IMG/VR virus record: IMGVR_UViG_3300005530_000004
Span: 1 to 64,000 of that record
DNA length: 64,000 nt
Reading direction: 5' to 3' (one strand)
From: a virus
Positions within the stretch are counted from its first letter, which is position 1, and every line of letters starts with the position of its first letter. The notes under the pieces were generated by a model. That model had not been told where the DNA came from. It searched no databases and saw only the letters and a list, made by a program, of their open reading frames with translations. The translations under genes and the position numbers were made by a program. Shown piece after piece: positions 1 through 64,000 of the stretch.

Positions 1-11
1 TTCCTAACGAA

Positions 12-197
12 GTGAATATAATCTTCTCTGATGGAAGTATATTAATATTTCCTGATGTGTTGCTTCAAGATGAAGAAGAGGAACAGCATATTCCCGAAGA
101 TCATCATATCGTAGAAGACGCTGATGGTGAAAGACTTGTGAAGAACAATCTCAGTAGGGATGTTAATGATCCTGACGATGATGGTTGTGGAACTTAA
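12..197 (+). CDS. hypothetical acidic protein
   Basis: ORF track; co-oriented with the downstream operon. Confidence 0.45.
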   Translation: MNIIFSDGSILIFPDVLLQDEEEEQHIPEDHHIVEDADGERLVKNNLSRDVNDPDDDGCGT

Positions 198-242
198 ATA
201 ATAAGAGAATAACTGTAAACTCGAAAGAAAAGGAAAAGAGCG

Positions 243-617
243 ATGTCAGTGTTTAACATTAAAATTCGATACAATCGTGCCCTATATGCAGCTGCATTTT
301 GGGCACATCGCCGTAAAGATATTACGGACGAACAATTTACTGCAATTCAAAATACTTTACAGGATGCAGGAAATTCAGACGGTTCTTGTGGTCATTGCGA
401 ACAATTTTCTTATAACGCCGGTGTAGATAATGGTGTTATTGATGCAAATGCACAACCTTTAGGAACTATTAACTGGGGTAATTTCTTACAATTCTTGACT
501 GCTTTGTTGCCGTTAATATTGCAATTTATTGCAATTATTAATCCTCCGAAGCCTCCGGTTCCGCCTACTCCTAGTTTAACTAGTGGCACTGGTAAGGATG
601 ATGTAGTTAAGAAGTAG
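243..617 (+). CDS. membrane protein, possibly lysis-related
   Basis: AAGGA RBS; amphipathic/hydrophobic INWGNFLQFLTALLPLILQFIAII followed by a Pro-rich tail. Confidence 0.55.
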   Translation: MSVFNIKIRYNRALYAAAFWAHRRKDITDEQFTAIQNTLQDAGNSDGSCGHCEQFSYNAGVDNGVIDANAQPLGTINWGNFLQFLTALLPLILQFIAIINPPKPPVPPTPSLTSGTGKDDVVKK

Positions 618-664
618 TGTTTGTTTTGGTCTCAACAAACTGTTGAAAAGAAAAAGGATAATGT

Positions 665-1153
665 ATGAAGAATTTATTGAGTGTTCTATTTAGTTTAGGT
701 TTACTGTGTTCAGGATTTAATAATATAAGTAATGCTGCTGTTGACAACCCTACTTGCTTGTGCGATGATTGTACGTGCAAAGACTGTAAGTGTAAGTTAT
801 GTAATGTGTCGGAGATCAAGCAAGTTGCTTATCGACCACGAATAATTTTTCGTGGCAGTAACAATAATGGTGGGACTTGTGCAAATGGAAGTTGTAATGC
901 ACCGCAGCAATCTAATTTATTTGTTGTTCCGATGCCGCAACCGCCGCAAGTAAATGATACAGTAAATGATACAGTAATTCTGCCTACACCAAATGCGCCG
1001 AAAGCAGCTTGCAGCAATTGTCCTGCTAACAATGTTGGCTCTACTCAACACGATTATAATTATAGCTATAATTATAATTATAAGCAGAGTTCTGGATATA
1101 ATAGAGGAAGTGGCCCTGTAAGAAAATTTATTAAGAAAATTTTCAATAGGTAA
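665..1153 (+). CDS. secreted Cys-rich protein
   Basis: N-terminal signal peptide; CLCDDCTCKDCKCKLC, CANGSC; basic C-terminus GPVRKFIKKIFNR. Confidence 0.65.
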   Translation: MKNLLSVLFSLGLLCSGFNNISNAAVDNPTCLCDDCTCKDCKCKLCNVSEIKQVAYRPRIIFRGSNNNGGTCANGSCNAPQQSNLFVVPMPQPPQVNDTVNDTVILPTPNAPKAACSNCPANNVGSTQHDYNYSYNYNYKQSSGYNRGSGPVRKFIKKIFNR

Positions 1154-1207
1154 GAGTAGAAAGAAAGAAAGAAAGAAAGAAAGAGTATATTAGACAAGGA
1201 AAGGCAG

Positions 1208-1582
1208 GTGATCGTGTCTAAGGCCACAACTACAGATAACAATATTGATGATAATGACAGTGGTGATAGAGATGGTGATAATGATTATAATATAAAAACT
1301 TATAGTCATATGAAAAGAAGTAGAAGAGAAGAGGAAGAATCACATTTTAAAATCCCTAAAGTGTGGTTACATACTTTAGGGGCATTAATTGTCACCAATA
1401 TTGTTACTGTAGTTGTGGCCGGTATTTCTTTGTATGTTGATGTTCAATTACTAAAGTCTAGGTCAGTTGACCAAATGAGAGCAATAAATAATCTGCAAGA
1501 TATTGTTCTTTATGGTAGATATCCAGGTTCAAGTAAACATCATTCTGGTTCTAATGGTTCGGATGACTCAAATCAGGATTAA
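1208..1582 (+). CDS. single-pass membrane protein (holin-like candidate)
   Basis: one TM segment WLHTLGALIVTNIVTVVVAGISLYV followed by a coiled coil. Confidence 0.5.
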   Translation: MIVSKATTTDNNIDDNDSGDRDGDNDYNIKTYSHMKRSRREEEESHFKIPKVWLHTLGALIVTNIVTVVVAGISLYVDVQLLKSRSVDQMRAINNLQDIVLYGRYPGSSKHHSGSNGSDDSNQD

Positions 1583-1587
1583 TATTC

Positions 1588-1800
1588 ATGTCAGTTCAAA
1601 TTAAAATAATTGAAGTTACAAGTAACGTACCTGCTCAGATTGAAAATTCTTTAAATGACTGGATAGATAATAGAGAGTTTAAGACCCTCGATATTCAACA
1701 TATTGTTGAATATAGCCCACCTAAGATTGGTACAAGAATTTATGTCTTGTATGAATTGCAAGAAGCATTTGTAGAAGAATTGCAAGAAGCCAGTGAATAA
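1588..1800 (+). CDS. small hypothetical protein (Cse60/DUF2758-like pattern)
   Basis: QIKIIE...IENSLNDWI...LDIQ...IYVLYE pattern. Confidence 0.45.
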   Translation: MSVQIKIIEVTSNVPAQIENSLNDWIDNREFKTLDIQHIVEYSPPKIGTRIYVLYELQEAFVEELQEASE

Positions 1801-2440
1801 CATGAAACCTACATCTTCTATGTCTCCAGAGCATTATAAGATTATTTGTTATACTGCTAATAAGCTCTATAAGAATAGTAGATCAGTTCGTGCATTAGGA
1901 GATATAGATGATGTAATTCAAATAGGCGTGATTGGTTTTTTAGATGCAGAGAAAAAATTTAAGCCGGAAAAAGGTTTCAAATTTGAAACCTATATGGTTT
2001 GGCGAATAAGAGGGGAAATATTAGATGCTGCAAGAAGTGCAGCATTTATTAAAGTTCCACGTCAAGCCATAATACACGGTGAAAAATTTATCCCAATAGA
2101 AAGCTTTGGTTCAGATAGACTAACATATCGTAATTGTAGCAATAGAAAAACATCAACCCATAAAGACTTTGATCCAGAAGATTTTTATTCATGTAGAAAT
2201 AGAGTGGAAAAAAATAGGGATATCAAGGAAGATATTAAAATATTTCTTAGAGGTTTATCTAATAGACACTTATATATTGTAGTTAGATACTTTGGATTAG
2301 ATGGAGATAAATCAGATACATTGAAAGTTATCGCTAAACAACTAGGACTTAGTGAGAGTAGATTATCACAAATATTGTCTGGTCTTTTAAAACTGTTTAA
2401 AGACGATAGTATTCTGCAAGACTATAAAGTCGCGTCATAA
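1793..2440 (+). CDS. sigma-70 family RNA polymerase sigma factor (FliA/WhiG-like)
   Basis: region 2 DDVIQIGVIGFLDAEKKFKPEKGFKFETYMVWRIRGEILDAAR; region 4 HTH TLKVIAKQLGLSESRLSQI. Confidence 0.92.
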   Translation: MNNMKPTSSMSPEHYKIICYTANKLYKNSRSVRALGDIDDVIQIGVIGFLDAEKKFKPEKGFKFETYMVWRIRGEILDAARSAAFIKVPRQAIIHGEKFIPIESFGSDRLTYRNCSNRKTSTHKDFDPEDFYSCRNRVEKNRDIKEDIKIFLRGLSNRHLYIVVRYFGLDGDKSDTLKVIAKQLGLSESRLSQILSGLLKLFKDDSILQDYKVAS

Positions 2441-2474
2441 ACCGAACATTATCCAAAGTATATGAACAGCATTT

Positions 2475-2690
2475 ATGGAATGGAACTGTTATGCTAGAAA
2501 CTATTTTCTAGGTGTAGTTATAGCAAATAAAGGTGAATCTGCAATAGAGCTTGCAGCATCTAACGAACTTTGGAGAAAATACTCACTAGTAAAATCTGAA
2601 ATATCTGTAATACAATCTAAAAAAGATGTGAATAAGCATAAAATAAATATAGAATCATGTAGAGACTATAGAATAAAGTATCCAAGTTGA
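2475..2690 (+). CDS. hypothetical protein
   Basis: ORF track; tight packing. Confidence 0.45.
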   Translation: MEWNCYARNYFLGVVIANKGESAIELAASNELWRKYSLVKSEISVIQSKKDVNKHKINIESCRDYRIKYPS

Positions 2691-2691
2691 A

Positions 2692-3003
2692 TTGCTAAAT
2701 AATATGATAACCACCCATGTAGCTGGAATACAAATAGTAGTTGGAAAATATAATATTCAACGATGTATTATTTGTGGACATGCAATAATATTAGAAGACC
2801 TATCAAGAATAGTTTATTCACATTGTGAAGGATCAAATGATAAACCATTTAAACCAAGTTGTTTTGATGTAGGGGCTTTGATTGAAATTAATAAAGAAGT
2901 GGGTGGTATTGCACAATATATAACAAAAATAGGTATGTTAGAAGAAGATTTTAAAGTAGAAAATTTACCTAAGAATATTTGTTTAGATTTGTTAGAATTA
3001 TAA
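2692..3003 (+). CDS. hypothetical protein with HxxG...QRCxxCG putative Zn motif
   Basis: ORF track; motif. Confidence 0.55.
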   Translation: MLNNMITTHVAGIQIVVGKYNIQRCIICGHAIILEDLSRIVYSHCEGSNDKPFKPSCFDVGALIEINKEVGGIAQYITKIGMLEEDFKVENLPKNICLDLLEL

Positions 3004-3009
3004 AATAGT

Positions 3010-4479
3010 ATGCTCACTCCTTCATGGACACCATTAAAATATCACGCTTTGCAAACAAAATTATGGAGAACTAAAGCACAATTTGTCGCTGTTGCAGCAG
3101 GTCGAGGATCTGGTAAAACAGAATTGGCGAGAAGGCGTGTTGTAAGATTTCTCCCAATTAAAAAAGATTGGCCAGACCCAATATATTTTTATGCTTTGCC
3201 AACAATAAAACAAGCTAAGCGAGTTGCATGGAATAAAATACTACATTTAGTACCAAAAGAATGGATTAAAAAAGTAAATATTACGGATATGACAATATCC
3301 ACAATATTTGGCAGCACACTATATGTTTTAGGAATGGATCAACCTCAAAGAATTGAAGGGGATCAATGGGACGGTGGAGTTCTTGATGAATCTTGTGACC
3401 AAAAACCAAAAGTATTTGATTTAAGTGTATTACCAGCACTTACACATAAAAATGGTTGGTGTTGGAGAATAGGTGTACCAAAAAGACACGGTATTGGTTC
3501 CAGAGATTTTAAAAGATTTTATAATTTAGGTGCTGGAATAAATGACGAAGAACATGTTGAAGAATATGAAGATGATGAATCAGAAGCAGCAGCTTTACAA
3601 TTAAAATCGGCAGCAATAGAATCATATTCTTGGCCCAGCAAAGATATATTATCTCCACAACAATTAGCTTGGTCAGAAGCAAACCTTGATCCAAGAGATT
3701 TTAACGAACAATATAATGCAACATGGGAAACTGCGAGTGGTGCAATTTTCTATGCTTATAAAGATGTAGAAGTATCTAGTACATCTAGTACATCTAGTAC
3801 ATCTAATGGAAATCTTGACAGCACAATACAATATCGTCCGGACTTACCATTAATAATAGGTCAAGATTTTAATGTCGATCCAATGGCTTGGATTGTTGCT
3901 CAGTGCAATCATCCTGATGATAAGAAAATTAGATTCAATGTATTTGATGAAATATACATACGAAACACAAATACAATAGAAGCACTAAAAGAGTTATATA
4001 AAAGATATGGACAACATCAAAATGGATTTGCATTTTATGGTGATGCTAGTGGTCGTGCAAGAAAAACTTCCGCTAGTATGTCAGATTACTTGTTAATTCA
4101 GCAAGCTGTACAACGAGGAGAGTTTAAAGGCGGCAGAGTTTACTTTTTAAGGGCAAATCCAAGAGTTCAGGACAGGCTTGCAGCATGTAATGCAATGTTT
4201 TGCAATGCAAGAAATGAACGAAGATTATTTATACATCCAAAATGTAAACATTTAAGACAAGACCTGCAAGAACGACAATATAAAGAAGGGACAAATGAGC
4301 CAGATGATTATGGTGATATTGGACATTGTTCTGATGCTTTAGGTTATCCAATACATAGAATGTTCCCAATTGGAGTAAAACTTACGGATAAAGACCCATC
4401 AGTACATACAAGTTATGCAAGTCAATCTAATACAGGTCAAAGAATAATTCCAGGAATGTCACCAGCTATTTTTAGATAA
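3010..4479 (+). CDS. terL: terminase large subunit
   Basis: Walker A AAGRGSGKT, Walker B GVLDES, nuclease motifs GQDFNVDPMA, YGDASG, HCSDALGY. Confidence 0.96.
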   Translation: MLTPSWTPLKYHALQTKLWRTKAQFVAVAAGRGSGKTELARRRVVRFLPIKKDWPDPIYFYALPTIKQAKRVAWNKILHLVPKEWIKKVNITDMTISTIFGSTLYVLGMDQPQRIEGDQWDGGVLDESCDQKPKVFDLSVLPALTHKNGWCWRIGVPKRHGIGSRDFKRFYNLGAGINDEEHVEEYEDDESEAAALQLKSAAIESYSWPSKDILSPQQLAWSEANLDPRDFNEQYNATWETASGAIFYAYKDVEVSSTSSTSSTSNGNLDSTIQYRPDLPLIIGQDFNVDPMAWIVAQCNHPDDKKIRFNVFDEIYIRNTNTIEALKELYKRYGQHQNGFAFYGDASGRARKTSASMSDYLLIQQAVQRGEFKGGRVYFLRANPRVQDRLAACNAMFCNARNERRLFIHPKCKHLRQDLQERQYKEGTNEPDDYGDIGHCSDALGYPIHRMFPIGVKLTDKDPSVHTSYASQSNTGQRIIPGMSPAIFR

Positions 4480-4503
4480 ATAAATGTCAACAGGCAATAC
4501 AAT

Positions 4504-4728
4504 ATGTCAACAACATATAAAATTAAAAAACTGTGGGAAATAGAGTACCCAATTGGTGAAAGCCCTTATGGGCCAGATAACATAGTTACTGAACATTGGG
4601 AAATAGCAAAATATATACTTGATGAATTAGTAAAATCAAAATCCCTTGAAATACCTGTATCTATTGCATATCTTATTTTAGATTTAAATTCGATGAATCC
4701 AGGTTGGGAAATTAAGTTAATAGATTAG
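4504..4728 (+). CDS. stand-alone paralogue of an internal portal segment (presumed clip region)
   Basis: 23/52 identical residues, ungapped, to portal aa ~293-344 (YPIGESPYGP vs YPIGTSPYGP ... DLN). Confidence 0.8.
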   Translation: MSTTYKIKKLWEIEYPIGESPYGPDNIVTEHWEIAKYILDELVKSKSLEIPVSIAYLILDLNSMNPGWEIKLID

Positions 4729-4746
4729 GTAAGCTAATAACATAAT

Positions 4747-6468
4747 ATGCCACAATTACGCGGACAAAAAGATTTAGACTCTTTGATTCTTTCATTGGAG
4801 AATCAAGGTGGAAGTAATTCTTCGTCCATAGCGAATATAAATACTGGAAGTGTAGGTGCAGAGCGCACTGGTGCGCAAATTCTTGCACAACCTCTTGCTG
4901 GTGGAATATTACATCCGAGTTGGAATGATGAACTCCCACAATCTTACGGAGATATTTGGGGTGAATTAGCAGATTTTCCAGGATTTCCTTGTGCAGATAT
5001 TTCTGGAACTGATGCTCCTGCAAATGATGCTTTTGGTTTACAAAGTGGTTGGAATGCTTTTTATACTAAGAGAGCATTATGGTATCGAGCAATTCGTTCG
5101 ATGCGGCGCGATCCAACTATTAATCTTGCTAGAATATTATCTATTGCACCGATTCTAGCCGCTGGTTGGTCATACGAAGAAAAGGAAAATGCACCTAAAG
5201 GTGCGAGACAATACATAGAAGATGAGATAGAACCGTATAGATTGCACTTAATTCAAACAGGAATGATGAACTGTTCAGATTTTGGCTGGCAATCCTATGA
5301 AATTGTTAAACATTATACAGAACAAGACAATAAAATACATATAAAGAAATTAAAACCACTATTGCCTGATTTAACACATATTCGTGTCAATCAAAGCAAT
5401 GGAGAGTTTATAGGCTTGCAGCAATTTCAGAACTTTGCAAGCATAATGAAGAACTCTATAATAAATTTAAGTATTGATGAATCTTTACTGTATTATATTG
5501 ATTATGAAGGAACAAATTGGTACGGCAACTCTACAATGCGAATTGCAGAGATGCCATATAGGTTTGCTGCAATTACTAATAAAGCGGCAATGCGATATGA
5601 TTTAAAGATTGCTGGTTCGCATTGGGTTGTTAGTTATCCTATTGGTACAAGCCCTTATGGGCCTGCGAAAGTTGAAACAGATAATTTTATAATAGCTCAA
5701 GATATAATTAGAACATTAGAAGCATCTGGCGCAGTTGCAATTCCAACGATGCTAGCTGCTTATATTTCTGATTTAAATGCTGTTGGTGGTGAATTTGCGT
5801 CTGAAAAACGAGATTGGAGAGTAGAAATACTTTCTGATAATTCTGGCGGCGCTGGTAGTTTTGATACGAGATTAAGATATCTTGACTCTTTAAAATTTAG
5901 AGCATTTGGACTTCCTGAACGATCTGCAACAGAAGGGCAATTTGGAACAAAAGCTGAATCAGCTACACAAATAGATTTTGCTTTGACACATATCATGTTT
6001 CGTGGAGATATGTTTTGTCAGCAGACTAATAAGGGCTTAACCAACTTATTATTAAAATTAAATTACGGTCCATGCTACGAGGGATCAGTATTCATAAAAC
6101 AAAAGCCATTAACTGATGAAGCAAAGGAAAGATTATTCCAGATATACATGAAGTTACTTGAATTACCAACAGCGGAGCCACAAGAAGTTGCTGGAATAGA
6201 CTTCAATGAATTGAAGAAAAAATTAGACATTCCAATAAATAAAGAATATATGGAAAGTAGTGAAGATGAAGGTTTAGAAAATTCAGAAGATGAAGCACCA
6301 GTAGATGAATCTACAAGCTTAGAAAGCATATTAAATTCAGTAAATCAAGGTCCAAATTATAACTATACATATACAGGTGACCCAGAAAAAGATAAAGAAA
6401 GCTTAGAAGAACTCACTAATAGAATAAATGGTAATGCGTATAAAGGCTATTCTTACTTAAAGAATTAA
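4747..6468 (+). CDS. portal protein (Mu gp29/DUF935-like)
   Basis: position after TerL; FGWQSYEIV, WYGNS, helical stem, acidic C-terminus. Confidence 0.85.
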   Translation: MPQLRGQKDLDSLILSLENQGGSNSSSIANINTGSVGAERTGAQILAQPLAGGILHPSWNDELPQSYGDIWGELADFPGFPCADISGTDAPANDAFGLQSGWNAFYTKRALWYRAIRSMRRDPTINLARILSIAPILAAGWSYEEKENAPKGARQYIEDEIEPYRLHLIQTGMMNCSDFGWQSYEIVKHYTEQDNKIHIKKLKPLLPDLTHIRVNQSNGEFIGLQQFQNFASIMKNSIINLSIDESLLYYIDYEGTNWYGNSTMRIAEMPYRFAAITNKAAMRYDLKIAGSHWVVSYPIGTSPYGPAKVETDNFIIAQDIIRTLEASGAVAIPTMLAAYISDLNAVGGEFASEKRDWRVEILSDNSGGAGSFDTRLRYLDSLKFRAFGLPERSATEGQFGTKAESATQIDFALTHIMFRGDMFCQQTNKGLTNLLLKLNYGPCYEGSVFIKQKPLTDEAKERLFQIYMKLLELPTAEPQEVAGIDFNELKKKLDIPINKEYMESSEDEGLENSEDEAPVDESTSLESILNSVNQGPNYNYTYTGDPEKDKESLEELTNRINGNAYKGYSYLKN

Positions 6469-6474
6469 ATAACA

Positions 6475-6843
6475 ATGAGCAAAAAGCAATTTTCAGAAAC
6501 TCCTGGTGGTATTGCACTTCCTCAAGATTTAGCACAAGGGCAATTACAAGCTATGCAGCGTAATATGCTCCGTGTTCAAGCTGCGATAGAAATAATGGGT
6601 AAAGTTACTTCTATCGCATATATGGAAGCAACTAATTCCGCTAGAACATCTAAATTCAATGAAATTAAAAGTAGATTAAAAGCGGAATCTCCAGAATATA
6701 CAACTGATGAAGAATTAAATCAAAAAGCTATGGAAGAATTTAATAAAGAAGGTCAAAACGTAAATATGCAAATTCCACTGGGTCAGTGTGCTGATCTTTC
6801 TGTAAAAGCAGCGGAGATATTAATAACAAGATTAGGTATTTAA
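6475..6843 (+). CDS. hypothetical protein
   Basis: ORF track. Confidence 0.6.
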   Translation: MSKKQFSETPGGIALPQDLAQGQLQAMQRNMLRVQAAIEIMGKVTSIAYMEATNSARTSKFNEIKSRLKAESPEYTTDEELNQKAMEEFNKEGQNVNMQIPLGQCADLSVKAAEILITRLGI

Positions 6844-6876
6844 AAGTATTTCTGAAAAACAGGAGAAGAAAATCTT

Positions 6877-7515
6877 ATGTTCTTAAATTTTACGAAGCAG
6901 GCAATTCTCAACCATTTTTTCAAAGGGACTGTTTATTCTCAGCCGGCAAATTTATATGTTGGTTTAAGTACAACTGATTTATTAGCTGATGGTTCTGGTA
7001 TTACAGAAGTTAGCGGAACTGCTTATGCTAGAGTTAATACAAATCTATGGACTGTTACAGCACCTAATCAAATATCTAATACTAATGCTGTAACTTTTGC
7101 ACAAGCCGGTGGTTCATGGGGTACTCCAATACAATGGTTTTTAAATGATGCAACTACTGCCGGAAATTATTTGTGTCGTGGCCCAATTGTATATCCAAAT
7201 ACACTTGTACCATTTATTGCGGATCATACTAATAATGTAGTTTATGTTCCAAGTGTTGGATTTACTAATGGACAAAATGTTCGTTTTTATGCACAAAGTT
7301 TACCTTCTGGCATATCTGGAAATACTAGCTACTTTGTTATTAATGTAAGTGCAACTAATGATTCATTCCAGATTAGTTTAACAAGTGGTGGTGCCGCAGT
7401 AACAATTGCCGCTGATGGACACGGATTTGTTGGTCAAGATTTCTCTCAGCCTGTTGTATTAAATAATACAGTAAGCTTTGCCGCTGGACAATTAATTGGC
7501 TTAATCGAAGGTTAA
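6877..7515 (+). CDS. virion structural protein (fibre/decoration type)
   Basis: LYVGLSTTD..GITEVSGTAYARV..ISNTNAVTFAQA..WGT, a common phage structural pattern, plus an inserted beta domain (GFTNGQNVRF..YFVINV..FQISLTSGG). Confidence 0.7.
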   Translation: MFLNFTKQAILNHFFKGTVYSQPANLYVGLSTTDLLADGSGITEVSGTAYARVNTNLWTVTAPNQISNTNAVTFAQAGGSWGTPIQWFLNDATTAGNYLCRGPIVYPNTLVPFIADHTNNVVYVPSVGFTNGQNVRFYAQSLPSGISGNTSYFVINVSATNDSFQISLTSGGAAVTIAADGHGFVGQDFSQPVVLNNTVSFAAGQLIGLIEG

Positions 7516-7523
7516 TAGGTAAA

Positions 7524-9089
7524 ATGAAAGATTTTCTTAATGCTTTATTACCTTTTAGTCCATTCACAGGAATTAAAAAGACAAAATTATCTTCTTCAAT
7601 AGTAACAGCCGGTGATAAAGAATATTTTGTCCCAATACAAGCATTAATATCTAGTATAAATCTTTCACATGAATTCATTAATACACCTTTTATACGTGCT
7701 CGTCTTGTCGTTTGTGATTTAGGATTCACACAACGTCAAAGAGAATGGATAACACGACAAGGCGAGCACGGCTTTAATATATTATTATTCAAACCAAAAA
7801 TTGTAATTGGTAAGGATGTATTCTTTTGGCAAACGTGGAATAAACCCTTTTATATTAAACAAGCAGCTAAAATATGTAAAACAAGAATTATTTGGATTGA
7901 TGCAGACTGTATTGTAACTGGACCACTTAAAATATTAGATAAGTTAGTATCTGAGAGATTTACAATAATATCAGATACAGCAGCAATAAACCACAGTGGT
8001 TTTGAACACGGTACTAAAGAAGCAAGAAATAGTAAAGAGCTATATAATCTATATCCAACCTCTTCTCGTTTTGAAGCTGGTGAAATACCTAATGCTGGTG
8101 TAATAGGAATAGATGTAAATAGAGAATTAGATGCAAAAATTCTTGACAATTGGATATGGTTGATAGGTAAGTGTGTTAAGGATAAAAGATTATTAGACAA
8201 GAAAATAAAAGATAGGCACACTCAAGGATGGATTGCATGGCACGATCAAGGGGCATTACAATGGGCGATGGAAAAGTGCAATGCTACAGGCAATTCTATA
8301 AAAGATTTAAGATTTAATGACCCTAAAACTTTAAGTAAAATAAATAGTTATAAAAATTTAATAGGTAGACTACACGATATTGAAGACACTAAAATAGCTC
8401 ATTTCCCATCTGGAGATAAACCATACAAGCATTTTCCTAATACATTTAATCCAGAAGCCATACAATATCCTAAAAATAGAACGGATTTAAAAATATTTGT
8501 GCTTGGGCATAAACCAGATAAAAAAAATGGTAAATTATCTGGTCCGTGTTTAGAACACATATATTTACCAGGTATATCTAAGGAAAATGACCTTGCAGAG
8601 TCCCGTATATTTTTAACTAATAAAATAAGTTTATGTAATAAAGAATATATAGGTTTAGCAACCGCTCAATGGGATATTAAGTACAAAGATAAATGCTTAC
8701 CATTAAACGAATTGCATAAATTACCTATGCAATTAAGTAGAGTGTGGTGTGGAGCAAAATCAGACTTTTATTGGTATGAATATACAGAACAAATTCATCC
8801 AGGAATGAAAAAGTATCTTGATTATTTAATTAAAGAGTTAAATATAAAATACATTAAGCATGAAATTCCTTGGAGCAATAATTTTATAGCTCACCATTCT
8901 GTACTTAATAATCTACAGCAATGGTGGTGGAATTGCTGGTCACTGTTAAAAATAAAATTCGGTAGTAATATAAAATATGGAATGGATGGTTTTGATACAA
9001 CAAGAACTGGATCGTATCTTGCTGAGAGAATCAGTATGTTGTTCTTTTGTATGCGAGATGATTTGAAATATATACAGATACCACAATAA
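7524..9089 (+). CDS. glycosyltransferase (GT-A fold, two domains)
   Basis: VVCDLG, WNKPFYI, IIWIDAD (DxD), NAGVIG, HDQGAL; C-terminal YLAER motif. Confidence 0.8.
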   Translation: MKDFLNALLPFSPFTGIKKTKLSSSIVTAGDKEYFVPIQALISSINLSHEFINTPFIRARLVVCDLGFTQRQREWITRQGEHGFNILLFKPKIVIGKDVFFWQTWNKPFYIKQAAKICKTRIIWIDADCIVTGPLKILDKLVSERFTIISDTAAINHSGFEHGTKEARNSKELYNLYPTSSRFEAGEIPNAGVIGIDVNRELDAKILDNWIWLIGKCVKDKRLLDKKIKDRHTQGWIAWHDQGALQWAMEKCNATGNSIKDLRFNDPKTLSKINSYKNLIGRLHDIEDTKIAHFPSGDKPYKHFPNTFNPEAIQYPKNRTDLKIFVLGHKPDKKNGKLSGPCLEHIYLPGISKENDLAESRIFLTNKISLCNKEYIGLATAQWDIKYKDKCLPLNELHKLPMQLSRVWCGAKSDFYWYEYTEQIHPGMKKYLDYLIKELNIKYIKHEIPWSNNFIAHHSVLNNLQQWWWNCWSLLKIKFGSNIKYGMDGFDTTRTGSYLAERISMLFFCMRDDLKYIQIPQ

Positions 9090-9100
9090 TATAATAAATT

Positions 9101-9676
9101 ATGAACCACGAAAAGGATCTAGTAAGTGCTGGAATACCAGATCAATTAGAGCTAATACGTTTAGTTAAGCAATTAAAAAATAAAAAGCCAATATGCGTAG
9201 AAATTGGAGCGTATATTGGAAGAACTGCAAGCGCTTTAATTCAAGGCGGTGCAGAACATGTTTATAGTATAGATTTATGGTCTGGTGATTTAACTGATGA
9301 TAGTAATTTGAAAGATTGGAGATGGGAACAAAATATAATAAAAGGTGAGAATGTACTTTCTCAATATTGTAATAATGTACCATTATTGAGTAAATGTACA
9401 CCGCTAATTGGTGACAGTATATGGTGGGCAAATAAATGGCCTTTTAAAGTTGACTTAATATTTATAGATGCTGACCATAACTATGAGTCTTGTTTATTAG
9501 ATATAAATGCTTGGTGGCCGCATCTTAAAACTGGTGGTATATTGTGTGGACATGATTATTGTGAACAATGCCCAGGGGTAATTCAAGCAGTTGATGAAGC
9601 ATTCATAAGTGAAATGGTTAATGGTAATAAAGTATCTATTGGTGGTTGGTCAATTTGGTCCATATATAAAAGTTAG
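9101..9676 (+). CDS. class I SAM-dependent methyltransferase (Methyltransf_24-like)
   Basis: VEIGAYIGRT, IDLW, DLIFIDADHNYE, LKTGGILCGHDY. Confidence 0.92.
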   Translation: MNHEKDLVSAGIPDQLELIRLVKQLKNKKPICVEIGAYIGRTASALIQGGAEHVYSIDLWSGDLTDDSNLKDWRWEQNIIKGENVLSQYCNNVPLLSKCTPLIGDSIWWANKWPFKVDLIFIDADHNYESCLLDINAWWPHLKTGGILCGHDYCEQCPGVIQAVDEAFISEMVNGNKVSIGGWSIWSIYKS

Positions 9677-9703
9677 ATACAAAAGTTAGATATAAAGTTA
9701 AAT

Positions 9704-10276
9704 ATGCCATTAGAAGGGCCACATTATTTTTCAACAGTTAGTAATCCTGGTGGAAGCTGGAATAACCCTTCTTTCGCAGAAAATGCACCTGACGGCTCAA
9801 GTGCAACATGGAATGCGTCACCAACAAACCCTGATTGGTTACTATTTACTAGCTGGCAATTTATATTCTCTACACCAGCTGTTTTAATACCTAGAGGATT
9901 TATAATTGAAATATTTGCTAAATCTCTTGCTCAAACAATAAATTTTTATACTCAGCTATTGGTTAATGGTTTAGTATACGGCAGAACGGCAGTAAAAAAT
10001 ATACCTGTACCTACAGCTTTTCAGTGGTTTACAGTAGCAGATTCAACATGGGATGAAACAGGATTTTCTGTAATCAATAGTCCTAGTGATATTGGTTTTC
10101 AACTTCATTTTGATAGTCCAATAGGTCAAATTTTTATTGACTCTGCTAGAATGACTGTACAATATAATGATGGATTTTTCGATCCTGGATATGGGTTCAG
10201 TAAAAGAACCAGAAGATTCAAATCTACACGAAATCATCAAACAAAAATAGTCTCACAAGTAAGATTTAATGGGTAA
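9704..10276 (+). CDS. putative virion protein (beta-sandwich)
   Basis: WNNPSFA..PDGSSA..IDSARMTVQY; structural gene context. Confidence 0.55.
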   Translation: MPLEGPHYFSTVSNPGGSWNNPSFAENAPDGSSATWNASPTNPDWLLFTSWQFIFSTPAVLIPRGFIIEIFAKSLAQTINFYTQLLVNGLVYGRTAVKNIPVPTAFQWFTVADSTWDETGFSVINSPSDIGFQLHFDSPIGQIFIDSARMTVQYNDGFFDPGYGFSKRTRRFKSTRNHQTKIVSQVRFNG

Positions 10277-10292
10277 CAGGTAATATATTATT

Positions 10293-10778
10293 ATGGGACG
10301 AGTATACTCCGTTTCTTTTGAACAAATTACTGTAAGCGCACTGCAAGATTTATTTGAATTATTTTTTCCTTCTAGCACTTATAAATCTCTAAGAATACTT
10401 AGACAATGGTTAAATTGTTCTGATACAACTTTGCCAGCATCAACATTTTTGCCTATTCGTAGTAGAATATTGCCATCTGTTGTCACTAATGGTTCTGGTG
10501 GTGGAACAGCTAAAATTGGTAGAACTGATCCAGGAGATTCTGCTGCAAGCTTTACTGCTAAATGTAATAACACTACTAAAGCTACAACAACTAGTTTATC
10601 TCCAGAAATAGTGTACGATGATGGATTTCAATTATATCAAGGACATGAATGGATGTATGATAAGCCACCAGTAATTATTGGTGGACAAGGACAAAGTTTT
10701 GTAATGGAGTTATTAGGAGTACCAGGAAGCTTTTCAGTAAAGATGTCAGGTGGATTAGTGGTTGAAGAAGCTGGTTGA
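10293..10778 (+). CDS. putative virion structural protein
   Basis: MGRVYSVSF..VEEAG, beta-rich; context. Confidence 0.6.
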   Translation: MGRVYSVSFEQITVSALQDLFELFFPSSTYKSLRILRQWLNCSDTTLPASTFLPIRSRILPSVVTNGSGGGTAKIGRTDPGDSAASFTAKCNNTTKATTTSLSPEIVYDDGFQLYQGHEWMYDKPPVIIGGQGQSFVMELLGVPGSFSVKMSGGLVVEEAG

Positions 10779-10813
10779 TATTGGTTGATATTGGTTAATA
10801 AGTATATTGAACC

Positions 10814-12874
10814 ATGAAAAAAGAAATATTTCCTGCATTAGAGTGGATGCAGGAACTTCAAGATCCCGAAATACAGCTTAAAGATCGAACAAAGTTCGGT
10901 CCTTGGTTTTTTGGTCAAAGAAATTATCATGCAACTGCAATAGCAAGTAGTTTTGCATACGGTAGAATAAGTATACTGCAAGGGAAGTCGTCTAAAGGAA
11001 TTTCTCAGTCAGAGTCAACCGCACAAGAATCAATTGCAAAACATTTATCTAGTACAGTATATGTACAATCAGAATCTAATAGTAATTTCTATCTTGCCAA
11101 TTTACTTTTATTAAAAAGTACGTCGATATGTCAGAGCTTTGCCGGTGGAACTGAAACAGATGTAACTAAAGTGCAGCAATTAAAAGGATCTACTAAATCT
11201 TATTCTATATCATTATGCACACCTATATATTATGTAAATTTTGCTAGTGCATTTGTATCACAATCATATTTCTTTGAAAATACAAAATCTAAGGTAGTAA
11301 ATCTTCAAAGTAAAACAATATCTAACAATAGATTCTTTGCTGCACCGGCTGGACCTTTTGCTAAGCTACTAAAATTAACTAGTATATCAATATGTCAGTC
11401 TAAATCATTAGCTGAGATAACTAGAGCATTCAATTTATATTCTACGATTATTTCACAATCTTTAAGTAAGGCATCTGATTCAATAACCAGAAAGTTGTCC
11501 AGTAATATAATTGCTCAAAGTATATCTAAGCCAAATAAAAATCTAAAAATAAACTTAACATCTAATGCTAATTCTATTTCTAAGTTATCTGCACCAAAAA
11601 GTATAAAACAAGGTTTGCACAGCAGATTTTATAGTGAAAGTATTATTGGTGGATCAGGAATAATAACTAGACCGTTATCTGCTAAATCAAATTCTCAATC
11701 ATTCCCTAAACAAACTACAACTCTGTCCAAGAAAATAAATATTAATAGTAAAATGGTAAGTCAAAGTATATCTCGTGCTGGAGAAACAGTAACTAGACTA
11801 GTCAACGGTGTTGCTGAAAGTATTTCTATTGCTCAAAGATCATTTGGTTCAGTGCATAGATTATTTGTAAGTAATTCAGTTTCTCCAAGCTTTAGCAAAG
11901 CTACTGGCGGGTATATTACAAAGAATATACACTCCTCTATGTATTCACAAGTATTAGTACATGGTAGTGAAACAGTTACTAGACCGCTTGCAGCAAAGAG
12001 TGCTTCACAAAATCCTTTTCATGGTAATCAATCGGTTCTACTTGAATTAAATAGTAAAGCTGCGGCAGCTACAATATCTTCTGGACAAGAGAATATATCT
12101 AAGCCTTTAGCTGCAAAAGGTATATCACAGAATCCATTTCATTCTAATCCAAATATATTTAGGCAATTGCAAGCTAAAGCACAAGCAGAGTCTTTTGCAA
12201 AAGCTAATGGTATAAATAAGAAATTAGGGTTAAGTGCTAAATCTATTTCTCAAAGTGAAGCACACACTCAAGAAATAGTATCTCGTCCATTGGCTTCTAA
12301 AATAATTGCTCAAGAATATTCAGATGCAGATATACGTATAGCTAGACATGTTAATAGTGTATCAGTAACTCAAAGCAATTCTAATGTACAAGAAAAAGTA
12401 CTTAGACCAATGCAGTCTAAAACTGTTGTACAATCAGTGTCAATTAAAAGCAATCAAACAATAAAAAGATTACTTGCTAGTACAACACAAATTGATACAC
12501 ATTCTCTTGCTCAAAATCCAAATAAGAAGATTAATTTACTAACTAAAGCTATTTCTAAATCAGATGCTTCTGGAAATGAGATAGTAAGTAGAAAGTTATC
12601 TTCTAAGAGTGTAGACCAATCTCAATTACATTCAAATGGATTGAACATATTAGTTAATATGTATGGATCAGCAATATCTACAAGTAGTGCTAGATCTGAT
12701 TTAATGAATAAGAGAATAGACTTACACTCAGAGATAATTATTCAAAGCTATATTGCTGCGACTGATAATTATCTAGGTAATAAGGAATCGGAAGTCACGT
12801 TTGCAGAACCGCGAGTAGATCAAGACGCAATTAATCTTGCACCGTTTAATTATGGGACGAATAAGCAGATATAA
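10814..12874 (+). CDS. Ser-rich ~20-aa repeat protein (putative fibre/beta-solenoid)
   Basis: about 30 imperfect repeats such as VTRPLAAKSASQNPFHGNQS / ISKPLAAKGISQNPFHSNPN. Confidence 0.7.
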   Translation: MKKEIFPALEWMQELQDPEIQLKDRTKFGPWFFGQRNYHATAIASSFAYGRISILQGKSSKGISQSESTAQESIAKHLSSTVYVQSESNSNFYLANLLLLKSTSICQSFAGGTETDVTKVQQLKGSTKSYSISLCTPIYYVNFASAFVSQSYFFENTKSKVVNLQSKTISNNRFFAAPAGPFAKLLKLTSISICQSKSLAEITRAFNLYSTIISQSLSKASDSITRKLSSNIIAQSISKPNKNLKINLTSNANSISKLSAPKSIKQGLHSRFYSESIIGGSGIITRPLSAKSNSQSFPKQTTTLSKKININSKMVSQSISRAGETVTRLVNGVAESISIAQRSFGSVHRLFVSNSVSPSFSKATGGYITKNIHSSMYSQVLVHGSETVTRPLAAKSASQNPFHGNQSVLLELNSKAAAATISSGQENISKPLAAKGISQNPFHSNPNIFRQLQAKAQAESFAKANGINKKLGLSAKSISQSEAHTQEIVSRPLASKIIAQEYSDADIRIARHVNSVSVTQSNSNVQEKVLRPMQSKTVVQSVSIKSNQTIKRLLASTTQIDTHSLAQNPNKKINLLTKAISKSDASGNEIVSRKLSSKSVDQSQLHSNGLNILVNMYGSAISTSSARSDLMNKRIDLHSEIIIQSYIAATDNYLGNKESEVTFAEPRVDQDAINLAPFNYGTNKQI

Positions 12875-12891
12875 GAAACAAGGAAATAGAA

Positions 12892-13254
12892 ATGGCAGTA
12901 AATCCTAGACAACAGTTTTGTTTAGATAGTGCAAATAATTATAAGTCATTCGCTGCTAATCTGGAAGCATTAGTTTTACAAGCTCAAACTTTACAATCTC
13001 GTGCATCAAAAGAAGGGGCATCTAATTTACTGCAAAATCAACAAACTGCTCCAATTGGTCCTGATGGCGTTATTTCTGCAACTCCTGATGGAACGCCAAA
13101 TACAGCGCATCCAATTGTGGCATTAGGAATTTCATGGACAGCATATAATGGAATAGATATTGCAATTACCCAACTATTAAACTTATGGAATAATCAAGTT
13201 GTCGGACAAATTGATATGAAGCAATATTGTCTTGATATTCAAACAGGTAAATAG
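12892..13254 (+). CDS. hypothetical virion-region protein
   Basis: ORF with AAGGA RBS. Confidence 0.6.
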   Translation: MAVNPRQQFCLDSANNYKSFAANLEALVLQAQTLQSRASKEGASNLLQNQQTAPIGPDGVISATPDGTPNTAHPIVALGISWTAYNGIDIAITQLLNLWNNQVVGQIDMKQYCLDIQTGK

Positions 13255-13257
13255 TCA

Positions 13258-13647
13258 ATGGGTATAGCACGAACATCTGGATTTCTAATAGGTACTAGTA
13301 GTACTGTTGGCGATACAATTGCTAATGGTGCTTCTGATACTGGATTAGGTATTGTTGATTTATTAGGTAATGATACATCAATAGGTGAAGCAGATTTATA
13401 TTTATATGCAACATCTACTGTAACTGTTGGTACAATTGATGTTTATTTTAATAAACAACAAGAATCTGGCGGTACAGTATTAAATGCTACACCCGACTTG
13501 CAAATTACACCTATAAATGGAACTGTTAAATACTTTCTTGGACGAATATCTGTAGGAAGATATTTTGGTGCTAAAATTATTAATAATGCAACAGGTGCAT
13601 CTTTAACTAATGTTTCTCTTGGATATGATTTGTATAAAGCAAGCTAA
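13258..13647 (+). CDS. putative virion protein (beta-rich)
   Basis: G/T-rich beta composition; context. Confidence 0.6.
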   Translation: MGIARTSGFLIGTSSTVGDTIANGASDTGLGIVDLLGNDTSIGEADLYLYATSTVTVGTIDVYFNKQQESGGTVLNATPDLQITPINGTVKYFLGRISVGRYFGAKIINNATGASLTNVSLGYDLYKAS

Positions 13648-13659
13648 ATATAAAGTGTA

Positions 13660-14817
13660 ATGATTACAGCAAGTTATCAAAATACCCCAACTGCATTATC
13701 AGAGTTAGACTCTGATTTTGTTAAGTATTTTGGTATGCCTGCTTTATTAACTATTCCATGCAAAGGTCCAGAAAAGAAAGCGTATGATTTTAGTAGGAAT
13801 AAATCGGGTAGAAATACTGGAACATTAAATGGTGGCGTTACCGTCGTGCCGGCGAGTGCGGGGATTTTCGGAGCGGGGTGGAAGTTAAATGGTACGAATC
13901 AGTATCTTTTAATGCCCGACATGAAGCTTACTTCCGCATGGGTCTCAATGACCATCGTGCCGACGACAGTGACGGGCGACCTGCGCATCTTATCGCAAGC
14001 CAGCGGCGCAACGAATCAGGGTGGCGCGTTGGCAATCAACCAATCGAGCGGAGAACACGGATCGGTCTGGGTTTGGACGGGTGGTGCGATGCTGCGACTT
14101 TGCGCAGATGCGACTCTCGTTGCCGGCCAGCGGAATCATCTCGATTTCCTCTTTTTCGGGGGAACTTGCACGATGTATTTCAACGGGCAGGTTCAAATGA
14201 CTCAGACGAGCGGATTCGCTTTCAACGGCGTGCCATTGACGTTTTTCGGTAAATATGTGGGCAGCTTCGGAAATACTTTCCCAGGGGTGGCGTACCAAGT
14301 TTCGCTTTTCAAAACGCAGCCGACAGCCGCCCAAGTATCTACATTATATAATTCATTAAAATATGGTAAACCATTCAAATTGTTTGCTACACCTAGAATA
14401 AGAAGATTATATTCTTTTGGTACATCTAATATACCTTTAGCATTAACTGGAAAATCATTATCATATTCTTTTAGTGAATCAAGAATATCTACAGCAAGAA
14501 AGTTGTCTGCACAATCTGAATCTCAAAGTCTATTAAGTGCAAGACAAGCAATACTGCAAGGCTTATATTCACAATCTATAGATCAATCAATAAATCATGC
14601 TTCGGAAAATATAGGTAAAGCTTTATCATCTAAAGCACTTGAATATTCTATTGGCCAGGGCAATACAAATGTTTTACGTAAGCTCCATGCTGAATCAACT
14701 TCTCAAACATCATTGATAGCAAGCTATGCAAGTACAAAATTTGAACTATTAAGTATGAGAAGATACTCTTCTCAATACTTCGTACAAAGTGGTTCAGCGG
14801 AAGATACAGGACAATAA
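13660..14817 (+). CDS. LamG/concanavalin A-like lectin domain virion protein with C-terminal Ser-rich repeats
   Basis: AYDFSRNK..GTLNG..KLNGTNQY..MYFNG..VSTLYN pattern. Confidence 0.75.
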   Translation: MITASYQNTPTALSELDSDFVKYFGMPALLTIPCKGPEKKAYDFSRNKSGRNTGTLNGGVTVVPASAGIFGAGWKLNGTNQYLLMPDMKLTSAWVSMTIVPTTVTGDLRILSQASGATNQGGALAINQSSGEHGSVWVWTGGAMLRLCADATLVAGQRNHLDFLFFGGTCTMYFNGQVQMTQTSGFAFNGVPLTFFGKYVGSFGNTFPGVAYQVSLFKTQPTAAQVSTLYNSLKYGKPFKLFATPRIRRLYSFGTSNIPLALTGKSLSYSFSESRISTARKLSAQSESQSLLSARQAILQGLYSQSIDQSINHASENIGKALSSKALEYSIGQGNTNVLRKLHAESTSQTSLIASYASTKFELLSMRRYSSQYFVQSGSAEDTGQ

Positions 14818-15386
14818 TGTTAACAGAAGTTGTTGAACATCTTAGTAAAGAATATAATTGGGATGTTGAGGTATACGAAGATGAAGAGTTTAGAGATATT
14901 ATAGTAGATAGTATAGATTATACAGGTATTTATCAAGTATCTAATTATGGTAGAGTCTGGAGTATAAAAAGACAGTCGTTTTTAAAAGAAGGTAGAAGTT
15001 CTAATGGATACTTACATGTAACATTATGCAAAAATAAAATACATAAAACTTATTCAATACATAAATTAGTTTTAACAGCTTTTAAAAGACCTAAAAAATG
15101 GTTTGAAGAATGTCGTCATTTAGATAGAGATAGACAAAACAATCATATAGATAATCTTGAGTGGGGTAGTAATTGTGACAACTATAAAGATAGAATAAGG
15201 CATGGAACGGACAATAAAAGAAATGAAGACCACCATATGGCAATCTTGACAAATGAACAAGTAATAGAAATAAGGGATAAATATAAAACTGGAAAATATT
15301 CTCAAAGAGACTTAGCAAAAGAATACTCAGTTACACAAGTTAATATTTGGTATATTGTTAATTATATTACATTTGAGGATATTTAA
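14817..15386 (+). CDS. NUMOD4-HNH homing endonuclease with C-terminal HTH
   Basis: YQVSNYGRVWS, IHKLVLTAF, CRHLDRDRQNNHIDNLEWG, SQRDLAKEYSVT. Confidence 0.92.
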   Translation: MLTEVVEHLSKEYNWDVEVYEDEEFRDIIVDSIDYTGIYQVSNYGRVWSIKRQSFLKEGRSSNGYLHVTLCKNKIHKTYSIHKLVLTAFKRPKKWFEECRHLDRDRQNNHIDNLEWGSNCDNYKDRIRHGTDNKRNEDHHMAILTNEQVIEIRDKYKTGKYSQRDLAKEYSVTQVNIWYIVNYITFEDI

Positions 15387-16172
15387 GTGGCTAACATTCT
15401 AGTCGTTGGTTCTGATAATTTATTAACTATAGATAAATTGATGCAACCTAACAGTGATCCACCCAATTATATAAATAATGCTACAATAATTTGGACATTA
15501 ATAGATCAAAGTAATAATACTGTAGGAACCGGCAGTTATACATATGTAAATGGAAGCAACGGTGAATATCAAGCAGTAATTCCTGCATCATTAAGTACAA
15601 CATTAGTTGCTAATAATACTTATACATTAAATCAAAATGTGACTGCAACAGGATTTGTTTCATTATTCAAAGATACTTATCTTGCAAGAACCCCACAATC
15701 TGCGCAGTTTACTTACTGCGTAAGAAAAGATATAGAGAATATATTCGGCTCAGTAAATGTTAAAAAATGGGCGGATATTGATGCTGATGGAGACCCACAA
15801 AAGATAGATGCAAAAATAAATTGGGCGCTACAATTAAGTTATGATTATGTGAACTCTAAATTATCTGGTGGCCCATATGTAATACCATTAGCAGGTAAGT
15901 ATCCCGTTATAATAACTTGCCAAGCAAAGCTTGCAGCAGTAGAAATATATGAAGCAAGGGGCTTGCAAAATTTTGATGAGCAAGGAAAACCTATTCATCA
16001 ATTGCAAAACTCTAAATCTTGGGCAGATAATATATTGGCCCAAATAAGGGCTGGAATATTACGATTGCCAAATGCTTTACCACAAGATATTGGCGGAACA
16101 ATAGTACCACAAGCAGTTAGAATATCAAGATCAAGACTATCTGGATGTGGTTATCCGTTTATAAATTGGTAG
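15387..16172 (+). CDS. head-tail adaptor (Mu gp36/DUF1320-like) with N-terminal Ig-like extension
   Basis: YCVRKDIENIFG..VNSKLSG.YVIPL..LAAVEIYEARG..LAQIRAG; extra ~105-aa beta domain. Confidence 0.75.
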   Translation: MANILVVGSDNLLTIDKLMQPNSDPPNYINNATIIWTLIDQSNNTVGTGSYTYVNGSNGEYQAVIPASLSTTLVANNTYTLNQNVTATGFVSLFKDTYLARTPQSAQFTYCVRKDIENIFGSVNVKKWADIDADGDPQKIDAKINWALQLSYDYVNSKLSGGPYVIPLAGKYPVIITCQAKLAAVEIYEARGLQNFDEQGKPIHQLQNSKSWADNILAQIRAGILRLPNALPQDIGGTIVPQAVRISRSRLSGCGYPFINW

Positions 16173-16302
16173 ACTGATAATGATATTTCCAATATACTTG
16201 GCAAATAATAAAGTAGCAGTATTAGATCTAAAAATAGTTTCAACTTAATAAAAGAGCAACTAGAATTTTATACTAAAATAATTGATCAAATAAGTATAAT
16301 AG

Positions 16303-18228
16303 ATGAGGAACAAACAATATCATGAAATAGATAAGATAGAACTTCATGGAACAAGAATAGCTGTTCGTACGACAAGTAGAATAAGAGCGAAGTTAATAGA
16401 AGCATTTAAGCAACATAAGTTTGCTGACATATCCAATGATCTGTTCAATGATATATTTCTACCGTTAATGACTGCAAGTCTGCTTGCAGACTTGCGTGGA
16501 AGAAAAAGAAGTTTTCTATTCGCGGATACATCATTTAATGCAGGTAAATCAGTATTACCAGAGCTACAACTAGCATTCGGCAAAAAGGCAAAAAAGACAC
16601 TTAAGCGAGTAGTTAAATTACCTGTTAAAAAGATAATTAAGAAGGGTATTATAAATGTATCTGTTGAAAATATACCAGAAGATGTAACAAGTACTTATAA
16701 GAAGGCTAAAAAAATATACAAAGGTGGTAAGAGCTTACATAAAAAAATAAAATCCACACCCATACAAGAAGTCGGCAAAAAAGCAAAAATAAAGCCAGTA
16801 CCAGAACGTGTACCAGTAACAAAAAAGAATAAACGACAAAGATTTAAAGAAGTATTAATAGAAGAAAATGAAAGAGTTAAACAAGAAGTTAAGCAAAAGA
16901 TAAAGCATGAAAAGAAGTATATCTATGATGAAATAATTCGGCATCTTCGAGTGTTATTAAAAGATGTAGCGGTAGAAACAGTTAAAGTTGTTAATTGGGA
17001 GGAAGTATTAGATAGATTAAATAATGATGAGAGAAATGTTAAAGATATAAAGAATATTTTTAACAGAAAGCAGGTTACCCGATCTACTGATAAAATAATA
17101 ACTAAGCTAATAAATAAAGTAGAGAGAAAGATAAGAGATAAAAAAGATCGTGCAAAAGCAGAGATTAAAGAGAAGATAACTAAAGAGTCATTACGAGCAG
17201 GTAAAAAATATGCTGCTCAACCGATTAAAAAATCAATAGGTCAAAAAATATCTGAAAAGATATTTGGTCAACCTAGAAGAAGTGGTTCTCATAGACAATA
17301 TAGAAGTAGTTATTACTATATTGCCAAGACTTTACAAGAGCTAGAAAAAGGTCAACGTAGACGAAGACAATACGAAACTGCTAAGCATACATTAAGTGCA
17401 ATAGGTGGAATAGCTGATTTAATAGGTTTCTTATCTCAGTATAATATACAAGACTTATTTGTATTCTTAACTGAATTAGGTGGAGCAAAGTTTTTTCCTG
17501 AAACATATAAAATTGGTGGTGTAGTAAAAGCAGCTAATTATATAGGTGAAGTAGGAAAGACATTAGAATTTGTTACGGAAGATGATGAGTTTAATAAAGT
17601 AAAAGAATATGAAATTAAACGTGTTCTTCGTTTAATTCAAGAACTACAAACGATAAAGAAGTTATTTACTAAATATCATCCGCCAGTTTTTAATATATTA
17701 AAGAATGCAAGTCAAAAAACAAATGATAATCTTCGACAAGTAGTAAATGATCTAATATTGCAAGGAACACCGATAAAAGAGGGTAGTAAAATATTAGCTG
17801 AGGCATTTGCCGCTAATGGTTTATCTATCAAAGAACCTTTTAAAATAGAAACAATATTTAGAACGCAATCCGCTTTAGCATACTCTGCTGGAAGATGGCA
17901 AAGCGATCAACACCCTGCGATACAAGAAATATTATGGGGTTATAGATATGTAACAGTAGGGGATTCTCGTGTAAGACCAGCACATAGAATACTTGATGGT
18001 GTAACTTTACCTAAAGGCTCTGAATTTTGGCTATATTTTTGGCCACCAAATGGTTGGAATTGTAGATGTTCAGTAATAAGCTTGTTTGAAGAACCAGAAA
18101 CAGGGATAGTTTTACCACCATCAGACTGGAAAGGACTTGCAGAGATAGACAAAGATTTTACATTTAATTCTGGTGTTTTGTTTATGGAATCTTCTGCACG
18201 TTTCGCTGGTTTACAGACTCAAGTATAA
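16303..18228 (+). CDS. MuF/SPP1 gp7 minor head protein with large Lys-rich insertion
   Basis: ETIFRTQ..AYSAGRW, YVTVGDSRVRPAH, PPNGWNCRC. Confidence 0.92.
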   Translation: MRNKQYHEIDKIELHGTRIAVRTTSRIRAKLIEAFKQHKFADISNDLFNDIFLPLMTASLLADLRGRKRSFLFADTSFNAGKSVLPELQLAFGKKAKKTLKRVVKLPVKKIIKKGIINVSVENIPEDVTSTYKKAKKIYKGGKSLHKKIKSTPIQEVGKKAKIKPVPERVPVTKKNKRQRFKEVLIEENERVKQEVKQKIKHEKKYIYDEIIRHLRVLLKDVAVETVKVVNWEEVLDRLNNDERNVKDIKNIFNRKQVTRSTDKIITKLINKVERKIRDKKDRAKAEIKEKITKESLRAGKKYAAQPIKKSIGQKISEKIFGQPRRSGSHRQYRSSYYYIAKTLQELEKGQRRRRQYETAKHTLSAIGGIADLIGFLSQYNIQDLFVFLTELGGAKFFPETYKIGGVVKAANYIGEVGKTLEFVTEDDEFNKVKEYEIKRVLRLIQELQTIKKLFTKYHPPVFNILKNASQKTNDNLRQVVNDLILQGTPIKEGSKILAEAFAANGLSIKEPFKIETIFRTQSALAYSAGRWQSDQHPAIQEILWGYRYVTVGDSRVRPAHRILDGVTLPKGSEFWLYFWPPNGWNCRCSVISLFEEPETGIVLPPSDWKGLAEIDKDFTFNSGVLFMESSARFAGLQTQV

Positions 18229-18242
18229 GGTAATATGTTAAT

Positions 18243-19523
18243 ATGTACAATCCATTAGTAAACCCTATTGTATATTGCTCTCCAAAGAGACAAGCTTTAA
18301 AATTATCTAATGGACTATATAAAATAGAGACAATTCCTGTAGGTGCATTTGTTAAAGATAATGCAAAAGCAGGCGATGAACATGAAAGGATACCATTTGA
18401 AGTAGATTTAAATACTTTAAAGCATTGGAAAAATACATTTAAAGCCATGATGTTTAATGGTATAGAAGTTCCTATGCCATTAAATCATACGGAAGACCCG
18501 GAAGCACGTCGCGCAACTGTTGTAGATTTTGAAATAGATAAAAACGAGAGAGGGGAAGATTCTTTATTCACTATCTTTAAATTTAAAGATAAAGAAGCAG
18601 AAAAGTCTTTAAAAGATACTCGGGTAAGTGTATTTGTCCCACCTAAATTTGTAGATGGAAGAGATAATGAATATATTTATCCAATCCGTCATGTTGCGTT
18701 TACAGATTATCCAGTAATTCCTGGGTTATCTAAAATGCAACCTTTAGCTATTGCTGCAAGTTACGTAGAAAGTAAATCAGAAAGTAAATCAGAAAGTAAA
18801 AACGACAAGGAGAAAAAGAAAATGCCATTCCCTCCGAAAAAGAAAGATGGTGAAGGTAATGAGGAAAAAGAATTAGAAGGAAAAGAAAAGAAAGTAGAAG
18901 GTGGAGAAGAAGAAACTGCAACAGTAACGATTGAAGATTTTCGAAATATTGCTGACAAGCTAGGATTAGAAGGCATTCCTGATAATAAACTAGTTGAAGC
19001 AATTAATCATGTTATTGATGCAATTTTAGAAGAGAGTGGAGATGATGAAGAAGATAATGAATTAGATAATGAATTAGACGAGGAAGGTAAAAAGAAAGGA
19101 ACTGGTCCAGTGGCACATAGAATTAAGCACGAAGAGGAACATTATCACGCACCTAATGGTGCAGCTAATCAGCCACCTATTGCTGCTGGATTTATTTCTT
19201 TAGGTCGAAAGCAAAGATTGACTGAAATTCAAGCTTTAGCAAAAGACGGGTATGTAACCCCCGCTACAGCTAAAAATTTAGTTGGTCAATTTTGTACTGA
19301 TGATGCTTTACAATTGGCATTTTCAAAGGATGGTGATGTTCTTGATAATTTTGACAAGACTGTTGAATTATTAAAGACTAATGGAAAAGTTGTAAGCTTA
19401 GATAAGGAAAAGTCTCAAAATGACGCTTTAGAATTAAGCTACTCAGACGTTTTTAATAATGAAACGTCTAATCCTTTAATGAAAGATGCTTCTCGTCGAG
19501 CTAAAGCTGCTGGTCAAGCTTAA
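18243..19523 (+). CDS. prohead protease (Mu gpI-like) fused to scaffold
   Basis: VPMPLNH, RVSVFV, IRHVAFTDYPVIPGL; acidic C-terminal half. Confidence 0.85.
   Translation: MYNPLVNPIVYCSPKRQALKLSNGLYKIETIPVGAFVKDNAKAGDEHERIPFEVDLNTLKHWKNTFKAMMFNGIEVPMPLNHTEDPEARRATVVDFEIDKNERGEDSLFTIFKFKDKEAEKSLKDTRVSVFVPPKFVDGRDNEYIYPIRHVAFTDYPVIPGLSKMQPLAIAASYVESKSESKSESKNDKEKKKMPFPPKKKDGEGNEEKELEGKEKKVEGGEEETATVTIEDFRNIADKLGLEGIPDNKLVEAINHVIDAILEESGDDEEDNELDNELDEEGKKKGTGPVAHRIKHEEEHYHAPNGAANQPPIAAGFISLGRKQRLTEIQALAKDGYVTPATAKNLVGQFCTDDALQLAFSKDGDVLDNFDKTVELLKTNGKVVSLDKEKSQNDALELSYSDVFNNETSNPLMKDASRRAKAAGQA
18822..19523 (+). CDS. nested in-frame scaffolding protein (Mu gpZ-like internal start)
   Basis: AAGGAG RBS upstream of the in-frame ATG (MPFPPKKK...) inside the protease gene. 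Confidence 0.6.
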   Translation: MPFPPKKKDGEGNEEKELEGKEKKVEGGEEETATVTIEDFRNIADKLGLEGIPDNKLVEAINHVIDAILEESGDDEEDNELDNELDEEGKKKGTGPVAHRIKHEEEHYHAPNGAANQPPIAAGFISLGRKQRLTEIQALAKDGYVTPATAKNLVGQFCTDDALQLAFSKDGDVLDNFDKTVELLKTNGKVVSLDKEKSQNDALELSYSDVFNNETSNPLMKDASRRAKAAGQA

Positions 19524-19648
19524 ATAAAATGTTAAAAACAGAATATTTAAGATTGTGTATATTACTGAACAAAAAATTTGGTTGGACATTTAACGATATA
19601 AGAAAAATGTCCTTAAAGCAACTTAAAGTAATGGAGACAATGTAAAAC

Positions 19649-20095
19649 ATGACTGCTACTTATCCAATTCAAAATCAGCCGCGTCGTTTAGGTGATCTTT
19701 TAATCTTTGAACTTCACCCTGGTTATCAGCGTGTAAGTGCTGTAGTTAAAAATGGGAGTGGTTCTGCTGTAGATATTACTGATCCTGTTGGTTATCCAGT
19801 TAAAACTGATGGCGCCGGTGGATATGCTTTAGCTTTTGCTGGTGACGAAGCTGGAGTATTAGGATTATTACTTTGGATGCACGAATTATCTATTGCGGCC
19901 GGAGTTGCTACAACTTATCAAGTACCAATTCTTGTTCGTGGCCCGGCAATTTTAGATTATACTGGTGGAATTCCCGCACTTGATGCTGCTGGTGCAGCAT
20001 TTACTATTTCTACAATATTAACTACTTTGAAAGCATTAAGTCCTCCGATGGTCCCGCTTGCTGAACCGACGATTTCTGTTACTCAAACTAGCTAA
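19649..20095 (+). CDS. head decoration protein (lambda gpD-like)
   Basis: RLGDLLIFE..ILVRGPAIL; lies between scaffold and MCP. Confidence 0.8.
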   Translation: MTATYPIQNQPRRLGDLLIFELHPGYQRVSAVVKNGSGSAVDITDPVGYPVKTDGAGGYALAFAGDEAGVLGLLLWMHELSIAAGVATTYQVPILVRGPAILDYTGGIPALDAAGAAFTISTILTTLKALSPPMVPLAEPTISVTQTS

Positions 20096-20157
20096 TAATT
20101 CAATTTAACAACAATTTAAATTCAAATTAGAAGGAAAGATTAGGAGACAATTTAATT

Positions 20158-21600
20158 ATGGGTGCCATTCTTGACATTTTTCGTAAGGACGCTTTTAATG
20201 TAGTTAATTTAACTGCTGCAATAAATAAGCTTCCTTATAAACCAACTAGAATTACCGACATGGGTTTATTCCAAGAAAAAGGAATAAACACTACTATGGC
20301 GGCTGTTGAAGAACGAGATGGAAAGTTAGGGCTATTAACTTCTCGCGCTCGTGGCGTAATGACAGAAATTAATACCATTGGTTTGCGAAAAGTTCGTGCG
20401 TTCCAAGTTCCTCATATTCCCATCAATGAATCTGTGCTTGCAGATCAAGTGCAAAATTTACGCGCATTTGGTTCTGCAAATCAAATGGAAACAGTTGCTA
20501 CTGCAATTAATGAACGATTGCAAAGCATGAAAGATTGGATTGACACGACAAAAGAATATTATCGTGTTAGTTCTCTGCAAGGCAATTTGTTGGATGGGGA
20601 TACTACTACTGTTCTTTTTAATTGGTTCAGTGAATTTGGACTTACTCAAACCAGTTATAATGTAGATTTTACTTCGTTTAATTCTTTTACTGCACCTGGA
20701 GCATTAACTGCTGCCGATGGTGGTGGTAGCGGCTTATTATCTGCTGGTGCATATACTTATAAAGTAACTTTTGTTACTAGTGCTGGTGAAACTCAAGCTA
20801 GTGTTGCAAGTAACTCTATTACTTTAGCAGCTTCTCACAAAATGACTTTAACGGCAATTCCTGTTGGTCCCGCAGGGACTTTATATAGGAATCTTTATCG
20901 TACTACTGCTGGTGGTTCTAGCTATTTATTCTTGACACAAATTTCAGATAATACTACTGTTGGTTATACTGATAATATTGCGGATGCAAGTTTGGGTAGC
21001 AATGTTGCACCGACTGTTACTAATATTCCTAGCGCTCGTGATCCATATACTTCTGTAATGGACATGAAAAAGGATGTAGCAACGAAAATTATTCGAGCAA
21101 TCGAAGATGCTTTGGGCGTTACAATGTATCGTAGCATTCGAGTTCTTTGTGGAAATGCTTTCTGGGATAATTTTATTAATCATCCAACCGTTATTCATTC
21201 TTATGAACGATGGTTGCAAGCTGGTGATACTGGAACTGGTGGAAGCTTTTTCCGAAATCAACAGCGTCAACAATTAAATCGTCAGGGAGATTCTGTTGCT
21301 CCTGGTGGTTTTGAATTTGCTGGAATGTATTGGGAAAATTATCGTGGCCATATTGGAACAAATTTCTTTGTTCCTGATAAGGGTGCAATTGCATTTCCTG
21401 AAGGCTGTCCAGATTTATTTATTGAACATATTGCTCCTGCACCGTTTATTGAAACGGTCAATACTATTGGTTTACCGTATTATGCAAAACAAGAACTTAT
21501 GCGATTTGGTTTAGGTATTGAATTGCACGCAGAGGCTAATCCTTTGCCTATGTGTACTCGCCCCGGTGCTTTAATTAAATTAACTCAAACTGCACCGTAA
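20158..21600 (+). CDS. major capsid protein (phage cap E family) with internal Fn3/Ig-like insertion
   Basis: FNVVNLTAAINKLPY, AFQVPHIP, FEFAGMYWENYRG, APAPFIETVNTIGLPYYAKQ, EANPLPMCTRPGAL. Confidence 0.95.
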   Translation: MGAILDIFRKDAFNVVNLTAAINKLPYKPTRITDMGLFQEKGINTTMAAVEERDGKLGLLTSRARGVMTEINTIGLRKVRAFQVPHIPINESVLADQVQNLRAFGSANQMETVATAINERLQSMKDWIDTTKEYYRVSSLQGNLLDGDTTTVLFNWFSEFGLTQTSYNVDFTSFNSFTAPGALTAADGGGSGLLSAGAYTYKVTFVTSAGETQASVASNSITLAASHKMTLTAIPVGPAGTLYRNLYRTTAGGSSYLFLTQISDNTTVGYTDNIADASLGSNVAPTVTNIPSARDPYTSVMDMKKDVATKIIRAIEDALGVTMYRSIRVLCGNAFWDNFINHPTVIHSYERWLQAGDTGTGGSFFRNQQRQQLNRQGDSVAPGGFEFAGMYWENYRGHIGTNFFVPDKGAIAFPEGCPDLFIEHIAPAPFIETVNTIGLPYYAKQELMRFGLGIELHAEANPLPMCTRPGALIKLTQTAP

Positions 21601-21658
21601 TATTTATCTAAGGTTTATTTTGACGGAATGTTTATAAGCAGGCGAGGCGATGGGTCGG

Positions 21659-21726
21659 ATATGCGGGTATATTAATATAAATTAGTTGGGTCCGATTTAT
21701 ATTAATCCCTGCCCGCATATTCTTTT
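21659..21726 (+). terminator. long hairpin downstream of MCP (terminator or stability element)
   Basis: ATATGCGGGT/GCCCGCATAT and ATTAATATAAAT/ATTTATATTAAT stems followed by TCTTTT. Confidence 0.55.
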
Positions 21727-21745
21727 ATATAAAGAAAAACTAAAA

Positions 21746-22354
21746 ATGCCAAATAAGACTCCTGAGTTTGAATTAAAATTATCAGAAGCATTGCATTTTG
21801 ATAATAAAGATAAAATGCGAAGAACAATAGTAAAATCTATAAATAACATACGAACAAAAAATGGACTGGCTGAATTATCTCTATCATTTTTTGAAGAAAG
21901 CAAGCATCCTAGAGATCATGGAAAATTTGCTTCAAAAGGTGGAAGTGGCGGTAGTGGAAGTGAAGAAAATAATGGTGATGAGGCAACATTTAAAGGTGAA
22001 AGTTATAATCGTAAAGAAGTACGTAATAAAATAAAAGAAGGTGATGCTAAAGAAAGATTAAGTAAAATTTTAACAGGGGCTAAGTGGGCTGGAATAATTG
22101 GTGGTGGCGCTGCTGCTGTTGCTACTGGACACCCAATTATTGCTGCCGCTTTATTTGGATATGGAGCAACTAAAATTGCTTCTAAAATGGCTGCTGCTGC
22201 AACTTATGCAACTGCAAAATATGGTACTAAAACTGTAATAGGTGCTAATATTGCTGCCACAAAAATAACGACTGCGCCTAGTAGATTTATTTTAAGAAAA
22301 GCTGGACAAGGTATATCTGGTATTGTAGATGCAGTTAGTTCTGAATTTAAATAA
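21746..22354 (+). CDS. putative internal/ejection protein with HPRD motif and hydrophobic Gly/Ala helices
   Basis: LSLSFFEESKHPRDHGKF; start moved to ATG 21746. Confidence 0.7.
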   Translation: MPNKTPEFELKLSEALHFDNKDKMRRTIVKSINNIRTKNGLAELSLSFFEESKHPRDHGKFASKGGSGGSGSEENNGDEATFKGESYNRKEVRNKIKEGDAKERLSKILTGAKWAGIIGGGAAAVATGHPIIAAALFGYGATKIASKMAAAATYATAKYGTKTVIGANIAATKITTAPSRFILRKAGQGISGIVDAVSSEFK

Positions 22355-22364
22355 GGATATAACA

Positions 22365-23603
22365 ATGATAGATAAACGAATATTGTCCAGAAAAAGATTA
22401 ACAGAGATATCTTTATCATTTAATAATGATATATCTATCCTTGCTGCTTTTGAAGAAAGTAAACATCCTAGAGATCATGGAAAATTCACATTTAAAAATG
22501 GTGGAAAATCCAGTGGTTCTGGCGGTTCTGGAAGCGTTATAAGTTCTGGAAAAAGTAAAAAGAAAAGAAGTGTCAGAGAAGTTTCTCAACAAGTTTCTCA
22601 ACAAGTTTCTCAACCTGTCCAGCAACCCAAACAGCAACCTAAGCAACAACAATCTAAGCACGAATTTAAGGAGTGGGAAAGCCAAATTCGTGCGGTTAGA
22701 AATGAAACAATAGCTCAGCAAGCTAGAGAAGGTGAATATCAACCCGAACATGCTGCAAAATCTTCTTTTGCAGAACATGCTGCAAAAGAAGCTGGAATAA
22801 TTTATGGTTTAGGTGCAATAAAAAATGTAGGTAAAAAATTCTTTGGTGGAGCTAATAAGACTAAAGAAATAGTTACTGCGGAAATTGTTCCAGAATCTGC
22901 TGAAACAAGAAAAAAGGCTGTTGCTGCTGCAAAAGCTGCTGCTGGACCTAAATTAAAAAAAGCAAGGAAGCTTACTAATGCTACAGCTAGAAGTGCAGGA
23001 ATTAAAAATGCTCAAAAAGCTGCTAATGCTGCATATAAAGCTACAATTAAAGATTTAGCAGGAAAAGTTGGTGCATCTGCTACAGTAGAAGAAGGTGCTA
23101 CATTAGCTTCAAAAGCTGTTGGTGGTAGTAGATTAAAAAAGGCTGCTAGTGCAATATTTGGAATTGGAACATTAATTCCAAGATTAAGTGTTCCTCATTT
23201 AGCTATAGCTACAGCTGTTGCTGCTGCTGGATATTATGGATATAAAAAATATCAACAAAAGCAACGACAGCATGAAATAATGCAACATGAACGAGAATTA
23301 ATGAAGGAAGAATCTGAGTCAGCATATAATTCTGATGATGATAGACAATTTAATAAAGAAGTTAGAGAGAAAACAGCTAGAGAAGTTGCTAGACAAGCAA
23401 GTGTTTATGCCGCCAAGCAATATTCTCAGCAACAAGTTAGTTATCAAAAACAAGCTATTGATGAAGAATTAAGTACAGGAAGAGTTCAAAGAAAAATGCG
23501 TAGATCGGCACGTATTACTGCTTATGCTGCTGCTAAAGAATACGCAAGACAAGAACGTACTCAAGCATATAAAACTAGAGAGTCAGATAGTTTTCTATAC
23601 TAA
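22365..23603 (+). CDS. putative internal/ejection protein with HPRD motif
   Basis: ILAAFEESKHPRDHGKF; Ala/Lys-rich; hydrophobic segment LAIATAVAAAGYYGY; AAGGA RBS before ATG 22365. Confidence 0.7.
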   Translation: MIDKRILSRKRLTEISLSFNNDISILAAFEESKHPRDHGKFTFKNGGKSSGSGGSGSVISSGKSKKKRSVREVSQQVSQQVSQPVQQPKQQPKQQQSKHEFKEWESQIRAVRNETIAQQAREGEYQPEHAAKSSFAEHAAKEAGIIYGLGAIKNVGKKFFGGANKTKEIVTAEIVPESAETRKKAVAAAKAAAGPKLKKARKLTNATARSAGIKNAQKAANAAYKATIKDLAGKVGASATVEEGATLASKAVGGSRLKKAASAIFGIGTLIPRLSVPHLAIATAVAAAGYYGYKKYQQKQRQHEIMQHERELMKEESESAYNSDDDRQFNKEVREKTAREVARQASVYAAKQYSQQQVSYQKQAIDEELSTGRVQRKMRRSARITAYAAAKEYARQERTQAYKTRESDSFLY

Positions 23604-23606
23604 TAT

Positions 23607-24158
23607 ATGATAACAGTCACAGTAAAAATAGACCTTAAAAAACTTAAAAAATTTCAAGGTCTATTAAAAAGAGATTTAAGAGCTGGTGGACAAACTTCTG
23701 GTGGTTCACCAATTAATAATGCTTTTAAGCAATGGGGTGTTCGTGTAAGAAGTTATTTACAACAAAGATTTGTATTATATTCTCGTGGTGGTGGAGATTG
23801 GGCACCATTAAAACCATCTACAATTAGAGCTAGAAGAGGTTCCAAAAAAGGTAAACGTAACTCAGTAGCAATATTAAGAGATACTGGAACTTTATATAAT
23901 GCACTTTCACCAGAATTTACTGGAAAACCTGGTGCGATAGAAGAAAAAATACCTTATGGAGTAAGAATAGGGTATGGTGGTCCAGGAAGATACACTAATA
24001 AATATGGTGGAGTAGCTACCATTGCAGATATTGCTAGTTTTCATCAAGTGGGTGCTGGGTATTTACCAAAACGTGAAATTATTGTATTACCAGACGATCA
24101 TACTTTAGAGTTAATGTCAGAGGATATGTTAAGAGCTTTAGATAAGATGAATAGATAA
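23607..24158 (+). CDS. virion morphogenesis/tail completion protein (Mu gpG-like)
   Basis: WAPLKPSTIRARR..ILRDTGTL..HQVGAG.LPKR. Confidence 0.85.
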   Translation: MITVTVKIDLKKLKKFQGLLKRDLRAGGQTSGGSPINNAFKQWGVRVRSYLQQRFVLYSRGGGDWAPLKPSTIRARRGSKKGKRNSVAILRDTGTLYNALSPEFTGKPGAIEEKIPYGVRIGYGGPGRYTNKYGGVATIADIASFHQVGAGYLPKREIIVLPDDHTLELMSEDMLRALDKMNR

Positions 24159-24715
24159 TGCCACCTACTCCTGCAAATAACGACGGCTTTATTGTAAATC
24201 CATTTACTTTGGTATTTGATGCTCTTTGGAGCATATTAGAAAATTCTCCACAATTTACGGCTGATGTAAAAGCCGGTAATAGAATACATTTAAATAGGAC
24301 TAATGATCCTAATGCTTTAAAACCAGAAATACAAGATAGTGATCTTCCAGAAGTAATATTAACATCTGCTGGTTCAGGAACAATAGGATTATTTGTAACA
24401 TCATCTACAAGTAAAATAATAAAACGATATCAGTTTTTAATTTCTACTGGAGATCAGAGAGTTCAGAATTACTTAAATCAGGTTCAGTTCGACATATTTG
24501 CAGCATTCACTGGTTGGCAAGATTTATTGGGGCAATTAATTTGGCCAGTAAATTCCGGTAGAAATTTTGTAAAGCGTGGAGATTTAGTAGATTGTGAAGA
24601 GGGCTTATCTAATTCTGAAAGAAATCGTGGAATAGTTGGCTGGTCATCAATTTGGTCCGCAGAAGTCGAAATGCACTTTGCAACAAGTGATTTAAAGGCA
24701 TATCGTGGTTATTAA
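24158..24715 (+). CDS. putative tail terminator
   Basis: synteny; DLPEVIL motif; size. Confidence 0.55.
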   Translation: MPPTPANNDGFIVNPFTLVFDALWSILENSPQFTADVKAGNRIHLNRTNDPNALKPEIQDSDLPEVILTSAGSGTIGLFVTSSTSKIIKRYQFLISTGDQRVQNYLNQVQFDIFAAFTGWQDLLGQLIWPVNSGRNFVKRGDLVDCEEGLSNSERNRGIVGWSSIWSAEVEMHFATSDLKAYRGY

Positions 24716-24719
24716 ATAT

Positions 24720-25115
24720 ATGGATATACCTCTATTTGAACATGAAATTTCTTTGGTCTTATCATTTGATGAAAACAAACACCCAAGAGATAAAGAAGGT
24801 AAGTTTAAGACATATTATCACGGATCACCTAATCCAAATATTGAAGTATTAAAAGCTGGTAGCTATGTAACTAAGCATTTATATATTGCTAAGATAATGG
24901 GTATACATAATAAAAGAAACAAAAAAGTTTGGAATGATAAAGATTTAACGAAGCCATATAAATTTGGTAGTAAAATAAAATTTAAAAGTAAAAATAAATT
25001 TTCTGGTAAGCCAATTATTTATAAATTAGAAGTTAAAGATGAAGATATTGATTTTTTAAACAATCCTTTTGAGCATACAATTAAAGTACCAATTAAAGTT
25101 ATTAAATTAATCTAA
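24720..25115 (+). CDS. HPRD-tagged putative ADP-ribosyltransferase-fold protein
   Basis: LVLSFDENKHPRDKEGKF, then YYHGS..GSYVT..A..IYKLEV. Confidence 0.5.
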   Translation: MDIPLFEHEISLVLSFDENKHPRDKEGKFKTYYHGSPNPNIEVLKAGSYVTKHLYIAKIMGIHNKRNKKVWNDKDLTKPYKFGSKIKFKSKNKFSGKPIIYKLEVKDEDIDFLNNPFEHTIKVPIKVIKLI

Positions 25116-25137
25116 GGTAATAGGAGATTGAAAATCT

Positions 25138-26037
25138 ATGGGATATCATTCTGGAAAGTTCGGTGTTATCAACAATGTTCCTGCAATGATTAGCTGGAGC
25201 ATTGAAGATGATTCTGATACAAAAGAAGCTGTTAATTCACAAACTTATTCAATGCCAATGCAGCTTCCCGGTGTAAATCATTGGTCGGGAAGTATTGAAC
25301 AAAACGGTGCAAATCCGGTTGCAGGATTAATGCCTGGAGCCATATTTGCATTTCAAGGATATACTGCACCAGATAATGATACTGCTTCTGGAACTGGGAG
25401 CATATATTCTGGAAATATAATGGTCGAAAGAATGACGTTAGCACTTAATTGGGAAACAGGTGACGTAGAAAAGATTTCTTATGAATTCCAAGGTGCATTA
25501 GGTTTAACTTTTGCTACTGGACAAGCAGCATTAACAGATGTTACTACGCCAAATTATTACGGAACAAAACAATTACCTACACCGCAAGTTGCAGTAGCAA
25601 ATGCAGCTGGAAGTTGGATTCCGGGATCTTTTGTTGCTTGGCCAAATGTTTCGCAATTATCTATATCTATTTCAAATGAAGTTCAATCAGTAGTCAATTC
25701 ATCTACTGGTGGAAATACAGATAAAAAAGCTGGTCCTTGGAAAATGGAAGTTACTGCGACTGAGCAAGAAATATTGCGAGCATTATTTGAAAAAGATAAT
25801 ATTCTTCATTTAAAGGTGTTCACTAAGCCGGATTCCTCCCAATTTTGGGACATTAAATGGCTGCACGTAAAGAATTTTACCGGCATTCAAATTAGCCGTG
25901 AAAGCGGAGCTATTATTACTAGAAATGTTAGCTTACCTTTCCAAGCTTACGATAATGAAGCTACTCCAATTTTAGGTGCAATAACTTTACCTGGCGCCGG
26001 TAGTGATTGGTGGCCATCTGTTGCTGGTGGTGCGTAA
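25138..26037 (+). CDS. major tail tube protein
   Basis: GGAG RBS; SGKFG..SWSIE..WSGSIE..ISYEFQG; precedes chaperone and TMP. Confidence 0.75.
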   Translation: MGYHSGKFGVINNVPAMISWSIEDDSDTKEAVNSQTYSMPMQLPGVNHWSGSIEQNGANPVAGLMPGAIFAFQGYTAPDNDTASGTGSIYSGNIMVERMTLALNWETGDVEKISYEFQGALGLTFATGQAALTDVTTPNYYGTKQLPTPQVAVANAAGSWIPGSFVAWPNVSQLSISISNEVQSVVNSSTGGNTDKKAGPWKMEVTATEQEILRALFEKDNILHLKVFTKPDSSQFWDIKWLHVKNFTGIQISRESGAIITRNVSLPFQAYDNEATPILGAITLPGAGSDWWPSVAGGA

Positions 26038-26082
26038 TATTTTCACGTATTTCTTTTTCAACCTTTAAGTAGATAACTTAAT

Positions 26083-26565
26083 ATGGATAGTGCAAATATA
26101 AATGATTCAACTATAACTGGTGCTGCTAGGCCACTTATATTTGCAGATGGAACGCAAATACTTCTTAGTCCATTAGGCGATAAAGATGTAACAGAATTAG
26201 ATAATTGGGTTAAAGCCAAATATCTACATGATGCACGCTCAACCATTCCAGAAAATGCAACAGAAGAACAAAAGGATCGTATAGAAAGAATTGCGCAACA
26301 AACTGCAACAACTTTATGTTGGTGGATGGGGCACGGCGCATCTATTATGGCAAGCATAGATGGAATGACACAAGTCATTTATCAATCTGCCAAAAAGAAT
26401 AATCCTAATATTACTTACGATGAAATTCACTCTAAATTATTTGTCCACGAAAATTTAGATTTGGCAAATGAGGCAATTTCTAAGACAAATAACTTAAACA
26501 CTGAATTGAAAAAAAAGAAGGTGGCAGTACAAGTAAAATATCTGAAGAAAAAAGGTTCAAGATAA
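26083..26565 (+). CDS. tail assembly chaperone (gpG-like)
   Basis: position; slippery A AAA AAG at 26511-26517. Confidence 0.75.
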   Translation: MDSANINDSTITGAARPLIFADGTQILLSPLGDKDVTELDNWVKAKYLHDARSTIPENATEEQKDRIERIAQQTATTLCWWMGHGASIMASIDGMTQVIYQSAKKNNPNITYDEIHSKLFVHENLDLANEAISKTNNLNTELKKKKVAVQVKYLKKKGSR

Positions 26566-26780
26566 AAAAGAGGAGATATAGAACATTAGCTAAATTATAT
26601 GGATGGACATTTGATGTAATAGCAAATATGACAGAGGAACAGCAAGACATAGCTTTAGAGGAAGACAAAGAAGAGGAAGGTTCTAACAACACTGACCCAA
26701 ATATTTTATCATTCAAAGATGATAGAGAATATCAAGCATATTTAGCTAATATATCTAATTCAAATGCCAATAAAAGATAA
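26083..26780 (+). CDS. tail assembly chaperone GT, -1 frameshift product
   Basis: -1 frame after the slippery site is open to TAA 26778-26780 and encodes YRTLAKLYGWTFDVIANMT. Confidence 0.75.
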
Positions 26781-29313
26781 AAACAAAGTCCAGATAGATA
26801 TAACTGGTAATGAGGCACAACTTAATGAATCTTTAAAAGATTCAGAAAGTGTTATTGCCAGTTTTGGAAAAAAGATTACTAGCTCTTTTAGTAAAATAAT
26901 TTCTATATCTAATGATTTAAAAAATGGAGTTGTTGATACTTTTACTAGAGGGTCACAAGCAGTAATAGATTTCACTAATAACCTAAAAGATTCATCTATC
27001 GCTGCTGGTTCTCTTAGAAGTGTTTGGCAAAGAACACAATCATATTTAGCAAACTATATATTAGATGTACGAGAAGTAATAATCTTACATAAAGATTTAG
27101 CAAAGGTAAATCAATTAGTTGATAAGTCTACAGGATACTCCACCAAATCTCTGCAAATATATGCTGAACATTTAGAAAAGATAACAAAATTCTCCGCTGA
27201 GACTACAAAAAGTGCAATGCAATTAATAATGCACTTTCGTAATATTCACGGAGACGACTTCCTTGCAGCAACTCGCGCAGCACAAGATTTAGCCACTGAA
27301 TTGCGAACAGATTTAAATTCTGCTGCGCAATTAGTTGGAGAATCTTTAAATGATCCAGTAGCAGCCTTGCAGAAATTGGCTTCTGCAAACATATTCTTTA
27401 CTGAAAGCGAAGAAAAAGCTGTTAAAAGAGCTATGGAGGCTAATAATGTATTATTAGCCCAAAATTTAATACTAGGAAAATTAAATAAATCTTTTGGTGG
27501 TGCTGCAAAAGCTGCTGGTGATACATTCTATGGGAAGCTGGATAGACTTAAAAATGTATTGCATACTATAGGAACTAAAATAGGTGAGACTGTATATAAT
27601 AGATTTAATCAAATATTTAATGAGATGTATAAGGGTAGTAGAATATTTGATACAATAATACAAAAAATAACTGACTGGGGCAATATAACTATAGCAACTA
27701 TTGACACCTTACTACCTAAAATATTTGATTTTATTGGTAGTTTTAAACTCAATTTCGAAATAATATATGACTGGTTGATAGATGCAACGATAAATACTTT
27801 TACTGTTGTCCAAACTATTATTTCTCATGCTAGTGAAATAATACATGAATTAAATCTGTTTCTTTTCTCATCTTTTTCTAAGATATGGTCAGGTATTGCA
27901 GAAATATTTACTGTGATACTACCTAAATCATATCAATACATGGCAGAGGTATTTTCTAATGTTATAAACAATATAATAAAAGGCGCAGAATCATTTTGGT
28001 ACAAAATGAAATTGTTTTCTATTGTTGCTTTTAATAATATATCATTGGAGATAGTGAAGTTCTTTATAAAAGTTGAAAAATGGCTAATTCAATTAGGGTC
28101 AATGTTAATTCCTTGGGTTCGTTCTTTATCAATACCTTTAAGACTTTTATTTGGTGTTACACTTAGTGATATACTAAATAAAGCAGAAAAGGCATTAGAT
28201 GATTTCGTTGATAAATCAAAACAAGCATACCCAGAATTATTTTCAGGATATAATTTTGAGAACCCGTTCAAAAATGTTGATATTCCTGATTTTAGTGAGT
28301 CTGTTGATGATATAAAAGCCAGTATGAATTTGACAACTGAATGGGGTAAGTTATTAGATAATATATCTAATAATTTTGGTGATGAATTTAAAGATAATGT
28401 TGAAAAGAATAAAAAACAATTTAATTCACTAATAAATGATATTAAAAATAAGGCAAAAGGACAAAAACTTCTCGAAGACCCTAGACTTAAAATAGAACAA
28501 GATAGACGTAAAGATGATTTGAAAAAAGAAAAAGGTTTTGTGTCTAAAATGGTTTCTGGCTTAGAGGAGTTTTGGTATAAAGGTGCCAGCGAACAATCTA
28601 AAAATACGTCTGCTATTAAAGAAAATACAGCAGCTCTTAAGAATGAAAAGAAAAAAACTCCAGCCGAGCTAAAAAAAGAAAATGTAGAGAAAAAAGAAAA
28701 TAAAGCAAAGAATGCAGATGAAGATAAGGCTGCAAAACGTCGAGAGCAACAAGAAAAGAGGTTTAATTATCTACGTAAGCAAGGGAGAGTAAAAGAGGTT
28801 TTATCCGAAGAAGAAACCCAGAAAAAAGAAAATGAAAAACTAGATCGCACTCATGCCATGCAAGTAAGACTTCATGGAATGAGTGACAAAGAAATAAAAG
28901 AATTAAATGAGCTTTCAGATAAAGCTCGTGATGGCAATGCGTCTACTAATGAAATAGATAGAATGTTTGAATTAAACCAGAAAGAGATGGATAGAGCAGA
29001 GAAGATTTCTAGGATGAAGAAGAAAAGTGAATCTGGACGTGAGGAACTTATAGCCAGGGCTAAGCAAAATAGAGAGCGTCAAGAATTATTATCTGGTATG
29101 GGAAGCAAAACTAATAATTTTGCTATTGATAAAAATACAAAAGCATCTAAAGCTAGTGCAAGCAATAGGGGCGATTCTAAAAAAGAATTGTCGCAAGATA
29201 ATGTTAAAGTAGCAATGAGAGATGCTAATAGAGATTTGATATCTGAATTAAGACAAGTTACTAAGAATACAAAAGAAGCTGCCGATAATTTAAAGAAAAT
29301 TGGATCAGCCTGA
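26764..29313 (+). CDS. tape measure protein
   Basis: AAQDLA..DLNSAAQLVGESLNDPVAAL..AQNLILGKLNKSFGGAA; aromatic periodic region. Confidence 0.92.
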   Translation: MPIKDKNKVQIDITGNEAQLNESLKDSESVIASFGKKITSSFSKIISISNDLKNGVVDTFTRGSQAVIDFTNNLKDSSIAAGSLRSVWQRTQSYLANYILDVREVIILHKDLAKVNQLVDKSTGYSTKSLQIYAEHLEKITKFSAETTKSAMQLIMHFRNIHGDDFLAATRAAQDLATELRTDLNSAAQLVGESLNDPVAALQKLASANIFFTESEEKAVKRAMEANNVLLAQNLILGKLNKSFGGAAKAAGDTFYGKLDRLKNVLHTIGTKIGETVYNRFNQIFNEMYKGSRIFDTIIQKITDWGNITIATIDTLLPKIFDFIGSFKLNFEIIYDWLIDATINTFTVVQTIISHASEIIHELNLFLFSSFSKIWSGIAEIFTVILPKSYQYMAEVFSNVINNIIKGAESFWYKMKLFSIVAFNNISLEIVKFFIKVEKWLIQLGSMLIPWVRSLSIPLRLLFGVTLSDILNKAEKALDDFVDKSKQAYPELFSGYNFENPFKNVDIPDFSESVDDIKASMNLTTEWGKLLDNISNNFGDEFKDNVEKNKKQFNSLINDIKNKAKGQKLLEDPRLKIEQDRRKDDLKKEKGFVSKMVSGLEEFWYKGASEQSKNTSAIKENTAALKNEKKKTPAELKKENVEKKENKAKNADEDKAAKRREQQEKRFNYLRKQGRVKEVLSEEETQKKENEKLDRTHAMQVRLHGMSDKEIKELNELSDKARDGNASTNEIDRMFELNQKEMDRAEKISRMKKKSESGREELIARAKQNRERQELLSGMGSKTNNFAIDKNTKASKASASNRGDSKKELSQDNVKVAMRDANRDLISELRQVTKNTKEAADNLKKIGSA

Positions 29314-29314
29314 T

Positions 29315-30115
29315 ATGTACAGCATAATCCCATGCGCTGAAAAGCATGACAGTTTAGAAGAAAATTTTTCTATACTTGAAGCTCCAGAAGCTAGAGTCAC
29401 TTTACAATGTGCATATGCAGATAGATATGCTTTGGTTTCTGATTTATTATTAAATCGTAGACCGTGGCCGTATTATACTGCGCCGTTCATGCCATTGGCC
29501 ACAACTTGCAGTATTACAAATATTCCAGGAAAATATACTACTGATGCTACAAAGCAAGCAATATTTTATGAAACAAGTGAAGTTACTGTAAATTACACAA
29601 GTAAATTTCAAGATTTATATTCTGAAGAAATAGAGCCAACATCTGAATTTCAAACTATAGACAATAAGTTATTTAGATGGGTAAGTGGTGGACCGTTATC
29701 GGAAGATACAGAAGTAGGGTTTCTACGCAGAGGTTTAATGTTATCTAAAACATATTTTGATGTTTTAGATCCTTTACCAGACTTTCTAATAAGTTATGTA
29801 GGATTTGTAAATTCTGATACTGTTGTAAATTCAATGGGATTTGTATTTACACCAGAAACATTACTTTTTGTGCCGCCGCATTTATCAAGAACTGTAAGAT
29901 TTGATTCTACAAATGCTTGGCAAGTAGGTACAAAATTTATGTATAAAAGACCATTTCCATCTGACGACCCAAATCCAGGATGGAATACATTTTGGAACCC
30001 AAGCACACAATTGCATGAAAGAATGGTTGTAAAAGAAAATATGTTTGGTTTTGGTACACCATCAGAACCATATTATCAATATCCATTAGCACCGTTTACA
30101 AGTGTATTTTTCTAA
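29315..30115 (+). CDS. tail tip protein (distal-tail-like)
   Basis: follows TMP; ETLLF..GWNTFW; ATG start at 29315. Confidence 0.6.
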   Translation: MYSIIPCAEKHDSLEENFSILEAPEARVTLQCAYADRYALVSDLLLNRRPWPYYTAPFMPLATTCSITNIPGKYTTDATKQAIFYETSEVTVNYTSKFQDLYSEEIEPTSEFQTIDNKLFRWVSGGPLSEDTEVGFLRRGLMLSKTYFDVLDPLPDFLISYVGFVNSDTVVNSMGFVFTPETLLFVPPHLSRTVRFDSTNAWQVGTKFMYKRPFPSDDPNPGWNTFWNPSTQLHERMVVKENMFGFGTPSEPYYQYPLAPFTSVFF

Positions 30116-30153
30116 ACTGGTGTATTTTTCTAAGCAGATAAGCAGATAAATTT

Positions 30154-31872
30154 ATGCCTCTTGCAGAAGACCTAAAAAAACTGTCTGGTCAAAATAAAAA
30201 TAATTACATAAAGACAGAGACATTCAATGCGATAGTAGATGCTTTAAAAGAAAATACATTAAATCAACCCGGATATGGATATTCAGGAAATAAAGCTGCC
30301 ACCAGACAAAAGTCTAAAGGTAGAAGCTATTTCTTTTTTACTGCCGATGAAAGTCTACCTTTTAGAAGTATATTTGGAGCAGGGGAATTTTTTGAGTTCA
30401 ATGATCCACCTATAATAAATGCAATAAATATAGGTGATTATGGTATCACATTTAATTTATTTACAAATATTCTACCATTTAATTTAACCGATATATATGG
30501 ATTATGCAGGCCAATAGGCTATTATGAACCAGTATTATTAAATGTAACTGATGAAGAACATTTTCCTACTGTTGGAATGCCTTGCGGGCCAGATAGAAAC
30601 CCTGAACAATGGGGAATATCTGCTGCGTCTTTCGGTTTAATTTGTATTTCTCCGCCAGGAGTTGATCCTGATAATGAAAATAATGTTTGGTGTGTAAGAA
30701 CAAATGATCCTGCAAGCGTGATAGGGACAATATTTGAAACAGACGTTCCTGCTTTTGATCCAGCATCCGATCTTCTTGGTCAAGGAAGCATAATATTACA
30801 ATATAGAAATAGTTCAGGACAACTAGAAAATGCCACTGGACCTGATGGTGAACAATTAACTCTTCCTGTTTACAATGCTTCTGCAAGCTCTGTATTCAAA
30901 GCAAATACGCTCGTTAAATGTATTTGCGTAATAGGTGTTGGATTAGTAATAATTGATTCTAGCAACCTTGTTTGGGGTAGAGCAGATGATAACATACCAC
31001 ATTTTTCATCTGGAAAAGTAAATGTATATAGAGGAATTCCTGGAAATGAATCATTAGATGGGGAAGCAACACCATATATGTCTTTTAACCACCTTGCAGA
31101 AGTGGTTAAAGATGAATGGTGTTTTTTAACATCTACTGGAGATAAAAACATACCATATTATATTGTTCAAAACGAATATAATGGTATGGTGCTTGGTAAA
31201 ATAAATACAGATGCTAGGGCACCAGATGATGTTTCTTCCGAAACAGTAAATATTTATGGTGGACAACCGGGAGCAGAAGTAAGTTTTTCTACAAGTGTTA
31301 AAGCAAGACTTAAAAATATATTTGGTGCGATAACAAAAAATTCTTGGACAATATCAACTTTTCTTGGCCCTGATGCAGAAGCAAATCATGGTGGATGGTA
31401 TATAACTGCAGCGCAGCGTGGTAATCTTTATACCGGAAAAATAAAAACTGGTCAAGCAGATCAGTCAACTCAATGGCTAAATGTTGGAACTAAAATAAAA
31501 GTAAGATTATATACTGGAGACAAAAATCAAACAGATTCAGGATTAGATGTTGATGCTTTAGTTTGGTTTGCACCATTATTAGAAAATGAATGGGTGCAAT
31601 TAGAATGGAACGGAGATATATTTGTAATAACTAAAGCAGAACTAGATGGTGGATTTTATGCTAAAGTAGTATTTGACATAGAAAAACAAGGAGTTGGATA
31701 TATTAATGTTACACAAGCAACAATAAGTCAAGGGCAAGGGGTTGGTCATGGTACTTCTGTAAACGTAGATGGATTACAAGTATTTTCTGCTTTAGGTAAA
31801 GTAAAAACCGATAAATTAGTGTGGATAAGTAGAAATAGTTGTGGATTCTTTTTAATCTCTTCTGAATGCTAA
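30154..31872 (+). CDS. tail protein with ~75-80 aa internal repeats
   Basis: repeated GK...V.VY.G..G.E units; ends FFLISSEC. Confidence 0.65.
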   Translation: MPLAEDLKKLSGQNKNNYIKTETFNAIVDALKENTLNQPGYGYSGNKAATRQKSKGRSYFFFTADESLPFRSIFGAGEFFEFNDPPIINAINIGDYGITFNLFTNILPFNLTDIYGLCRPIGYYEPVLLNVTDEEHFPTVGMPCGPDRNPEQWGISAASFGLICISPPGVDPDNENNVWCVRTNDPASVIGTIFETDVPAFDPASDLLGQGSIILQYRNSSGQLENATGPDGEQLTLPVYNASASSVFKANTLVKCICVIGVGLVIIDSSNLVWGRADDNIPHFSSGKVNVYRGIPGNESLDGEATPYMSFNHLAEVVKDEWCFLTSTGDKNIPYYIVQNEYNGMVLGKINTDARAPDDVSSETVNIYGGQPGAEVSFSTSVKARLKNIFGAITKNSWTISTFLGPDAEANHGGWYITAAQRGNLYTGKIKTGQADQSTQWLNVGTKIKVRLYTGDKNQTDSGLDVDALVWFAPLLENEWVQLEWNGDIFVITKAELDGGFYAKVVFDIEKQGVGYINVTQATISQGQGVGHGTSVNVDGLQVFSALGKVKTDKLVWISRNSCGFFLISSEC

Positions 31873-31884
31873 AATATAAATAAA

Positions 31885-32367
31885 ATGGGAATACGCTTTT
31901 CTCCAGGATGTGAATGTTGTTATTCATACGTGGCATATGTTAAAGGTATAAATATATTTGGTGGAACAATAACTTTCGGTATTGCTGGGTTTATTCCTCT
32001 TGAATTTGTGTTTGTGACGGGCAATGGAACGTATGGGGTACTAGTTAGTAACGAAGATTTATCTTTTGACGTAGCGACAAACCCTGTATTTACTCCAAAT
32101 AATCTCGGGTTGCCAATAATTGCACCAAATCAGGTACAAATAAAAGGATATAATCAATTTCTTCCATCATTGGATACTCCTGGAACATATAAATTAGTTT
32201 TTGGTGGGACTATTGGATTTACTGCCACTGTAGATTTTGGACTATATCTTTTGAGCGGAAGTCGTGGCTCGTGGAATATTATCGGACATAAAATAAAAAC
32301 AGTTACAGATGTCTATGAAAATATGAACGCAACATTCAATATTGATGCAAACGGTGTGATAACTTAG
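31885..32367 (+). CDS. tail tip/receptor-binding candidate
   Basis: N-terminal FSPGCECC; last gene of the tail module. Confidence 0.55.
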   Translation: MGIRFSPGCECCYSYVAYVKGINIFGGTITFGIAGFIPLEFVFVTGNGTYGVLVSNEDLSFDVATNPVFTPNNLGLPIIAPNQVQIKGYNQFLPSLDTPGTYKLVFGGTIGFTATVDFGLYLLSGSRGSWNIIGHKIKTVTDVYENMNATFNIDANGVIT

Positions 32368-32522
32368 TACAATAATTTAATTATTAAAATGCCAATAAAT
32401 AATAATTATTTAGCTCCTACTGTCCATCCGTCCACCTATCGCCGTCGTCGCCTAGGACGTTCGCCTAGGCGTCGATCCGATGGACACCTAACCATCGGCC
32501 CTACCTAGACTTAGCTCGCCTA

Positions 32523-32560
32523 TTGACGCCGTAGGGACTGACAGTATATACTGTCAGTCC
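32523..32560 (+). promoter_or_regulatory. sigma70-like promoter overlapped by a perfect 26-bp palindrome
   Basis: TTGACG-18-TATACT; GGACTGACAGTATATACTGTCAGTCC at 32535-32560. Confidence 0.65.
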
Positions 32561-32722
32561 GCCGAGCCATGCGGACTGCCCCCTAGGCCGACCAGCACAG
32601 CGCAGCAAGGCAAAACAATAAATATCTAACAATAAAATAACCTTCTCAACTCTTTTCTCTCGATTTCCCCATTGCTTCTTTTTCACCGCAGAAATATCTA
32701 ATAAATTTTCTGCCACAATAAA

Positions 32723-34933
32723 ATGATTGAACCACTCTCTGAAAAAACTGCTTTAATTTTTTCTCCGATTGAATTCTTGGAGACTGATCGTTTAGCAATT
32801 TCACTATCCAATAAACCAGATAAAGATGGATATGCAAATTTTGTCGTAAATATCTACGGAGCAACAATCTCCGAAGAAGAGTTTAGATCAAATTATAAAA
32901 ACCATTATTCAAATCAATGGTTGCCGAACGAAAAAACATATCTATATTATGCTCGACCATCGTATGCCGCAATTCACGATTTTCCGTTAAGAATTCCTGA
33001 AAGAAAGAAACTTTCCGATGCTGCAAATTATCGCGGCGAAAGATATGAGTTTGCAGCAACAGATATTACTGCAAGCATCATTTATAAGCTGTGGAAACCA
33101 GAACAACTAGCATTCAAAGATAATGACGCCAAGATTCTATATCAATATTTACTGGCATCATCTGCAAGGATGTCAGAAAATGCTAAGATTTCCGCAAACT
33201 ATAAAACCGTTAAAGAGGAGATGGACAAGGAATTAGAAAAAGTAAAACTAGAAAATCCTGGGCTTGTTAATGGTGAACTTCATAAAGTAAAAGAAGAGTT
33301 GCAAAATAAATATTTTGATAGATTGGTTCCAAAGTCGAATAAACAAGATTCTAAGCCGCTGCAATTCTGCGCGGAACGTCCATTAGCCCCTTATCAACAA
33401 GTTGTTCTTTATTTGAACAATAATAATGAAGGCTTTGGAAGTTTCATGGAGCAAGGGACTGGAAAAACTCCGCCGTCCATTGCAAATATTGATAATCTTG
33501 CCTTAGAAAAATGGGAAAAAGAAGGTAAGATTCTCAAAGTCCTTATTTGCTGCCCAAATAATGTTAGGGCAAATTGGCAAAATGAATTTCAAAATTTCAG
33601 TACAGTAGATGGTCGCGTTACAATTTTGCGCGGCGATGAAATGAATCGCATTAAATGTTTCTTTGAAGCATTTATGCACATTAAAGAAGAAAAGTATACT
33701 GTACTGATTGCTGGATATGATATTGTGCAAAGATTCAGTGCATTATTTGACTTTCCACAATTCATGGATGGCGATGATAAATGGGATGTAGTTATCTGCG
33801 ACGAAGCCCATTATTTCAAAGACCCAAAAACAAAGAGATGGGAAAAAGGTTTAATCAAAGTACGCGACCGCGCAAAAAGAAGATATGTATTAACCGGAAC
33901 TCCGGTTTGCAATAGTGTAAATGATCTTTGGTCGCAATTGGAATTCATCAGAAAAGGTGGAAGTGGTTTTGTTAATTTTAAGAATTTCCAAGACTTCTAT
34001 TCTGTTTATGATGAATTTTCAAGAACTGTAGAATATCAAAACCTTCCGTTCATTCAGGAAAGATTGGCAATGATGTCTTTCTTTATTTCTAAGAAAGAAG
34101 CGCTGCCAGATTTACCTGAAAAGGTTTATGATATTATCGAAGTTGAAATGACAAGTAAGCAAGCTTTGGTTTATCAAAAGATTGAAACCGAACTTCAATA
34201 TAAGATCGAACAAGAGCTTGCAGCGTCTGCTAATTCAGATGGTAAAAATGATGCAATGACTGTCAATAATATTTTGACACAATTGCTTAGACTTGCTCAA
34301 ATTACTTCTGGTTTTATTACATATGATGAAGTGTGCGATTTCGACGGTACAGTAATTAAACCGAAAAGAATTGAAAGGTTTAATGAACAACCTAAAATCG
34401 ACGCTACAATGGAATTGCTTGCAGCAAGAAAGCCGGAAGAGAAAACTTTAATTTGGGCTTGCTTTCAATCAGATATTCATGCTCTGCAAGATGCTGTAGA
34501 ACAAGCTGGTTATAAATATGTAATGTTTTATGGTGAGACAAGCGAATCACAAAGAACAGAGGCAGAATATTTATTTAACCACAATGATGAATACACTGTA
34601 TTTATTGGAAATGCTGCTGCTGGTGGAACTGGATTAAATCTTCTTGGCTATCCGCCACAACATCCAGAAGAATCTGAGTCTAATGTAACAATGGAAATAT
34701 TCTTTTCACAAAATTGGTCAGCAGTTTATCGTGCGCAAGCGGAAGATCGTGCGCATCGTCGCGGAACTAGAACAAATGTAAGAATTGTAGACTTACAAGT
34801 TCCAGCAACTATTGACCAAGAAATTCGCAAAAGAGTAATTGATAAGCGGCAATCAGCTTATGAAATTGCAGACCTAAAAGAAGTGTTGAGAGGAATATTG
34901 AATCCGAATTCTATTGCTGGATTGTTGACATGA
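32723..34933 (+). CDS. SNF2-family (SF2) helicase
   Basis: MEQGTGKT, ICDEAH, LTGTPV, GGTGLNL, QAEDRAHRRG. Confidence 0.95.
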   Translation: MIEPLSEKTALIFSPIEFLETDRLAISLSNKPDKDGYANFVVNIYGATISEEEFRSNYKNHYSNQWLPNEKTYLYYARPSYAAIHDFPLRIPERKKLSDAANYRGERYEFAATDITASIIYKLWKPEQLAFKDNDAKILYQYLLASSARMSENAKISANYKTVKEEMDKELEKVKLENPGLVNGELHKVKEELQNKYFDRLVPKSNKQDSKPLQFCAERPLAPYQQVVLYLNNNNEGFGSFMEQGTGKTPPSIANIDNLALEKWEKEGKILKVLICCPNNVRANWQNEFQNFSTVDGRVTILRGDEMNRIKCFFEAFMHIKEEKYTVLIAGYDIVQRFSALFDFPQFMDGDDKWDVVICDEAHYFKDPKTKRWEKGLIKVRDRAKRRYVLTGTPVCNSVNDLWSQLEFIRKGGSGFVNFKNFQDFYSVYDEFSRTVEYQNLPFIQERLAMMSFFISKKEALPDLPEKVYDIIEVEMTSKQALVYQKIETELQYKIEQELAASANSDGKNDAMTVNNILTQLLRLAQITSGFITYDEVCDFDGTVIKPKRIERFNEQPKIDATMELLAARKPEEKTLIWACFQSDIHALQDAVEQAGYKYVMFYGETSESQRTEAEYLFNHNDEYTVFIGNAAAGGTGLNLLGYPPQHPEESESNVTMEIFFSQNWSAVYRAQAEDRAHRRGTRTNVRIVDLQVPATIDQEIRKRVIDKRQSAYEIADLKEVLRGILNPNSIAGLLT

Positions 34934-35166
34934 ATAAAACACCATTCTTGAAATTTATACTGGATGGTACTAGTGAAAGTGGTAAAACAAATAGATACCA
35001 TGTTTATTCAAATATAAACAGTTCTTTTCTTGGAACAATTAAATGGTATTCTAATTGGCGAAGATATATATTTTGTTCTGATATGGGTACTGTATTTGAT
35101 GCAACTTGCTTAGATGAAATATCGGATTTCCTAAAGAAATTGATGTGTGAAAGAAATAAGAGATAA
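34930..35166 (+). CDS. hypothetical phage protein
   Basis: GKT..LGTIKWYSNWRRYIF..FDATCL pattern. Confidence 0.7.
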   Translation: MNKTPFLKFILDGTSESGKTNRYHVYSNINSSFLGTIKWYSNWRRYIFCSDMGTVFDATCLDEISDFLKKLMCERNKR

Positions 35167-35171
35167 ATAAA

Positions 35172-35603
35172 ATGGGATGCGACATACATCTACATATCGA
35201 AATTAAAATAAATAACGAATGGCATCATTATAATCATCCAAATGGATTATATGCCGGAACAGAAAATAGAAGAAACTATAAGTTATTTGCTAAGATGGCT
35301 GGCGTAAGAAATTATGAACCACTAGTTCCAATTTGTCAACCTAAAGGTTTACCAGAAGATATAACATTTATTACAAGGTTTGATTGGTCTAAAGATAATT
35401 ATCACGATGAAAGTTGGTTCAATTTAGAAGAAATAAGAGAATTAAATGAATGGTGGGAAGAACAGCCAGAATTCAATCCACAAAATCCAGAATCTCATTT
35501 TGAAGAATATTTTGGGTACTTATTTGGAAATGTGCACTGCGAAGAAACTTTAAAATTAAATAATATTCAAGATGTAAGATTTGTGTTCTGGTTTGATAAT
35601 TAA
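35172..35603 (+). CDS. conserved hypothetical phage protein
   Basis: MGCDIH..RNYKLFAKMAGVRN..KGLPED..RFVFWFDN. Confidence 0.8.
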   Translation: MGCDIHLHIEIKINNEWHHYNHPNGLYAGTENRRNYKLFAKMAGVRNYEPLVPICQPKGLPEDITFITRFDWSKDNYHDESWFNLEEIRELNEWWEEQPEFNPQNPESHFEEYFGYLFGNVHCEETLKLNNIQDVRFVFWFDN

Positions 35604-35614
35604 GATGTATTCTT

Positions 35615-35688
35615 GGAGCCGTAACTCAATTGGTTAGAGTAGGAAACTCATAATTTCTTAGTTGCAGGTTCGAGTCCTGCCGGCTCTA
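35615..35688 (+). tRNA. tRNA with CAT anticodon (probably Ile2/lysidine type; Met not excluded)
   Basis: acceptor GGAGCCG/CGGCTCT, anticodon arm GGAAA-CTCATAA-TTTCT, T-arm GCAGG-TTCGAGT-CCTGC; no encoded CCA. Confidence 0.9.
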
Positions 35689-35717
35689 TTTAACGTGTTA
35701 ACCAGAAAAGCAGAGAA

Positions 35718-36155
35718 GTGGTAAATAAAATGTCAACTGATAATATGGCCAATCAACCAGATAATCTGGAGCAACAGCAGCAACAAATACAGCAATCAAT
35801 ACCAAAACATTCTAGCCGTGTATTTATGCTGGAACAATCTCAAAATGTAGATGTAGTGCCAGCATTTCAATACGGACCAATAATTCCATTATTTAAAAGT
35901 ACAACAATTGATAGGAACAATAAAAGTGAAAAGAAAATAGATCGACCATCAATGTGGCATACAGAGGAATTTGCCGATGAAATAATAAAGAAACTAGAAG
36001 AACACAACTATAATCCAGAAACTGATTATCTACTAGTAGCTGGTCACGTTGTACCATTAATAATATTTACTTGTACAGTAGTTTCTCAATGGGAGAATGT
36101 ACAAGTATTATTTTGGTCCAGCGGCTTTCAGAAGTATGTTGTTCGTAGATTGTAG
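35718..36155 (+). CDS. hypothetical phage protein
   Basis: PAFQYG..YNPETDYLLVAG..LFWS pattern. Confidence 0.7.
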   Translation: MVNKMSTDNMANQPDNLEQQQQQIQQSIPKHSSRVFMLEQSQNVDVVPAFQYGPIIPLFKSTTIDRNNKSEKKIDRPSMWHTEEFADEIIKKLEEHNYNPETDYLLVAGHVVPLIIFTCTVVSQWENVQVLFWSSGFQKYVVRRL

Positions 36156-36210
36156 TGTTTGTTGTTTACGTTTTGTCTACTTTCGTTCACCTTTTGTTGG
36201 AGAAATAAAA

Positions 36211-36678
36211 ATGGCTAAAAATCGCGATGAAGTTAAAAGTATCGTAGATGAATTCTTCAATTTGCTTTACAATCTAAATGATCTTCCAAATATCAGAAGC
36301 ATTAGCTGCCTTGTTTCTGATATTGCAGACGTTGAATCAAAAGAAGAATTTCAAGACTTAATCAATGAATCAATTACATTACTATTAGATGAAGATGAAT
36401 TAGACGATGAAGATGAAGATGAAGATGAAGATGAAGAATTAGACGATGAAGATGAAGATGAAGATGAAGATGAAGATGAAGATGAAGATGAAGAATTAGA
36501 CGATGAAGAATTAGACGATGAAGATGAAGAATTAGACGATGAAGATGAAGATGAAGATGAAGATGAAGATGAAGATGATGAATTAGAAGACGACGAAGAT
36601 GATAGTCTCGATGTAGATAATCTTGATAAACTTGACGAAGAACTAACTCAACTTGAAGATGTAAATAAGAAACTGTAG
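36211..36678 (+). CDS. highly acidic protein with a long D/E tract
   Basis: GGAG RBS before ATG 36211; (GATGAA)n low-complexity tract. Confidence 0.7.
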   Translation: MAKNRDEVKSIVDEFFNLLYNLNDLPNIRSISCLVSDIADVESKEEFQDLINESITLLLDEDELDDEDEDEDEDEELDDEDEDEDEDEDEDEDEELDDEELDDEDEELDDEDEDEDEDEDEDDELEDDEDDSLDVDNLDKLDEELTQLEDVNKKL

Positions 36679-36718
36679 TAAATAAGAGGTTACTACATAA
36701 CAAACTGGATACAATAAA

Positions 36719-37366
36719 ATGAAAGAGTCTGCAAAAACATTATTTAGGAATGTAAAAGAATCCCATGAGATAATCTATAAATGCATGTCTGAACTCAGAC
36801 AAGAAGTGGAGAAATGCAATAACTATGTAGAATTGTGTGATTATGCTTTTGCAGTAGATCAATCACACGAATATGTACAAGATTTAAAAGTAGAATTATG
36901 GAAATTTCGTGAATTCTTGAATAAAAAAGTGGATGAACTTTGGCTGCAAGCCGCCGTAAACGGTGGCTGTAGTTTTCCAAGAAGTATCCACACAGATTAT
37001 GTAACTGCTACACCAGATATTAAACAAGCACCAAATATTCCATCACAAAAATCTGATCCAGAAGCATATAAAAAGCTTATGGATTATTTAAACATTGATG
37101 TTTCAAATTGGCCCGTAAAAGAAGATGGTGGGTTAAGTGAAGTAGTAAAAATTCATTGGCCCGGACTCTGTAACTTAGTTACAGAAAAAATGGCTAAAGG
37201 TTTATCTGCCCCACCAGGAATAGACATTTCTAAATTAACTCCAGTCTTTAAGTTAACACTAAGAAAAAAGAAAGATATATTAGACAAAACCGATTCAGAG
37301 ACTTCTGTTGAAGAGATGAAAGCAGAATTAACAAAATTAGAGAAAGAAATGGAGGACAGATTTTAA
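36719..37366 (+). CDS. hypothetical replication-region protein
   Basis: ORF; N-terminal coiled coil; PPGID motif. Confidence 0.7.
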   Translation: MKESAKTLFRNVKESHEIIYKCMSELRQEVEKCNNYVELCDYAFAVDQSHEYVQDLKVELWKFREFLNKKVDELWLQAAVNGGCSFPRSIHTDYVTATPDIKQAPNIPSQKSDPEAYKKLMDYLNIDVSNWPVKEDGGLSEVVKIHWPGLCNLVTEKMAKGLSAPPGIDISKLTPVFKLTLRKKKDILDKTDSETSVEEMKAELTKLEKEMEDRF

Positions 37367-37414
37367 AAATGGAAAGACGTTGATTAAACGGAAATGCAAT
37401 CGCAACCCGTCAAT

Positions 37415-37478
37415 TTGTTAAGTTGTTAAGTTGTTAAGTTGTTAAGTTGTTACGTTGTTTGAACTTTGAACTTTGAAC
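37415..37478 (+). repeat. tandem repeats (TTGTTAAG)x4-5 and (TTTGAAC)x3
   Basis: direct reading; immediately upstream of the RBS of 37491. Confidence 0.9.
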
Positions 37479-37490
37479 AAGGAAATTGAA

Positions 37491-38441
37491 ATGTCTAAAG
37501 CATCTAATGTTGACAATGTTGAAAGCAATCTCGGATCGGAAAGTCGTGTTGAATCGGCCAATAATGCCAATACTTCTAACACTAATCTTGCGCAAGCATC
37601 TACGCAAAATCTTCCTGCATACTTGCAAAAGCGGCTTGCAGAATCTTCCGGGCAAGCAACAGGAATTCAAAATCTTCAACAATATTGGGTTCCGCCAAGA
37701 TTAAAGATTGTTCAAGCGCAATCTGGGGATCAATATAGAAATGCAGGATTTAAACCTGGAGATATTTTACTGGTTCCAGAAATGTCTTTAATCGCACATT
37801 CTGGAGAACCACTTTGGATTACTCCAATTTTTATGTATACGGATTTTGCTAAATGGAGTCCGTATGGAATGAAAGGTCAAATGCCTGTCATTCAAGAAAG
37901 AACAGTAGATATTGATTCGTATATTGCAAAACGTGCAAGGTCAAAAAAAGAAGAAGATTGGTATGAAATTTGTCCTGATGCACCAAAAGCAAAACAAGGG
38001 GATCAACAATATCAATATAGGTATTGTGAGCATATCAATTTCTTGTGCGTTTTGCGTTTAAACAACAAGTTTCCGGAACATCCTGCAAACAGAAATATTA
38101 ACAATCCGTTCTTGCTTTCTTTTCATCATGCAGGATTTCATGAAGGAAAACAACTTTCAACTCTGATTGTTAATCGGAGAATTGATATTTTTACTGGACA
38201 ATATGAGTTGAAAACGACTGATAAAACAAATAAGAAAGGAACATGGAAAGGATTTGCTGTTACTAATCCAAGTTTTGAATCAGGAATGTCTGGATTCGTA
38301 GAATCTGAACAAGATGCTTTAAATTATGAAGCAATGTACAAAAAGATTCAGGATAAGTTTGCTGCCGATGAAATTCGTCCAGATTACGAAGACGATTCAT
38401 TGGAAGGTGAAGTTGTTTCTGATTCCAAAGGGAAGTTTTAA
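37491..38441 (+). CDS. putative single-stranded DNA-binding protein
   Basis: PPRLKIVQAQS..G.KPGD; TNKKGTWKGF; acidic C-terminus; position before primase. Confidence 0.55.
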   Translation: MSKASNVDNVESNLGSESRVESANNANTSNTNLAQASTQNLPAYLQKRLAESSGQATGIQNLQQYWVPPRLKIVQAQSGDQYRNAGFKPGDILLVPEMSLIAHSGEPLWITPIFMYTDFAKWSPYGMKGQMPVIQERTVDIDSYIAKRARSKKEEDWYEICPDAPKAKQGDQQYQYRYCEHINFLCVLRLNNKFPEHPANRNINNPFLLSFHHAGFHEGKQLSTLIVNRRIDIFTGQYELKTTDKTNKKGTWKGFAVTNPSFESGMSGFVESEQDALNYEAMYKKIQDKFAADEIRPDYEDDSLEGEVVSDSKGKF

Positions 38442-38460
38442 GCTGTATTGATACCCTTAG

Positions 38461-38631
38461 CAATTCCTAGATCAATGTTAATAATACATCTTAGAGGTGG
38501 GCTGTATTTTAACCTCTTGGTCTAGGAATTGTCCTTTTATTTTTTGACTTTAGATTTTCTAGGCCAATGTTAAGCTATTTTAATGCTAGCGCACATATAA
38601 AAATATCTTAACCTCTTGAGCCTAGAAATCT
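38461..38631 (+). other. two tandem related RNA hairpins
   Basis: both contain CAATGTTAA...TTAACCTCTTG closed by CTAG-containing stems (38461-38531, 38552-38631). Confidence 0.7.
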
Positions 38632-38717
38632 GCCGGTGTGGTGGAATTGGAATACACGACAGACTTAAAATCTGTTTGAAGGTAACTTCAATATCGGTTC
38701 GAGTCCGATCATCGGCA
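38632..38717 (+). tRNA. tRNA-Leu(TAA)
   Basis: acceptor GCCGGTG/CATCGGC, anticodon arm ACAGA-CTTAAAA-TCTGT, long variable arm, TTCGAGT T-loop. Confidence 0.92.
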
Positions 38718-38785
38718 TTTGATTACTTGTCGCAAATTAGATTACTTGTCGCCAATCAGTAGACTAGCAATGAAACAAATGTATA

Positions 38786-41662
38786 ATGTCCTCAATAAAT
38801 CTTGAGAATGTAAATGTACTCGCAGAATTTGAGCATTATAAAATAAAATTTGAATTTACTGGTGACTCCGATGAGTTAAAGACTACTTGTCCATTTCATT
38901 TGGATGAAAATCCTTCTTGCTTTGTTAATATAAGCAAGAAATCTTTTTGCTGCCATACCGCCGGGTGTGAAAAGCACGGCGAGATTATATCATTTCTTGC
39001 AGCAAAGACCAAAATATCTCGTGCGCAAATTGTAATTGAATTAGCACAGAGATATTCTCTTGATGGCGAAGAACAACAAGTAATTGATTTTCGTACTGTA
39101 GAAAGATTCTACGCTACGGAAATGCCAGAGATATTGCGCAATGAACTCTATAAAAGAGGAATCACAGACGAAGATATTAAGTTTCATAGAATAGGTTATG
39201 ATATATCAACAAAAAGAATTACAATACCTATTCGCAATCGTGAAGGTTTATTTGTTAATGTTCGCAAATATTTACCTGGCGCACCTGGAGCAGAAAAATT
39301 CAAAAATAGCAAAGGGCACGGTAAAGTAAGATTATGTCCTGTAGAACAATTAAAATATGAAACACTAATACTTTGTGGGGGAGAAATAAAAGCATTTGTT
39401 GCTGCAAGGCTAGCTAATCCACATAATGTTGGCGCAATTAGTGCAACTTGCGGAGAAGATAATTGGTCCAAAGAACTTACTGAAAACTTTATTGGTAAGC
39501 ATATAATTATATGCTTTGATATTGATGAGGCAGGTAAAAATGCTGCTTTGTTACGTGCAAGAATATTGTACAAAGTAGCTGCAAGCGTTAGAATTCTAAC
39601 GCTGCCGTTAAGCAGAGATAAATATCCAAAAGGCGATATAAATGATTACGTAGGACAAGAAGGCAAAACTGATATAATCGAATTATTATCTAATGAAGAA
39701 CTGTGCAAAGTATATGCACCAGTATTTACTAAGATATTAGATAATACAGAAGAGCCAGTTAAACTGCACTTATCGGAAGCTATTGCAGCCAAGAATGTTG
39801 GAAGTAGAATACAAATAAGCTCTGTTTTATCTAGCATAGATACAGCACCATTTGTTATTCCTAAAAATACATTTGCTTCGTGCGATCGCTCTCAAAAAGT
39901 ATGTAATATTTGTTCTATCTTTAGAAATAAAGAGAATGATTTATATGACCTAAATCCAGAAAGTAGTAATCTACTAGAGCTTGTGCATTCGAGAAAAAAT
40001 GCACATAGAGATGCTTTAATGGAATCATTGGGCATACCTAAAAAATGTCCGATTGTTGAATTCCATACAAACAATTTCTATAATTATGAAGATGCAAGAA
40101 TCTCTCCGCAGCTTGAAATTACAGATCGAGCTACAGATAGATTCTTACAGCCAAGTTTAATATTGTCTGATGATACAAATAAACTTGAACTAAATGAATC
40201 TTATGAACTTACCGGCAGAAATTGGCCGCATCCTCATTCACAACAATCTACGTTAATATTGTCTGAATATAAACAGACTACAGATGCTCTTAGTAATTAT
40301 AAACTAACGGATGAATATAAAGAAAAGCTAAAAATATTTCAGCCAGAGAACGACATTAATGACAAGTTAAATTCCATATATGCAGATTTATCCAGCAATG
40401 TAACAAGAATATTTGCTAGAGAACCTTTGCATTTAGCTGTTGACTTAGCATTTCATTCACCATTATTCTTGAACTTCGATAAAGAGCAAGTAAAAGGTTG
40501 GCTTGAAATATTAATTCTCGGAGATTCTGCGCAAGGTAAATCAAAAGTAAGTACAGGTCTTCGAGAATTTTATGGTCTCGGTGAAAAAATAGAAAGTAAA
40601 AATGCAACTATTGCTGGATTACTAGGTGGACTTCAAAAAACCGGCGATAGATGGTTTGTTACTTGGGGAATATTCCCTAACATGGATAAAAGACTTGTTA
40701 TCCTTGAAGAATTAAAAGGGATGCCGCAAGAAACATTTGCTAAATTAACGGATATGCGAAGTAGTGGGCTTGCAGAAATACCAAAAATTGAAAAACGAAG
40801 AACTCACGCAAGAACTAGACTAATTGCAATATCAAATACTAGATCAGGAAGAGAGTTAGCTGGATATGTTTATGGAGTTAAAGCTGTAGAAGAGTTAATT
40901 GGAAGTATAGAAGATGTAAGAAGGTTTGACTTAGCATTAATATTGTCTAATAAAGATGTTCCTCAAGAATTAATCAATATACCTTCTGAAAAACGAGAGA
41001 ACATCGAGCATAAATATACAAGTGATTTATGCAGAAATTTAATATTGTGGGCATGGACCGCAGAATGTAATTTTGACTTAGAAGCAGTAGAATTAATATT
41101 CAGTGCTGCAAATGAACTACCAAACTTATTTCACGATTCTATACCATTAATAGATAAAGGCTCAACTAGACATAAAATAGCCAGACTCGCAGCGGCATTG
41201 GCTGCAAGGTTATTTTCACATTGTGAAACTGGAAACTACAATATACTTGTCAAGAAGATTCATGTTGAGCATATAATTAAGTTTATAAAAGAAGTATACT
41301 CTACAGCATCTTTTGGCTACGATAAATACACCGAAGCAATAATAGAGTCTGGTAGACTGCTTGACGAGAAACAAATCATCCATGAATTTACAAATATGGA
41401 TGATCCAAAAGCTTTCTGTAGAAAATTACTTAACACTAATAGTATGGATCAAGTTGATGTTGCAGATTTCTCCGGATCAGATAGAGAAACAGCAAATAAT
41501 CTTGTAGGTATGTTAGTAAGAAAGAATGCAATATTTAGAGCTGGTGGAAGATATTTCAAAAATCCAGAGTTCATTACCAAATTAAGATATTGGGAAGGTA
41601 ACGGCGTCTTAAATACTAAACCAGACTACCTAAAGAAAAAGAAACCAGAGGAGAAATTCTGA
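38786..41662 (+). CDS. primase-helicase: CHC2 Zn finger + Toprim + MCM-family helicase
   Basis: CPFHLDENPSC..CHTAGC; ICFDIDEAG; KGDINDY; GDSAQGKS; LVILEELKGM; RRFDL. Confidence 0.9.
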   Translation: MSSINLENVNVLAEFEHYKIKFEFTGDSDELKTTCPFHLDENPSCFVNISKKSFCCHTAGCEKHGEIISFLAAKTKISRAQIVIELAQRYSLDGEEQQVIDFRTVERFYATEMPEILRNELYKRGITDEDIKFHRIGYDISTKRITIPIRNREGLFVNVRKYLPGAPGAEKFKNSKGHGKVRLCPVEQLKYETLILCGGEIKAFVAARLANPHNVGAISATCGEDNWSKELTENFIGKHIIICFDIDEAGKNAALLRARILYKVAASVRILTLPLSRDKYPKGDINDYVGQEGKTDIIELLSNEELCKVYAPVFTKILDNTEEPVKLHLSEAIAAKNVGSRIQISSVLSSIDTAPFVIPKNTFASCDRSQKVCNICSIFRNKENDLYDLNPESSNLLELVHSRKNAHRDALMESLGIPKKCPIVEFHTNNFYNYEDARISPQLEITDRATDRFLQPSLILSDDTNKLELNESYELTGRNWPHPHSQQSTLILSEYKQTTDALSNYKLTDEYKEKLKIFQPENDINDKLNSIYADLSSNVTRIFAREPLHLAVDLAFHSPLFLNFDKEQVKGWLEILILGDSAQGKSKVSTGLREFYGLGEKIESKNATIAGLLGGLQKTGDRWFVTWGIFPNMDKRLVILEELKGMPQETFAKLTDMRSSGLAEIPKIEKRRTHARTRLIAISNTRSGRELAGYVYGVKAVEELIGSIEDVRRFDLALILSNKDVPQELINIPSEKRENIEHKYTSDLCRNLILWAWTAECNFDLEAVELIFSAANELPNLFHDSIPLIDKGSTRHKIARLAAALAARLFSHCETGNYNILVKKIHVEHIIKFIKEVYSTASFGYDKYTEAIIESGRLLDEKQIIHEFTNMDDPKAFCRKLLNTNSMDQVDVADFSGSDRETANNLVGMLVRKNAIFRAGGRYFKNPEFITKLRYWEGNGVLNTKPDYLKKKKPEEKF
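41635..41660 (+). repeat. 26-bp direct repeat, copy 1 (copy 2 at 42147-42172)
   Basis: GAAAAAGAAACCAGAGGAGAAATTCT identical in both. Confidence 0.9.
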
Positions 41663-41847
41663 TGCCAAGGTCAGAAAGTTTAACATTTACTGATGTATCA
41701 GAATTTGAAATGAATTCAATTCGTTCGTGGGTTGGTAGAAAAGAACAATCATTATTTATGGGCGAGCTACATCGTGAACGACTACTAAAAGAAATTGATC
41801 GTTTAAATAATTTACTTGAAGAAGTGTCTACTGTCTATAAGGATTAA
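41662..41847 (+). CDS. hypothetical protein
   Basis: GAGGAG RBS; TGATG coupling. Confidence 0.6.
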   Translation: MPRSESLTFTDVSEFEMNSIRSWVGRKEQSLFMGELHRERLLKEIDRLNNLLEEVSTVYKD

Positions 41848-41853
41848 ATTCTG

Positions 41854-42174
41854 ATGGGATTCTATATTAATCCACCAAATGAAACTAAAGAATCTTTCTT
41901 AAAAAGAGAAGGTCTACCTATTGAATATCCATTCACTTGGGATGATATTTTAGATGATTATCTTCCTGTAATATTAATAAATAATGGTGTATTTAATGCT
42001 GCTGGAATTGCATATTGTGAAGATAAATTAAATGTTTTTTGTGATCCACGTGATCCTAGACCAAAAAAATATTTTGTTGTTAAAATAGATAAACTATATG
42101 ATGTTTCGCCAATACCAACGGATTTTGTATCTAAAAATTCAATAATGAAAAAGAAACCAGAGGAGAAATTCTAA
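41854..42174 (+). CDS. hypothetical phage protein
   Basis: MGFYIN..LPVILINNG.F.AAGIAY..D.RPK. Confidence 0.7.
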   Translation: MGFYINPPNETKESFLKREGLPIEYPFTWDDILDDYLPVILINNGVFNAAGIAYCEDKLNVFCDPRDPRPKKYFVVKIDKLYDVSPIPTDFVSKNSIMKKKPEEKF

Positions 42175-42617
42175 TGAAGATGTTAATTGATGCTGTTCGT
42201 TATCAACGTGAAAAAGGTCTGAACACTAATCGACATATTATCCGTAAATTTAAAGATGATTCAGAAGCTTTAAAAGAAGCTGCCGAGATAATTCGCACAG
42301 TAGTATCTGAATGTATAGAAAGAAATCTGCCCATAGACGATGCACTTGCAGTAATGCACATTGCTACTTTAAATAATAGAACTTTAACTATCGAAGAATA
42401 CACTAGAATAATTGAAGCATCGAAAGAGAATGTAGGCCCATCATTGAATAAAATTAGACAACATGATCGAGGCAACTCTGCAAGCCTCTATAAGAAAATA
42501 GACGAGCAACATAAAACAGAATTAAATACATTACGAGAGAATCTTACGGAGAACCATAGAAAAGAGCTTGAAGCACTTAAAGATCAGCATAGAAGAGATT
42601 TGGAGAAACATATATGA
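42174..42617 (+). CDS. hypothetical protein
   Basis: ORF; RBS. Confidence 0.6.
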   Translation: MKMLIDAVRYQREKGLNTNRHIIRKFKDDSEALKEAAEIIRTVVSECIERNLPIDDALAVMHIATLNNRTLTIEEYTRIIEASKENVGPSLNKIRQHDRGNSASLYKKIDEQHKTELNTLRENLTENHRKELEALKDQHRRDLEKHI

Positions 42618-42859
42618 ACAGCATATATCTAATAAGAAATAAATCTTTTCTTGATACAAATAGATATATTGCAATCTGCGCAAAAGATAGAGTTGATGCA
42701 GTTAGAATATTGCTGGAAACTTGTGGTTTAATAGTCAAAAATTGTCCTCATCCAGATATAGAAAGACTAGAAGGATTGAATTCTGGTTCGCATACAATTT
42801 ATCGTGTATACTTGAATGATTCAAACCATACACAATTAGAGTTTCTGGTGACAGGATAA
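42614..42859 (+). CDS. hypothetical protein
   Basis: ORF; ATGA overlap. Confidence 0.55.
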   Translation: MNSIYLIRNKSFLDTNRYIAICAKDRVDAVRILLETCGLIVKNCPHPDIERLEGLNSGSHTIYRVYLNDSNHTQLEFLVTG

Positions 42860-42864
42860 TAGCT

Positions 42865-43122
42865 ATGAACGAATACATCCTTAGTCTATATTGTTATGGC
42901 AAGTTAAGACCAAATCAAGAATTACATATAAGGAATGATAGGGCATCAAATTCAAAGGATATAATTCTTGAAATATATGATTATGATTATAAAACATATA
43001 GATCATATAGAGCCTTTAGACGTGTACCAATAGAACAATTAAAGCTGTCTACTATTGATCTTATTGAATATACAATAAACAATATGCTTGAAGAGATAGA
43101 AAAAGAATATGAAAAACGCTAA
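42865..43122 (+). CDS. hypothetical protein
   Basis: ORF. Confidence 0.55.
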   Translation: MNEYILSLYCYGKLRPNQELHIRNDRASNSKDIILEIYDYDYKTYRSYRAFRRVPIEQLKLSTIDLIEYTINNMLEEIEKEYEKR

Positions 43123-43405
43123 AAACAACAAACATAAAAATAATGCTAAAAACAACGCTAAAAACAACGCTAAAAACATTCGTCAAGCCTATAACGAACT
43201 AGAAAATCGTTATAGGCTTCTTGCAGATGCACATTTAATTCTGCAACGCACAATGAAGCTGATACTAATATCTCAGAAACAAAGTCCGCCTATGCTTTCT
43301 TATTCAAATAAAGAAGCAGAATATTACACTCTCCATGAATTAGATGATATGCGATTACAAGTAAGAGAAAATGAAGAATTAAATAGAATGGAGATAAGTA
43401 TTTAA
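43109..43405 (+). CDS. hypothetical protein (KNNA repeats)
   Basis: ORF. Confidence 0.55.
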   Translation: MKNAKNNKHKNNAKNNAKNNAKNIRQAYNELENRYRLLADAHLILQRTMKLILISQKQSPPMLSYSNKEAEYYTLHELDDMRLQVRENEELNRMEISI

Positions 43406-43406
43406 T

Positions 43407-45665
43407 ATGAGCGAGCCAGCACAGCAGCAATCCTTATCAGATATATTTGAAGAATTTGATAATATATTTGAGAAGAAAAAACGAAAGAAAAAAGATGTAT
43501 TCACTAAAACAATATCTGTAAAAGAAATGGAGGCTTCGCATGATATTAGATTTGCACAAGCTGCTTCTACTTCTACTTCTACTTCTACTTCTACTTCTAT
43601 TCCTAAAAGCAACGGAGGTTTAATTTGTTACAACGATTCTTATGAACGAGTTCTTCGAGGAATAATTGGTGCTGAGACAATATTTCTCGATTTAGAAACT
43701 GGCAGCTATGATCCTAAAATAACTTCATTAGATCCTTGGAAAAATTGTTGGCCAATAGGTGTAGCAATTTGTGTAGAAGAATATGGGCCAGCTTACTATA
43801 TTCCAATAAATAAAGACAACGAAAATAAAGTCTATGATCTAATATTTGCAATATTTCACCATCCAAACTGCAAGCGGTGGGTAAATCACAACGTAAAATA
43901 TGATGCTCACGTATTAAAGAATTCTGGTGGAATTACACTACCGTATTCGGTGCAGTTAATCGACACTGTAACATTGTCTAAACTTATTGATTCAGATAGA
44001 TTTAGATATGGCTTGGATATATTATCAAAAGATTGGTTAGACGAAGATATATCACAATATGAACTTGCATTCAAACCATACTTACATAAAAATAAAGACT
44101 ACTCTGTAATACCAGTAGATATTATTGGGCCATATGCTTGTCAAGATGTTATTACAAATAGGAAGTTATATAAATATATTTGTGAGAATCTCCCAGAAGA
44201 GTGCTATTTTGTTCGTGATATAGAAATAGAATTGACAAGAGTTCTATTTGATATTGAACAAAATGGAATGCGAATAGATCCAGACAGTTTGCAGATAACA
44301 GAGGTTCTTAACTATAAAAAACTAATAGAAATAGAAGAAGAACTAGAACGCATTACGGGCAGGATTTTCCGTCCGCATACAAATGCAGATTGCTTTGACA
44401 TTATATGTAACTTTTATGGTTTACCAGTTCTTAAATGGACAAATCAATCTGATGATGAAGAAGTAGAAGTAGATGAAGCGGAAAATGAAGATGAAGGAAA
44501 AAAAGGAAAAGGTGGTCCAAGTTTCGACAAGTTTGCTTTAACAGCATATTTATCTCATCCGACTGTACTAACAAACCCAAATATAAGACGGGTAATAGAA
44601 TTAATATCTGAATACAGGAAGAAAAATACATTCAACAATCTATTTGTTAAAAAATATAGGGAATTGGCAAGTGGAAATTTGTTACATCCATCTTACAATC
44701 AATGTGTACGATCTGGAAGATTGTCCTGCAAGCATCCAAATGCGCAGCAATTAAATGAAGAAGCTAAAGAGTTGATATTGCCGTATGGTAATGAAGGTAA
44801 TGAAGTATTCGTATCGTATGACTTTTCGCAAATTGAATATAGGACAATTGCACATTATATTGAAAGTCCATTATTATTAGATAAATATAATAATGATCCA
44901 GACGTTGATTTCCATGAGTTCGTTGCTGAATTAGTTAGAGAACAAACTGGCCTTGAAGGAATGACAAGAAAGGGTGGTAAAACTTTAAACTTCGGTTTAG
45001 GTTTTAATATGGGGAAGGCAAAGCTATTAAAATCTTTGCGTGGCGTTAAAGATTTAATGGACAGTTTATCAAAAGAAATAGATGAAGCCGGGGTTCCTGA
45101 AAACGAAAAAGAATCTGTATTTGCACGAGAATCAGAAAAACGCGCAGAGGCAGTATTCAATGCTTATCATAGAACTTTTCCAGAAATGAAAAGAACGTCT
45201 CGACAAGCACAAGCAGTTTGCGAACAACGTGGATACATCAGAAATCTATACAATAGACGAAGACACTTAAATAAGCAATTTGCATATAAAGCTTTCAATA
45301 CAATAAATCAAGCCAGTGCTGCTGATTTGATGAAGGCAGCTATGGTTAAAATTGGTAAATTACTTAGAGATTGTAATGAAAATAGCAGCAAAATCCGTAT
45401 TGTTGCTGATGTTCACGATGAAATATTATTCTCCATGCCAAAGCAGCTTGCAGAAGATGAACGAATTACACATACTATTGCATATATTCTTGAACATCCT
45501 ACTTTACCGAATAATATAGATGGAACAGAAAAGAAGTTGCTTGTTCCAATTCGTGTCTCAATGGGGATAGGTAATAATTGGAAAGAAGCCAGTAAATCTG
45601 CCAGAGTTTACAATTACGATAAAGCAGTAAGCGTTGAAGAGTTTAAGGAGATAATCAATGGATAA
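43407..45665 (+). CDS. polA: DNA polymerase family A with 3'-5' exonuclease
   Basis: FLDLET, HNVKYD, YACQD, SGRLSCKHPNAQQ, YDFSQIEYR, RKGGKTLNFG, NTINQASAAD, VHDEI. Confidence 0.96.
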   Translation: MSEPAQQQSLSDIFEEFDNIFEKKKRKKKDVFTKTISVKEMEASHDIRFAQAASTSTSTSTSTSIPKSNGGLICYNDSYERVLRGIIGAETIFLDLETGSYDPKITSLDPWKNCWPIGVAICVEEYGPAYYIPINKDNENKVYDLIFAIFHHPNCKRWVNHNVKYDAHVLKNSGGITLPYSVQLIDTVTLSKLIDSDRFRYGLDILSKDWLDEDISQYELAFKPYLHKNKDYSVIPVDIIGPYACQDVITNRKLYKYICENLPEECYFVRDIEIELTRVLFDIEQNGMRIDPDSLQITEVLNYKKLIEIEEELERITGRIFRPHTNADCFDIICNFYGLPVLKWTNQSDDEEVEVDEAENEDEGKKGKGGPSFDKFALTAYLSHPTVLTNPNIRRVIELISEYRKKNTFNNLFVKKYRELASGNLLHPSYNQCVRSGRLSCKHPNAQQLNEEAKELILPYGNEGNEVFVSYDFSQIEYRTIAHYIESPLLLDKYNNDPDVDFHEFVAELVREQTGLEGMTRKGGKTLNFGLGFNMGKAKLLKSLRGVKDLMDSLSKEIDEAGVPENEKESVFARESEKRAEAVFNAYHRTFPEMKRTSRQAQAVCEQRGYIRNLYNRRRHLNKQFAYKAFNTINQASAADLMKAAMVKIGKLLRDCNENSSKIRIVADVHDEILFSMPKQLAEDERITHTIAYILEHPTLPNNIDGTEKKLLVPIRVSMGIGNNWKEASKSARVYNYDKAVSVEEFKEIING

Positions 45666-45855
45666 ACAAAATCAGCAATATAAAGCATATCTCGGCGATA
45701 GCGTCTACATAGATTTCGATGGATATGGTTTAGTATTAACGACTGAAAATGGTATAGAAACAACAAATAGAATTTATCTTGAACCAGAAGTATTCAATAA
45801 ATTAGAAGTGTATGTTAAAGAATTAAAGAAACAATTATTAGATGCGAGAGATTAA
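45658..45855 (+). CDS. hypothetical phage protein
   Basis: YLGDSVY.DFDG..LTTENG..NRIYLEPEV. Confidence 0.75.
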   Translation: MDKQNQQYKAYLGDSVYIDFDGYGLVLTTENGIETTNRIYLEPEVFNKLEVYVKELKKQLLDARD

Positions 45856-45915
45856 ATAATGTATTTTTAAGTTTTTGGGGAAAGCTAGGGAATTAGCCGA
45901 TATATGTACACTATA

Positions 45916-45929
45916 TGTACATTTGTACA
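45916..45929. promoter_or_regulatory. TGTAC-N4-GTACA palindromic operator candidate
   Basis: lies within a cluster of four TGTACA (45905-45944); second copy at 63465-63478. Confidence 0.4.
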
Positions 45930-46107
45930 CTATTTTACTGTACATTTGTCTATCTATCAAGAAAATAATATTTGGAAAATAAGAAAAATTTCCTGCTAAA
46001 CAAAGTCAATTTTCTCGGGATTTTCAACAAAATATATTTGACAACGCAAGTATCATACCGGGAATGGTATTTGCGTCGCGGGCGCGGCCGCGCGAAGTAA
46101 CACTGTC

Positions 46108-46200
46108 TCGGCGGATCGTCGGGCGACCGACGATCCGCCGACGATCCGCCGACGATCCGCCGACGATTCGGCCCGCTGCGCTCGATTAAATCGAGCGCAG
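46108..46200 (+). repeat. GC-rich hairpins and 11-bp tandem repeat (CCGACGATCCG x4)
   Basis: 15-bp stem with GCGA loop at 46108-46141; repeats at 46127-46170; 11-bp stem at 46176-46200. Confidence 0.85.
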
Positions 46201-46240
46201 CACTTGCAAAAGATTCCTCAAAATAATCGTGGCAAGAGTA

Positions 46241-46269
46241 TTGACTTGCCGAATGAATCATGGAATACT
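46241..46269 (+). promoter_or_regulatory. putative sigma70 early promoter
   Basis: TTGACT-17-AATACT with TG extended -10. Confidence 0.5.
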
Positions 46270-46288
46270 TCACCTAGTTGATTGATTG

Positions 46289-46302
46289 TGCTCTTTGAAA
46301 AC
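46289..46302 (+). promoter_or_regulatory. rrn-type boxA antitermination element
   Basis: TGCTCTTTGAAAAC about 15 nt after the predicted +1; resembles boxA (E. coli TGCTCTTTAACA). Confidence 0.6.
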
Positions 46303-46375
46303 TTGGTTAGCGCGGCAACGGTTCGACGGAGCTAGCTCCGTCCCTGCCTAATCAAGCTTGCAAGCCGCGTACACA

Positions 46376-46762
46376 ACCACTAGGCGTTTTATTGTGCGGC
46401 GTCGTGTTCAACAGGGCAACAGGGCAATGGTCGCCAAACAACACGACAACCACAATAAAACGGAGAGAACAAAGTGAACAAATACTTTGTAATTTGGACC
46501 TACGTTGCGAATTACGGAAACTTGGAAGTCTTCGCCGATAGTGCGGAAGAAGCTTCCAAGATCGTGCTTAGCTCTTTCAGCACTGATTTCTCGGAACGCG
46601 GAACGGTCTATGTTTTTTCCGAGCCGGAGTACATTTACAACGGCCGCGAAGAAACGAAAAAGCGGAAGCAACAGAAAATCCAACAGGATATTGATAACAG
46701 ACTCAGCCGATAAGCAACACGACAACACGACATGGACGCCGCACAATAAAACGCCTAGTGGT
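46376..46762 (+). repeat. 28-bp perfect inverted repeat enclosing gene 46474-46713
   Basis: 46376-46403 is the reverse complement of 46735-46762. Confidence 0.95.
46474..46713 (+). CDS. hypothetical early protein
   Basis: GGAG RBS + GTG; LEVFADSAEEA motif. Confidence 0.7.
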   Translation: MNKYFVIWTYVANYGNLEVFADSAEEASKIVLSSFSTDFSERGTVYVFSEPEYIYNGREETKKRKQQKIQQDIDNRLSR

Positions 46763-46768
46763 AACAAG

Positions 46769-47133
46769 TAGCTCACCAGTGATTTAATCCTGCCCTGTTG
46801 ATTGTGTATCAAACGCCAAACAACACGACAACACGACAACACGAAGGATACAATAAAATGACATTGGCTAAAAAGCGTTTCGACGACAATGAAATCGTGA
46901 AAGAACACGAGCTGCCCTATCGACCATTCCGTGTCTCAGCCTCTTTGGAGAGTTTTTTTCTGCGGCTTGATGCCGCACAAATGACGCGCGAGAAATTAGA
47001 GTCTATCCAGACTCTAATCTGGCAAAAGCGCAAGGTAGAACACGATCTATGTTCCGCCGTGCAAAATGTTTTGAGGGGGCAATCTCGATAACAGGGCAAC
47101 ATAACAGGGCAGGATTAAATCACTGATGAGCTA
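46769..47133 (+). repeat. 32-bp inverted repeat enclosing gene 46858-47091
   Basis: 46769-46800 vs 47102-47133; one C.A mismatch and a terminal G.U. Confidence 0.95.
46858..47091 (+). CDS. hypothetical early protein
   Basis: AAGGA + ACAATAAAATG start context. Confidence 0.65.
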   Translation: MTLAKKRFDDNEIVKEHELPYRPFRVSASLESFFLRLDAAQMTREKLESIQTLIWQKRKVEHDLCSAVQNVLRGQSR

Positions 47134-47148
47134 GCAATCGTGCAACTA

Positions 47149-47194
47149 ATTCGGTAAATTCTCGCGCCGAATAAACTAACAATAAATGCGAGAA
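47149..47194 (+). promoter_or_regulatory. H-type RNA pseudoknot in leader
   Basis: S1 ATTCGGT/GCCGAAT, S2 TTCTCGC/GCGAGAA. Confidence 0.6.
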
Positions 47195-47219
47195 AACACT
47201 TTGTTTTGGAGACTGTACA

Positions 47220-47909
47220 GTGTCAACCACCCACAAGAATGCCCCCGCCAATCGTGACTCCGCGAAAGTTTCTGATCGGCCAGCCGAACAGAAAACCGAA
47301 ACGGCCACGACGACGGAAAAGAGGCGTGGTCGTCCGGCCGGAAACGGCGAGAAAAAGCAAACCGGGAAAATCAAATATCCCGGAGTTGCGAACGGGGAAA
47401 AACTCTCCGTCGTGCCGACGGATTTCGACCCCGCCAAACACAAGCGATTATCTGCGGACAATTTCACTTCACCCGCGCTTTTTGACGCGCACAAGGCGAA
47501 GCATTCCAAGCCGCGAAATTTCCACCCATTGCTTTTGAATGAGGCGGGCGAACCGGAAAACAAATTGTCGGAATTCCCTTCTGATGTTTCGGTCGAAGTG
47601 AGTTACGATTATTCGCTTAACGGCGAAAAGATCGTCGCTTTCCGCCCGCGTCATTTTTCGGATCGTCGTGCGCTTGCAAAAGCTCTGGTTCCCGCGCTGC
47701 AAAAGCAAATCGCCGCGCTGGAAAAAATCAGCACGATGACGGACGATCAAATCGAAAAACTCGGCCGCAAGGAAGAGTTGAAGCGCGGCATCGAGAAGAA
47801 AATCAAGGAAGCGACCGGATCGACAATCAGCATGGAGATGCTCGAAAAGATGCTCGCAACTCTTCCGCCGGAGATGCAAGAAAAGTATGCTGCGGCGACG
47901 GCGGGCTAG
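47220..47909 (+). CDS. basic early protein with AT-hook-like motif
   Basis: GGAG RBS + GTG; KRRGRPAG; GC-rich codons; followed by a terminator. Confidence 0.8.
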   Translation: MSTTHKNAPANRDSAKVSDRPAEQKTETATTTEKRRGRPAGNGEKKQTGKIKYPGVANGEKLSVVPTDFDPAKHKRLSADNFTSPALFDAHKAKHSKPRNFHPLLLNEAGEPENKLSEFPSDVSVEVSYDYSLNGEKIVAFRPRHFSDRRALAKALVPALQKQIAALEKISTMTDDQIEKLGRKEELKRGIEKKIKEATGSTISMEMLEKMLATLPPEMQEKYAAATAG

Positions 47910-47947
47910 TTGCTTGCGAATTACTTGTTTGGCGACAAGTTTTCTCG

Positions 47948-47982
47948 ACCCCTACGAAACAATTGTTTCGTAGGGGTTTTTT
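47948..47982 (+). terminator. intrinsic terminator
   Basis: ACCCCTACGAAAC-AATT-GTTTCGTAGGGGT followed by a T tract. Confidence 0.85.
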
Positions 47983-48002
47983 CGTGCGCTGAAATAATAC
48001 TT

Positions 48003-48108
48003 GCGTCGTCCAGGGAGCGAGCCAGCGTCGTCCAGGGAGCGAGCCAGCGTCGTCCAGGGAGCGAGCCAGCGTCGTCCAGGGAGCGAGCCAGCGTCGTCCA
48101 GGGAGCGA
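48003..48108 (+). repeat. 22-bp tandem repeat x4.8 (GCGTCGTCCAGGGAGCGAGCCA)
   Basis: perfect copies at 48003, 48025, 48047 and 48069; partial copy at 48091. Confidence 0.95.
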
Positions 48109-48122
48109 ATCCTAACAGCAGC

Positions 48123-48151
48123 TTGACGCGCTGCCGCGCTGTAGTTACACT
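48123..48151 (+). promoter_or_regulatory. sigma70 promoter
   Basis: TTGACG-17-TACACT. Confidence 0.7.
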
Positions 48152-48193
48152 GGCCGCACCGGGGCAATAGGCGCACCATGCGTCAAATAAAAA

Positions 48194-48252
48194 TATTTAT
48201 TTTCTCATTTAGCGGCGAGAAAAATAGATACAGTGAACAATAAAATGCCGCT
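48194..48252 (+). promoter_or_regulatory. H-type RNA pseudoknot in leader (second copy of the architecture)
   Basis: S1 TTTTCTC/GAGAAAA (extendable), S2 AGCGGC/GCCGCT. Confidence 0.6.
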
Positions 48253-48473
48253 TTTTCCACTGCACACTTCTACTCCTCTTTTTTGGAGAAAATATAATCA
48301 AGCAATAATCCGACAATCCGACAATCCGACAATTCGACAATTATTTTTTTCTCTGAACAATAAAACATGCTGTAACATTGGAGTTGCTGCAAGCCGATCG
48401 GATCGACCAAAATAAATCATTCACGCAAATAATTCCTACGTAGGAATTAAAAATTGAAGGGATACAAAAGACA

Positions 48474-48920
48474 ATGGAAATTACAGTAGAAAAAATTGCC
48501 AATTTACTCTTAAATCCAGAAAATCGTGATAAGATGCGAGAAACGAAAAATAGGGCTTGTGTAGAAATAGAAGAAGCCGCTAAGCAAATAGCTTTCCAGC
48601 GTAAAAAAATCGACGATGGTTTGATGCGACTCGCAGCCGCGAAAACGGACAAGGAAAATCCTAAGCATATCGAATCATATATAAAAAGCTTCAAGGAACG
48701 TCTTGAACGTGCTAAAAAAGAAATTGCAGAATGTCAAAAGCAAATTGAGATTCTGCAAGCTAGACTACCATCGGAAGCGCGGGCCGCTAAGGTAGAAAGT
48801 ATCGAGCAAGAGCTAAAGCAATATGAAAGCAATGTTAATGCGCTGATTTCGCAAAAGGGAGAATGGACTAGGTTGCGAGATTTAATTTCGCAAGCCGAAG
48901 AATTAAGAAAATTGTCTTGA
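48474..48920 (+). CDS. coiled-coil hypothetical protein
   Basis: ORF; heptad pattern. Confidence 0.75.
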   Translation: MEITVEKIANLLLNPENRDKMRETKNRACVEIEEAAKQIAFQRKKIDDGLMRLAAAKTDKENPKHIESYIKSFKERLERAKKEIAECQKQIEILQARLPSEARAAKVESIEQELKQYESNVNALISQKGEWTRLRDLISQAEELRKLS

Positions 48921-49073
48921 ATATCTTGAAAACAGAAACAAAAACAAAATTCGAGAACCCGACATAATTCCGTACAGTAGTGTACAAAATTGGTACGGAA
49001 TTTTGCCGCGTTTTCTGTCGAGTGGTATCGACGGCGCAGCACAATAAAACTTGTTTTGAAGAAAAGGAAGAAG

Positions 49074-49241
49074 ATGACATACAATCAATTACTAGATTGC
49101 ATTGAAGCAATGACATTAGAGCAAAGAGAGTGTGATGTTACAGTAGAAATAGACGATGAATGCTATCCAGCTACACTATATATTTCTGACGATAACCACG
49201 ACTCTTTAGAAAAGGATCACCCTGTTTTGAAAGCAATGTAA
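49074..49241 (+). CDS. small hypothetical phage protein
   Basis: AAGGA RBS; MTYNQLL..LEQ..CDVTV..HPVL. Confidence 0.7.
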   Translation: MTYNQLLDCIEAMTLEQRECDVTVEIDDECYPATLYISDDNHDSLEKDHPVLKAM

Positions 49242-49243
49242 AT

Positions 49244-49296
49244 AACAGCCATGTTTCCGCCGCAACATAAATGTTGCGGCGGTGGCGTAGGTTGTT
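49244..49296 (+). repeat. conserved intergenic hairpin element, copy 1
   Basis: AACAGCCATGTTTCCG-[stem]-CGGTGGCGTAGGTTGTT. Confidence 0.9.
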
Positions 49297-49374
49297 TGCT
49301 ATTTATGTTGTACTAGCAAGCCTACAATTCCGGCAAGTTGGAATTAAAAGAATACTTGCAATGAATCTTTTCCA

Positions 49375-49845
49375 ATGAGGGAAGTTGTGATGATCGCAAC
49401 AAAAAAGACGAATGGACGTTTCTCACGTTTCTCGGAACAGGATGCAAATGATCTAGCAACGAATCTTGCTAAATCTCTTTCGCATCAATTCTCTTTCCGC
49501 GAAAGCAAAGCTCTCGAAAAGAGAGTTGCAGCGTCTCCAGAGACGACAACAAAAAAGCTTCGATCTGGAAGCAAACTCTTTCAAATGCGGACAATTCTTT
49601 CGTCCGCCAAACGCGATAAATCTTTTCGCGTGAATCTGCAAGCCACAGAGCTTGCAGTAAAACTGTTCTCTCGCATGTTTTCTCGAAAACTTTGGCGAGA
49701 GAATATTGTTTATTCTCGTCGCGCCTGGTTGAACGGTTTTCCGGTCAACTATGACCAGCAAGATTTAATGCTGATTTGTCGTCGCGTTGCGAGAAGAATT
49801 GCGAGAAGAGTTGCTTCTAGCAATTGCTATGAAAATAGCAAATAG
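49375..49845 (+). CDS. basic hypothetical protein
   Basis: ORF; Arg/Lys-rich. Confidence 0.65.
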   Translation: MREVVMIATKKTNGRFSRFSEQDANDLATNLAKSLSHQFSFRESKALEKRVAASPETTTKKLRSGSKLFQMRTILSSAKRDKSFRVNLQATELAVKLFSRMFSRKLWRENIVYSRRAWLNGFPVNYDQQDLMLICRRVARRIARRVASSNCYENSK

Positions 49846-49855
49846 CTGATTCTGC

Positions 49856-49919
49856 AGACAGTCATGTCTCCGTGCTGTTATTTAACAGATAAATAACAGC
49901 ACGGTGCCGTAGATTGTTT
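49856..49919 (+). repeat. conserved intergenic hairpin element, copy 2
   Basis: AGACAGTCATGTCTCCG-[stem]-CGGTGCCGTAGATTGTTT. Confidence 0.9.
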
Positions 49920-49961
49920 TCTAGTTTCTGACACAATAAATTGAAGAAGGAGAGAAAGAAA

Positions 49962-50720
49962 ATGCAATTCGACAATGAAAAATTAAAAAAGATTATTGAG
50001 AAGCATCGAAAATATTATCTTAATGAAGAAGGTGGAGAACGTGCAGATTTGTCCGGTGCAAATTTGTTTGGTGCAGATTTGTCACGTGCAAATTTGTCCG
50101 GTGCAGATTTGTCCGGTGCAAATTTGTCGCGTGCAAATTTGTTTGGTGCAAATTTGTTTGGTGCAGATTTGTTTGGTGCAAATTTGTCTGGTGCAGATTT
50201 GTCGCGCGCAAATTTGTCTGATGCAAATTTGTCGCGTGCAATTTTGTCCGGTGCAAATTTGTCGCGTGCAAATTTGTTTGGTGCAAATTTGTCCGGTGCA
50301 GATTTGTCGCGTGCAAATTTGTTTGGTGCAAATTTGTCCGGTGCAGATTTGTTTGGTGCAAATTTGTTTGGTGCAAATTTGTTTGGTGCAGATTTGTCCG
50401 GTGCAAATTTGTTTGGTGCAAACTTATCCAGTGCAAAATTAAATGAAGAAACCAATATTACAGGAGAGTCTTGGAAGGAATATTTAGAAAAAGTTGTTCC
50501 GGCTTTACTGACAGCTGGCGGAAAAACAATCCAAGAAATTGTAGAATCTGGCTGTTGGAATTGCCATGAATGGCAAAATTGTCCAATGCACATCGCATTT
50601 GGAATTAATAATAAAGAGGACGGGCCAATTTTATTAAGGCCTAGGATCAAACAATTTATTCAATTATTTGATTTTAATTTGATCCCATGTCCGGTTGTTC
50701 CATTTACTTCTGTTAATTAA
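49962..50720 (+). CDS. pentapeptide repeat protein
   Basis: ~28 A(D/N)L(S/F)(G/R) repeats; Cys/His C-terminal domain. Confidence 0.92.
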
Positions 50721-50721
50721 C

Positions 50722-50782
50722 AAACAATCATGTTTCCGCGCCACGATATTTTTATATCGTGGCGCGATGACGTAGATTGTTT
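50722..50782 (+). repeat. conserved intergenic hairpin element, copy 3
   Basis: AAACAATCATGTTTCCG-[stem]-CGATGACGTAGATTGTTT. Confidence 0.9.
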
Positions 50783-50844
50783 TCTGGTTCTAGTTTCTAG
50801 TGGTTTCTGATTTCTGGCACAATAAAAGAAATGGAGATTGACAA

Positions 50845-51081
50845 ATGAAAGAAAAGATTGAATGTTTACTTCCGGATGATGGAAAAACTTGCGTCCGGCT
50901 ACGCGGAAAGAATGGTAACTTTGTTACCATTTTGCCTTGTGGAACCGACGTAAATGGAAATGTTACAAATGTCGATTTGTGCAAACCGAATGGAGAAGTG
51001 TTGTATTGTGGAGTAGATATTGAACTGGTCAATATCTTTTGTGAAGAACTCGGATTGGAAAGAATCTTGCAGGAGAAGTGA
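50845..51081 (+). CDS. hypothetical protein
   Basis: GGAG RBS. Confidence 0.65.
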   Translation: MKEKIECLLPDDGKTCVRLRGKNGNFVTILPCGTDVNGNVTNVDLCKPNGEVLYCGVDIELVNIFCEELGLERILQEK

Positions 51082-51086
51082 AATAA

Positions 51087-51788
51087 ATGAATCGCGATGA
51101 ATTGCTTGACACAATAAAAAGATTGCTTGCGCTTTCTAGCTCATCAAATGAGAATGAAAGCGCTTCGGCGCTTGCGCGAGCAAATAAATTGATGATGGAA
51201 CATAATATTTCCATGTTTGATGTTAATAATGAAACATCAACATCAAATTATGATGAAATAGATGTTTATACCGCCGGGCGAGCATCATCAAAAGATCCGT
51301 ATTTGTGCAGTATTCTGCAAGATTACTTCTTTGTGAAAGCGATTTATATTCCATCCGACGGTTATCAACGAAAAACCACGTTGAAATTTTTCGGTGATAA
51401 AGTAAATATTCAAATTGCTGTATATGTCTATAAAGTATTGGATATACTTTTTAGTGTTTACGCAGATGTAAACAAGATTCAAGTAAAACATCGGCGAGCA
51501 TATTATCAAGGATTATGCCACGGATTTAAGCGAAAACTTAAAGAAGAACGTGATGCAATGAATAGAAACATTGCAAGTAGTGGAACAGCACTTGTCTTAA
51601 TTGATAAGGCGCTTGTCAAAGCATATAATAACAGATTTCCGACCACTAAAACAAAATCTGTTTCTAAAATGACAATGAATGACCGTGCTTACAATCAAGG
51701 AATTGTTGACGCAAAAGAAATAAACTTGCGTCAAGGTATAGAAGGTACAAAAGGCACCACACAACCAAAGATTCAAGATTGGAGTTGA
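51087..51788 (+). CDS. DUF2786-family protein
   Basis: TIKRLLALSSSSNENESASALARANKLMMEHNI; AYYQG; AYNQG. Confidence 0.85.
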   Translation: MNRDELLDTIKRLLALSSSSNENESASALARANKLMMEHNISMFDVNNETSTSNYDEIDVYTAGRASSKDPYLCSILQDYFFVKAIYIPSDGYQRKTTLKFFGDKVNIQIAVYVYKVLDILFSVYADVNKIQVKHRRAYYQGLCHGFKRKLKEERDAMNRNIASSGTALVLIDKALVKAYNNRFPTTKTKSVSKMTMNDRAYNQGIVDAKEINLRQGIEGTKGTTQPKIQDWS

Positions 51789-51790
51789 TA

Positions 51791-51847
51791 AAACAATCAT
51801 GTCTCCGCCGTGCAGAATATTCTGCACGGCGACGGCGTAGGTTGTTT
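51791..51847 (+). repeat. conserved intergenic hairpin element, copy 4
   Basis: AAACAATCATGTCTCCG-[stem]-CGACGGCGTAGGTTGTTT. Confidence 0.9.
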
Positions 51848-51880
51848 CTGGTTTCTGACACAATAAATGTAAGGGAGAAG

Positions 51881-52096
51881 ATGGTTATGTCTAATTCAAT
51901 TCATTATTTCGGAATAACAATTAACAGAGAGGGTGATATAGTAGTAGATGATATTACTATATTTAGTCATATAAGAGAAACAGCAAAATATTTAGGGTAT
52001 CGAACACAAGATATACACCGAGATTCTCGTCTCCCTCAACTTGTAATTCTAATTGGCAATCAAAAAGATGCGATCGCCTTTATTGAATTGATATAG
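51881..52096 (+). CDS. hypothetical protein
   Basis: AAGGGAG RBS before ATG 51881. Confidence 0.6.
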   Translation: MVMSNSIHYFGITINREGDIVVDDITIFSHIRETAKYLGYRTQDIHRDSRLPQLVILIGNQKDAIAFIELI

Positions 52097-52174
52097 GGGT
52101 GTAGAATTTCGCGGATTATGGCTAAAAAGATATTGCGTTATAGTTTCTGGTTTCTGATACAATAAATTGGAGAA

Positions 52175-52411
52175 GTGAAACAAATGGAAGAAAAAGAAAA
52201 ATCAAGATTAGCAATTGGATTCAATTGTGAACAAAATTACACTCGTTCAATTTGGACTTTCAGCACTGATCCACAAGAAGTTGCTAATCAATTTTCTATT
52301 GATGGTAATTCTACCACGTTAGATCAAATTCTACTTGTTTCTAATTCACAAGACAAAAATAATGGACCGATTGTAGTTAAGCATTGGAATCTCGACAAGG
52401 ACTATAAATAA
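52175..52411 (+). CDS. hypothetical protein
   Basis: GGAG RBS. Confidence 0.6.
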   Translation: MKQMEEKEKSRLAIGFNCEQNYTRSIWTFSTDPQEVANQFSIDGNSTTLDQILLVSNSQDKNNGPIVVKHWNLDKDYK

Positions 52412-52866
52412 TGGCAATTAAAACCCCATATTTAATTCAAAGATGCACAATACAGAAATTTAGTGGTAATCAAAAAGTTAGTGAATTTTTACAGTTTGAT
52501 TACATGGGGTCGGCTGAATTTGAATTTGGTGCATTACCTAAATGTCTTCGAGAAATATTTTCTATTAAAAATGACTTAAAAATCTTTAGAGTATTATATC
52601 TTAAAGATCTATATGTTCTTTGCACCGAGAGTAATATAAGAGAAATTGAAGTTTATTTATCAAGATTATGTGGATTAGGAGATATCCTAATCTTAAAAGA
52701 GCCAATCAGTATAGAAAAACTATTAAAAAAAGAAAAACCATATAGACGAGATAATTTTTGGATTGATATTGAAAATTATTTTTGTTTCTCTTTTGATAAA
52801 AAAGCTCTGCAAAATTTTAGAATTGCATTAGACAATTCCATTTCTTATATGGATAAGAATAAGTAG
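52411..52866 (+). CDS. conserved hypothetical phage protein
   Basis: YLIQR..FDYMGSAEFEFGALPK..FWIDIEN. Confidence 0.8.
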   Translation: MAIKTPYLIQRCTIQKFSGNQKVSEFLQFDYMGSAEFEFGALPKCLREIFSIKNDLKIFRVLYLKDLYVLCTESNIREIEVYLSRLCGLGDILILKEPISIEKLLKKEKPYRRDNFWIDIENYFCFSFDKKALQNFRIALDNSISYMDKNK

Positions 52867-52871
52867 ACAAC

Positions 52872-53225
52872 ATGCACATTCGCGCTGTAATTGGCGGAAG
52901 ATATACTAATGTTGTTTTCGATATTCCTGTTCCCATTGTAGATTGGCTATGGGAAGACTTACGCGAGAAGATGTTGCAGAAAAGACGAATAAATGAAGAT
53001 GCAATAAAACTAAAATTGGCAAGAGAAACATATGAAAAAGCTGCAAAGCTGCAAGCTGAAATTGCTGCCGATTGTGCAGTAAAGTTTGCAGAGTATTCAG
53101 AAATTGATTCTGGATTGAAAGAAGCAGAAAAAGCGATGGGCGGAAGAGGAAAAAAACCGCGAGTGCGGTCGAGAAAAACTAATTACAAAAAGAAGTCAAT
53201 GTATAAATTGAACGGAGAGAATTGA
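52872..53225 (+). CDS. hypothetical protein
   Basis: ORF. Confidence 0.6.
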   Translation: MHIRAVIGGRYTNVVFDIPVPIVDWLWEDLREKMLQKRRINEDAIKLKLARETYEKAAKLQAEIAADCAVKFAEYSEIDSGLKEAEKAMGGRGKKPRVRSRKTNYKKKSMYKLNGEN

Positions 53226-53226
53226 G

Positions 53227-53427
53227 ATGTCTAAGATGATACTAACTGAATCAGACTTGAAATTACTTGAAAAATACAATGTTACACTTGATGGCGCAAT
53301 AACTGAAGCCCCAGCACATTTTCAAAATAGTGATGCAGCGCTCGCTGGATATTGGTATGCAATGTACAAACAACTCAAAAAAGAGTTTGATTATTACAAA
53401 AAGTTAATTGAAGATGGTAGAAAATAG
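53227..53427 (+). CDS. hypothetical protein
   Basis: GGAG RBS. Confidence 0.6.
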   Translation: MSKMILTESDLKLLEKYNVTLDGAITEAPAHFQNSDAALAGYWYAMYKQLKKEFDYYKKLIEDGRK

Positions 53428-53462
53428 TCGATGATTTGAAATAACAATAAACAAATTTAATT

Positions 53463-53512
53463 TAATTCCCTAGATAATTATTATCTAGGGAATTATTTTT
53501 ATTTTTATTTTT
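53463..53512 (+). terminator. intrinsic terminator ending the early unit
   Basis: TAATTCCCTAGATAAT/ATTATCTAGGGAATTA followed by T tracts. Confidence 0.8.
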
Positions 53513-53557
53513 GGACTAGTGTACAAGAAATTTTGCCGCTTTTGAAGGTGTGGAACG

Positions 53558-53881
53558 ATGGTCATTTATAGTGAGGGTTTAACGATGGTCGTTTGGAAAT
53601 ATGATATTTTATTAAAGTCTGGAATTCAAAAGATAAGGATGCCTAAAGGTGCAAAAGTATTAACAGCACAAGTGCAAAGAGAAAATGATGGTTATGACGA
53701 TATTAAAATCTGGTGCTTAATTGATAATGGACAAGCAGAATTAGAATTAGTAGATCGACATTTTATTTTACGTGGAACTGGTCATTCATTCGCAGTTTCA
53801 AATAGTTATCCATTAAATTATATTGGAACAGTGCAAATTGATTATAGTGTTTGGCATATATTTGAAATTATAGGGGTGTGA
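53558..53881 (+). CDS. conserved hypothetical phage protein
   Basis: VWKY..MPKGAKVL..IW..GTGH..YIGTVQ..VWHIFE. Confidence 0.8.
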   Translation: MVIYSEGLTMVVWKYDILLKSGIQKIRMPKGAKVLTAQVQRENDGYDDIKIWCLIDNGQAELELVDRHFILRGTGHSFAVSNSYPLNYIGTVQIDYSVWHIFEIIGV

Positions 53882-54912
53882 GGAATATCAGCAGGAATAT
53901 CAATATGAAAATTAAATCAGAAATATGGGATGGCATTACACCATCTTTATATGCACACCTAAAAATAGACGGTGCATTTTTAAGGATAAAAAAGGATGAA
54001 CAAGGTGAGATTAAATGTTTATCCAGTATTGACACAGATTTAACTACGGCGATTACTAACTGCAAGCCTAGGTGGTTAGTTAATTTATACAAGAATATGC
54101 CGTTCAATTCTTGTATACTAGGCGAATTATTTTACTATGATACAGTAAATAGAAAAGGGCTTCCTGCAAGCTATATAAAGACCGGCTTAGCAAACGGTGA
54201 AAATTATTATGATGAAAACTCAACAGATATAACAGTAAGTAAGAAGTTAATGAAGGGGCAAGGACAACAGCAACAGGAACAGCAACAATATCAATTATGT
54301 TTCAGTGGATTTGCAATTGAATATGGATTTCCTGGAATAGATCACAATAGTGAATTAGACCAAGTAGAAATTAAATTAATGGCTCTAGGAATAGATGTTC
54401 CGCCAGCAATATCATTTAGATATAGTGAAGAATTTCCTAGCAAAGAAGAATTACTTGATAAGTATCTACAGAGAGATTATTTCAAAAATCGAACAAAATT
54501 TGATTATTCTACTCTTGCAGAAGGGTGGATGCTTAAAAGTGGTAATTTGACTGGTTGGAAAAAAGTTAAAAAAGAAAATACAATAGATTGTTTCATTGCT
54601 GGTTATATTCCAGGAAAAGGAAAATATTATGGAAAAGTAGGCAGCTTAATTTGTTGTGTATATAATGCCGCTGGTGCAGCTATGCAAATAGCTACGGCTG
54701 GTGGATTTAATGATGAGATAAGGGACTGGTTGACAGAACAATTTAAGAGCAATAAAGACGAATTGATTGGACAAGTAATAGAAATTCAATATCAATTTGT
54801 TGCAACGCAAGGTAGGTTGCGACACCCAAGATTTAAAAATTGGCGAGATGATAAGCTTGCAGAAGAATGCTTAACTTCGCAAGATGAAGAATTGGTCAAA
54901 TATTGGGGGTGA
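53878..54912 (+). CDS. ATP-dependent DNA ligase
   Basis: LKIDG, LGEL, EGWMLK, WKKVK, GKGKYYGKVGSL, LRHPRF..RDDK. Confidence 0.9.
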   Translation: MRNISRNINMKIKSEIWDGITPSLYAHLKIDGAFLRIKKDEQGEIKCLSSIDTDLTTAITNCKPRWLVNLYKNMPFNSCILGELFYYDTVNRKGLPASYIKTGLANGENYYDENSTDITVSKKLMKGQGQQQQEQQQYQLCFSGFAIEYGFPGIDHNSELDQVEIKLMALGIDVPPAISFRYSEEFPSKEELLDKYLQRDYFKNRTKFDYSTLAEGWMLKSGNLTGWKKVKKENTIDCFIAGYIPGKGKYYGKVGSLICCVYNAAGAAMQIATAGGFNDEIRDWLTEQFKSNKDELIGQVIEIQYQFVATQGRLRHPRFKNWRDDKLAEECLTSQDEELVKYWG

Positions 54913-54931
54913 TGAGGATAATGGAGATAAA

Positions 54932-55255
54932 ATGAACAGCAACAACAACATTATTGTTAAACATTGGCTAAACAATAAATTTGCATGTCTTGAAGACGGT
55001 GGATATTGTGGACATGATATTCAAAACAATATTGATATTTATGTATTTAAAATTATCGGTGTAAAGATACAATCCAGTTTCAAAGAATCTAACATCTACA
55101 TTCGTGGAGAACATACTTGTTGGTTTAATATAAATGGATGTTTGATTTATGCAGATGAGGATGAGCTGCAAGATTATGTTGAGATTCGTGCTAGAGAAAA
55201 ATTGCTGAAAACAGAAACGTATATTATCAATATAAATCCAAGTCAAGAATTTTAA
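54932..55255 (+). CDS. hypothetical protein
   Basis: GGAG RBS before ATG 54932. Confidence 0.55.
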   Translation: MNSNNNIIVKHWLNNKFACLEDGGYCGHDIQNNIDIYVFKIIGVKIQSSFKESNIYIRGEHTCWFNINGCLIYADEDELQDYVEIRAREKLLKTETYIININPSQEF

Positions 55256-55265
55256 GGAATAAAAC

Positions 55266-55742
55266 ATGCTTCAATGGATACTTAGAACAATTATTTGTGG
55301 AGAATTTGAAAAGAAGTTTAGAGGGCCGGAAAACAATACAGTAAATAATACTGCAATGCTAATGATTTTTGACAGCGATCCCAAGCCAAGATTTCAATTA
55401 AAAGAAGTTCACCACCATACAGATTTGTTAATATATCAAGAACCGAATTCCAGATTCGTTGCAGTATATGAAAGAGATTGGTGGACGCCTTATTACGGTA
55501 AAGGTGAAAAGTTTAGTGGAGTGACAGAATATAAATGTGTAGCTTACCATGATTCTTGTTGGAGAGAAGACGGTGTTGGAAGATTTATTCTGTTTAATTC
55601 AGAAAAATTAACAGGCTTAAATTATGTTAATATGCTCAGTGGAATGGGTGGAAACGGATGGTACAAAACTATTATAATTGATCAAGCAATGAGGAAAAAC
55701 TTAAGGAACATAAGGAATTTGAAGTATGACTTCTCGAATTAG
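55266..55742 (+). CDS. hypothetical protein
   Basis: AAGGA RBS. Confidence 0.6.
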   Translation: MLQWILRTIICGEFEKKFRGPENNTVNNTAMLMIFDSDPKPRFQLKEVHHHTDLLIYQEPNSRFVAVYERDWWTPYYGKGEKFSGVTEYKCVAYHDSCWREDGVGRFILFNSEKLTGLNYVNMLSGMGGNGWYKTIIIDQAMRKNLRNIRNLKYDFSN

Positions 55743-56619
55743 TTCACCCGTCAAATATTTTGGTGGAAAATATTATATTGCAAAAGATATTGTTAGATTG
55801 TTTCCAAGCAAGAGTACATACCTTAATTATGTAGAACCTTATTGTGGCGGAGCAAGTGTATTCTTTGCTGCAAGCGATTTACACGTTGGGCGATGTAGTG
55901 AAGTATTAAATGATAAGTATGAAACATTGATAAATTTCTTTAAAGTATTACAAGATAAGTTTTTATTTGAAGAATTTCACAGAATAATTAGCTTGCAGCC
56001 GTTTGCAGAACAATCATTTGAAGAGTGGTGGACACACTTAGAAAATCTACTAGACATTAATAAATCACTAACTTTAACATCTCAATACCATGAAGGAAAT
56101 ATGCTTGATGAAGCTATTGCATTTTTTATTGTAAATAGAATGTCTTGGGCTGGCAGAATGACAGATTTTGCCGCTATAACTAAGAAAAGATTACGCGGCG
56201 GAAAGAATGAACAAGTTAATGCGTGGCTAGGTGCAATAGATAAATTACCTGAAATCGCAATGCGCTTACAACATGCTTTAATATTAAACCGTGATGCTCT
56301 GCAAGTAATCAATAACTTCAATGATCCAAAAACTTTATTTTATCTTGATCCGCCATATTTATTGGGCGATACTGGAGTACGAACTAATAAAGATGGTGGA
56401 GAATATAAACATGAAATGACTTATGAACAACATGAAGCAATGTTAAGTATAATTTCTTTAGATAGTTTCAAGGCTAAGTTTTTGCTTAGCTGTTATGATA
56501 ATAAACTGTATAATGATTATGCGCATGATTACCGATGGAAAAGACATGAAATAAAGTGCGTGGAAAGATCGAGCGGTGCCGCAAACGAAAGAATCGAGGT
56601 GGTTTATGCAAACTACTGA
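55726..56619 (+). CDS. DNA adenine methyltransferase (D12/Dam class)
   Basis: YFGGKY, YVEPYCGGASV, EVLND, FYLDPPY. Confidence 0.95.
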   Translation: MTSRISSPVKYFGGKYYIAKDIVRLFPSKSTYLNYVEPYCGGASVFFAASDLHVGRCSEVLNDKYETLINFFKVLQDKFLFEEFHRIISLQPFAEQSFEEWWTHLENLLDINKSLTLTSQYHEGNMLDEAIAFFIVNRMSWAGRMTDFAAITKKRLRGGKNEQVNAWLGAIDKLPEIAMRLQHALILNRDALQVINNFNDPKTLFYLDPPYLLGDTGVRTNKDGGEYKHEMTYEQHEAMLSIISLDSFKAKFLLSCYDNKLYNDYAHDYRWKRHEIKCVERSSGAANERIEVVYANY

Positions 56620-56995
56620 AAAACAATTGTATGATGTAAATAAACAGGTTGCTAATTTTATTAATGATTCTAAGCTACGAATCAATTCAAGATCATGGAT
56701 ATCAAATGATCTAATGCAAGTATATGTTAGAGTAGCATATAGATATATTAATAATATAGGCTACAGAACATTCGAAATAGCCAGTGTTCAGGTTTATAAT
56801 CCTGGAAAGGGTACATTCACAGCGTTTTTAAAAGAAGTCTTATTACTGTGCTTTGAAGATAATTATATACAAGTAATTTATATTGAAAATGTTTTAAATG
56901 AAAGATTTGCTTCATTTTTTGATAAATTAGGTTTTGAGAAAAGATTAGACCTAGCAGAAGTTCCGTCTTTTTATAAGATGCTAAAAAGGTGCTAA
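56606..56995 (+). CDS. GNAT-like hypothetical protein
   Basis: VYVR..IASVQV..PGKGTF..IYIENVLNERF..LGF. Confidence 0.6.
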   Translation: MQTTEKQLYDVNKQVANFINDSKLRINSRSWISNDLMQVYVRVAYRYINNIGYRTFEIASVQVYNPGKGTFTAFLKEVLLLCFEDNYIQVIYIENVLNERFASFFDKLGFEKRLDLAEVPSFYKMLKRC

Positions 56996-57183
56996 GGAGA
57001 AGATGGATGAATGACAGCAACGATAATATTATTGCAATATGTCACCATTATTTAAAGCATAAATGGATAAGTTTCAATTGTAGAACATTAAGTGAATTAA
57101 ATAGTCATATTAATATTTGTAGAGGTAAATTAGGTCCACACTCTAAAACACCGTGGTTTATTGAATGGGTGAATAATGAATGA
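56989..57183 (+). CDS. hypothetical protein
   Basis: ORF. Confidence 0.5.
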   Translation: MLRRRWMNDSNDNIIAICHHYLKHKWISFNCRTLSELNSHINICRGKLGPHSKTPWFIEWVNNE

Positions 57184-57463
57184 TTTAATCAATATTCTAT
57201 TGATATACGAAATTCGCGGCGACGGTGCAGATGAACATAGCATAACTGCATATAAAGGCAAAGCCACACGCGAAGAATTTGCTAAATTAATTAAATCTCA
57301 CGGAAAACTTTACACTCCAGAAGAAGTTGATAGTAATTTAAATTTTATATTTTTATGTACATGGTTAAATAGAGAAGATGTAGCGCCTCTATATAATGAA
57401 GCCATTGTAAAAAATATACATCTTGAAGGAATCTACAAGGTTATAATTACAGGAGAATTGTAA
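57176..57463 (+). CDS. hypothetical protein
   Basis: ORF. Confidence 0.6.
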   Translation: MNDLINILLIYEIRGDGADEHSITAYKGKATREEFAKLIKSHGKLYTPEEVDSNLNFIFLCTWLNREDVAPLYNEAIVKNIHLEGIYKVIITGEL

Positions 57464-57685
57464 ATGCACAGTAGCACCACAATTAAAACATTTCTTCGTA
57501 CATACGGAGACATGAATAAATTTGACTTAATAACGGAGTTAATGAATAAATATAATAATGAAGGATATTTCGGGCAAAGAAAGTCTTGGATTAAAAGAAC
57601 ATTCGGAGAATTACTGGTTGTTCTTTATGAAATAGAGATAGAATTAGAAAAAGAAGAAAAAGATGGACTTGAATTTGATAACTAA
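57464..57685 (+). CDS. hypothetical protein
   Basis: ORF; AGGAG RBS. Confidence 0.55.
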   Translation: MHSSTTIKTFLRTYGDMNKFDLITELMNKYNNEGYFGQRKSWIKRTFGELLVVLYEIEIELEKEEKDGLEFDN

Positions 57686-57709
57686 CGAGAAGAGGAGCAA
57701 TAAACTACG

Positions 57710-58048
57710 ATGCTTTCACTAACTGCTCATTGCGGTGATATAATTACAATCGGCAGGTCTATCATTAAAATTGACAGAAAAAATACCGGCAATGGTCTGC
57801 AAATCCTAATTGAGGCAGATAGGACAGAAAAAATATTGCGTGGTTATTTGGTTGAACAACTTATTAAAGAGAGTGGGTATCAATTTGTTGGGCAGGAAGC
57901 ACGAGTTAGAAAATATAAAAGGCTAAGCGACGGGGCTATTGTTACAGATTTTATGGCATTGAAAGAAATATTGCGACAGAATTTAGAAGACAAAGACGAG
58001 GGGAATATAGAAAGCGAAGGTGGGGAGAACAACGATAATGGTGAATAA
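57710..58048 (+). CDS. CsrA/RsmA-like protein with C-terminal extension
   Basis: MLSLTAHCGDIITIG..GNGLQILIEA..KILR aligns with CsrA MLILTRRVGETLMIG..GNQVRIGVNAP..VHRE. Confidence 0.65.
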   Translation: MLSLTAHCGDIITIGRSIIKIDRKNTGNGLQILIEADRTEKILRGYLVEQLIKESGYQFVGQEARVRKYKRLSDGAIVTDFMALKEILRQNLEDKDEGNIESEGGENNDNGE

Positions 58049-58430
58049 AGGCCCGGAAGGAAAATTTCGTACAAAGACTGTAAATGAGTTAAAAAAATAT
58101 AATGCAAAGGTTATAAATAATGTACAATACATGGGAGAAACAAAATCTGGAATGATATTAAGCCCTGAACCTGGTGTTTCGGATATTACATTAATTCATC
58201 CATATACAGGAATCATATTTCTTGAATTTAAGTCAATAAATGGTAAATTAAGCGCCGTACAGAAAAGATTCCTTGAAGAAATTAATTTGCGAGTACCATA
58301 TTCTGGATTTGTTGCTTGGGAAGATTTAATACAAGGGGGGATATTGAGATGCTCTGATGGAATATCTTATGGAAGTTTCAATAATGGTGGTGAGTTGATT
58401 GACATTATTCGTTCGTTGAGAAATTTGTAA
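58038..58430 (+). CDS. VRR-NUC domain nuclease (resolvase-like)
   Basis: E..F, PGVSDI, FLEFKS..GKLSAVQKRF. Confidence 0.85.
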   Translation: MVNKGPEGKFRTKTVNELKKYNAKVINNVQYMGETKSGMILSPEPGVSDITLIHPYTGIIFLEFKSINGKLSAVQKRFLEEINLRVPYSGFVAWEDLIQGGILRCSDGISYGSFNNGGELIDIIRSLRNL

Positions 58431-58455
58431 GGTTATTTTTGTAAGGAGAGTTGTA

Positions 58456-59304
58456 ATGCCGCGTCAAGTTGAGATTAATATTTTTAACATTGCAAGAACT
58501 GCTGTTGATGTTAAAGAAGTACAAAAGTGGATGGATTTTCTTGGTGCAAATGAATTCTTTGAGGAACAATTTAATAATAGCTCGGAGAAGCCTTGCAGCG
58601 ACGGAGCACTTTTAGTTGCTATGGCTGCAAAACGGTGTTATAAATCTTTTCAAGTTGGGATGAATCCAAATATTACGAAAGTTCGCAAAGATTTATGTGA
58701 ATATTTGGATAATATTCTTGCAAGTGGGCACGGTAGTGTATTAGAGCATGCGGTCTATTCTTTTGCAATTGAAAATATTAGTAGAGTATTCACAGGAGAA
58801 ATGAATAGACATAGAGCTGGTTGGTCAATAAGTGAAGGTTCAATGCGATATATTAGATATGATGAAATCCCTTATTGGTTGCCAACTAGTTTGCGACTCG
58901 ATTTAGCAAATGATAATGTAGAGTTAGCTTATAAGAAAGGTGCATCTGTAAAGATATTTGATGATATCTTTACAAAAATCGAAGATGCTTACAAAAAATT
59001 AATGAAGATATGGGAAATGGATGAATCAGATAAGAATTTTAGTTATAAAAAGAAAATGACTAGCTGTTTAAGAAGAATTATTCCTATGGGAATTGCAACT
59101 GGTGGTGTTTGGACTGGAAATCTTAGAGCGTTGCGTCATGTTATTGCTTTGAGAACAGAACCAGCAGCCGAAGAAGAAATTTTTTATGTTTTCAGTCGAA
59201 TTGCAGGGATTATGATTGAAAAGGAGAATTTTGTATTTAAAGATTTTGAGAAAAGAGACGCTGGACATAGCGGCGGATTCGTTCCGAAGTATCCGAAGGT
59301 GTAG
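58456..59304 (+). CDS. thyX: FAD-dependent thymidylate synthase
   Basis: GHGSVLEH, ISRVFTGEMNRHRAGWSISEGSMRY, TGNLRALRH, AEEEI. Confidence 0.95.
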   Translation: MPRQVEINIFNIARTAVDVKEVQKWMDFLGANEFFEEQFNNSSEKPCSDGALLVAMAAKRCYKSFQVGMNPNITKVRKDLCEYLDNILASGHGSVLEHAVYSFAIENISRVFTGEMNRHRAGWSISEGSMRYIRYDEIPYWLPTSLRLDLANDNVELAYKKGASVKIFDDIFTKIEDAYKKLMKIWEMDESDKNFSYKKKMTSCLRRIIPMGIATGGVWTGNLRALRHVIALRTEPAAEEEIFYVFSRIAGIMIEKENFVFKDFEKRDAGHSGGFVPKYPKV

Positions 59305-59361
59305 TTAAGATTTAACTGTTTAACTGTTTAACTGTTTAACCACTTTGTAAGGAGATTTGAC

Positions 59362-60075
59362 ATGTTGTATTTTAAGAAAAATAACGATCTTAGAGTTGTT
59401 TTTTCTGATAAGCATTATCGAGGAGAAGCAATTGAAGCTCTGCAAGCTATGTGCAATACCTTACGATCAAAGTTGGGTACTAGGACTAATTATCCTGTTG
59501 TAGATAGCTGTGCAACAGAAATACCCATTATTTTAATTAGAGAGGATGATTTTGAAACTCGAATTCTACTATTTGAATTAGGTGTTAGGGTAGATCAAGA
59601 TGGTAGTAAATATTCTGCGGCACTACTTGAACAAGGGATTAATAAACCTGTAGATAAATCACACCATAATTCGCTTGCGCAATATGTAAAAGATGCTTGC
59701 AGAACTGAGTGTGAATATACCGATGGATTAAAGTCGCGAGTTATAGCAAAAATTGATTTACTTCATGGTGCAATTGGACTTTGTACGGAGGTGGGTGAAC
59801 TGCAAGACCAAGTTAAACGACATATGTTTTATGGTAAACCATTAGATGTTGTAAACATTGAAGAAGAACTTGGCGATATAATGTGGTTTTGTGCCATAAT
59901 CTGCAAGTCGCTTGATTTGAGCTTAGATGTAATACTTCAGAAGAATATTGCTAAGCTAAGGGCTAGATATCCAGAGAAGTTTACGGAAGAAAAAGCAGAT
60001 ATGGCAAACCGTAATTTGAAAGAAGAGAGAAAGGTGCTGGAGAGAGAAAGGTGCTGGAAGACAGGAAGCATGTAA
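59362..60075 (+). CDS. MazG-like nucleotide pyrophosphohydrolase
   Basis: LHGAIGLCTEVGEL.D.VKR..EELGDIMW..NIAKLRARYP. Confidence 0.9.
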   Translation: MLYFKKNNDLRVVFSDKHYRGEAIEALQAMCNTLRSKLGTRTNYPVVDSCATEIPIILIREDDFETRILLFELGVRVDQDGSKYSAALLEQGINKPVDKSHHNSLAQYVKDACRTECEYTDGLKSRVIAKIDLLHGAIGLCTEVGELQDQVKRHMFYGKPLDVVNIEEELGDIMWFCAIICKSLDLSLDVILQKNIAKLRARYPEKFTEEKADMANRNLKEERKVLERERCWKTGSM

Positions 60076-60217
60076 AGATTCTTTAATTAAATCAATCAAG
60101 AAACAAATTAATAGCCAGGATATACCCATTGAAAGATCTGAATATGAATTGATGGTTCAAGAATTAGAAGGTGGCGTTTATGATAAAGAATTGCCGCTTG
60201 GTTAGGATTGATGTAGC

Positions 60218-60532
60218 ATGAAGAAAAGTAACACAAAAGATTACAAAAGTTATTTGTCTGATGAGGATTTGGATAAACTAGACTTAGGGAATTCAAATGA
60301 AGATTTATGTAGATTTAAAGAAGAATATCGCACACTTCGCAAAAACTTTATTAAGATTATCGGTAAGCTGCAAGGCCGTGTAGAGTTGGAGCGAGCAAAA
60401 GATATTGTTATGGACCATTTTAAATGTACTGCTGATGGAGCAATGAAACATTTATCTAAAGTTGCCAGTAGTAAAAATATAACAATCGAAGAAGTTGCTA
60501 AAATGATTGTTACATCGCTCTGCAAGGATTGA
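60218..60532 (+). CDS. ANTAR-domain RNA-binding protein
   Basis: coiled coil + LQGRVELERAKDIVM..TADGAMKHLSKVASSKNITIEEVAKMIV. Confidence 0.8.
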   Translation: MKKSNTKDYKSYLSDEDLDKLDLGNSNEDLCRFKEEYRTLRKNFIKIIGKLQGRVELERAKDIVMDHFKCTADGAMKHLSKVASSKNITIEEVAKMIVTSLCKD

Positions 60533-60542
60533 AGGATTAATT

Positions 60543-60758
60543 ATGAATATTGATGTACATGACTTAGGTAATAGTATTAGAGGGTTTTTGATAGGTAAGT
60601 ATGGAGATAAATTTGAAAGGTCTGAAACTGCTGGTAAACAAAATATTCTCTGTGCGAGCAATTATACACCGAAAAAATGTTCACACTGTTATGAAGTGCT
60701 TAAATCTACATTAAGTGTATTACTAGAAGATCTTGAAGAAGCTGTGCAGCATAATTGA
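60543..60758 (+). CDS. hypothetical protein
   Basis: AAGGA RBS; CxxC. Confidence 0.5.
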   Translation: MNIDVHDLGNSIRGFLIGKYGDKFERSETAGKQNILCASNYTPKKCSHCYEVLKSTLSVLLEDLEEAVQHN

Positions 60759-60761
60759 AGA

Positions 60762-61478
60762 GTGGAGGAACAACTAGATATGAAAAGCGGACAATTTAAA
60801 GATTTAACTGGTAATAGATACGGATATTTAAAAGTAATAAGTTATCATGGAAGAATTAATAAACAAACATACTGGAACTGCAAGTGCCTTCTGTGTGGTA
60901 ATATAAATAAATATACCATTGCTAATTTAACCAGAGTTGATAGGAAGGCAATTAAATGCCTTCCTTGCTCCAGAAAATTACGCAGGAAGTACGATGATAT
61001 AATTAAAAGTGGTGAAGGAAGTAAAAGTAAAATATACGCAACATGGAGACATTATAGATCTAAGGGTATATTATGCAAAGAGTGGTCTGAGTCGTCTGAA
61101 TCTTTTAAAGAGTTTTATAGAGTTGTTGGAGATCCGCCGAAATACAAGGCTAATAGTAATGTTAAGGTTAAAAGATGGTATCTAATACGACTAGATAGAG
61201 ATAGGTTGATGGGATCAGATAATTTTTGTTGGACACATATTCCTGCGGCTGCGTTAAGACTTAAAGAAAACTGTAGGCGAGAGTTCTTTCATGGCGAGCT
61301 ATTAACTATATCTGAAATTGCAAAGAAACTTGGTGTATCAAAACAAGCACTGTATTTGAGATTGTCGAGATTGCCGAGATTGCAGACAGGTAAATCAGAT
61401 AAATCAGATAAATCAGATAAATCAGTGCAGGAGATTATTAAGTATTATGAGCAGAAAAAACAGCAGAAGCAGCAGTAA
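60762..61478 (+). CDS. HNH-like (possibly degenerate) homing endonuclease/DNA-binding protein
   Basis: DLTGNRYG.L.V..WNCKC..CG, CKEW..FKEFY..GD.P, DNFCW; C-terminal HTH. Confidence 0.7.
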   Translation: MEEQLDMKSGQFKDLTGNRYGYLKVISYHGRINKQTYWNCKCLLCGNINKYTIANLTRVDRKAIKCLPCSRKLRRKYDDIIKSGEGSKSKIYATWRHYRSKGILCKEWSESSESFKEFYRVVGDPPKYKANSNVKVKRWYLIRLDRDRLMGSDNFCWTHIPAAALRLKENCRREFFHGELLTISEIAKKLGVSKQALYLRLSRLPRLQTGKSDKSDKSDKSVQEIIKYYEQKKQQKQQ

Positions 61479-61728
61479 AAACAAACTACCACGCGGCAAT
61501 TGGTCAAAAGATCTTTGGTATTCATATCAAAGCAAGAAAGATGACTTGATTGATATGATATTCACTAAAGCGGATAATTTAAGCATTTCAAATTATGAAC
61601 TTGCAAGGATTTCTGGATTGTCTTATAGTACAATACAGAAATTGGAGGATTACACTACACAACAACCATTCGATACAACTCTTTTTAAATTGTGCAACGC
61701 ATTAGATATTGAGGTTAAGTATATATGA
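61447..61728 (+). CDS. XRE-family HTH regulator
   Basis: ISNYELARISGLSYSTIQKLE..P..TLFKLCNALDI. Confidence 0.88.
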   Translation: MSRKNSRSSSKNKLPRGNWSKDLWYSYQSKKDDLIDMIFTKADNLSISNYELARISGLSYSTIQKLEDYTTQQPFDTTLFKLCNALDIEVKYI

Positions 61729-62198
61729 GCAGTAATCTACATCCAGACTTTATTAATCATGGTCCAGATGGATATGTAACTACGCACGAATTCCATTACA
61801 CACCATTAAAATTTCCTGAAATCTCTTTAAATAAAATGGGTGCTATGACATATATTTGTCATGGTATGCCACCAGTATATTTAAAAAGTCCTGCTTATAG
61901 GCTGCAAGCTTTAAGAAGCTTGTGGATGGGAAAAGCTGGTGCATTAGCATTAGTTGTTGGAGAAGTGTGGAGAAAGGTGGAGAAAGGTGAAGTGACTGAT
62001 CTATTATGGACATTCAGTAACGACTGTGTAATTAATTGGACAAAACCTGGAGCAGTTAAAATTGATCGGAGACACTTTATTAAATTTCAAGTTATGACTG
62101 CACCAGAAGTATTCGCTGGGAGTACAAAAATAGAATTGGACGGAGAAGTTGCTTTAGCATATATTGTAGACAATACTAGGGGTACTGTTAGTAGGTAA
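61725..62198 (+). CDS. hypothetical protein
   Basis: ORF. Confidence 0.65.
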   Translation: MSSNLHPDFINHGPDGYVTTHEFHYTPLKFPEISLNKMGAMTYICHGMPPVYLKSPAYRLQALRSLWMGKAGALALVVGEVWRKVEKGEVTDLLWTFSNDCVINWTKPGAVKIDRRHFIKFQVMTAPEVFAGSTKIELDGEVALAYIVDNTRGTVSR

Positions 62199-62210
62199 GG
62201 ATAGAAGGTT

Positions 62211-62762
62211 ATGGACACTGAAATATTAAAAAGATTGTACATTGTTGAAGATCAAAGTAAATTCTATGAATATGGATTTTTTGCACCGGAATGTATTCCA
62301 GTTGAGGGCATATTAATATCTAGTGCTTTGACAAGAGAACAAGCTATTGAAGATTTACGTGAATTTACTTACCATGTATTAAACTATTCACTAGATGGAG
62401 CATCAAGATTAAAGAAATATTTTAGTGTTGATAGAAATGTTTATTTACTATGTAAAGAGTATCAAATTAGAGGTAAGAATATTCCTGTTCTAAGCGATAT
62501 GGAGGAATTTAAAAAGATAGTTGATAGACAGAAATTTGATGCCGGTGATGGTGAGAAACAAAATATTAAAAATCTTAAGGATCTTATTTATAGGTTGAGA
62601 TTTGTATTAGGTTTAACAAATACATTTGATACAGATATAATTGGTATAATTGATAGAAATATAACGGAGATTTGTGAGGTAACTGAAAAAGAGCTAAATA
62701 AATTGCTAGAAGAACAGAAAAGACAAATGTTATTCACTAGTGGAATATTTAGTAAAGGATAA
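62211..62762 (+). CDS. hypothetical protein
   Basis: ORF. Confidence 0.65.
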   Translation: MDTEILKRLYIVEDQSKFYEYGFFAPECIPVEGILISSALTREQAIEDLREFTYHVLNYSLDGASRLKKYFSVDRNVYLLCKEYQIRGKNIPVLSDMEEFKKIVDRQKFDAGDGEKQNIKNLKDLIYRLRFVLGLTNTFDTDIIGIIDRNITEICEVTEKELNKLLEEQKRQMLFTSGIFSKG

Positions 62763-62774
62763 AGGATAAAGAAT

Positions 62775-63116
62775 ATGGCATGTCCAACGTGCGATCATAC
62801 GATGCAGAATTTGGGTGTTGATAGTGGTGTTGATAAACATAAAAAAATATTCTGGTGCCCAAGATGTGGTACAATTAAAGAGGTGGTGAAAGATCACGAA
62901 CAAATTGAACAAACTATATGGTCAAGATTAATTATTAATGAAGTGAAATTTCAACCATTAGTTGAATGTGAAGAACCTCTTATCTGTAAAATATCTACGA
63001 GATTTATTGCTTATTTAAGTTATAATTCTGCCGGTAATAATACTGGTAATAAAAGTAATGTAAAATTAATGCTAGGTAATATAAAATTAGCATTAGAAGA
63101 AGTTAATAAAGAATGA
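62775..63116 (+). CDS. Zn-ribbon protein
   Basis: MACPTCDHTM..FWCPRCGT. Confidence 0.75.
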   Translation: MACPTCDHTMQNLGVDSGVDKHKKIFWCPRCGTIKEVVKDHEQIEQTIWSRLIINEVKFQPLVECEEPLICKISTRFIAYLSYNSAGNNTGNKSNVKLMLGNIKLALEEVNKE

Positions 63117-63169
63117 TTTAGCATATTATTAGTGTGATTTTGCCGGTTTTGCCCAGTCTCGGCCACCCG

Positions 63170-63217
63170 ATCTCGCCGCAAGTGTCTGCCAGCACAGCAC
63201 TTGCGGCGAGATTTTTT
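63170..63217 (+). terminator. intrinsic terminator-like hairpin
   Basis: ATCTCGCCGCAAGTG/CACTTGCGGCGAGAT followed by TTTTT. Confidence 0.7.
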
Positions 63218-63388
63218 CGCTCACCCCTCGCTAGGCTGCAAGCTACTCTACGTACCTACGAGTTCTCTTTCTCTTGTTTTCCTCTCTTAGTAAGAGTAGT
63301 AGTAGTAAGTAAGTAATAATGTAAGTAAGTTAGTTGGAAAATTACTAGGTAGGTAGGTTACTTACCTGATCGCTCCCATATAAAGAGC

Positions 63389-63418
63389 TTGACAAGTGCT
63401 TGGCCGGTCTGCTATGCT
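63389..63418 (+). promoter_or_regulatory. sigma70 promoter
   Basis: TTGACA-18-TATGCT with TG extended -10. Confidence 0.65.
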
Positions 63419-63524
63419 GGCCTAGGGTGGGCCGAGCGGGTCTAATAGGTAGACTAATGCTCAGTGTACGGGTGTACAGCCACATAATTTAATATAATTT
63501 TATTTTAATAGATTATAAATTATA

Positions 63525-64000
63525 ATGAACAAAGTAGAGGAATTATATTGCCAATTAAATATTATTCTTTCTGAATTAAAGAGAGAAGCTTCAAAACTAC
63601 CTTTCATTGAGTCTGAATTATTTTTAAGTAATTTAAGACTTTATATTTATAATTTAGGTGGTTTTATTTTACACAAAGATGAAGTGTTTATAAAAGTATT
63701 GGATTATAAAGAGAAATTTGAATTTGATGAATATCTTATATCTAATTATGGCAAGATATTTGATACTAGGGAGGGTGTATTATTAAATCTTACAGTTCCA
63801 GAGGAACGAAAATATACACTTATAAATTTAAGATATAAGGATAATAAAAAATATAAATTTGCATTAAGGAAAGTTCATCAATTGGTAGCTTTTAGCTTCA
63901 TGGATAAATTTGAAGAAATACCTCTTGTAAGACATTTGCATAGTTTAGACGGTGTCAGAGAAAGAAGAAAGAAGAGAAAAGTAGAGATAAATGAGTTTTG
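63525..64000 (+). CDS. NUMOD4/HNH-type protein, truncated by the window end
   Basis: manual translation open to the end: YLISNYGKIF..RKVHQLVAFSF..VRHL. Confidence 0.7.
   Translation, partial: MNKVEELYCQLNIILSELKREASKLPFIESELFLSNLRLYIYNLGGFILHKDEVFIKVLDYKEKFEFDEYLISNYGKIFDTREGVLLNLTVPEERKYTLINLRYKDNKKYKFALRKVHQLVAFSFMDKFEEIPLVRHLHSLDGVRERRKKRKVEINEF

Follow-up and report, generated by a model that had tools for sequence, protein, structure and literature searches.

Introduction

Portals are among the conserved phage proteins that are recognised by bacterial immunity. [quoted passage not shown] RAZR is activated by assembly around portal rings (PMC13017515), and strands of the clip contribute to the contacts between subunits in portal rings (PMC12847820). 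Our literature searches turned up no stand-alone paralogue of the clip. Here, we report a 74-residue ORF, encoded directly between the large terminase subunit (TerL) and the portal of a soil and rhizosphere phage, that is homologous to the clip of the phage's own portal and has a stand-alone homologue in a second phage. We refer to it as the mini-clip.

Results

Genome setting and packaging operon

The window, that is the whole stretch of DNA analysed, is the first 64 kb of a 74,872-bp IMG/VR virus record that carries direct terminal repeats. Its GC content is 34.5%, and near-identical DNA is present in rhizosphere and soil metagenomes of several studies. Since the portal of one relative is labelled Arachidicoccus soli, a Bacteroidota host is a reasonable guess for this phage. 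Every gene in the first 12 kb lies on the + strand, and the packing is tight, with operon spacers of 6-55 nt. The mini-ORF lies on the same strand as TerL and the portal and between them, 24 nt past the former and 18 nt short of the latter. The features of this region are as follows.

3010..4479, + strand: TerL, 489 aa (PHROG 2 terminase large subunit, E 3e-27; Pfam Terminase_6N)
4480..4503, + strand: 24-nt spacer from the TerL stop to the mini-ORF start, resembling the single TerL-portal spacer of the relative L083
4504..4728, + strand: mini-clip ORF (P0001), 74 aa, stand-alone paralogue of the portal clip domain (BLASTP, clip HMM, AlphaFold2 model, homologue P0124)
4534..4725, + strand: residues 11-74 of the mini-ORF, homologous to portal residues 293-364 (multiple alignment; P0124 starts at the equivalent of residue 10)
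4560..4574, + strand: 15-mer AAGCCCTTATGGGCC, coding for (E)SPYGP, identical to 5649-5663
4729..4746, + strand: 18-nt spacer before the portal start, alignable to the 3' portion of the 44 nt that separate TerL and portal in L083
4747..6468, + strand: portal (P0002), 573 aa, Mu-like, PF06074 (Pfam Portal_Mu, E 1.5e-9; AlphaFold2 model similar to the G20c portal)
5605..5847, + strand: part of the portal gene coding for the clip, residues 287-367 (secondary structure of the AlphaFold2 model)
5649..5663, + strand: second copy of the 15-mer AAGCCCTTATGGGCC, identical to 4560-4574

The frame at 4504-4728 is open over all 74 residues, so that an earlier note on this DNA was right to call it intact. 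Neither of the short spacers that flank it holds promoter-like or terminator-like sites, and the mini-ORF, like the neighbouring genes, has an A/T-rich start context that lacks a Shine-Dalgarno sequence. Positions 4484-4523 hold two tandem direct copies of a 20-nt repeat that are 75% identical and that each open with ATGTCAACA; the second copy forms the start of the mini-ORF and the first opens a short out-of-frame ORF.

Other features of the region were noted alongside. Upstream of the packaging genes, a 215-aa ORF (1793-2440, + strand) matches sigma-70 region 2 (E 9e-14) and, just below the Pfam cut-off, sigma-70 region 4 (E 6e-5); an ORF at a similar position in a distant relative, L013, may likewise be sigma-like, a guess from its sequence. 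Within TerL, three overlapping copies of the 9-nt unit ATCTAGTAC (3774-3805) encode a Ser/Thr run, SSTSSTSSTS, and contigs from soil run X4 carry indels across 3766-3802, suggesting that the run varies in length between strains. Contigs of the rhizosphere metatranscriptome run X14 match TerL at 3894-4170 and the portal at 4934-5233 and 5788-5938 with zero differences, which places the phage in this RNA library, DNA carry-over being possible. Among the X14 contigs listed, none spans the mini-ORF, an outcome that is neutral on its expression.

Homology of the mini-clip to the portal

Residues 11-64 of the mini-clip align with residues 293-346 of the portal without a gap, with 23/54 identities (BLASTP, E 1e-12). 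When all 370 ORFs of the genome were compared with one another, this pair was the best paralogy between separate loci (E 7e-11), and an HMM of the clip, built from 60 portals, matches the mini-clip at E 5e-10. The earlier note had counted 23 identities over 52 gapless positions; the homology and the gaplessness stand, whereas the tool count is 23 over the 54 positions of portal residues 293-346. The note had also read the similarity as resuming at WEIKLI/WRVEIL, and the multiple alignment bears this out: the match picks up at WEIKLI(D)/WRVEIL(SD), past a loop in which the mini-clip has 7 residues fewer than its own portal, and continues to the last residues of the mini-clip. At the other end, the first 10 residues are specific to this phage and lacking in P0124. 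Over 162 aligned bases, the mini-ORF and its own portal clip share 59% of nucleotides and 50% of third positions. The 15-mer AAGCCCTTATGGGCC, noticed previously as identical in both genes, has two exact occurrences in the window, one at 4560 and one at 5649, against 0 expected from shuffles.

The residues W11, Y15, P16, G18, A35, L42, P51 and W68 of the mini-clip fall on invariant portal columns and are retained. Other invariant or nearly invariant portal residues are altered: P0001 alone has H for N313 and K for G328, whereas the replacement of E360 by K is common to the two mini-clips. The mini-clip gives no match to Portal_Mu even at E up to 1 and does not belong with whole portals; its homology is to the segment between stem helices alpha-3 and alpha-5. 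Searches of Pfam and PHROGs returned nothing for it.

The duplicated segment is the clip in structural models

An AlphaFold2 model of the portal, made from an alignment of 60 homologues, reached a mean pLDDT of 77 and superposes on the G20c portal (VIA Z 23.3, rmsd 6.0 Å, 349 residues aligned) and on the Mu portal (Z about 20). In this model, two long stem helices, 263-286 and 368-386, enclose residues 287-367, which form short strands, a single helix at 313-323, a strand at 329-333 and the last strand at 358-362. The clip is defined as the strands and the one helix that, at the ring base, link one stem helix to the other (PMC12847820), and the clip helix and loop of P23-45, residues 263-275 (PMC7234808), agree with the offset of the structural alignment. 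The proposal of the earlier note that the duplicated segment is the clip is thereby upheld: the model places the segment between helices 263-286 and 368-386, in accordance with the published definition. Because the copied segment sits between the two stem helices of the modelled portal, the models support the view that P0001 covers the entire portal clip and nothing else.

The mini-clip itself was modelled by AlphaFold2 at a pLDDT of 88.9 with its elements in the order found in the clip, in a model that leans on the portal alignment used. Its single-sequence model in the ESM Atlas has a pLDDT of 0.49, the nearest structural cluster being that of the P23-45 and Mu portals (TM 0.47). A fold search with the P0001 model returned no portal chain, the best hit being EF-Ts (Z 3.9), and a PDB sequence search with the portal profile returned nothing. 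Co-folding of portal residues 100-510 with the mini-clip gave a score of 0.00, which, without controls and with the partner fold uncertain, counts neither way.

A second stand-alone mini-clip

An exhaustive HMMER search of 1.84 billion representative proteins with the mini-clip gave one strong match (E 8e-15), P0124, a stand-alone protein of 63 aa with 62% identity to residues 11-72. The record of P0124 lists one Logan contig, of 31,292 bp, and so does that of P0005, the portal closest to that of the window (79% identical); the two thus appear to share one contig. P0001 and P0124 have in common, unlike any portal, the motifs PYGPDNI, EIAK and LDLNSMNxGW, and a K for the nearly invariant E360. 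They differ in length by one in-frame indel of 2 residues and by the 10-residue N-terminal extension of P0001. In a tree of clips, they cluster together with a support of 99/98 on a long stem branch. They were also the sole members retrieved by word-based searches of 5.8 billion clusters; two members of the family are known among about 15 billion proteins. In the phage GenBank collection, neither the region nor the small protein had a DNA match or a tblastn match, and scans of IMG/VR with the portal alone and with the two mini-clips found nothing. In the contigs of four runs, the ORF is identical across two independent soil or rhizosphere studies and hence has zero polymorphisms.

Distribution among relatives

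Scans of IMG/VR, of JGI metagenomes and of GTDB genomes with the portal alignment yielded 168 loci, among which one close relative, L083, has the TerL-portal junction visible. Its portal is 70% identical and the C-terminus of its TerL clearly homologous, and its TerL-portal gap consists of 44 nt without a small ORF. In another locus, L162, the portal is directly preceded by a 246-aa ADP-ribosyltransferase ORF (19-759, + strand; Pfam PF03496, E 1e-6); this locus belongs with the Arachidicoccus-labelled portal, in the same portal clade, and its short contig does not show whether TerL comes before the ORF. Given the absence from L083, the ADP-ribosyltransferase in L162 and the total of two members, these sequences indicate that the mini-clip gene is an accessory confined to one small lineage and that the place just upstream of the portal is a variable slot. 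The gene is dispensable, since a fairly close relative, L083, lacks it. In the wider family, several portals have PF03496 or PF18823 domains fused to them.

A scan with the clip HMM, which covered 162 loci and preceded the GTDB scan, found a second clip-like match in the window, in L013 and at one contig end only. The last of these, a minus-strand match of 24 residues to the start of the HMM at the end of a 6.7-kb contig (L003), was set aside as a probable assembly artefact, an inverted end. L013 is a distant relative whose portal is 42% identical; about 1.6 kb upstream of TerL it carries an 84-aa ORF (735-989, + strand) that is a fragment of a portal, made of stem helix alpha-3 and the first half of the clip. 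By tblastn this fragment matches the clip of about 70 portals; its pairwise E to its own portal is 3e-4 and that to the clip HMM 2e-6. Because the ORF cuts through the clip domain, it looks, as far as its sequence tells, like debris of independent origin, and it calls for caution, since portal fragments can evidently arise without obvious function.

Age and origin

Against the portal of L083, the mini-ORF has 60% nucleotide and 52% third-position identity, values close to those obtained with its own portal and tracking the low GC3. In the HMMER search of the 1.84 billion representatives, no portal exceeded about 42% identity to P0001, and no recent donor is known. The earlier note had described the ORF as diverged rather than a fresh scar, and we agree: no portal among these representatives is closer than about 42%, the third positions are no nearer to its own portal than to that of L083, and a stand-alone homologue is 62% identical. 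Recent duplication or gene conversion was considered as the source of the shared 15-mer and rejected, the silent-site identity to the phage's own portal being not above that to the portal of L083 and the 15-mer lying on the conserved SPYGP motif.

In the clip tree, a long branch of 1.55 changes per site leads to the mini-clips, which fall just outside their own portals' clade. AU tests did not reject a grouping of the mini-clips with P0002 and P0005 (p 0.35), nor did they reject their placement together with that entire clade (p 0.44). The short loop of the mini-clip has the length found in distant portals such as P0126, whereas the whole home clade has a loop 7 residues longer; this fits an origin that predates the insertion, a capture from some sister lineage, or a deletion at a later time. 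The spacers on either side of the mini-ORF are each similar to the one spacer that L083 has between TerL and portal, and AATATG is read at both starts; this likeness hints weakly at a tandem duplication with subsequent trimming.

Rate of change and constraint

The two mini-clips are separated by a tree path of 0.88, with 38% of positions differing, as compared with a path of 0.06 and about 3 differences in 78 aligned positions (counted by eye) between the clips of the cognate portals P0002 and P0005. The mini-clip has thus evolved roughly 15 times faster than the portal clip. Between the mini-clip and its own portal clip, dN is 0.54 and dS 0.86; since the portal side hardly changes, the mini-clip would have been under relaxed or positive selection after its origin.

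For the portal and TerL, dS between the window and L083 is about 1.0-1.1. Under neutrality, an amino acid identity of 62% would correspond to about 0.21 substitutions per site, and neutral sequence at a dS of about 1 would diverge far beyond that identity. Provided that the P0005 phage is as distant as L083, the comparison of P0001 with P0124 therefore points indirectly to purifying selection, with an omega of roughly 0.2-0.4. This constraint may be weak, since 62% identity is about the divergence of the loosely constrained portal tails. In neutral simulations run to 62% identity with substitutions only, 11.5% of the frames stayed open; a random frame of 74 codons with this base composition is open with a probability of 0.002. 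We consider the mini-clip gene to be probably functional.

Discussion

We propose that the mini-ORF is a gene under selection whose product, a small protein in its own right expressed with the late packaging operon, consists of the portal clip domain only. It would have come from a portal gene, either by a tandem duplication trimmed to the domain or by capture from a related portal. Since then, its rate of change would have been many times that of the clip in the working portal, with the residues that stabilise the fold retained. Outside the ring, a free clip would show the surface bound by clip ligands without the 12-fold platform, and could soak up a clip-binding factor. This factor may be a host defence protein that docks on portal clips, as SpbK does on YonE; monovalent binding would then stop the clustering of the sensors, which would be occupied singly. 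The proposal supposes a protein that is expressed, remains monomeric, finds a binding partner and benefits the phage. The earlier note had already named as possible functions a decoy inhibiting portal-sensing immunity or satellite interference, and a regulator of TerL docking. On our analysis, mimicry of the clip that targets a clip-binding factor, in the first place a host sensor, is a tentative reading whose chances we put somewhat below even. A host factor is favoured because the gene is accessory and patchily distributed, sits in a variable slot and evolves fast, as would be expected of an anti-defence decoy. A separately encoded and fast-evolving clip would give a phage a simple and new means of interfering with whatever binds the exposed surface of the clip.

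The same surface is used by the phage's own machinery, and a free clip might instead regulate packaging or head completion, by binding TerL or the adaptor and timing their docking, or by binding portal monomers and controlling ring assembly. The role of the clip as docking site of the terminase and of the tail or adaptor machinery (PMC12847820, PMC11984713), the location of the gene exactly between TerL and the portal, with which it would be co-expressed, and the retention of the core fold residues W11, Y15, P16, G18, A35, L42, P51 and W68 all suit such a regulator. We nevertheless regard it as unlikely: L083 lacks the gene, although a needed regulator would be expected wherever TerL and portal are the same, and the mini-clip has changed invariant or nearly invariant portal residues (N313H and G328K in P0001 only, E360K in both) and has evolved about 15 times faster than the portal clip although its supposed partners, TerL and the portal, are conserved. 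The distribution, the slot and the rate fit a gene of conflict better than a packaging factor, which any relative sharing this TerL and portal would be expected to require as well. Conflict could also be directed at competitors, the free clip, no longer fitting the ring of its own phage, entering or capping the portal rings of co-infecting related phages or satellites, or occupying their terminase. Clip strands do take part in the subunit contacts of portal rings (PMC12847820), many portals of the family show about the same similarity to the mini-clip (30-43%), its loop is short as in other clades and unlike the long loop of its own, and its evolution is fast. However, we found no precedent in the literature for a clip-based poison subunit, and an identity of about 40% to every known portal means that no particular target is matched; we judge a weapon of this kind very improbable.

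The gene might, finally, do nothing, and be a remnant of a portal duplication or of recombination between phages that is still open and decays slowly. This would suit its presence in two related phages only and its absence from the relative with a 70% identical portal, the high overall dN/dS against the portal clip (0.54/0.86), the flanking spacers, both of them similar to the one spacer in L083, a pattern that would be expected after a tandem duplication, and the portal-fragment ORF of L013, which shows that such pieces occur elsewhere in the family; neutral drift to 62% identity, moreover, leaves the frame open in 11.5% of simulations. Against decay stand the boundaries of the ORF, which coincide with a whole structural domain, its own ATG, and a frame that is open in two lineages whose sole indel is in frame. 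Its silent sites are saturated against every known portal and yet the frame is open, where a random frame would be so with a probability of 0.002; phage genomes are compact, with spacers of 6-55 nt in this operon; and a divergence of 38% is far below the neutral expectation at a silent-site divergence of about 1 per site. Taken together, we find a mere remnant rather doubtful.

Returning to the clip mimic, the precedent of SpbK and YonE makes a clip decoy a concrete and testable idea. If the mini-clip is a decoy, it would define a class of counter-defence genes with a simple search rule, namely small ORFs that are paralogues of a single domain from a protein known to trigger immunity. Should it tune packaging, it would offer a new handle on the docking of TerL to the portal, which is structurally still poorly resolved. 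Either way, it is a natural experiment on the autonomous folding and action of a portal clip. More broadly, phages might detach a structural domain on which immunity docks and deploy it as a free, fast-evolving, monovalent decoy that blunts SpbK-, Avs4- or RAZR-like defences; we hold this generalisation to be a long shot. If true, anti-defence proteins would include a 'self-mimic' class whose members descend from the very protein that acts as the trigger.

Comparison with known systems

The nearest known counterparts of the mini-clip are the clips of Mu-like and G20c-like portals (PF06074; G20c 4ZJN/6IBG, P23-45 6QJT, Mu 9KHX), which are homologous and, judged by the AlphaFold2 model of the mini-clip, have the same order of strands and helix. 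Like them, the mini-clip keeps the invariant W, Y-P-x-G, A, L, P and W. Unlike these portals, it has no wing, stem, crown or tunnel loop and is 74 aa long, and it departs from portal clips by N313H and G328K (each in P0001 alone) and E360K (both mini-clips) and by its roughly 15-fold faster evolution. The L013 fragment (735-989) is likewise a small ORF drawn from the middle of a Mu-like portal and placed upstream of the packaging genes; in contrast to the mini-clip, it holds half a clip and alpha-3, and no conserved homologue of it was seen.

Among defence systems, SpbK and YonE of Bacillus subtilis and SPbeta, together with Nip, show the clip as a docking surface for defence and provide an example of small phage genes for counter-defence. 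Nip, the phage counter-defence protein of this system, binds the TIR domain of SpbK and is no portal mimic, unlike the proposed mini-clip, and we know of no clip-derived inhibitor. The poxvirus protein K3L is a mimic of eIF2alpha that inhibits PKR. Mimics of the K3L type share the logic proposed here, in which a fast-evolving, stand-alone copy of a domain recognised by a sensor would compete with the real target. K3L mimics a protein of the host, whereas the mini-clip would mimic a structural protein of the phage itself.

What the first reader, a model, noticed from the sequence alone, without database searches (positions are those of the whole stretch)
46241..47133. Early transcript built like an rRNA operon: boxA plus genes individually enclosed in long processing-type stems
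Seen: a promoter candidate (46241-46269) followed by TGCTCTTTGAAAAC (46289-46302) and a closed leader domain (CGCGGC 46311 / GCCGCG 46364, with internal palindrome GACGGAGCTAGCTCCGTC). After a 6-nt linker, a perfect 28-bp inverted repeat (46376-46403/46735-46762) encloses gene 46474. After another 6-nt linker, an unrelated 32-bp inverted repeat (46769-46800/47102-47133) encloses gene 46858. Both enclosed genes share the leader GCCAAACAACACGACAAC. Extra (C/T)AACAGGGCA copies (46409-46426, 47089) can pair with TGCCCTGTTG, offering alternative folds. Established: rrn operons use boxA/NusB-NusE antitermination, and 16S/23S are each enclosed in RNase III stems. Inference: the phage borrows the host rRNA transcription/maturation route to release its first mRNAs as monocistronic, end-paired and very stable RNAs. 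I know of no description of protein-coding genes enclosed this way.
Basis: partly seen in the sequence, partly recalled or inferred. Interest (0 to 1): 0.88.

Follow-up and report, generated by a model that had tools for sequence, protein, structure and literature searches.

The report
Phage messages built like pre-rRNA
An uncultured soil phage starts a highly expressed operon with an exact copy of the signal that Bacillus-type bacteria put in front of their ribosomal RNA, then wraps each of two small genes in its own long RNA helix as bacteria do with 16S and 23S rRNA; five unrelated phages do the same, and RNA from soil samples breaks exactly at those helices.

Summary
A sigma-A-type promoter (46241-46269) is followed by TGCTCTTTGAAAAC (46289-46302), a closed hairpin domain, then two long inverted repeats (28/28 and 31/32 bp). 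Each repeat encloses one small ORF with its own Shine-Dalgarno site. Gene 3 and a strong terminator (47947-47978) follow.

What I added:
- The 14-mer is letter for letter the rrn-leader boxA of many Bacillales, 80-220 nt upstream of 16S.
- The two repeats are the only long-range ones of note in the 74.9-kb genome.
- Two soil metatranscriptomes cover only 46406-47935 of the 12 kb examined. Their contigs break at both stems (random-gap p about 2e-4).
- Five further phage contigs with no shared proteins carry the same boxA, followed within -8 to +51 nt by an 18-26-bp long-range stem. Four of them enclose small ORFs, and the arm sequences are unrelated to ours.
- The phage has no recombinase and no RNase III of its own.

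Best reading: host RNA polymerase, modified at boxA, helps leader-trailer-type helices form, and host RNase III cuts them. This releases separate messages.

Cleavage, NusB binding and timing are inferred. I found no published description. This scan noted the same design on other phages before, without RNA data.

The parts
46241..46269 (+). Sigma-A/sigma-70-type promoter candidate: TTGACT, 17-nt spacer, TG-n-AATACT
   Evidence: Consensus scan, 9/12 with extended -10 TG. Promoters are similarly placed in L306, L285 and L415. The TSS is not mapped.
46289..46302 (+). rrn-type boxA, TGCTCTTTGAAAAC
   Evidence: Identical 14-mer lies 80-220 nt upstream of the 16S 5' end in Bacillales genomes. It occurs once in the phage genome on this strand. 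The same 14-mer precedes long-range stems in five unrelated phage contigs.
46311..46369 (+). Closed leader domain (CGCGGC/GCCGCG) with inner 7-bp hairpin 46325-46342
   Evidence: Sequence; present in the centroid fold.
46376..46403 (+). 5' arm of stem 1
   Evidence: 28/28 complementary to 46735-46762; duplex -53.9 kcal/mol, pair probability about 1. Not covered by RNA contigs.
46432..46450 (+). Shared C/A-rich leader copy 1 (CGCCAAACAACACGACAAC)
   Evidence: Identical to 46814-46832 (D4). AACACGAC units are complementary to GTCGTGTT at 46400-46407 and form a competing local hairpin.
46474..46713 (+). Gene 1 (79 aa), enclosed by stem 1; SD GGAGAG upstream
   Evidence: About 80 homologues at E<=1e-3, forming a conserved ~62-aa family (WTYxANYG...FSxDF...VYVF) with no Pfam, PHROG or PDB match. 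Covered by RNA contigs.
46735..46762 (+). 3' arm of stem 1
   Evidence: RNA contigs end at 46740 (X4) and 46723 (X5).
46769..46800 (+). 5' arm of stem 2, 6 nt after stem 1
   Evidence: 31 of 32 pairs with 47102-47133, -52.4 kcal/mol. RNA contigs restart at 46810 (X4) and 46796 (X5).
46814..46832 (+). Shared C/A-rich leader copy 2
   Evidence: D4.
46858..47091 (+). Gene 2 (77 aa), enclosed by stem 2; SD AAGGA upstream
   Evidence: ORF. No homologue in 5.8 billion proteins. Covered by RNA contigs.
47102..47133 (+). 3' arm of stem 2
   Evidence: RNA contigs end at 47090 (X4) and 47109 (X5); the next ones start at 47135 (X4) and 47130 (X5).
47220..47909 (+). Gene 3 (229 aa), not enclosed; function unknown
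   Evidence: Two homologues at 54% and 44% identity. Weak homologues sit 1-3 kb after PolA in distant relatives. Highest RNA contig depth of the unit. No Pfam match.
47947..47978 (+). Intrinsic terminator (14-bp stem, T run) closing the unit
   Evidence: RNA contigs stop at 47935 (X4) and 47883 (X5), with none in 48015-48415.

Best explanation
This is a self-contained transcription unit (about 46276 to 47985) read by host RNA polymerase from a sigma-A-type promoter.

Proposed mechanism:
1. The nascent leader carries an exact Bacillales rrn boxA. This recruits host NusB/S10 and the other Nus factors and tethers the leader to the polymerase.
2. That tether holds the 5' arm of stem 1 next to the RNA exit. 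When the 3' arm emerges about 330 nt later, it displaces a competing local hairpin and forms a 28-bp leader-trailer-type helix around gene 1.
3. Stem 2 starts only 6 nt after stem 1 closes. Its 5' arm is therefore brought back beside the tethered boxA, and the same thing happens around gene 2.
4. Host RNase III cuts both helices. The leader is discarded, and three separate RNAs result (gene 1, gene 2, gene 3) with different steady-state levels.
5. The unit ends at an intrinsic terminator.

Shown here: the sequence anatomy; the identity of boxA with host-type rrn boxA; transcription of the unit; RNA contigs interrupted at both stems; recurrence of the design in unrelated phages.

Inferred: Nus factor binding, RNase III cleavage, the order of folding events, early timing, and the Bacillales host.
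For: boxA:
- It is 14/14 identical to the rrn leader of Oceanobacillus, Peribacillus, Paenibacillus, Virgibacillus, Brevibacillus, Cytobacillus and others. The 16S 5' end lies just downstream on the same strand.
- B. subtilis NusB binds its rrn boxA-like RNA (PMC13753749).

Stems:
- 28/28 and 31/32 pairs, -54 and -52 kcal/mol, pair probability about 1.
- They are unique in the genome.

RNA:
- Two metatranscriptomes from different studies cover 46406-47935 and almost nothing else of 42000-54000.
- The contigs are 46417-46740, 46810-47090 and 47135-47935 in X4, and 46406-46723, 46796-47109 and 47130-47883 in X5. All are 100% identical to the window.
- Random gaps would hit both arm regions in both runs with p about 2e-4.
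- DNA runs X1 and X2 hold 99% and 95% of the sampled words of the same stretch.

Recurrence:
- L306/G001, L285, L415, L436 and L309 have the identical boxA, then a stem of 18-26 bp starting -8 to +51 nt later. L285 has two stems with a 1-nt linker and a shared post-arm leader.
- No proteins are shared among the six.
- Such stems occur in 3/17 non-coding boxA hits, 1/177 coding-context hits (that one, L309, is itself an instance) and 0/206 antisense controls; p = 0.002.
- In G001 the stem is the only long-range inverted repeat of the genome.

Mechanism precedents:
- A stable boxA complex bridges the leader to RNAP and raises co-transcriptional RNase III cleavage of the long-range helix (bioRxiv 10.64898/2026.03.17.712431).
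- B. subtilis RNase III cuts long-range mRNA duplexes with up to 505 nt between the cleavage sites (PMC11780869).

Distant PolA relatives carry GCTCTTTGACAA at the equivalent place, after PolA.
Against: - No transcript ends were mapped. Contigs cannot give exact ends or strand, and depth was only 3-13.
- A stable duplex could be lost in library preparation rather than cut in the cell.
- The DNA run that I laid (X3) is itself fragmented across 46306-47270. The statement that 'DNA goes on where RNA stops' therefore rests on word shares of X1 and X2, not on laid contigs.
- The leader lacks the hairpin that precedes boxA in Bacillales rrn leaders.
- RNA stops at the terminator, so classical antitermination is not evident.
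- No orthologous relatives could be fetched, so there is no base-by-base covariation. Of the five transition-type mismatches in the arms, four are G.U on the sense strand and one is C.A, which is not significant.
- Host and infection timing are unknown.
Confidence: 0.58

Rival explanations
1. The helices form in RNA but are not processing sites. They pair the 5' and 3' untranslated ends of each cistron to control translation or protect the message from RNase J1, RNase Y and 3' exonucleases, as in B. subtilis hbs or S. aureus icaR. boxA acts only on elongation.
For: 5'/3'-UTR pairing that stabilises or regulates mRNAs is documented in Firmicutes (PMC5737220 and PMC3868564, found). Competing local hairpins sit next to the Shine-Dalgarno site of gene 1: 46385-46396 pairs with 46451-46462. 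Extra AACAGGGCA copies offer alternative folds, which suits a switch.
Against: A perfect 28-bp duplex is an ideal RNase III substrate in a host that has the enzyme. RNA contigs are interrupted at both stems in two runs, and the three segments differ 2-4 fold in contig depth. That fits separate molecules better than one intact RNA. The leader is missing from the RNA.
Confidence: 0.22
2. The inverted repeats act on DNA. They would be ends of invertible segments, recombination sites of mobile gene cassettes, or MITE-like terminal repeats left by insertion of foreign cassettes into the phage.
For: The unit is compositionally foreign: GC 48-50% against 33%, and GC3 0.50-0.61 against 0.21-0.23. It has its own promoter and terminator, like a moron. 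The enclosed genes differ between phages.
Against: - No serine or tyrosine recombinase is found in the complete genome, with positive controls.
- No strand-switch joints appear in any laid run.
- The two repeat pairs are unrelated in sequence, so a single site-specific enzyme is unlikely.
- There are no target-site duplications (flanks TACACA/AACAAG and AACAAG/GCAATC) and no other copies in the genome.
- In six phages the 5' arm keeps a fixed relation to a transcription signal (boxA) on the sense strand. The control direction gives 0/206.
Confidence: 0.05
3. The boxA match is functional mimicry for another purpose, and the stems are unrelated to it. For example, the abundant phage leader might titrate host NusB/S10 away from rRNA synthesis, or the motif might work as a promoter-proximal element.
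For: The unit is the most abundant phage RNA seen in the region examined. boxA-like motifs recur after PolA in distant relatives that lack long stems (L084, L051).
Against: The leader that carries boxA is absent from the RNA contigs, which is poor for a decoy. The tight spacing of boxA and the 5' arm (-8 to +73 nt) in six unrelated phages, and the enrichment test, tie the two features together.
Confidence: 0.1

Closest known systems
Bacterial rrn operon leader: boxA (NusB/S10 site) followed by the 16S and 23S leader-trailer helices cut by RNase III (E. coli model PMC10250234; Bacillus boxA-NusB binding PMC13753749)
   Same: An identical boxA sequence, downstream of a strong housekeeping promoter. 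Long-range helices of 25-30 bp close off a segment of several hundred nt. There are two consecutive enclosures in one transcript.
   Different: The enclosed RNAs are small protein-coding genes with Shine-Dalgarno sites, not rRNAs. There is no hairpin before boxA and no second boxA before the second helix; a 6-nt linker stands there instead. The loops are 300-330 nt rather than 1.5-2.9 kb, and the unit ends at a terminator.
RNase III processing of phage early polycistronic mRNA (T7 early region; Bacillus phage SP82 early transcripts; recalled from established knowledge, not tested here)
   Same: A host RNA polymerase transcript of a phage is cut by host RNase III into individual messages.
   Different: The T7 and SP82 sites are local hairpins between cistrons. 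Here the duplex strands lie on either side of a whole cistron, and a boxA precedes them.
Long-range intramolecular RNase III duplexes in B. subtilis mRNAs (PMC11780869)
   Same: The host group is the same (if the host inference holds). The duplex strands are hundreds of nt apart (up to 505 nt in that study) within mRNAs.
   Different: Those sites are cellular and are not described as enclosing a complete SD-plus-ORF unit. They are not linked to boxA. They mostly initiate decay rather than release cistrons.
Lambda nut sites and boxA upstream of protein-coding genes (suhB and others; PMC5725501)
   Same: A boxA in the leader of a protein-coding transcription unit, in one case of a phage.
   Different: Lambda needs N and boxB, and its purpose is terminator read-through. 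The suhB boxA represses. Here boxA is of the rrn consensus type, has no N/boxB partner, and is coupled to long-range helices.
Morons (autonomous promoter-gene-terminator cassettes of deviating composition in phage genomes)
   Same: Its own promoter and terminator, sharply different GC and codon composition, and high expression relative to neighbouring genes.
   Different: Morons are defined in temperate phages and are expressed from the prophage. This phage has no integrase. Morons are not known for boxA or gene-enclosing helices.

Membership tests
rrn-type boxA (NusB/NusE-S10 loading site) | Sequence matches the boxA found in the rrn leaders of the host clade | tested here: met
   The 14/14 identical motif lies 80-220 nt upstream of the 16S 5' end, on the same strand, in many Bacillales. 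Rfam SSU hits confirm this in L142, L147, L161 and L181. The host itself is inferred, not known.
rrn-type boxA (NusB/NusE-S10 loading site) | Lies in the transcribed leader, sense strand, shortly after a promoter | tested here: inconclusive
   A promoter-like site ends 20 nt upstream, and the five other instances have the same layout. However, the RNA contigs do not cover the leader, so transcription of boxA itself was not seen.
rrn-type boxA (NusB/NusE-S10 loading site) | Flanked by boxB-type hairpin upstream and boxC downstream, as in rrn leaders | tested here: not met
   Bacillales rrn leaders show a GTCGC...GCGAC hairpin about 10 nt before boxA and TGAACAA after it. The phage has neither. 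A hairpin domain follows boxA instead.
rrn-type boxA (NusB/NusE-S10 loading site) | Binds NusB/S10 and modifies elongating RNA polymerase | not testable with these tools
   Needs binding and transcription assays.
Leader-trailer (processing) helix, RNase III substrate | Near-perfect duplex of about two helical turns or more, formed by sequences flanking the enclosed RNA | tested here: met
   28/28 and 31/32 pairs, -54 and -52 kcal/mol, pair probability about 1.
Leader-trailer (processing) helix, RNase III substrate | Pairing maintained in evolution while the sequence changes | tested here: inconclusive
   Five unrelated phages keep a helix at the same place with unrelated arm sequences.
Leader-trailer (processing) helix, RNase III substrate | RNase III-dependent cuts on both strands with a 2-nt 3' overhang | not testable with these tools
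   Only a hint is available: RNA contigs of two studies are interrupted at both helices.
Leader-trailer (processing) helix, RNase III substrate | Encloses a structural RNA (16S, 23S) | tested here: not met
   It encloses ORFs with SD sites. Gene 1 belongs to a conserved protein family. No Rfam family matches.
T7/SP82-type intercistronic RNase III sites | Local hairpin between cistrons | tested here: not met
   The paired strands are 301-331 nt apart and flank a whole cistron.
Invertible DNA segment (inverton) | Inverted repeats plus an invertase, with both orientations present in the population | tested here: not met
   No resolvase/invertase or tyrosine recombinase in the complete genome, with positive controls. 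No joints in four laid runs. Contigs can miss rare orientations.
MITE / transposon terminal inverted repeats | Target-site duplication and multiple copies | tested here: not met
   The flanks differ. The arms occur once each in the genome.
Moron | Own promoter and terminator, deviating composition | tested here: met
Moron | Carried by a temperate phage and expressed from the prophage | tested here: not met
   No integrase in a genome rated complete. The lifestyle is otherwise unknown.

The most novel reading that the evidence does not exclude
Phages of many hosts share a portable way of making messages 'as if they were pre-rRNA'. A host-type rrn boxA tethers the leader to RNA polymerase so that long-range helices close around individual early genes. 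Very short linkers let one boxA serve several helices in series. RNase III then releases each message. This would be a general, undescribed class of phage expression cassette. It would also be a natural test bed for the RNA-looping model of co-transcriptional processing.
Probability: 0.45. Interest if true: 0.85.

Novelty: new variant of a known kind. Interest (0 to 1): 0.72.

Why it matters
If this reading is right, phages take over the whole rRNA synthesis and processing route to express protein genes: the boxA complex, the leader-trailer helix and RNase III, not just a promoter.

This would give a compact natural system (about 1.7 kb, two helices, one boxA) for testing whether boxA-mediated RNA looping drives long-range helix formation. 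That question has so far been addressed only on rRNA, in vitro.

It would also explain how phages obtain discrete, differently abundant messages from one early transcript in Firmicutes.

The exact boxA is a new kind of host clue for uncultured phages. Here it points to Bacillales other than the B. subtilis group.

For engineering, such cassettes could serve as insulated expression units that are cut out of their transcript in Gram-positive bacteria.

Tried and rejected
- Close relatives for covariation.
- IMG/VR and metagenome scans with PolA and gene 3 gave only relatives at 49% identity or less, or nothing.
- GenBank phage records hold nothing similar to the region or its leader.
- Gene-1 homologues in four other phages (L259-L262) are not enclosed by repeats. 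The enclosure is therefore not a trait of that gene family.
- The looser pattern boxA + GGTTAGC gave 20 hits, of which only L306 was real; the rest were coding-sequence coincidences.
- L285 ORF1 is not a gene-1 homologue (hhalign probability 0.7%).
- Literature string searches for boxA variants returned mostly primers.
- Permissive Rfam search gave only chance-level hits.
- PF00940 (phage RNA polymerase) gave no hit, but the controls did not match either, so that says nothing.
- Gene 3 has no informative feature or structure neighbours.
- Stems of 18-22 nt enclosing AT-rich spacers about 9 kb after PolA in L001, L003, L011 and L033 look like a different arrangement. I did not pursue them.
- Parts of the laid stretch without RNA cover (42000-46400 and 49218-54000) are only absence of contigs, not proof of silence.
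- The G.U bias of arm mismatches was too weak to indicate the strand.
Full report
**Where it lies**

The window is the first 64 kb of a single 74,872-bp contig with a 100-bp terminal overlap, rated complete. All genes are on the + strand:
- terminase, portal, major head protein and tape measure at 3-30 kb;
- helicase, primase and a family-A DNA polymerase at 32-45.7 kb;
- then the finding;
- then small genes of unknown function, followed by ligase, methyltransferase, thymidylate synthase-like, MazG-like and HNH genes.

The finding is thus the first unit after the replication genes, at the head of a long run of small ORFs. The closest deposited phage has 35% polymerase identity. The genome is 33% GC throughout, except 46-48 kb at 48-50%. 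Genes 1-3 have GC3 of 0.50-0.61, against 0.21-0.23 for polymerase and capsid genes. The unit is therefore compositionally foreign to the rest of the phage.

**The observation**

The two inverted repeats are 28/28 and 31/32 complementary. They are the only notable long-range inverted repeats in the whole genome. Folded as RNA, 46270-47200 gives z = -10.5. In the full 1.7-kb transcript both stems have pair probabilities near 1 and duplex energies of -54 and -52 kcal/mol. Each stem encloses exactly one ORF with a Shine-Dalgarno site. A third gene follows unenclosed, and a 14-bp terminator hairpin with a T run closes the unit at 47947-47978.

Before the 3' arm exists, the 5' arm of stem 1 can fold back on 46440-46462, next to the gene-1 ribosome binding site. 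Formation of the long stem therefore requires displacing a local hairpin.

**Is the motif a boxA?**

I scanned one genome per prokaryotic species for the exact 14-mer. Among the first 80 loci, about 17-19 are Bacillales or other Firmicutes in which the motif sits within about 200 nt of a contig end. It is preceded there by a small GTCGC...GCGAC hairpin and followed by TGAACAA. In four of these loci Rfam finds the 5' end of 16S rRNA just downstream on the same strand. The remaining hits lie inside genes of assorted phyla and look like chance.

So the phage carries, letter for letter, the rrn-leader boxA of many Bacillales: Oceanobacillus, Peribacillus, Paenibacillus, Virgibacillus, Brevibacillus, Cytobacillus and others. 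B. subtilis itself has AUGAUCUUUGAAA, and its NusB binds that RNA directly (PMC13753749).

Shine-Dalgarno-like motifs precede 46% of the phage's ORFs, against 12% at random positions. The sample is rhizosphere. Together with the boxA, this makes a Bacillales host likely but not proven.

Distant polymerase relatives (L015, L017, L051, L084) carry GCTCTTTGACAA on the sense strand 0.3-1.4 kb after the polymerase gene. In L084 it lies about 25 nt after a -10 element. A boxA-like start of the post-polymerase unit therefore seems to be an old trait of this phage group.

**RNA evidence**

Seven public runs hold the stretch, three of them metatranscriptomes. I laid two RNA runs and two DNA runs on 42000-54000.

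The RNA contigs cover only the unit:

| Run | Contig 1 | Contig 2 | Contig 3 |
|---|---|---|---|
| X4 | 46417-46740 | 46810-47090 | 47135-47935 |
| X5 | 46406-46564 and 46573-46723 | 46796-47109 | 47130-47883 |

X5 also has two short pieces at 48737-49214. All contigs are identical to the window. What this shows:
- The unit is transcribed and far more abundant than its neighbours, which excludes DNA carry-over.
- RNA stops before the terminator.
- The leader (46276-46405) is absent.
- The contigs are interrupted at both arm regions in both runs.
- The gene-3 RNA starts within 3 nt of the outer end of stem 2 in both runs.

If the observed gaps were placed at random, they would hit both arm regions in both runs with p of about 2e-4. 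The arms are shorter than the assembler's 31-mers, so they should not break the graph. DNA runs X1 and X2 hold 99% and 95% of the sampled words of the stretch. Contig depth of the gene-3 piece is 2-4 times that of the enclosed genes in both runs, which fits separate molecules.

Caveats:
- Contigs give neither exact ends nor strand.
- Depth was low.
- The DNA run I laid (X3) is itself fragmented here.
- A stable duplex might be lost during library preparation rather than cut in the cell. Even then, the arms behave as a duplex in RNA.

**Recurrence in unrelated phages**

Scanning IMG/VR for the 14-mer and two 15-mers gave 276 occurrences. Most lie in ORFs. Among those in non-coding sequence I found five further instances:

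| Locus | Layout |
|---|---|
| L306 (48-kb complete genome G001) | TTGACT-17-TACAAT, boxA, 51 nt, then a 25-nt stem (23 pairs) around a ~79-aa ORF with SD, then a 403-aa gene and a terminator |
| L285 | TTGACA-17-TAGACT, boxA, 10 nt, a 26-bp stem around a 72-aa ORF, a 1-nt linker, a second 26-nt stem (25 pairs) around a 69-aa ORF, a third gene, a hairpin; both enclosed ORFs share the leader CCTAGAAAGATnGGT just after the 5' arm |
| L415 | TTGACA-17-TATAGT, boxA whose 3' half is part of an 18-nt stem (17 pairs) around a 110-aa ORF, then a terminator |
| L309 | a 24-bp stem starting at the end of boxA, around a 56-aa ORF |
| L436 | a 24-nt stem (23 pairs) directly after boxA, around a 125-nt non-coding domain |

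The arm sequences are all different, and the enclosed proteins are unrelated. No protein is shared between any two of the six loci. In G001 the stem is the only long-range inverted repeat of the genome. The unit again opens the rightward early/replication arm and is again locally GC-rich.

A stem whose 5' arm begins within 150 nt after boxA occurs in:
- 3 of 17 non-coding hits;
- 1 of 177 'coding-context' hits (that one is L309, a true instance);
- 0 of 206 controls read in the antisense direction.

Fisher p = 0.002, with the discovery case left out. Gene-1 homologues in other phages are not enclosed. The stems therefore go with boxA, not with the gene.

**How it most likely works**

Published work shows that a stable boxA complex bridges the rRNA leader to RNA polymerase. 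This keeps the two halves of the RNase III helix together during transcription, doubles elongation speed and raises co-transcriptional RNase III cleavage (bioRxiv 10.64898/2026.03.17.712431). The leader-trailer helix is essential for 30S formation (PMC10250234). B. subtilis RNase III cuts long-range mRNA duplexes with up to 505 nt between the sites (PMC11780869).

The phage unit has all the cis elements of that pathway in the right order and on the right scale. I therefore propose this sequence of events:
1. boxA tethers the leader.
2. The 5' arm, at first held in a local hairpin, is captured by the 3' arm when it emerges.
3. RNase III cuts.
4. The leader is lost.

The 1-6-nt linkers between consecutive stems (this phage, L285) suggest that closing stem 1 brings the next 5' arm back beside the tethered boxA. 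One boxA would then serve two helices, where rrn operons use a second boxA in the spacer. This point is my inference.

RNA ends at the terminator here, and L306 and L415 also end in terminators. Terminator read-through is therefore probably not the purpose of boxA.

The phage has no RNase III, resolvase or integrase of its own, so host RNase III would do the cutting. Inversion and lysogenic 'moron' expression are both unlikely.

**What remains open**

Not shown:
- cleavage itself and its dependence on RNase III;
- NusB/S10 binding;
- the transcription start;
- timing in infection;
- the host;
- whether the released RNAs keep paired ends.

The functions of the three proteins are unknown. Gene 1 belongs to a conserved ~62-aa family without annotation. 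Gene 2 is an orphan. Gene 3 has two homologues and weak relatives in the phage group. The foreign composition of the unit is unexplained. It may be a horizontally moving cassette.

**Comparison and novelty**

Each component is known:
- rrn boxA and leader-trailer helices;
- RNase III processing of phage early RNA at local hairpins (T7, SP82; from established knowledge);
- long-range RNase III duplexes in Bacillus mRNAs;
- boxA upstream of protein-coding genes and in lambda nut sites (PMC5725501).

I found no paper describing protein-coding phage genes individually enclosed by leader-trailer-type helices behind an rrn boxA. I therefore class it as a new variant of a known kind.

This scan has noted the same design before on other DNA: phages of Pseudomonas, Streptomyces, Bacteroidota and Chloroflexota. 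Those are unchecked AI notes, not independent evidence. None of them reports RNA data, which this case supplies.

Noticed in passing
window 48003-48108: Perfect tandem array of 4.8 copies of a 22-nt unit (GCGTCGTCCAGGGAGCGAGCCA), directly after the terminator of the boxA unit. It could be iterons, a protein-binding array or a structured RNA.
   Followed up: no
window 46108-46201: Upstream of the promoter there are 3.7 copies of an 11-nt unit (CCGACGATCCG). They form a 15-bp perfect hairpin with alternative registers, followed by a 13-bp perfect hairpin at 46175-46201. The region is very GC-rich and is not covered by RNA contigs.
   Followed up: partly
window 48307-48341: Array of 4.4 copies of an 8-nt unit (AATCCGAC). 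DNA run X3 shows several loose ends exactly here, with variant repeat units. This is probably a hypervariable repeat tract between strains.
   Followed up: no
window 46000-51000: GC content steps from 33% to 50% at 46.0 kb and decays to background by about 51 kb. GC3 of genes 1-3 is 0.50-0.61 against 0.21-0.23 in core genes. G001 shows the same local GC rise at its boxA unit.
   Followed up: partly
window 49941-50720: 259-aa pentapeptide-repeat protein (Pfam E 5e-40) among the small genes downstream. Such proteins often mimic DNA.
   Followed up: no
L258:2334-2936 (genome 66334-66936), window 58456-60075: Three genes suggest altered nucleotide pools or modified DNA: one with a dATP/dGTP diphosphohydrolase N-terminal domain, a MazG-like pyrophosphatase and a thymidylate-synthase-like gene. 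No PurZ-type gene was seen among the ORFs scanned.
   Followed up: no
L001:13493-13704, L003:10514-10753, L011:13651-13861, L033:20671-20845: In distant PolA relatives, an 18-22-nt perfect inverted repeat encloses a 140-200-nt spacer. In three of them this spacer is AT-rich and promoter-like, and lies between a stop codon and the start of a conserved MK(R/G)K... gene, about 9 kb after PolA. This is a different kind of enclosure: it surrounds an intergenic region, not a gene.
   Followed up: partly
L051:12289-12448: Four direct copies of GGGCCCTCAAGAGATCT facing one inverted copy, just upstream of the boxA-like motif of this relative.
   Followed up: no
L401:4935 and 8348; L271: Another IMG/VR contig carries two identical copies, 3.4 kb apart, of a boxA with about 100 nt of identical upstream sequence. 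A related copy occurs in L271. This may be a repeated promoter-boxA module or an rrn-like region in a 'viral' contig.
   Followed up: no
window 43566-43601: The polymerase gene contains a TCTACT hexamer run that encodes a Ser-Thr repeat (STSTSTSTS) near the N-terminus.
   Followed up: no

What the first reader, a model, noticed from the sequence alone, without database searches (positions are those of the whole stretch)
47149..48252. Two H-type pseudoknots with identical architecture but different stem sequences in early leaders
Seen: PK1 (47149-47194) has S1 ATTCGGT/GCCGAAT, L1 AAA, S2 TTCTCGC/GCGAGAA, no L2 and a 15-nt L3 ending AACAATAAAT. PK2 (48194-48252) has S1 TTTTCTC/GAGAAAA (extendable to 13 bp with one bulge), L1 ATTT, S2 AGCGGC/GCCGCT, no L2 and a 16-nt L3 ending AACAATAAAAT. 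PK1 starts 15 nt after the second enclosing stem and ends ~13 nt before the RBS of 47220. PK2 lies ~35 nt after the predicted start of the 48123 promoter. Inference: 5'-end protection against exonucleases, a translational operator like the T4 gene 32 pseudoknot, or an unknown ligand-binding RNA.
Basis: partly seen in the sequence, partly recalled or inferred. Interest (0 to 1): 0.72.

Follow-up and report, generated by a model that had tools for sequence, protein, structure and literature searches.

The report
Two pseudoknot-shaped phage mRNA leaders
Two early-gene leaders of an uncultured 75-kb soil phage can each fold into the same small RNA knot, which holds an A-rich ribosome-landing word and an AUG at a fixed spot; this looks like a new translation or stability control element but is untested.

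Summary
All four stems exist at the stated coordinates. PK1 has S1 of 6 Watson-Crick pairs plus 1 G.U and S2 of 7 pairs. PK2 has S1 of 7 pairs (13 with one bulged A and one G.U) and S2 of 6 pairs. L2 is 0 in both.

PK1 is the strongest H-type candidate on the + strand of the 74.9-kb genome; shuffles give 0.11 as strong. PK2 alone is not significant (1.65 expected). The pair is. Both hold the word ACAATAAA at the 3' end of L3, and the G of a following ATG is the first base of S2'. Shuffled flanks give about 0.0007 per motif copy. In 1.13 Mb of distantly related phage DNA, both strands, I found only one weak match, inside a gene.

ACAATAAA(A)TG is a genome-wide intergenic word that also starts three real genes. 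The layout therefore resembles the E. coli rpsO (S15) operator more than T4 gene 32. Metatranscriptome contigs show the PK1 operon is transcribed, and PK1 lies 14-19 nt from an RNA segment boundary. PK2 has no RNA cover.

No homologous leader could be fetched, so covariation is untested. Function is inferred: translational gate first, 5' stabiliser second. This scan has noted similar start-codon-linked leader pseudoknots in other phages.

The parts
47149..47155 (+). PK1 S1 5' arm ATTCGGT
   Evidence: Pairs with 47166-47172: 6 WC + 1 G.U.
47156..47158 (+). PK1 L1 (AAA)
   Evidence: 3 nt, crossing the 7-bp S2.
47159..47165 (+). PK1 S2 5' arm TTCTCGC
   Evidence: 7 WC pairs with 47188-47194. Also a 12/13 complement of 46986-46998 (I15).
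47166..47172 (+). PK1 S1 3' arm GCCGAAT
   Evidence: No L2.
47173..47187 (+). PK1 L3 (15 nt), holding ACAATAAA at 47179-47186
47188..47194 (+). PK1 S2 3' arm GCGAGAA; G47188 is the G of ATG 47186-47188
47186..47257 (+). Possible 23-codon upstream ORF starting in PK1 and overlapping SD and GTG of the gene at 47220 (not shown to be translated)
   Evidence: Read from the sequence. The context ACAATAAATG recurs at 51860.
47220..47909 (+). 229-aa ORFan gene downstream of PK1 (SD GGAG 47209-47212), followed by terminator hairpin 47947-47978
   Evidence: Covered by RNA contigs 47130/35-47883/935.
47103..47133 (+). 3' arm of the 31-bp enclosing stem (partner 46769-46799); the RNA contig boundary lies at its end
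48123..48151 (+). Sigma-70-like site TTGACG-17-TACACT upstream of PK2, preceded by 5 x 22-bp repeats 48003-48112
   Evidence: Not shown to be active.
48200..48206 (+). PK2 S1 5' arm TTTTCTC (extendable to 48194)
   Evidence: 7 WC pairs with 48217-48223. The extension adds 5 WC + 1 G.U with bulged A48224.
48207..48210 (+). PK2 L1 (ATTT)
48211..48216 (+). PK2 S2 5' arm AGCGGC
   Evidence: 6 WC pairs with 48247-48252.
48217..48223 (+). PK2 S1 3' arm GAGAAAA (extendable to 48230)
48224..48246 (+). PK2 L3 (23 nt; 16 nt if S1 is extended), holding ACAATAAA at 48237-48244
48247..48252 (+). PK2 S2 3' arm GCCGCT; G48247 is the G of ATG 48245-48247; followed by TTTTT
48245..48415 (+). Possible 56-codon ORF starting in PK2; it runs through the 8-nt repeats 48307-48338 and a third motif copy 48357-48364, so it is probably not a conserved protein

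Best explanation
PK1 and PK2 are two copies of one design of cis-acting RNA element at the 5' ends of early phage messages. Each is an H-type pseudoknot with two coaxial stems of 6-7 bp, a 3-4 nt L1 and no L2. Its long A-rich loop L3 displays the phage's usual ribosome-landing word, ACAAUAAA(A). Its second stem begins at the G of the AUG that follows that word. I infer that the knot works as a translational gate of the rpsO (S15) type. A 30S subunit can dock on the open A-rich loop, but the start codon and the next 6-7 nt are locked in S2. Initiation at this upstream AUG then depends on how stable the knot is, possibly set by a protein. In PK1 a ribosome that starts there would read across the SD and GUG of the 229-aa gene. 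The same compact fold, 14-19 nt from a processed 5' end (PK1) or about 36 nt from a predicted transcript start (PK2), would also slow 5'-to-3' decay. Shown: the pairings, their non-random co-occurrence with the motif, transcription of the PK1 region, and the use of the same word at real gene starts. Inferred: that both stems form together, that the AUGs are used, and the whole regulatory logic.
For: The stems are present as described. PK1 is the strongest H-type candidate in the genome, with 0.11 expected from shuffles. Both knots place ACAATAAA at the end of L3 with S2' starting at the G of ATG. Shuffled flanks give about 0.0007 per motif copy, yet 2 of 28 copies show it. No other motif copy has this arrangement among relaxed 5-bp hits, apart from one chance-level AT-rich case in coding DNA. 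A natural control of 1.13 Mb on both strands yields one weak AT-rich hit inside a 957-aa ORF, giving Poisson P of about 0.0005-0.002. ACAATAAA is enriched: 28 on + against 3 on -, and AACAATAAA occurs 11 times against 3.4 expected. It abuts the ATG of three long ORFs at 32723, 36719 and 46858. PK2's AUG has A at -3 and -6, which are positive determinants of initiation in F. johnsoniae and E. coli (PMC6847099). In the rpsO operator the knot spans the 5'-UTR plus a short coding stretch, and the ribosome binds on its extensive loop (PMC3985624). The geometry fits classical H-type rules (established knowledge): L1 of 3-4 nt over a 6-7 bp S2, and L3 of 15-23 nt over a 7-bp S1. RNA contigs from two studies cover 47130/35-47883/935, including all of PK1, while flanking stretches are covered only by DNA runs.
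Against: There is no comparative support. Only two copies exist and no homologous leader could be retrieved, so covariation is untested. PK2 alone is within chance (1.65 expected, z -1.55) and has no RNA cover. PK1's AUG context is poorer, with U at -3 and C at -6. The upstream ORFs have no detectable conservation, and PK2's runs through 8-nt repeats. The statistical definition was fixed after seeing the finding. The pseudoknot penalties are recalled literature values, not a validated program. The host is unknown, so the initiation rules are assumed.
Confidence: 0.38

Rival explanations
1. 5' stabiliser only. The knots, or just their strongest hairpin, protect the message body from 5'-end-dependent or 5'-to-3' exonucleolytic decay after the upstream stems are cut. 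The AUG and the motif in L3 are incidental to this.
For: RNA contigs in two studies begin at 47130/47135, right after the 31-bp stem arm and 14-19 nt before PK1. That piece has depth 10.5-12.8, against 3-5 for the two upstream pieces. PK2 lies about 36 nt from a predicted transcript start. T4 gene 32 mRNA, which carries a 5' pseudoknot, is the most stable T4 message (PMC3014915).
Against: Contig depth is a poor measure, and contigs cannot define RNA ends (tool caveat). A 14-19 nt single-stranded 5' tail would not block 5'-end-dependent RNase E-type entry (established knowledge, from memory). This reading does not explain why both knots hold the start-site word and an AUG in the same register.
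Confidence: 0.2
2. No pseudoknot. Hairpins interleave by chance in a hairpin-rich regulatory island next to a common start-site word, or S1 and S2 are used one at a time and never together.
For: Shuffles give about 3.4 7+7-bp and about 10 7+6-bp interleaved helix pairs per 75 kb, and real coding DNA holds many. PK2 is not significant alone. Nested folding picks S1 or S2 singly with ordinary z-scores. There is no covariation, and the test definition was post hoc.
Against: The joint register with the motif has P of about 1e-4 to 2e-3 in two independent controls. PK1 is the top candidate genome-wide. S1 and S2 share no nucleotides other than one contested junction G (G47166 in PK1, G48217 in PK2), which either stem could claim through a G.U pair, so nothing prevents both from forming. 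L1 + S2 = 10 nt in both copies.
Confidence: 0.27
3. Protein- or ligand-sensing RNA of another kind. Either the knot is a scaffold that presents AACAAUAAA(A)U to an RNA-binding protein (RegA-like repressor, Hfq-type A-R-N binder), or PK2's S2 plus its U5 run acts as a knot-dependent attenuator.
For: [quoted passage not shown] AAC-AAU-AAA fits an (A-R-N)3 pattern (from memory). GCCGCT is followed directly by TTTTT at 48253-48257.
Against: RegA sites are unstructured. No RegA or Hfq homolog was sought or seen, and the early proteins are ORFans. No Rfam family matches. PK1 has no U run after S2. A 6-bp stem with a 30-nt loop is a poor terminator.
Confidence: 0.1
4. DNA-level operators. The interleaved inverted repeats are binding sites for dimeric DNA-binding proteins.
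For: Both S1 repeats are 7-bp arms separated by exactly 10 bp. The island is full of repeats and palindromes.
Against: The two copies share geometry but not arm sequence, which is what RNA structure predicts and a shared DNA-binding protein does not. Both lie downstream of the promoter-like sites, inside transcribed leaders.
Confidence: 0.05

Closest known systems
E. coli rpsO (ribosomal protein S15) translational operator pseudoknot
   Same: An H-type knot made of 5'-UTR plus the first coding nucleotides. The ribosome-binding element lies on the long connecting loop, and the start region is held in the second stem, which allows ribosome entrapment (PMC3985624).
   Different: Here the loop carries an A-rich word, not an SD. 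The AUG opens a short upstream ORF, not the regulated gene (at least in PK1). No alternative double-hairpin form is evident. No binding protein is known. There is no sequence or Rfam match. This is a functional analogy, not membership.
T4/T2/RB69 gene 32 leader pseudoknot
   Same: A phage mRNA leader with a compact coaxial two-stem H-type knot near the 5' end of a stable message (PMC3014915).
   Different: The gene 32 knot lies 67 nt upstream of the AUG and nucleates cooperative gp32 binding along an unstructured A+U tract with UUAA(A) repeats. PK1 ends 25 nt before the GUG with only AACACUUUGUUUU in between, contains an AUG itself, and precedes an ORFan with no SSB features.
H-type pseudoknot riboswitches that mask ribosome-binding sites (preQ1-I/II, SAM-II)
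   Same: Small H-type knots with an A-rich 3' loop or tail and a second stem that covers initiation signals (from memory).
   Different: No covariance-model match at E <= 10. The stems are longer (6-7 bp). There is no conserved ligand pocket, since only the single-stranded word is shared between PK1 and PK2.
Start-codon-linked leader pseudoknots noted by this scan in other uncultured phages (e1-5734392, e1-5760770, e1-5749040, e1-5926753, e1-6061275)
   Same: Small pseudoknots in front of or over start codons of phage early genes. Several were read as translational controls, and one was likewise compared with rpsO.
   Different: No look-alike of this region exists in the scan. Only two copies occur here, with no covariation data. 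These are AI notes, not independent evidence.

Membership tests
T4 gene 32-type autoregulatory leader | Pseudoknot at the far 5' end, about 67 nt upstream of the initiation codon | tested here: not met
   PK1 ends 25 nt before GTG 47220. PK2 ends 221 nt before ATG 48474. Reference layout from PMC3014915.
T4 gene 32-type autoregulatory leader | Unstructured A+U-rich tract with UUAA(A) repeats between the knot and the RBS | tested here: not met
   PK1 is followed by 14 nt, AACACTTTGTTTTG, and then GGAG. PK2 is followed by a pyrimidine-rich stretch and 8-nt CA-rich repeats.
T4 gene 32-type autoregulatory leader | The regulated gene encodes the ssDNA-binding protein that binds the knot | tested here: not met
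   The 229-aa and 148-aa products have no significant Pfam or PHROG family and no SSB/OB hit. The atlas search was uninformative. Binding itself is not testable here.
rpsO/S15-type entrapment operator | The knot includes the 5'-UTR and the first coding nucleotides, with the start region in stem 2 | tested here: met
   The G of ATG 47186-88 and of ATG 48245-47 is the first base of S2'. This holds only if these ATGs are used, which is not shown.
rpsO/S15-type entrapment operator | The ribosome-binding element is exposed on the long loop | tested here: inconclusive
   L3 carries ACAATAAA, the word that precedes three real gene starts. It is not an SD, and ribosome binding is untested.
rpsO/S15-type entrapment operator | Homology to the S15 leader RNA and control by S15 | tested here: not met
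   No Rfam match of any kind at E <= 10. The downstream genes are phage ORFans.
Known pseudoknot riboswitch classes (preQ1-I/II/III, SAM-II/V, fluoride, guanidine-III) | Match to the family covariance model | tested here: not met
   cmscan of 45800-48600 on both strands at E <= 10 gave only five sub-threshold unrelated hits, none over the knots.
Generic H-type pseudoknot | Two interleaved helices with loop lengths able to span the grooves | tested here: met
   Stems are 7+7 and 7+6 bp, L1 is 3 and 4 nt, L2 is 0, and L3 is 15 and 23 nt. Both are energy optima in a pseudoknot-aware enumeration.
Generic H-type pseudoknot | Support from covariation or probing | not testable with these tools
The runs show no variants.

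The most novel reading that the evidence does not exclude
A previously undescribed class of phage leader element. It is an H-type pseudoknot that embeds an SD-independent, A-rich start site (ACAAUAAA-AUG) at its L3/S2' junction, and it sits at the 5' end of early messages released from a polycistronic precursor by cleavage of gene-enclosing stems. It would couple message processing, stability and ribosome entry (entrapment or an upstream-ORF gate) in a single 46-59 nt fold.
Probability: 0.3. Interest if true: 0.68.

Novelty: new variant of a known kind. Interest (0 to 1): 0.5.

Why it matters
[quoted passage not shown] A second, differently built design would broaden that picture, because here the start codon and its A-rich landing site are part of the knot itself. 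It would add a compact natural part for SD-independent translational control. Together with the stem-enclosed genes just upstream, it would point to an early transcript organised around RNA processing. The case is weaker than it could be, because only two copies exist and nothing comparative or experimental supports them yet.

Tried and rejected
1. DNA similarity of 45600-49400 to 50,697 phage records found no match.
2. tblastn of the 229-aa protein against phages found none.
3. The search for related loci with the DNA polymerase, with the 229-aa protein, and with its 3-sequence alignment, in viral, metagenome and genome collections, found no relatives.
4. Exact-pattern scans gave nothing useful. 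GTTTCTGACACAATAAA returned 8 unexamined hits, presumed chance. TGAACAATAAAATGCCGC returned one chance coding hit, L017, with no BLAST similarity to the genome. The PK1 24-mer returned none.
The leaders of P0002 and P0003 (54% and 44% homologs of the 229-aa protein) and the phage contigs holding P0005-P0012 (60-75% DNA polymerase identity, all Logan-only) could not be fetched.
6. Eighty IMG/VR loci of 31-46% DNA-polymerase relatives were fetched and served only as a natural control. They contain no ACAATAAA enrichment and no comparable knot.
7. The runs laid show no sequence variants over the region, so no population-level covariation is available. The absence of RNA cover over 47936-48736 (PK2) is uninformative.
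8. Motif as a sigma-70 -10 element or T4-late-like promoter: -35 positions are not conserved. RNA contigs start 35-54 nt upstream of the three motif copies in the operon, at the stems, not after the motifs. This was not adopted but is not excluded for the copies at 49.9-52.2 kb.
9. Bacteroidota host: many SD-less A-rich starts suggest it. However, 4-mer SDs occur at 28-77% of genes by region, against 3.5% in the control. TAnnTTTG is not enriched, and no bS21 gene is present. The host is left open. Terminase and primase searches gave no host clue.
10. PK1 and PK2 as diverged duplicates: the TTCTC/GAGAA helix is S2 in PK1 but S1 in PK2, so no positional homology of stems can be claimed.
Full report
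CONTEXT. The window is the first 64 kb of a 74,872-bp virus record with 100-bp direct terminal repeats. The sequence is held by rhizosphere and soil metagenomes. All long ORFs lie on the + strand. The genome is about 33% GC, but 46000-48200 is about 50% GC. Recognisable genes are terminase, Mu-type portal, SNF2 helicase, primase-helicase and a family-A DNA polymerase that ends at 45665. No cultured phage is close: the polymerase is at most 35% identical and the region has no DNA match.

The GC-rich island holds a promoter-like site at 46241. It also holds two small genes that are each enclosed by long inverted repeats: 28 bp at 46376-46403/46735-46762 and 31 bp at 46769-46799/47103-47133. Then come PK1, a 229-aa ORFan (47220-47909), a strong terminator hairpin (47947-47978), five 22-bp tandem repeats, a second promoter-like site (48123-48151) and PK2.

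THE OBSERVATION.
- PK1: S1 is 6 WC + 1 G.U, L1 is AAA, S2 is 7 WC, there is no L2, and L3 is 15 nt.
- PK2: S1 is 7 WC, L1 is ATTT, S2 is 6 WC, and there is no L2.
- L3 of PK2 is 23 nt. It is 16 nt only when S1 is extended to 13 bp, which brings in a bulged A48224 and one G.U.
- The quoted distances to the enclosing stem, the SD and the promoter-like site are correct.

IS IT MORE THAN CHANCE?
- Nested folding alone is unremarkable, with z between -0.9 and -1.4. In the full early transcript the MFE takes S1 and the centroid takes S2 of PK1, as expected if the two compete only under a nested model.
- I scanned the whole genome for H-type arrangements: stems of at least 6 bp, at most 1 G.U, L1 1-6, L2 0-1, L3 3-25. 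Such arrangements are common. There are 54 loci at 6+6 bp against 31 in shuffles, and 10 at 7+7 bp against 3.4. Most lie in coding DNA and are AT-rich.
- Ranked by the stacking energy of the weaker stem, PK1 is first and PK2 third on the + strand. Shuffles give 0.11 and 1.65 equally strong candidates per genome.
- I then enumerated all H-type knots in 61-71 nt windows. The energy was ViennaRNA stacking plus a 9.6 kcal/mol initiation penalty and 0.1 per loop nucleotide. Those penalties are recalled from the Dirks-Pierce model, not validated.
- So PK1 stands on its own and PK2 does not.

What makes the pair convincing is a shared register with a sequence word. Both L3 loops end in AACAATAAA(A)T, and the next base, G, opens S2'.
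- With the word held fixed and the flanks shuffled, a 6+6-bp knot in that register arises in about 0.07% of trials per site. Two of the 28 genomic copies have it.
- Relaxing to 5-bp stems adds only one chance-level AT-rich case in coding DNA.
- As a natural-sequence control I scanned 80 loci of distant polymerase relatives, 1.13 Mb on both strands. This gave one weak AT-rich arrangement, present in two near-identical contigs and lying inside a 957-aa ORF.
- That rate predicts 0.03-0.07 per 75 kb, giving Poisson P of about 0.0005-0.002 for two.
- The definition was fixed after reading the finding, so these P values are optimistic. Even a hundred-fold discount still leaves the pair unlikely to be accidental.

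WHAT THE SHARED WORD IS. ACAATAAA occurs 28 times on the + strand and 3 times on the - strand. AACAATAAA occurs 11 times against 3.4 expected. By my reading, sixteen copies lie outside the long ORFs.
- Three copies abut the ATG of long ORFs as ACAATAAAATG: the SNF2 helicase at 32723, and the genes at 36719 and 46858.
- Other copies lie 14-27 nt before SD-led starts at 46474, 49074, 49962, 50845, 51887 and 52175. The last four of these also follow GTTTCT repeats downstream of conserved hairpin elements.
- PK2 carries ACAATAAAATG, and PK1 carries ACAATAAATG, a form that recurs at 51860 as an ATG-TAA start-stop.
- Many genes of this phage, especially the structural block, have no SD but do have A-rich ...ATAAAATG contexts. 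Four-base SDs occur at 28-77% of genes by region, against 3.5% at internal ATGs.
- Adenines at -3, -6, -12 and -13 promote initiation in F. johnsoniae. A at -3 and -6 also does so in E. coli (PMC6847099).
- PK2's AUG has A at -3 and -6. PK1's has U and C there.

My reading, which is an inference, is that the word is an A-rich ribosome-loading or translation-enhancer element. On that reading both knots are built around a start site. I considered whether the word is instead a promoter -10 element. Upstream -35 positions are not conserved. In the operon the RNA contigs begin 35-54 nt upstream of each motif copy, at the stems. That reading was therefore not adopted.

RNA EVIDENCE. Contigs of two metatranscriptomes from different studies cover three pieces:
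- 46406/46417 to 46723/46740;
- 46796/46810 to 47090/47109;
- 47130/47135 to 47883/47935.
These are the segments between and after the arms of the enclosing stems. Coverage stops short of the terminator.

The flanks 45600-46405 and 47936-48736 have no RNA cover, although DNA runs cover them. DNA carry-over is therefore unlikely, and the operon is transcribed. The arms are shorter than, or not identical over, the 31-mers used for assembly, so repeat collapse is not an obvious cause of the breaks. One DNA run also breaks near 46732 and 47145, however, and contigs cannot define RNA ends. I treat this as a weak hint of RNase III-type processing.

PK1 lies 14-19 nt inside the third piece. That piece is 2-4 times deeper than the other two. 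PK2 has no RNA cover, which says nothing either way. No run shows a sequence variant.

MECHANISM. The layout has a landing element on the long loop and the start codon at the entrance of stem 2. This matches the E. coli rpsO operator, where the knot spans the 5'-UTR plus a short coding stretch. There the 30S subunit binds the SD on the extensive loop, and S15 traps the complex (PMC3985624).

It does not match T4 gene 32. That knot lies 67 nt upstream and nucleates protein spreading along an unstructured A+U tract (PMC3014915). Neither feature is present here, and the downstream proteins are ORFans.

I therefore favour a translational gate (confidence about 0.38). In PK1 a ribosome starting at AUG 47186 would read 23 codons across the SD and GUG of gene 47220. 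A pure 5'-stabiliser role comes second (0.20), and chance or non-simultaneous hairpins third (0.27). A protein-presenting or attenuator role and a DNA-operator role are minor.

No Rfam family matches. The two knots are not simple duplicates, because the TTCTC/GAGAA helix is S2 in PK1 and S1 in PK2.

LIMITS. The decisive test, covariation in homologous leaders, could not be run. The 229-aa protein has two homologs, at 54% and 44% identity, and the polymerase has eight relatives at 60-75% identity. All other collection searches were negative.

RELATION TO THE SCAN. Earlier notes describe the stem-enclosed genes (e1-6084508) and the hairpin elements (e1-6084509) of this same genome. They also describe several start-codon-linked leader pseudoknots in other uncultured phages, one of them likewise compared with rpsO. 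Those are unchecked AI notes, and no look-alike of this region exists in the scan.

VERDICT. Its function is unproven. It would be a new variant of a known kind (pseudoknot leader operators), of moderate interest.

Noticed in passing
window 46376-47133: RNA contigs of two metatranscriptomes cover only the segments between the arms of the 28-bp and 31-bp gene-enclosing inverted repeats. The arms, the 46277-46405 leader and the flanks are absent, while DNA runs cover them. This fits cleavage of the stems into separate small messages.
   Followed up: partly
window 32615-52166 (copies at 32615, 32629, 32715, 36711, 46452, 46743, 46850, 47179, 48237, 48357, 49041, 49933, 50819, 51860, 52159): ACAATAAA is a strand-specific intergenic word (28 on +, 3 on -). 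It lies either directly before ATG or 14-27 nt before SD-led starts. Several copies are followed by 1-5 codon mini-ORFs (ATG-TAA at 51867, ATG CTG TAA at 48368).
   Followed up: partly
window 32400-32610: A second GC-rich island in the 33% GC genome. It has a TTGACG-17-TATATA promoter-like site (32523) and a palindrome over the -10, ahead of the SNF2 helicase gene. The design resembles 46241 and 48123.
   Followed up: no
whole genome (G000): Shine-Dalgarno use is mosaic. 4-mer SDs occur at 11 of 39 genes in 1-32.4 kb (structural block) but at 17 of 22 in 53.3-64 kb; the internal-ATG control is 3.5%. SD-less genes have A-rich ...ATAAAATG contexts. No bS21 gene is present. The host is unresolved.
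   Followed up: partly
window 47204-47212 and 48281-48289: Both knot-borne ORFs encode LFWRxY, arising from a shared UUUUGGAGA. In PK1 this is the SD of gene 47220. In PK2 no start codon follows it.
   Followed up: no
window 46986-46998 vs 47155-47167: GCGCGAGAAATTA inside gene 46858-47091 is a 12/13 complement of the S2 5' arm of PK1. It is a possible alternative partner before the precursor is cut.
   Followed up: no
window 45903-45950, 46033 and 47214-47219: Four TGTACA palindromes and three TAnnTTTG boxes lie in the AT-rich gap before the island. CTGTACAG recurs over the GTG start of gene 47220.
   Followed up: no
window 46116-46170, 46828-46846, 48003-48112, 48307-48338: Short tandem repeats lie in the leaders: 11-bp x4, ACAACACG x3, 22-bp x5 and CAATCCGA x4. 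The CA-rich octamers sit just upstream of ACAATAAA copies.
   Followed up: no
window 47220-47909: The 229-aa ORFan keeps a KRRGRP (AT-hook-like) motif and an RHFSDRR motif in its only two homologs (54% and 44% identity). No family or fold was assigned.
   Followed up: partly
window 49962-50720: A pentapeptide-repeat protein (Pfam E 4e-40) is encoded among the early genes. It could be a DNA mimic.
   Followed up: no
window 48307-48346 (run X3): A 319-nt DNA contig in another rhizosphere sample carries related but different CAATTCGA-type octamer repeats with unlike flanks. A relative of this leader region may exist in that sample.
   Followed up: no
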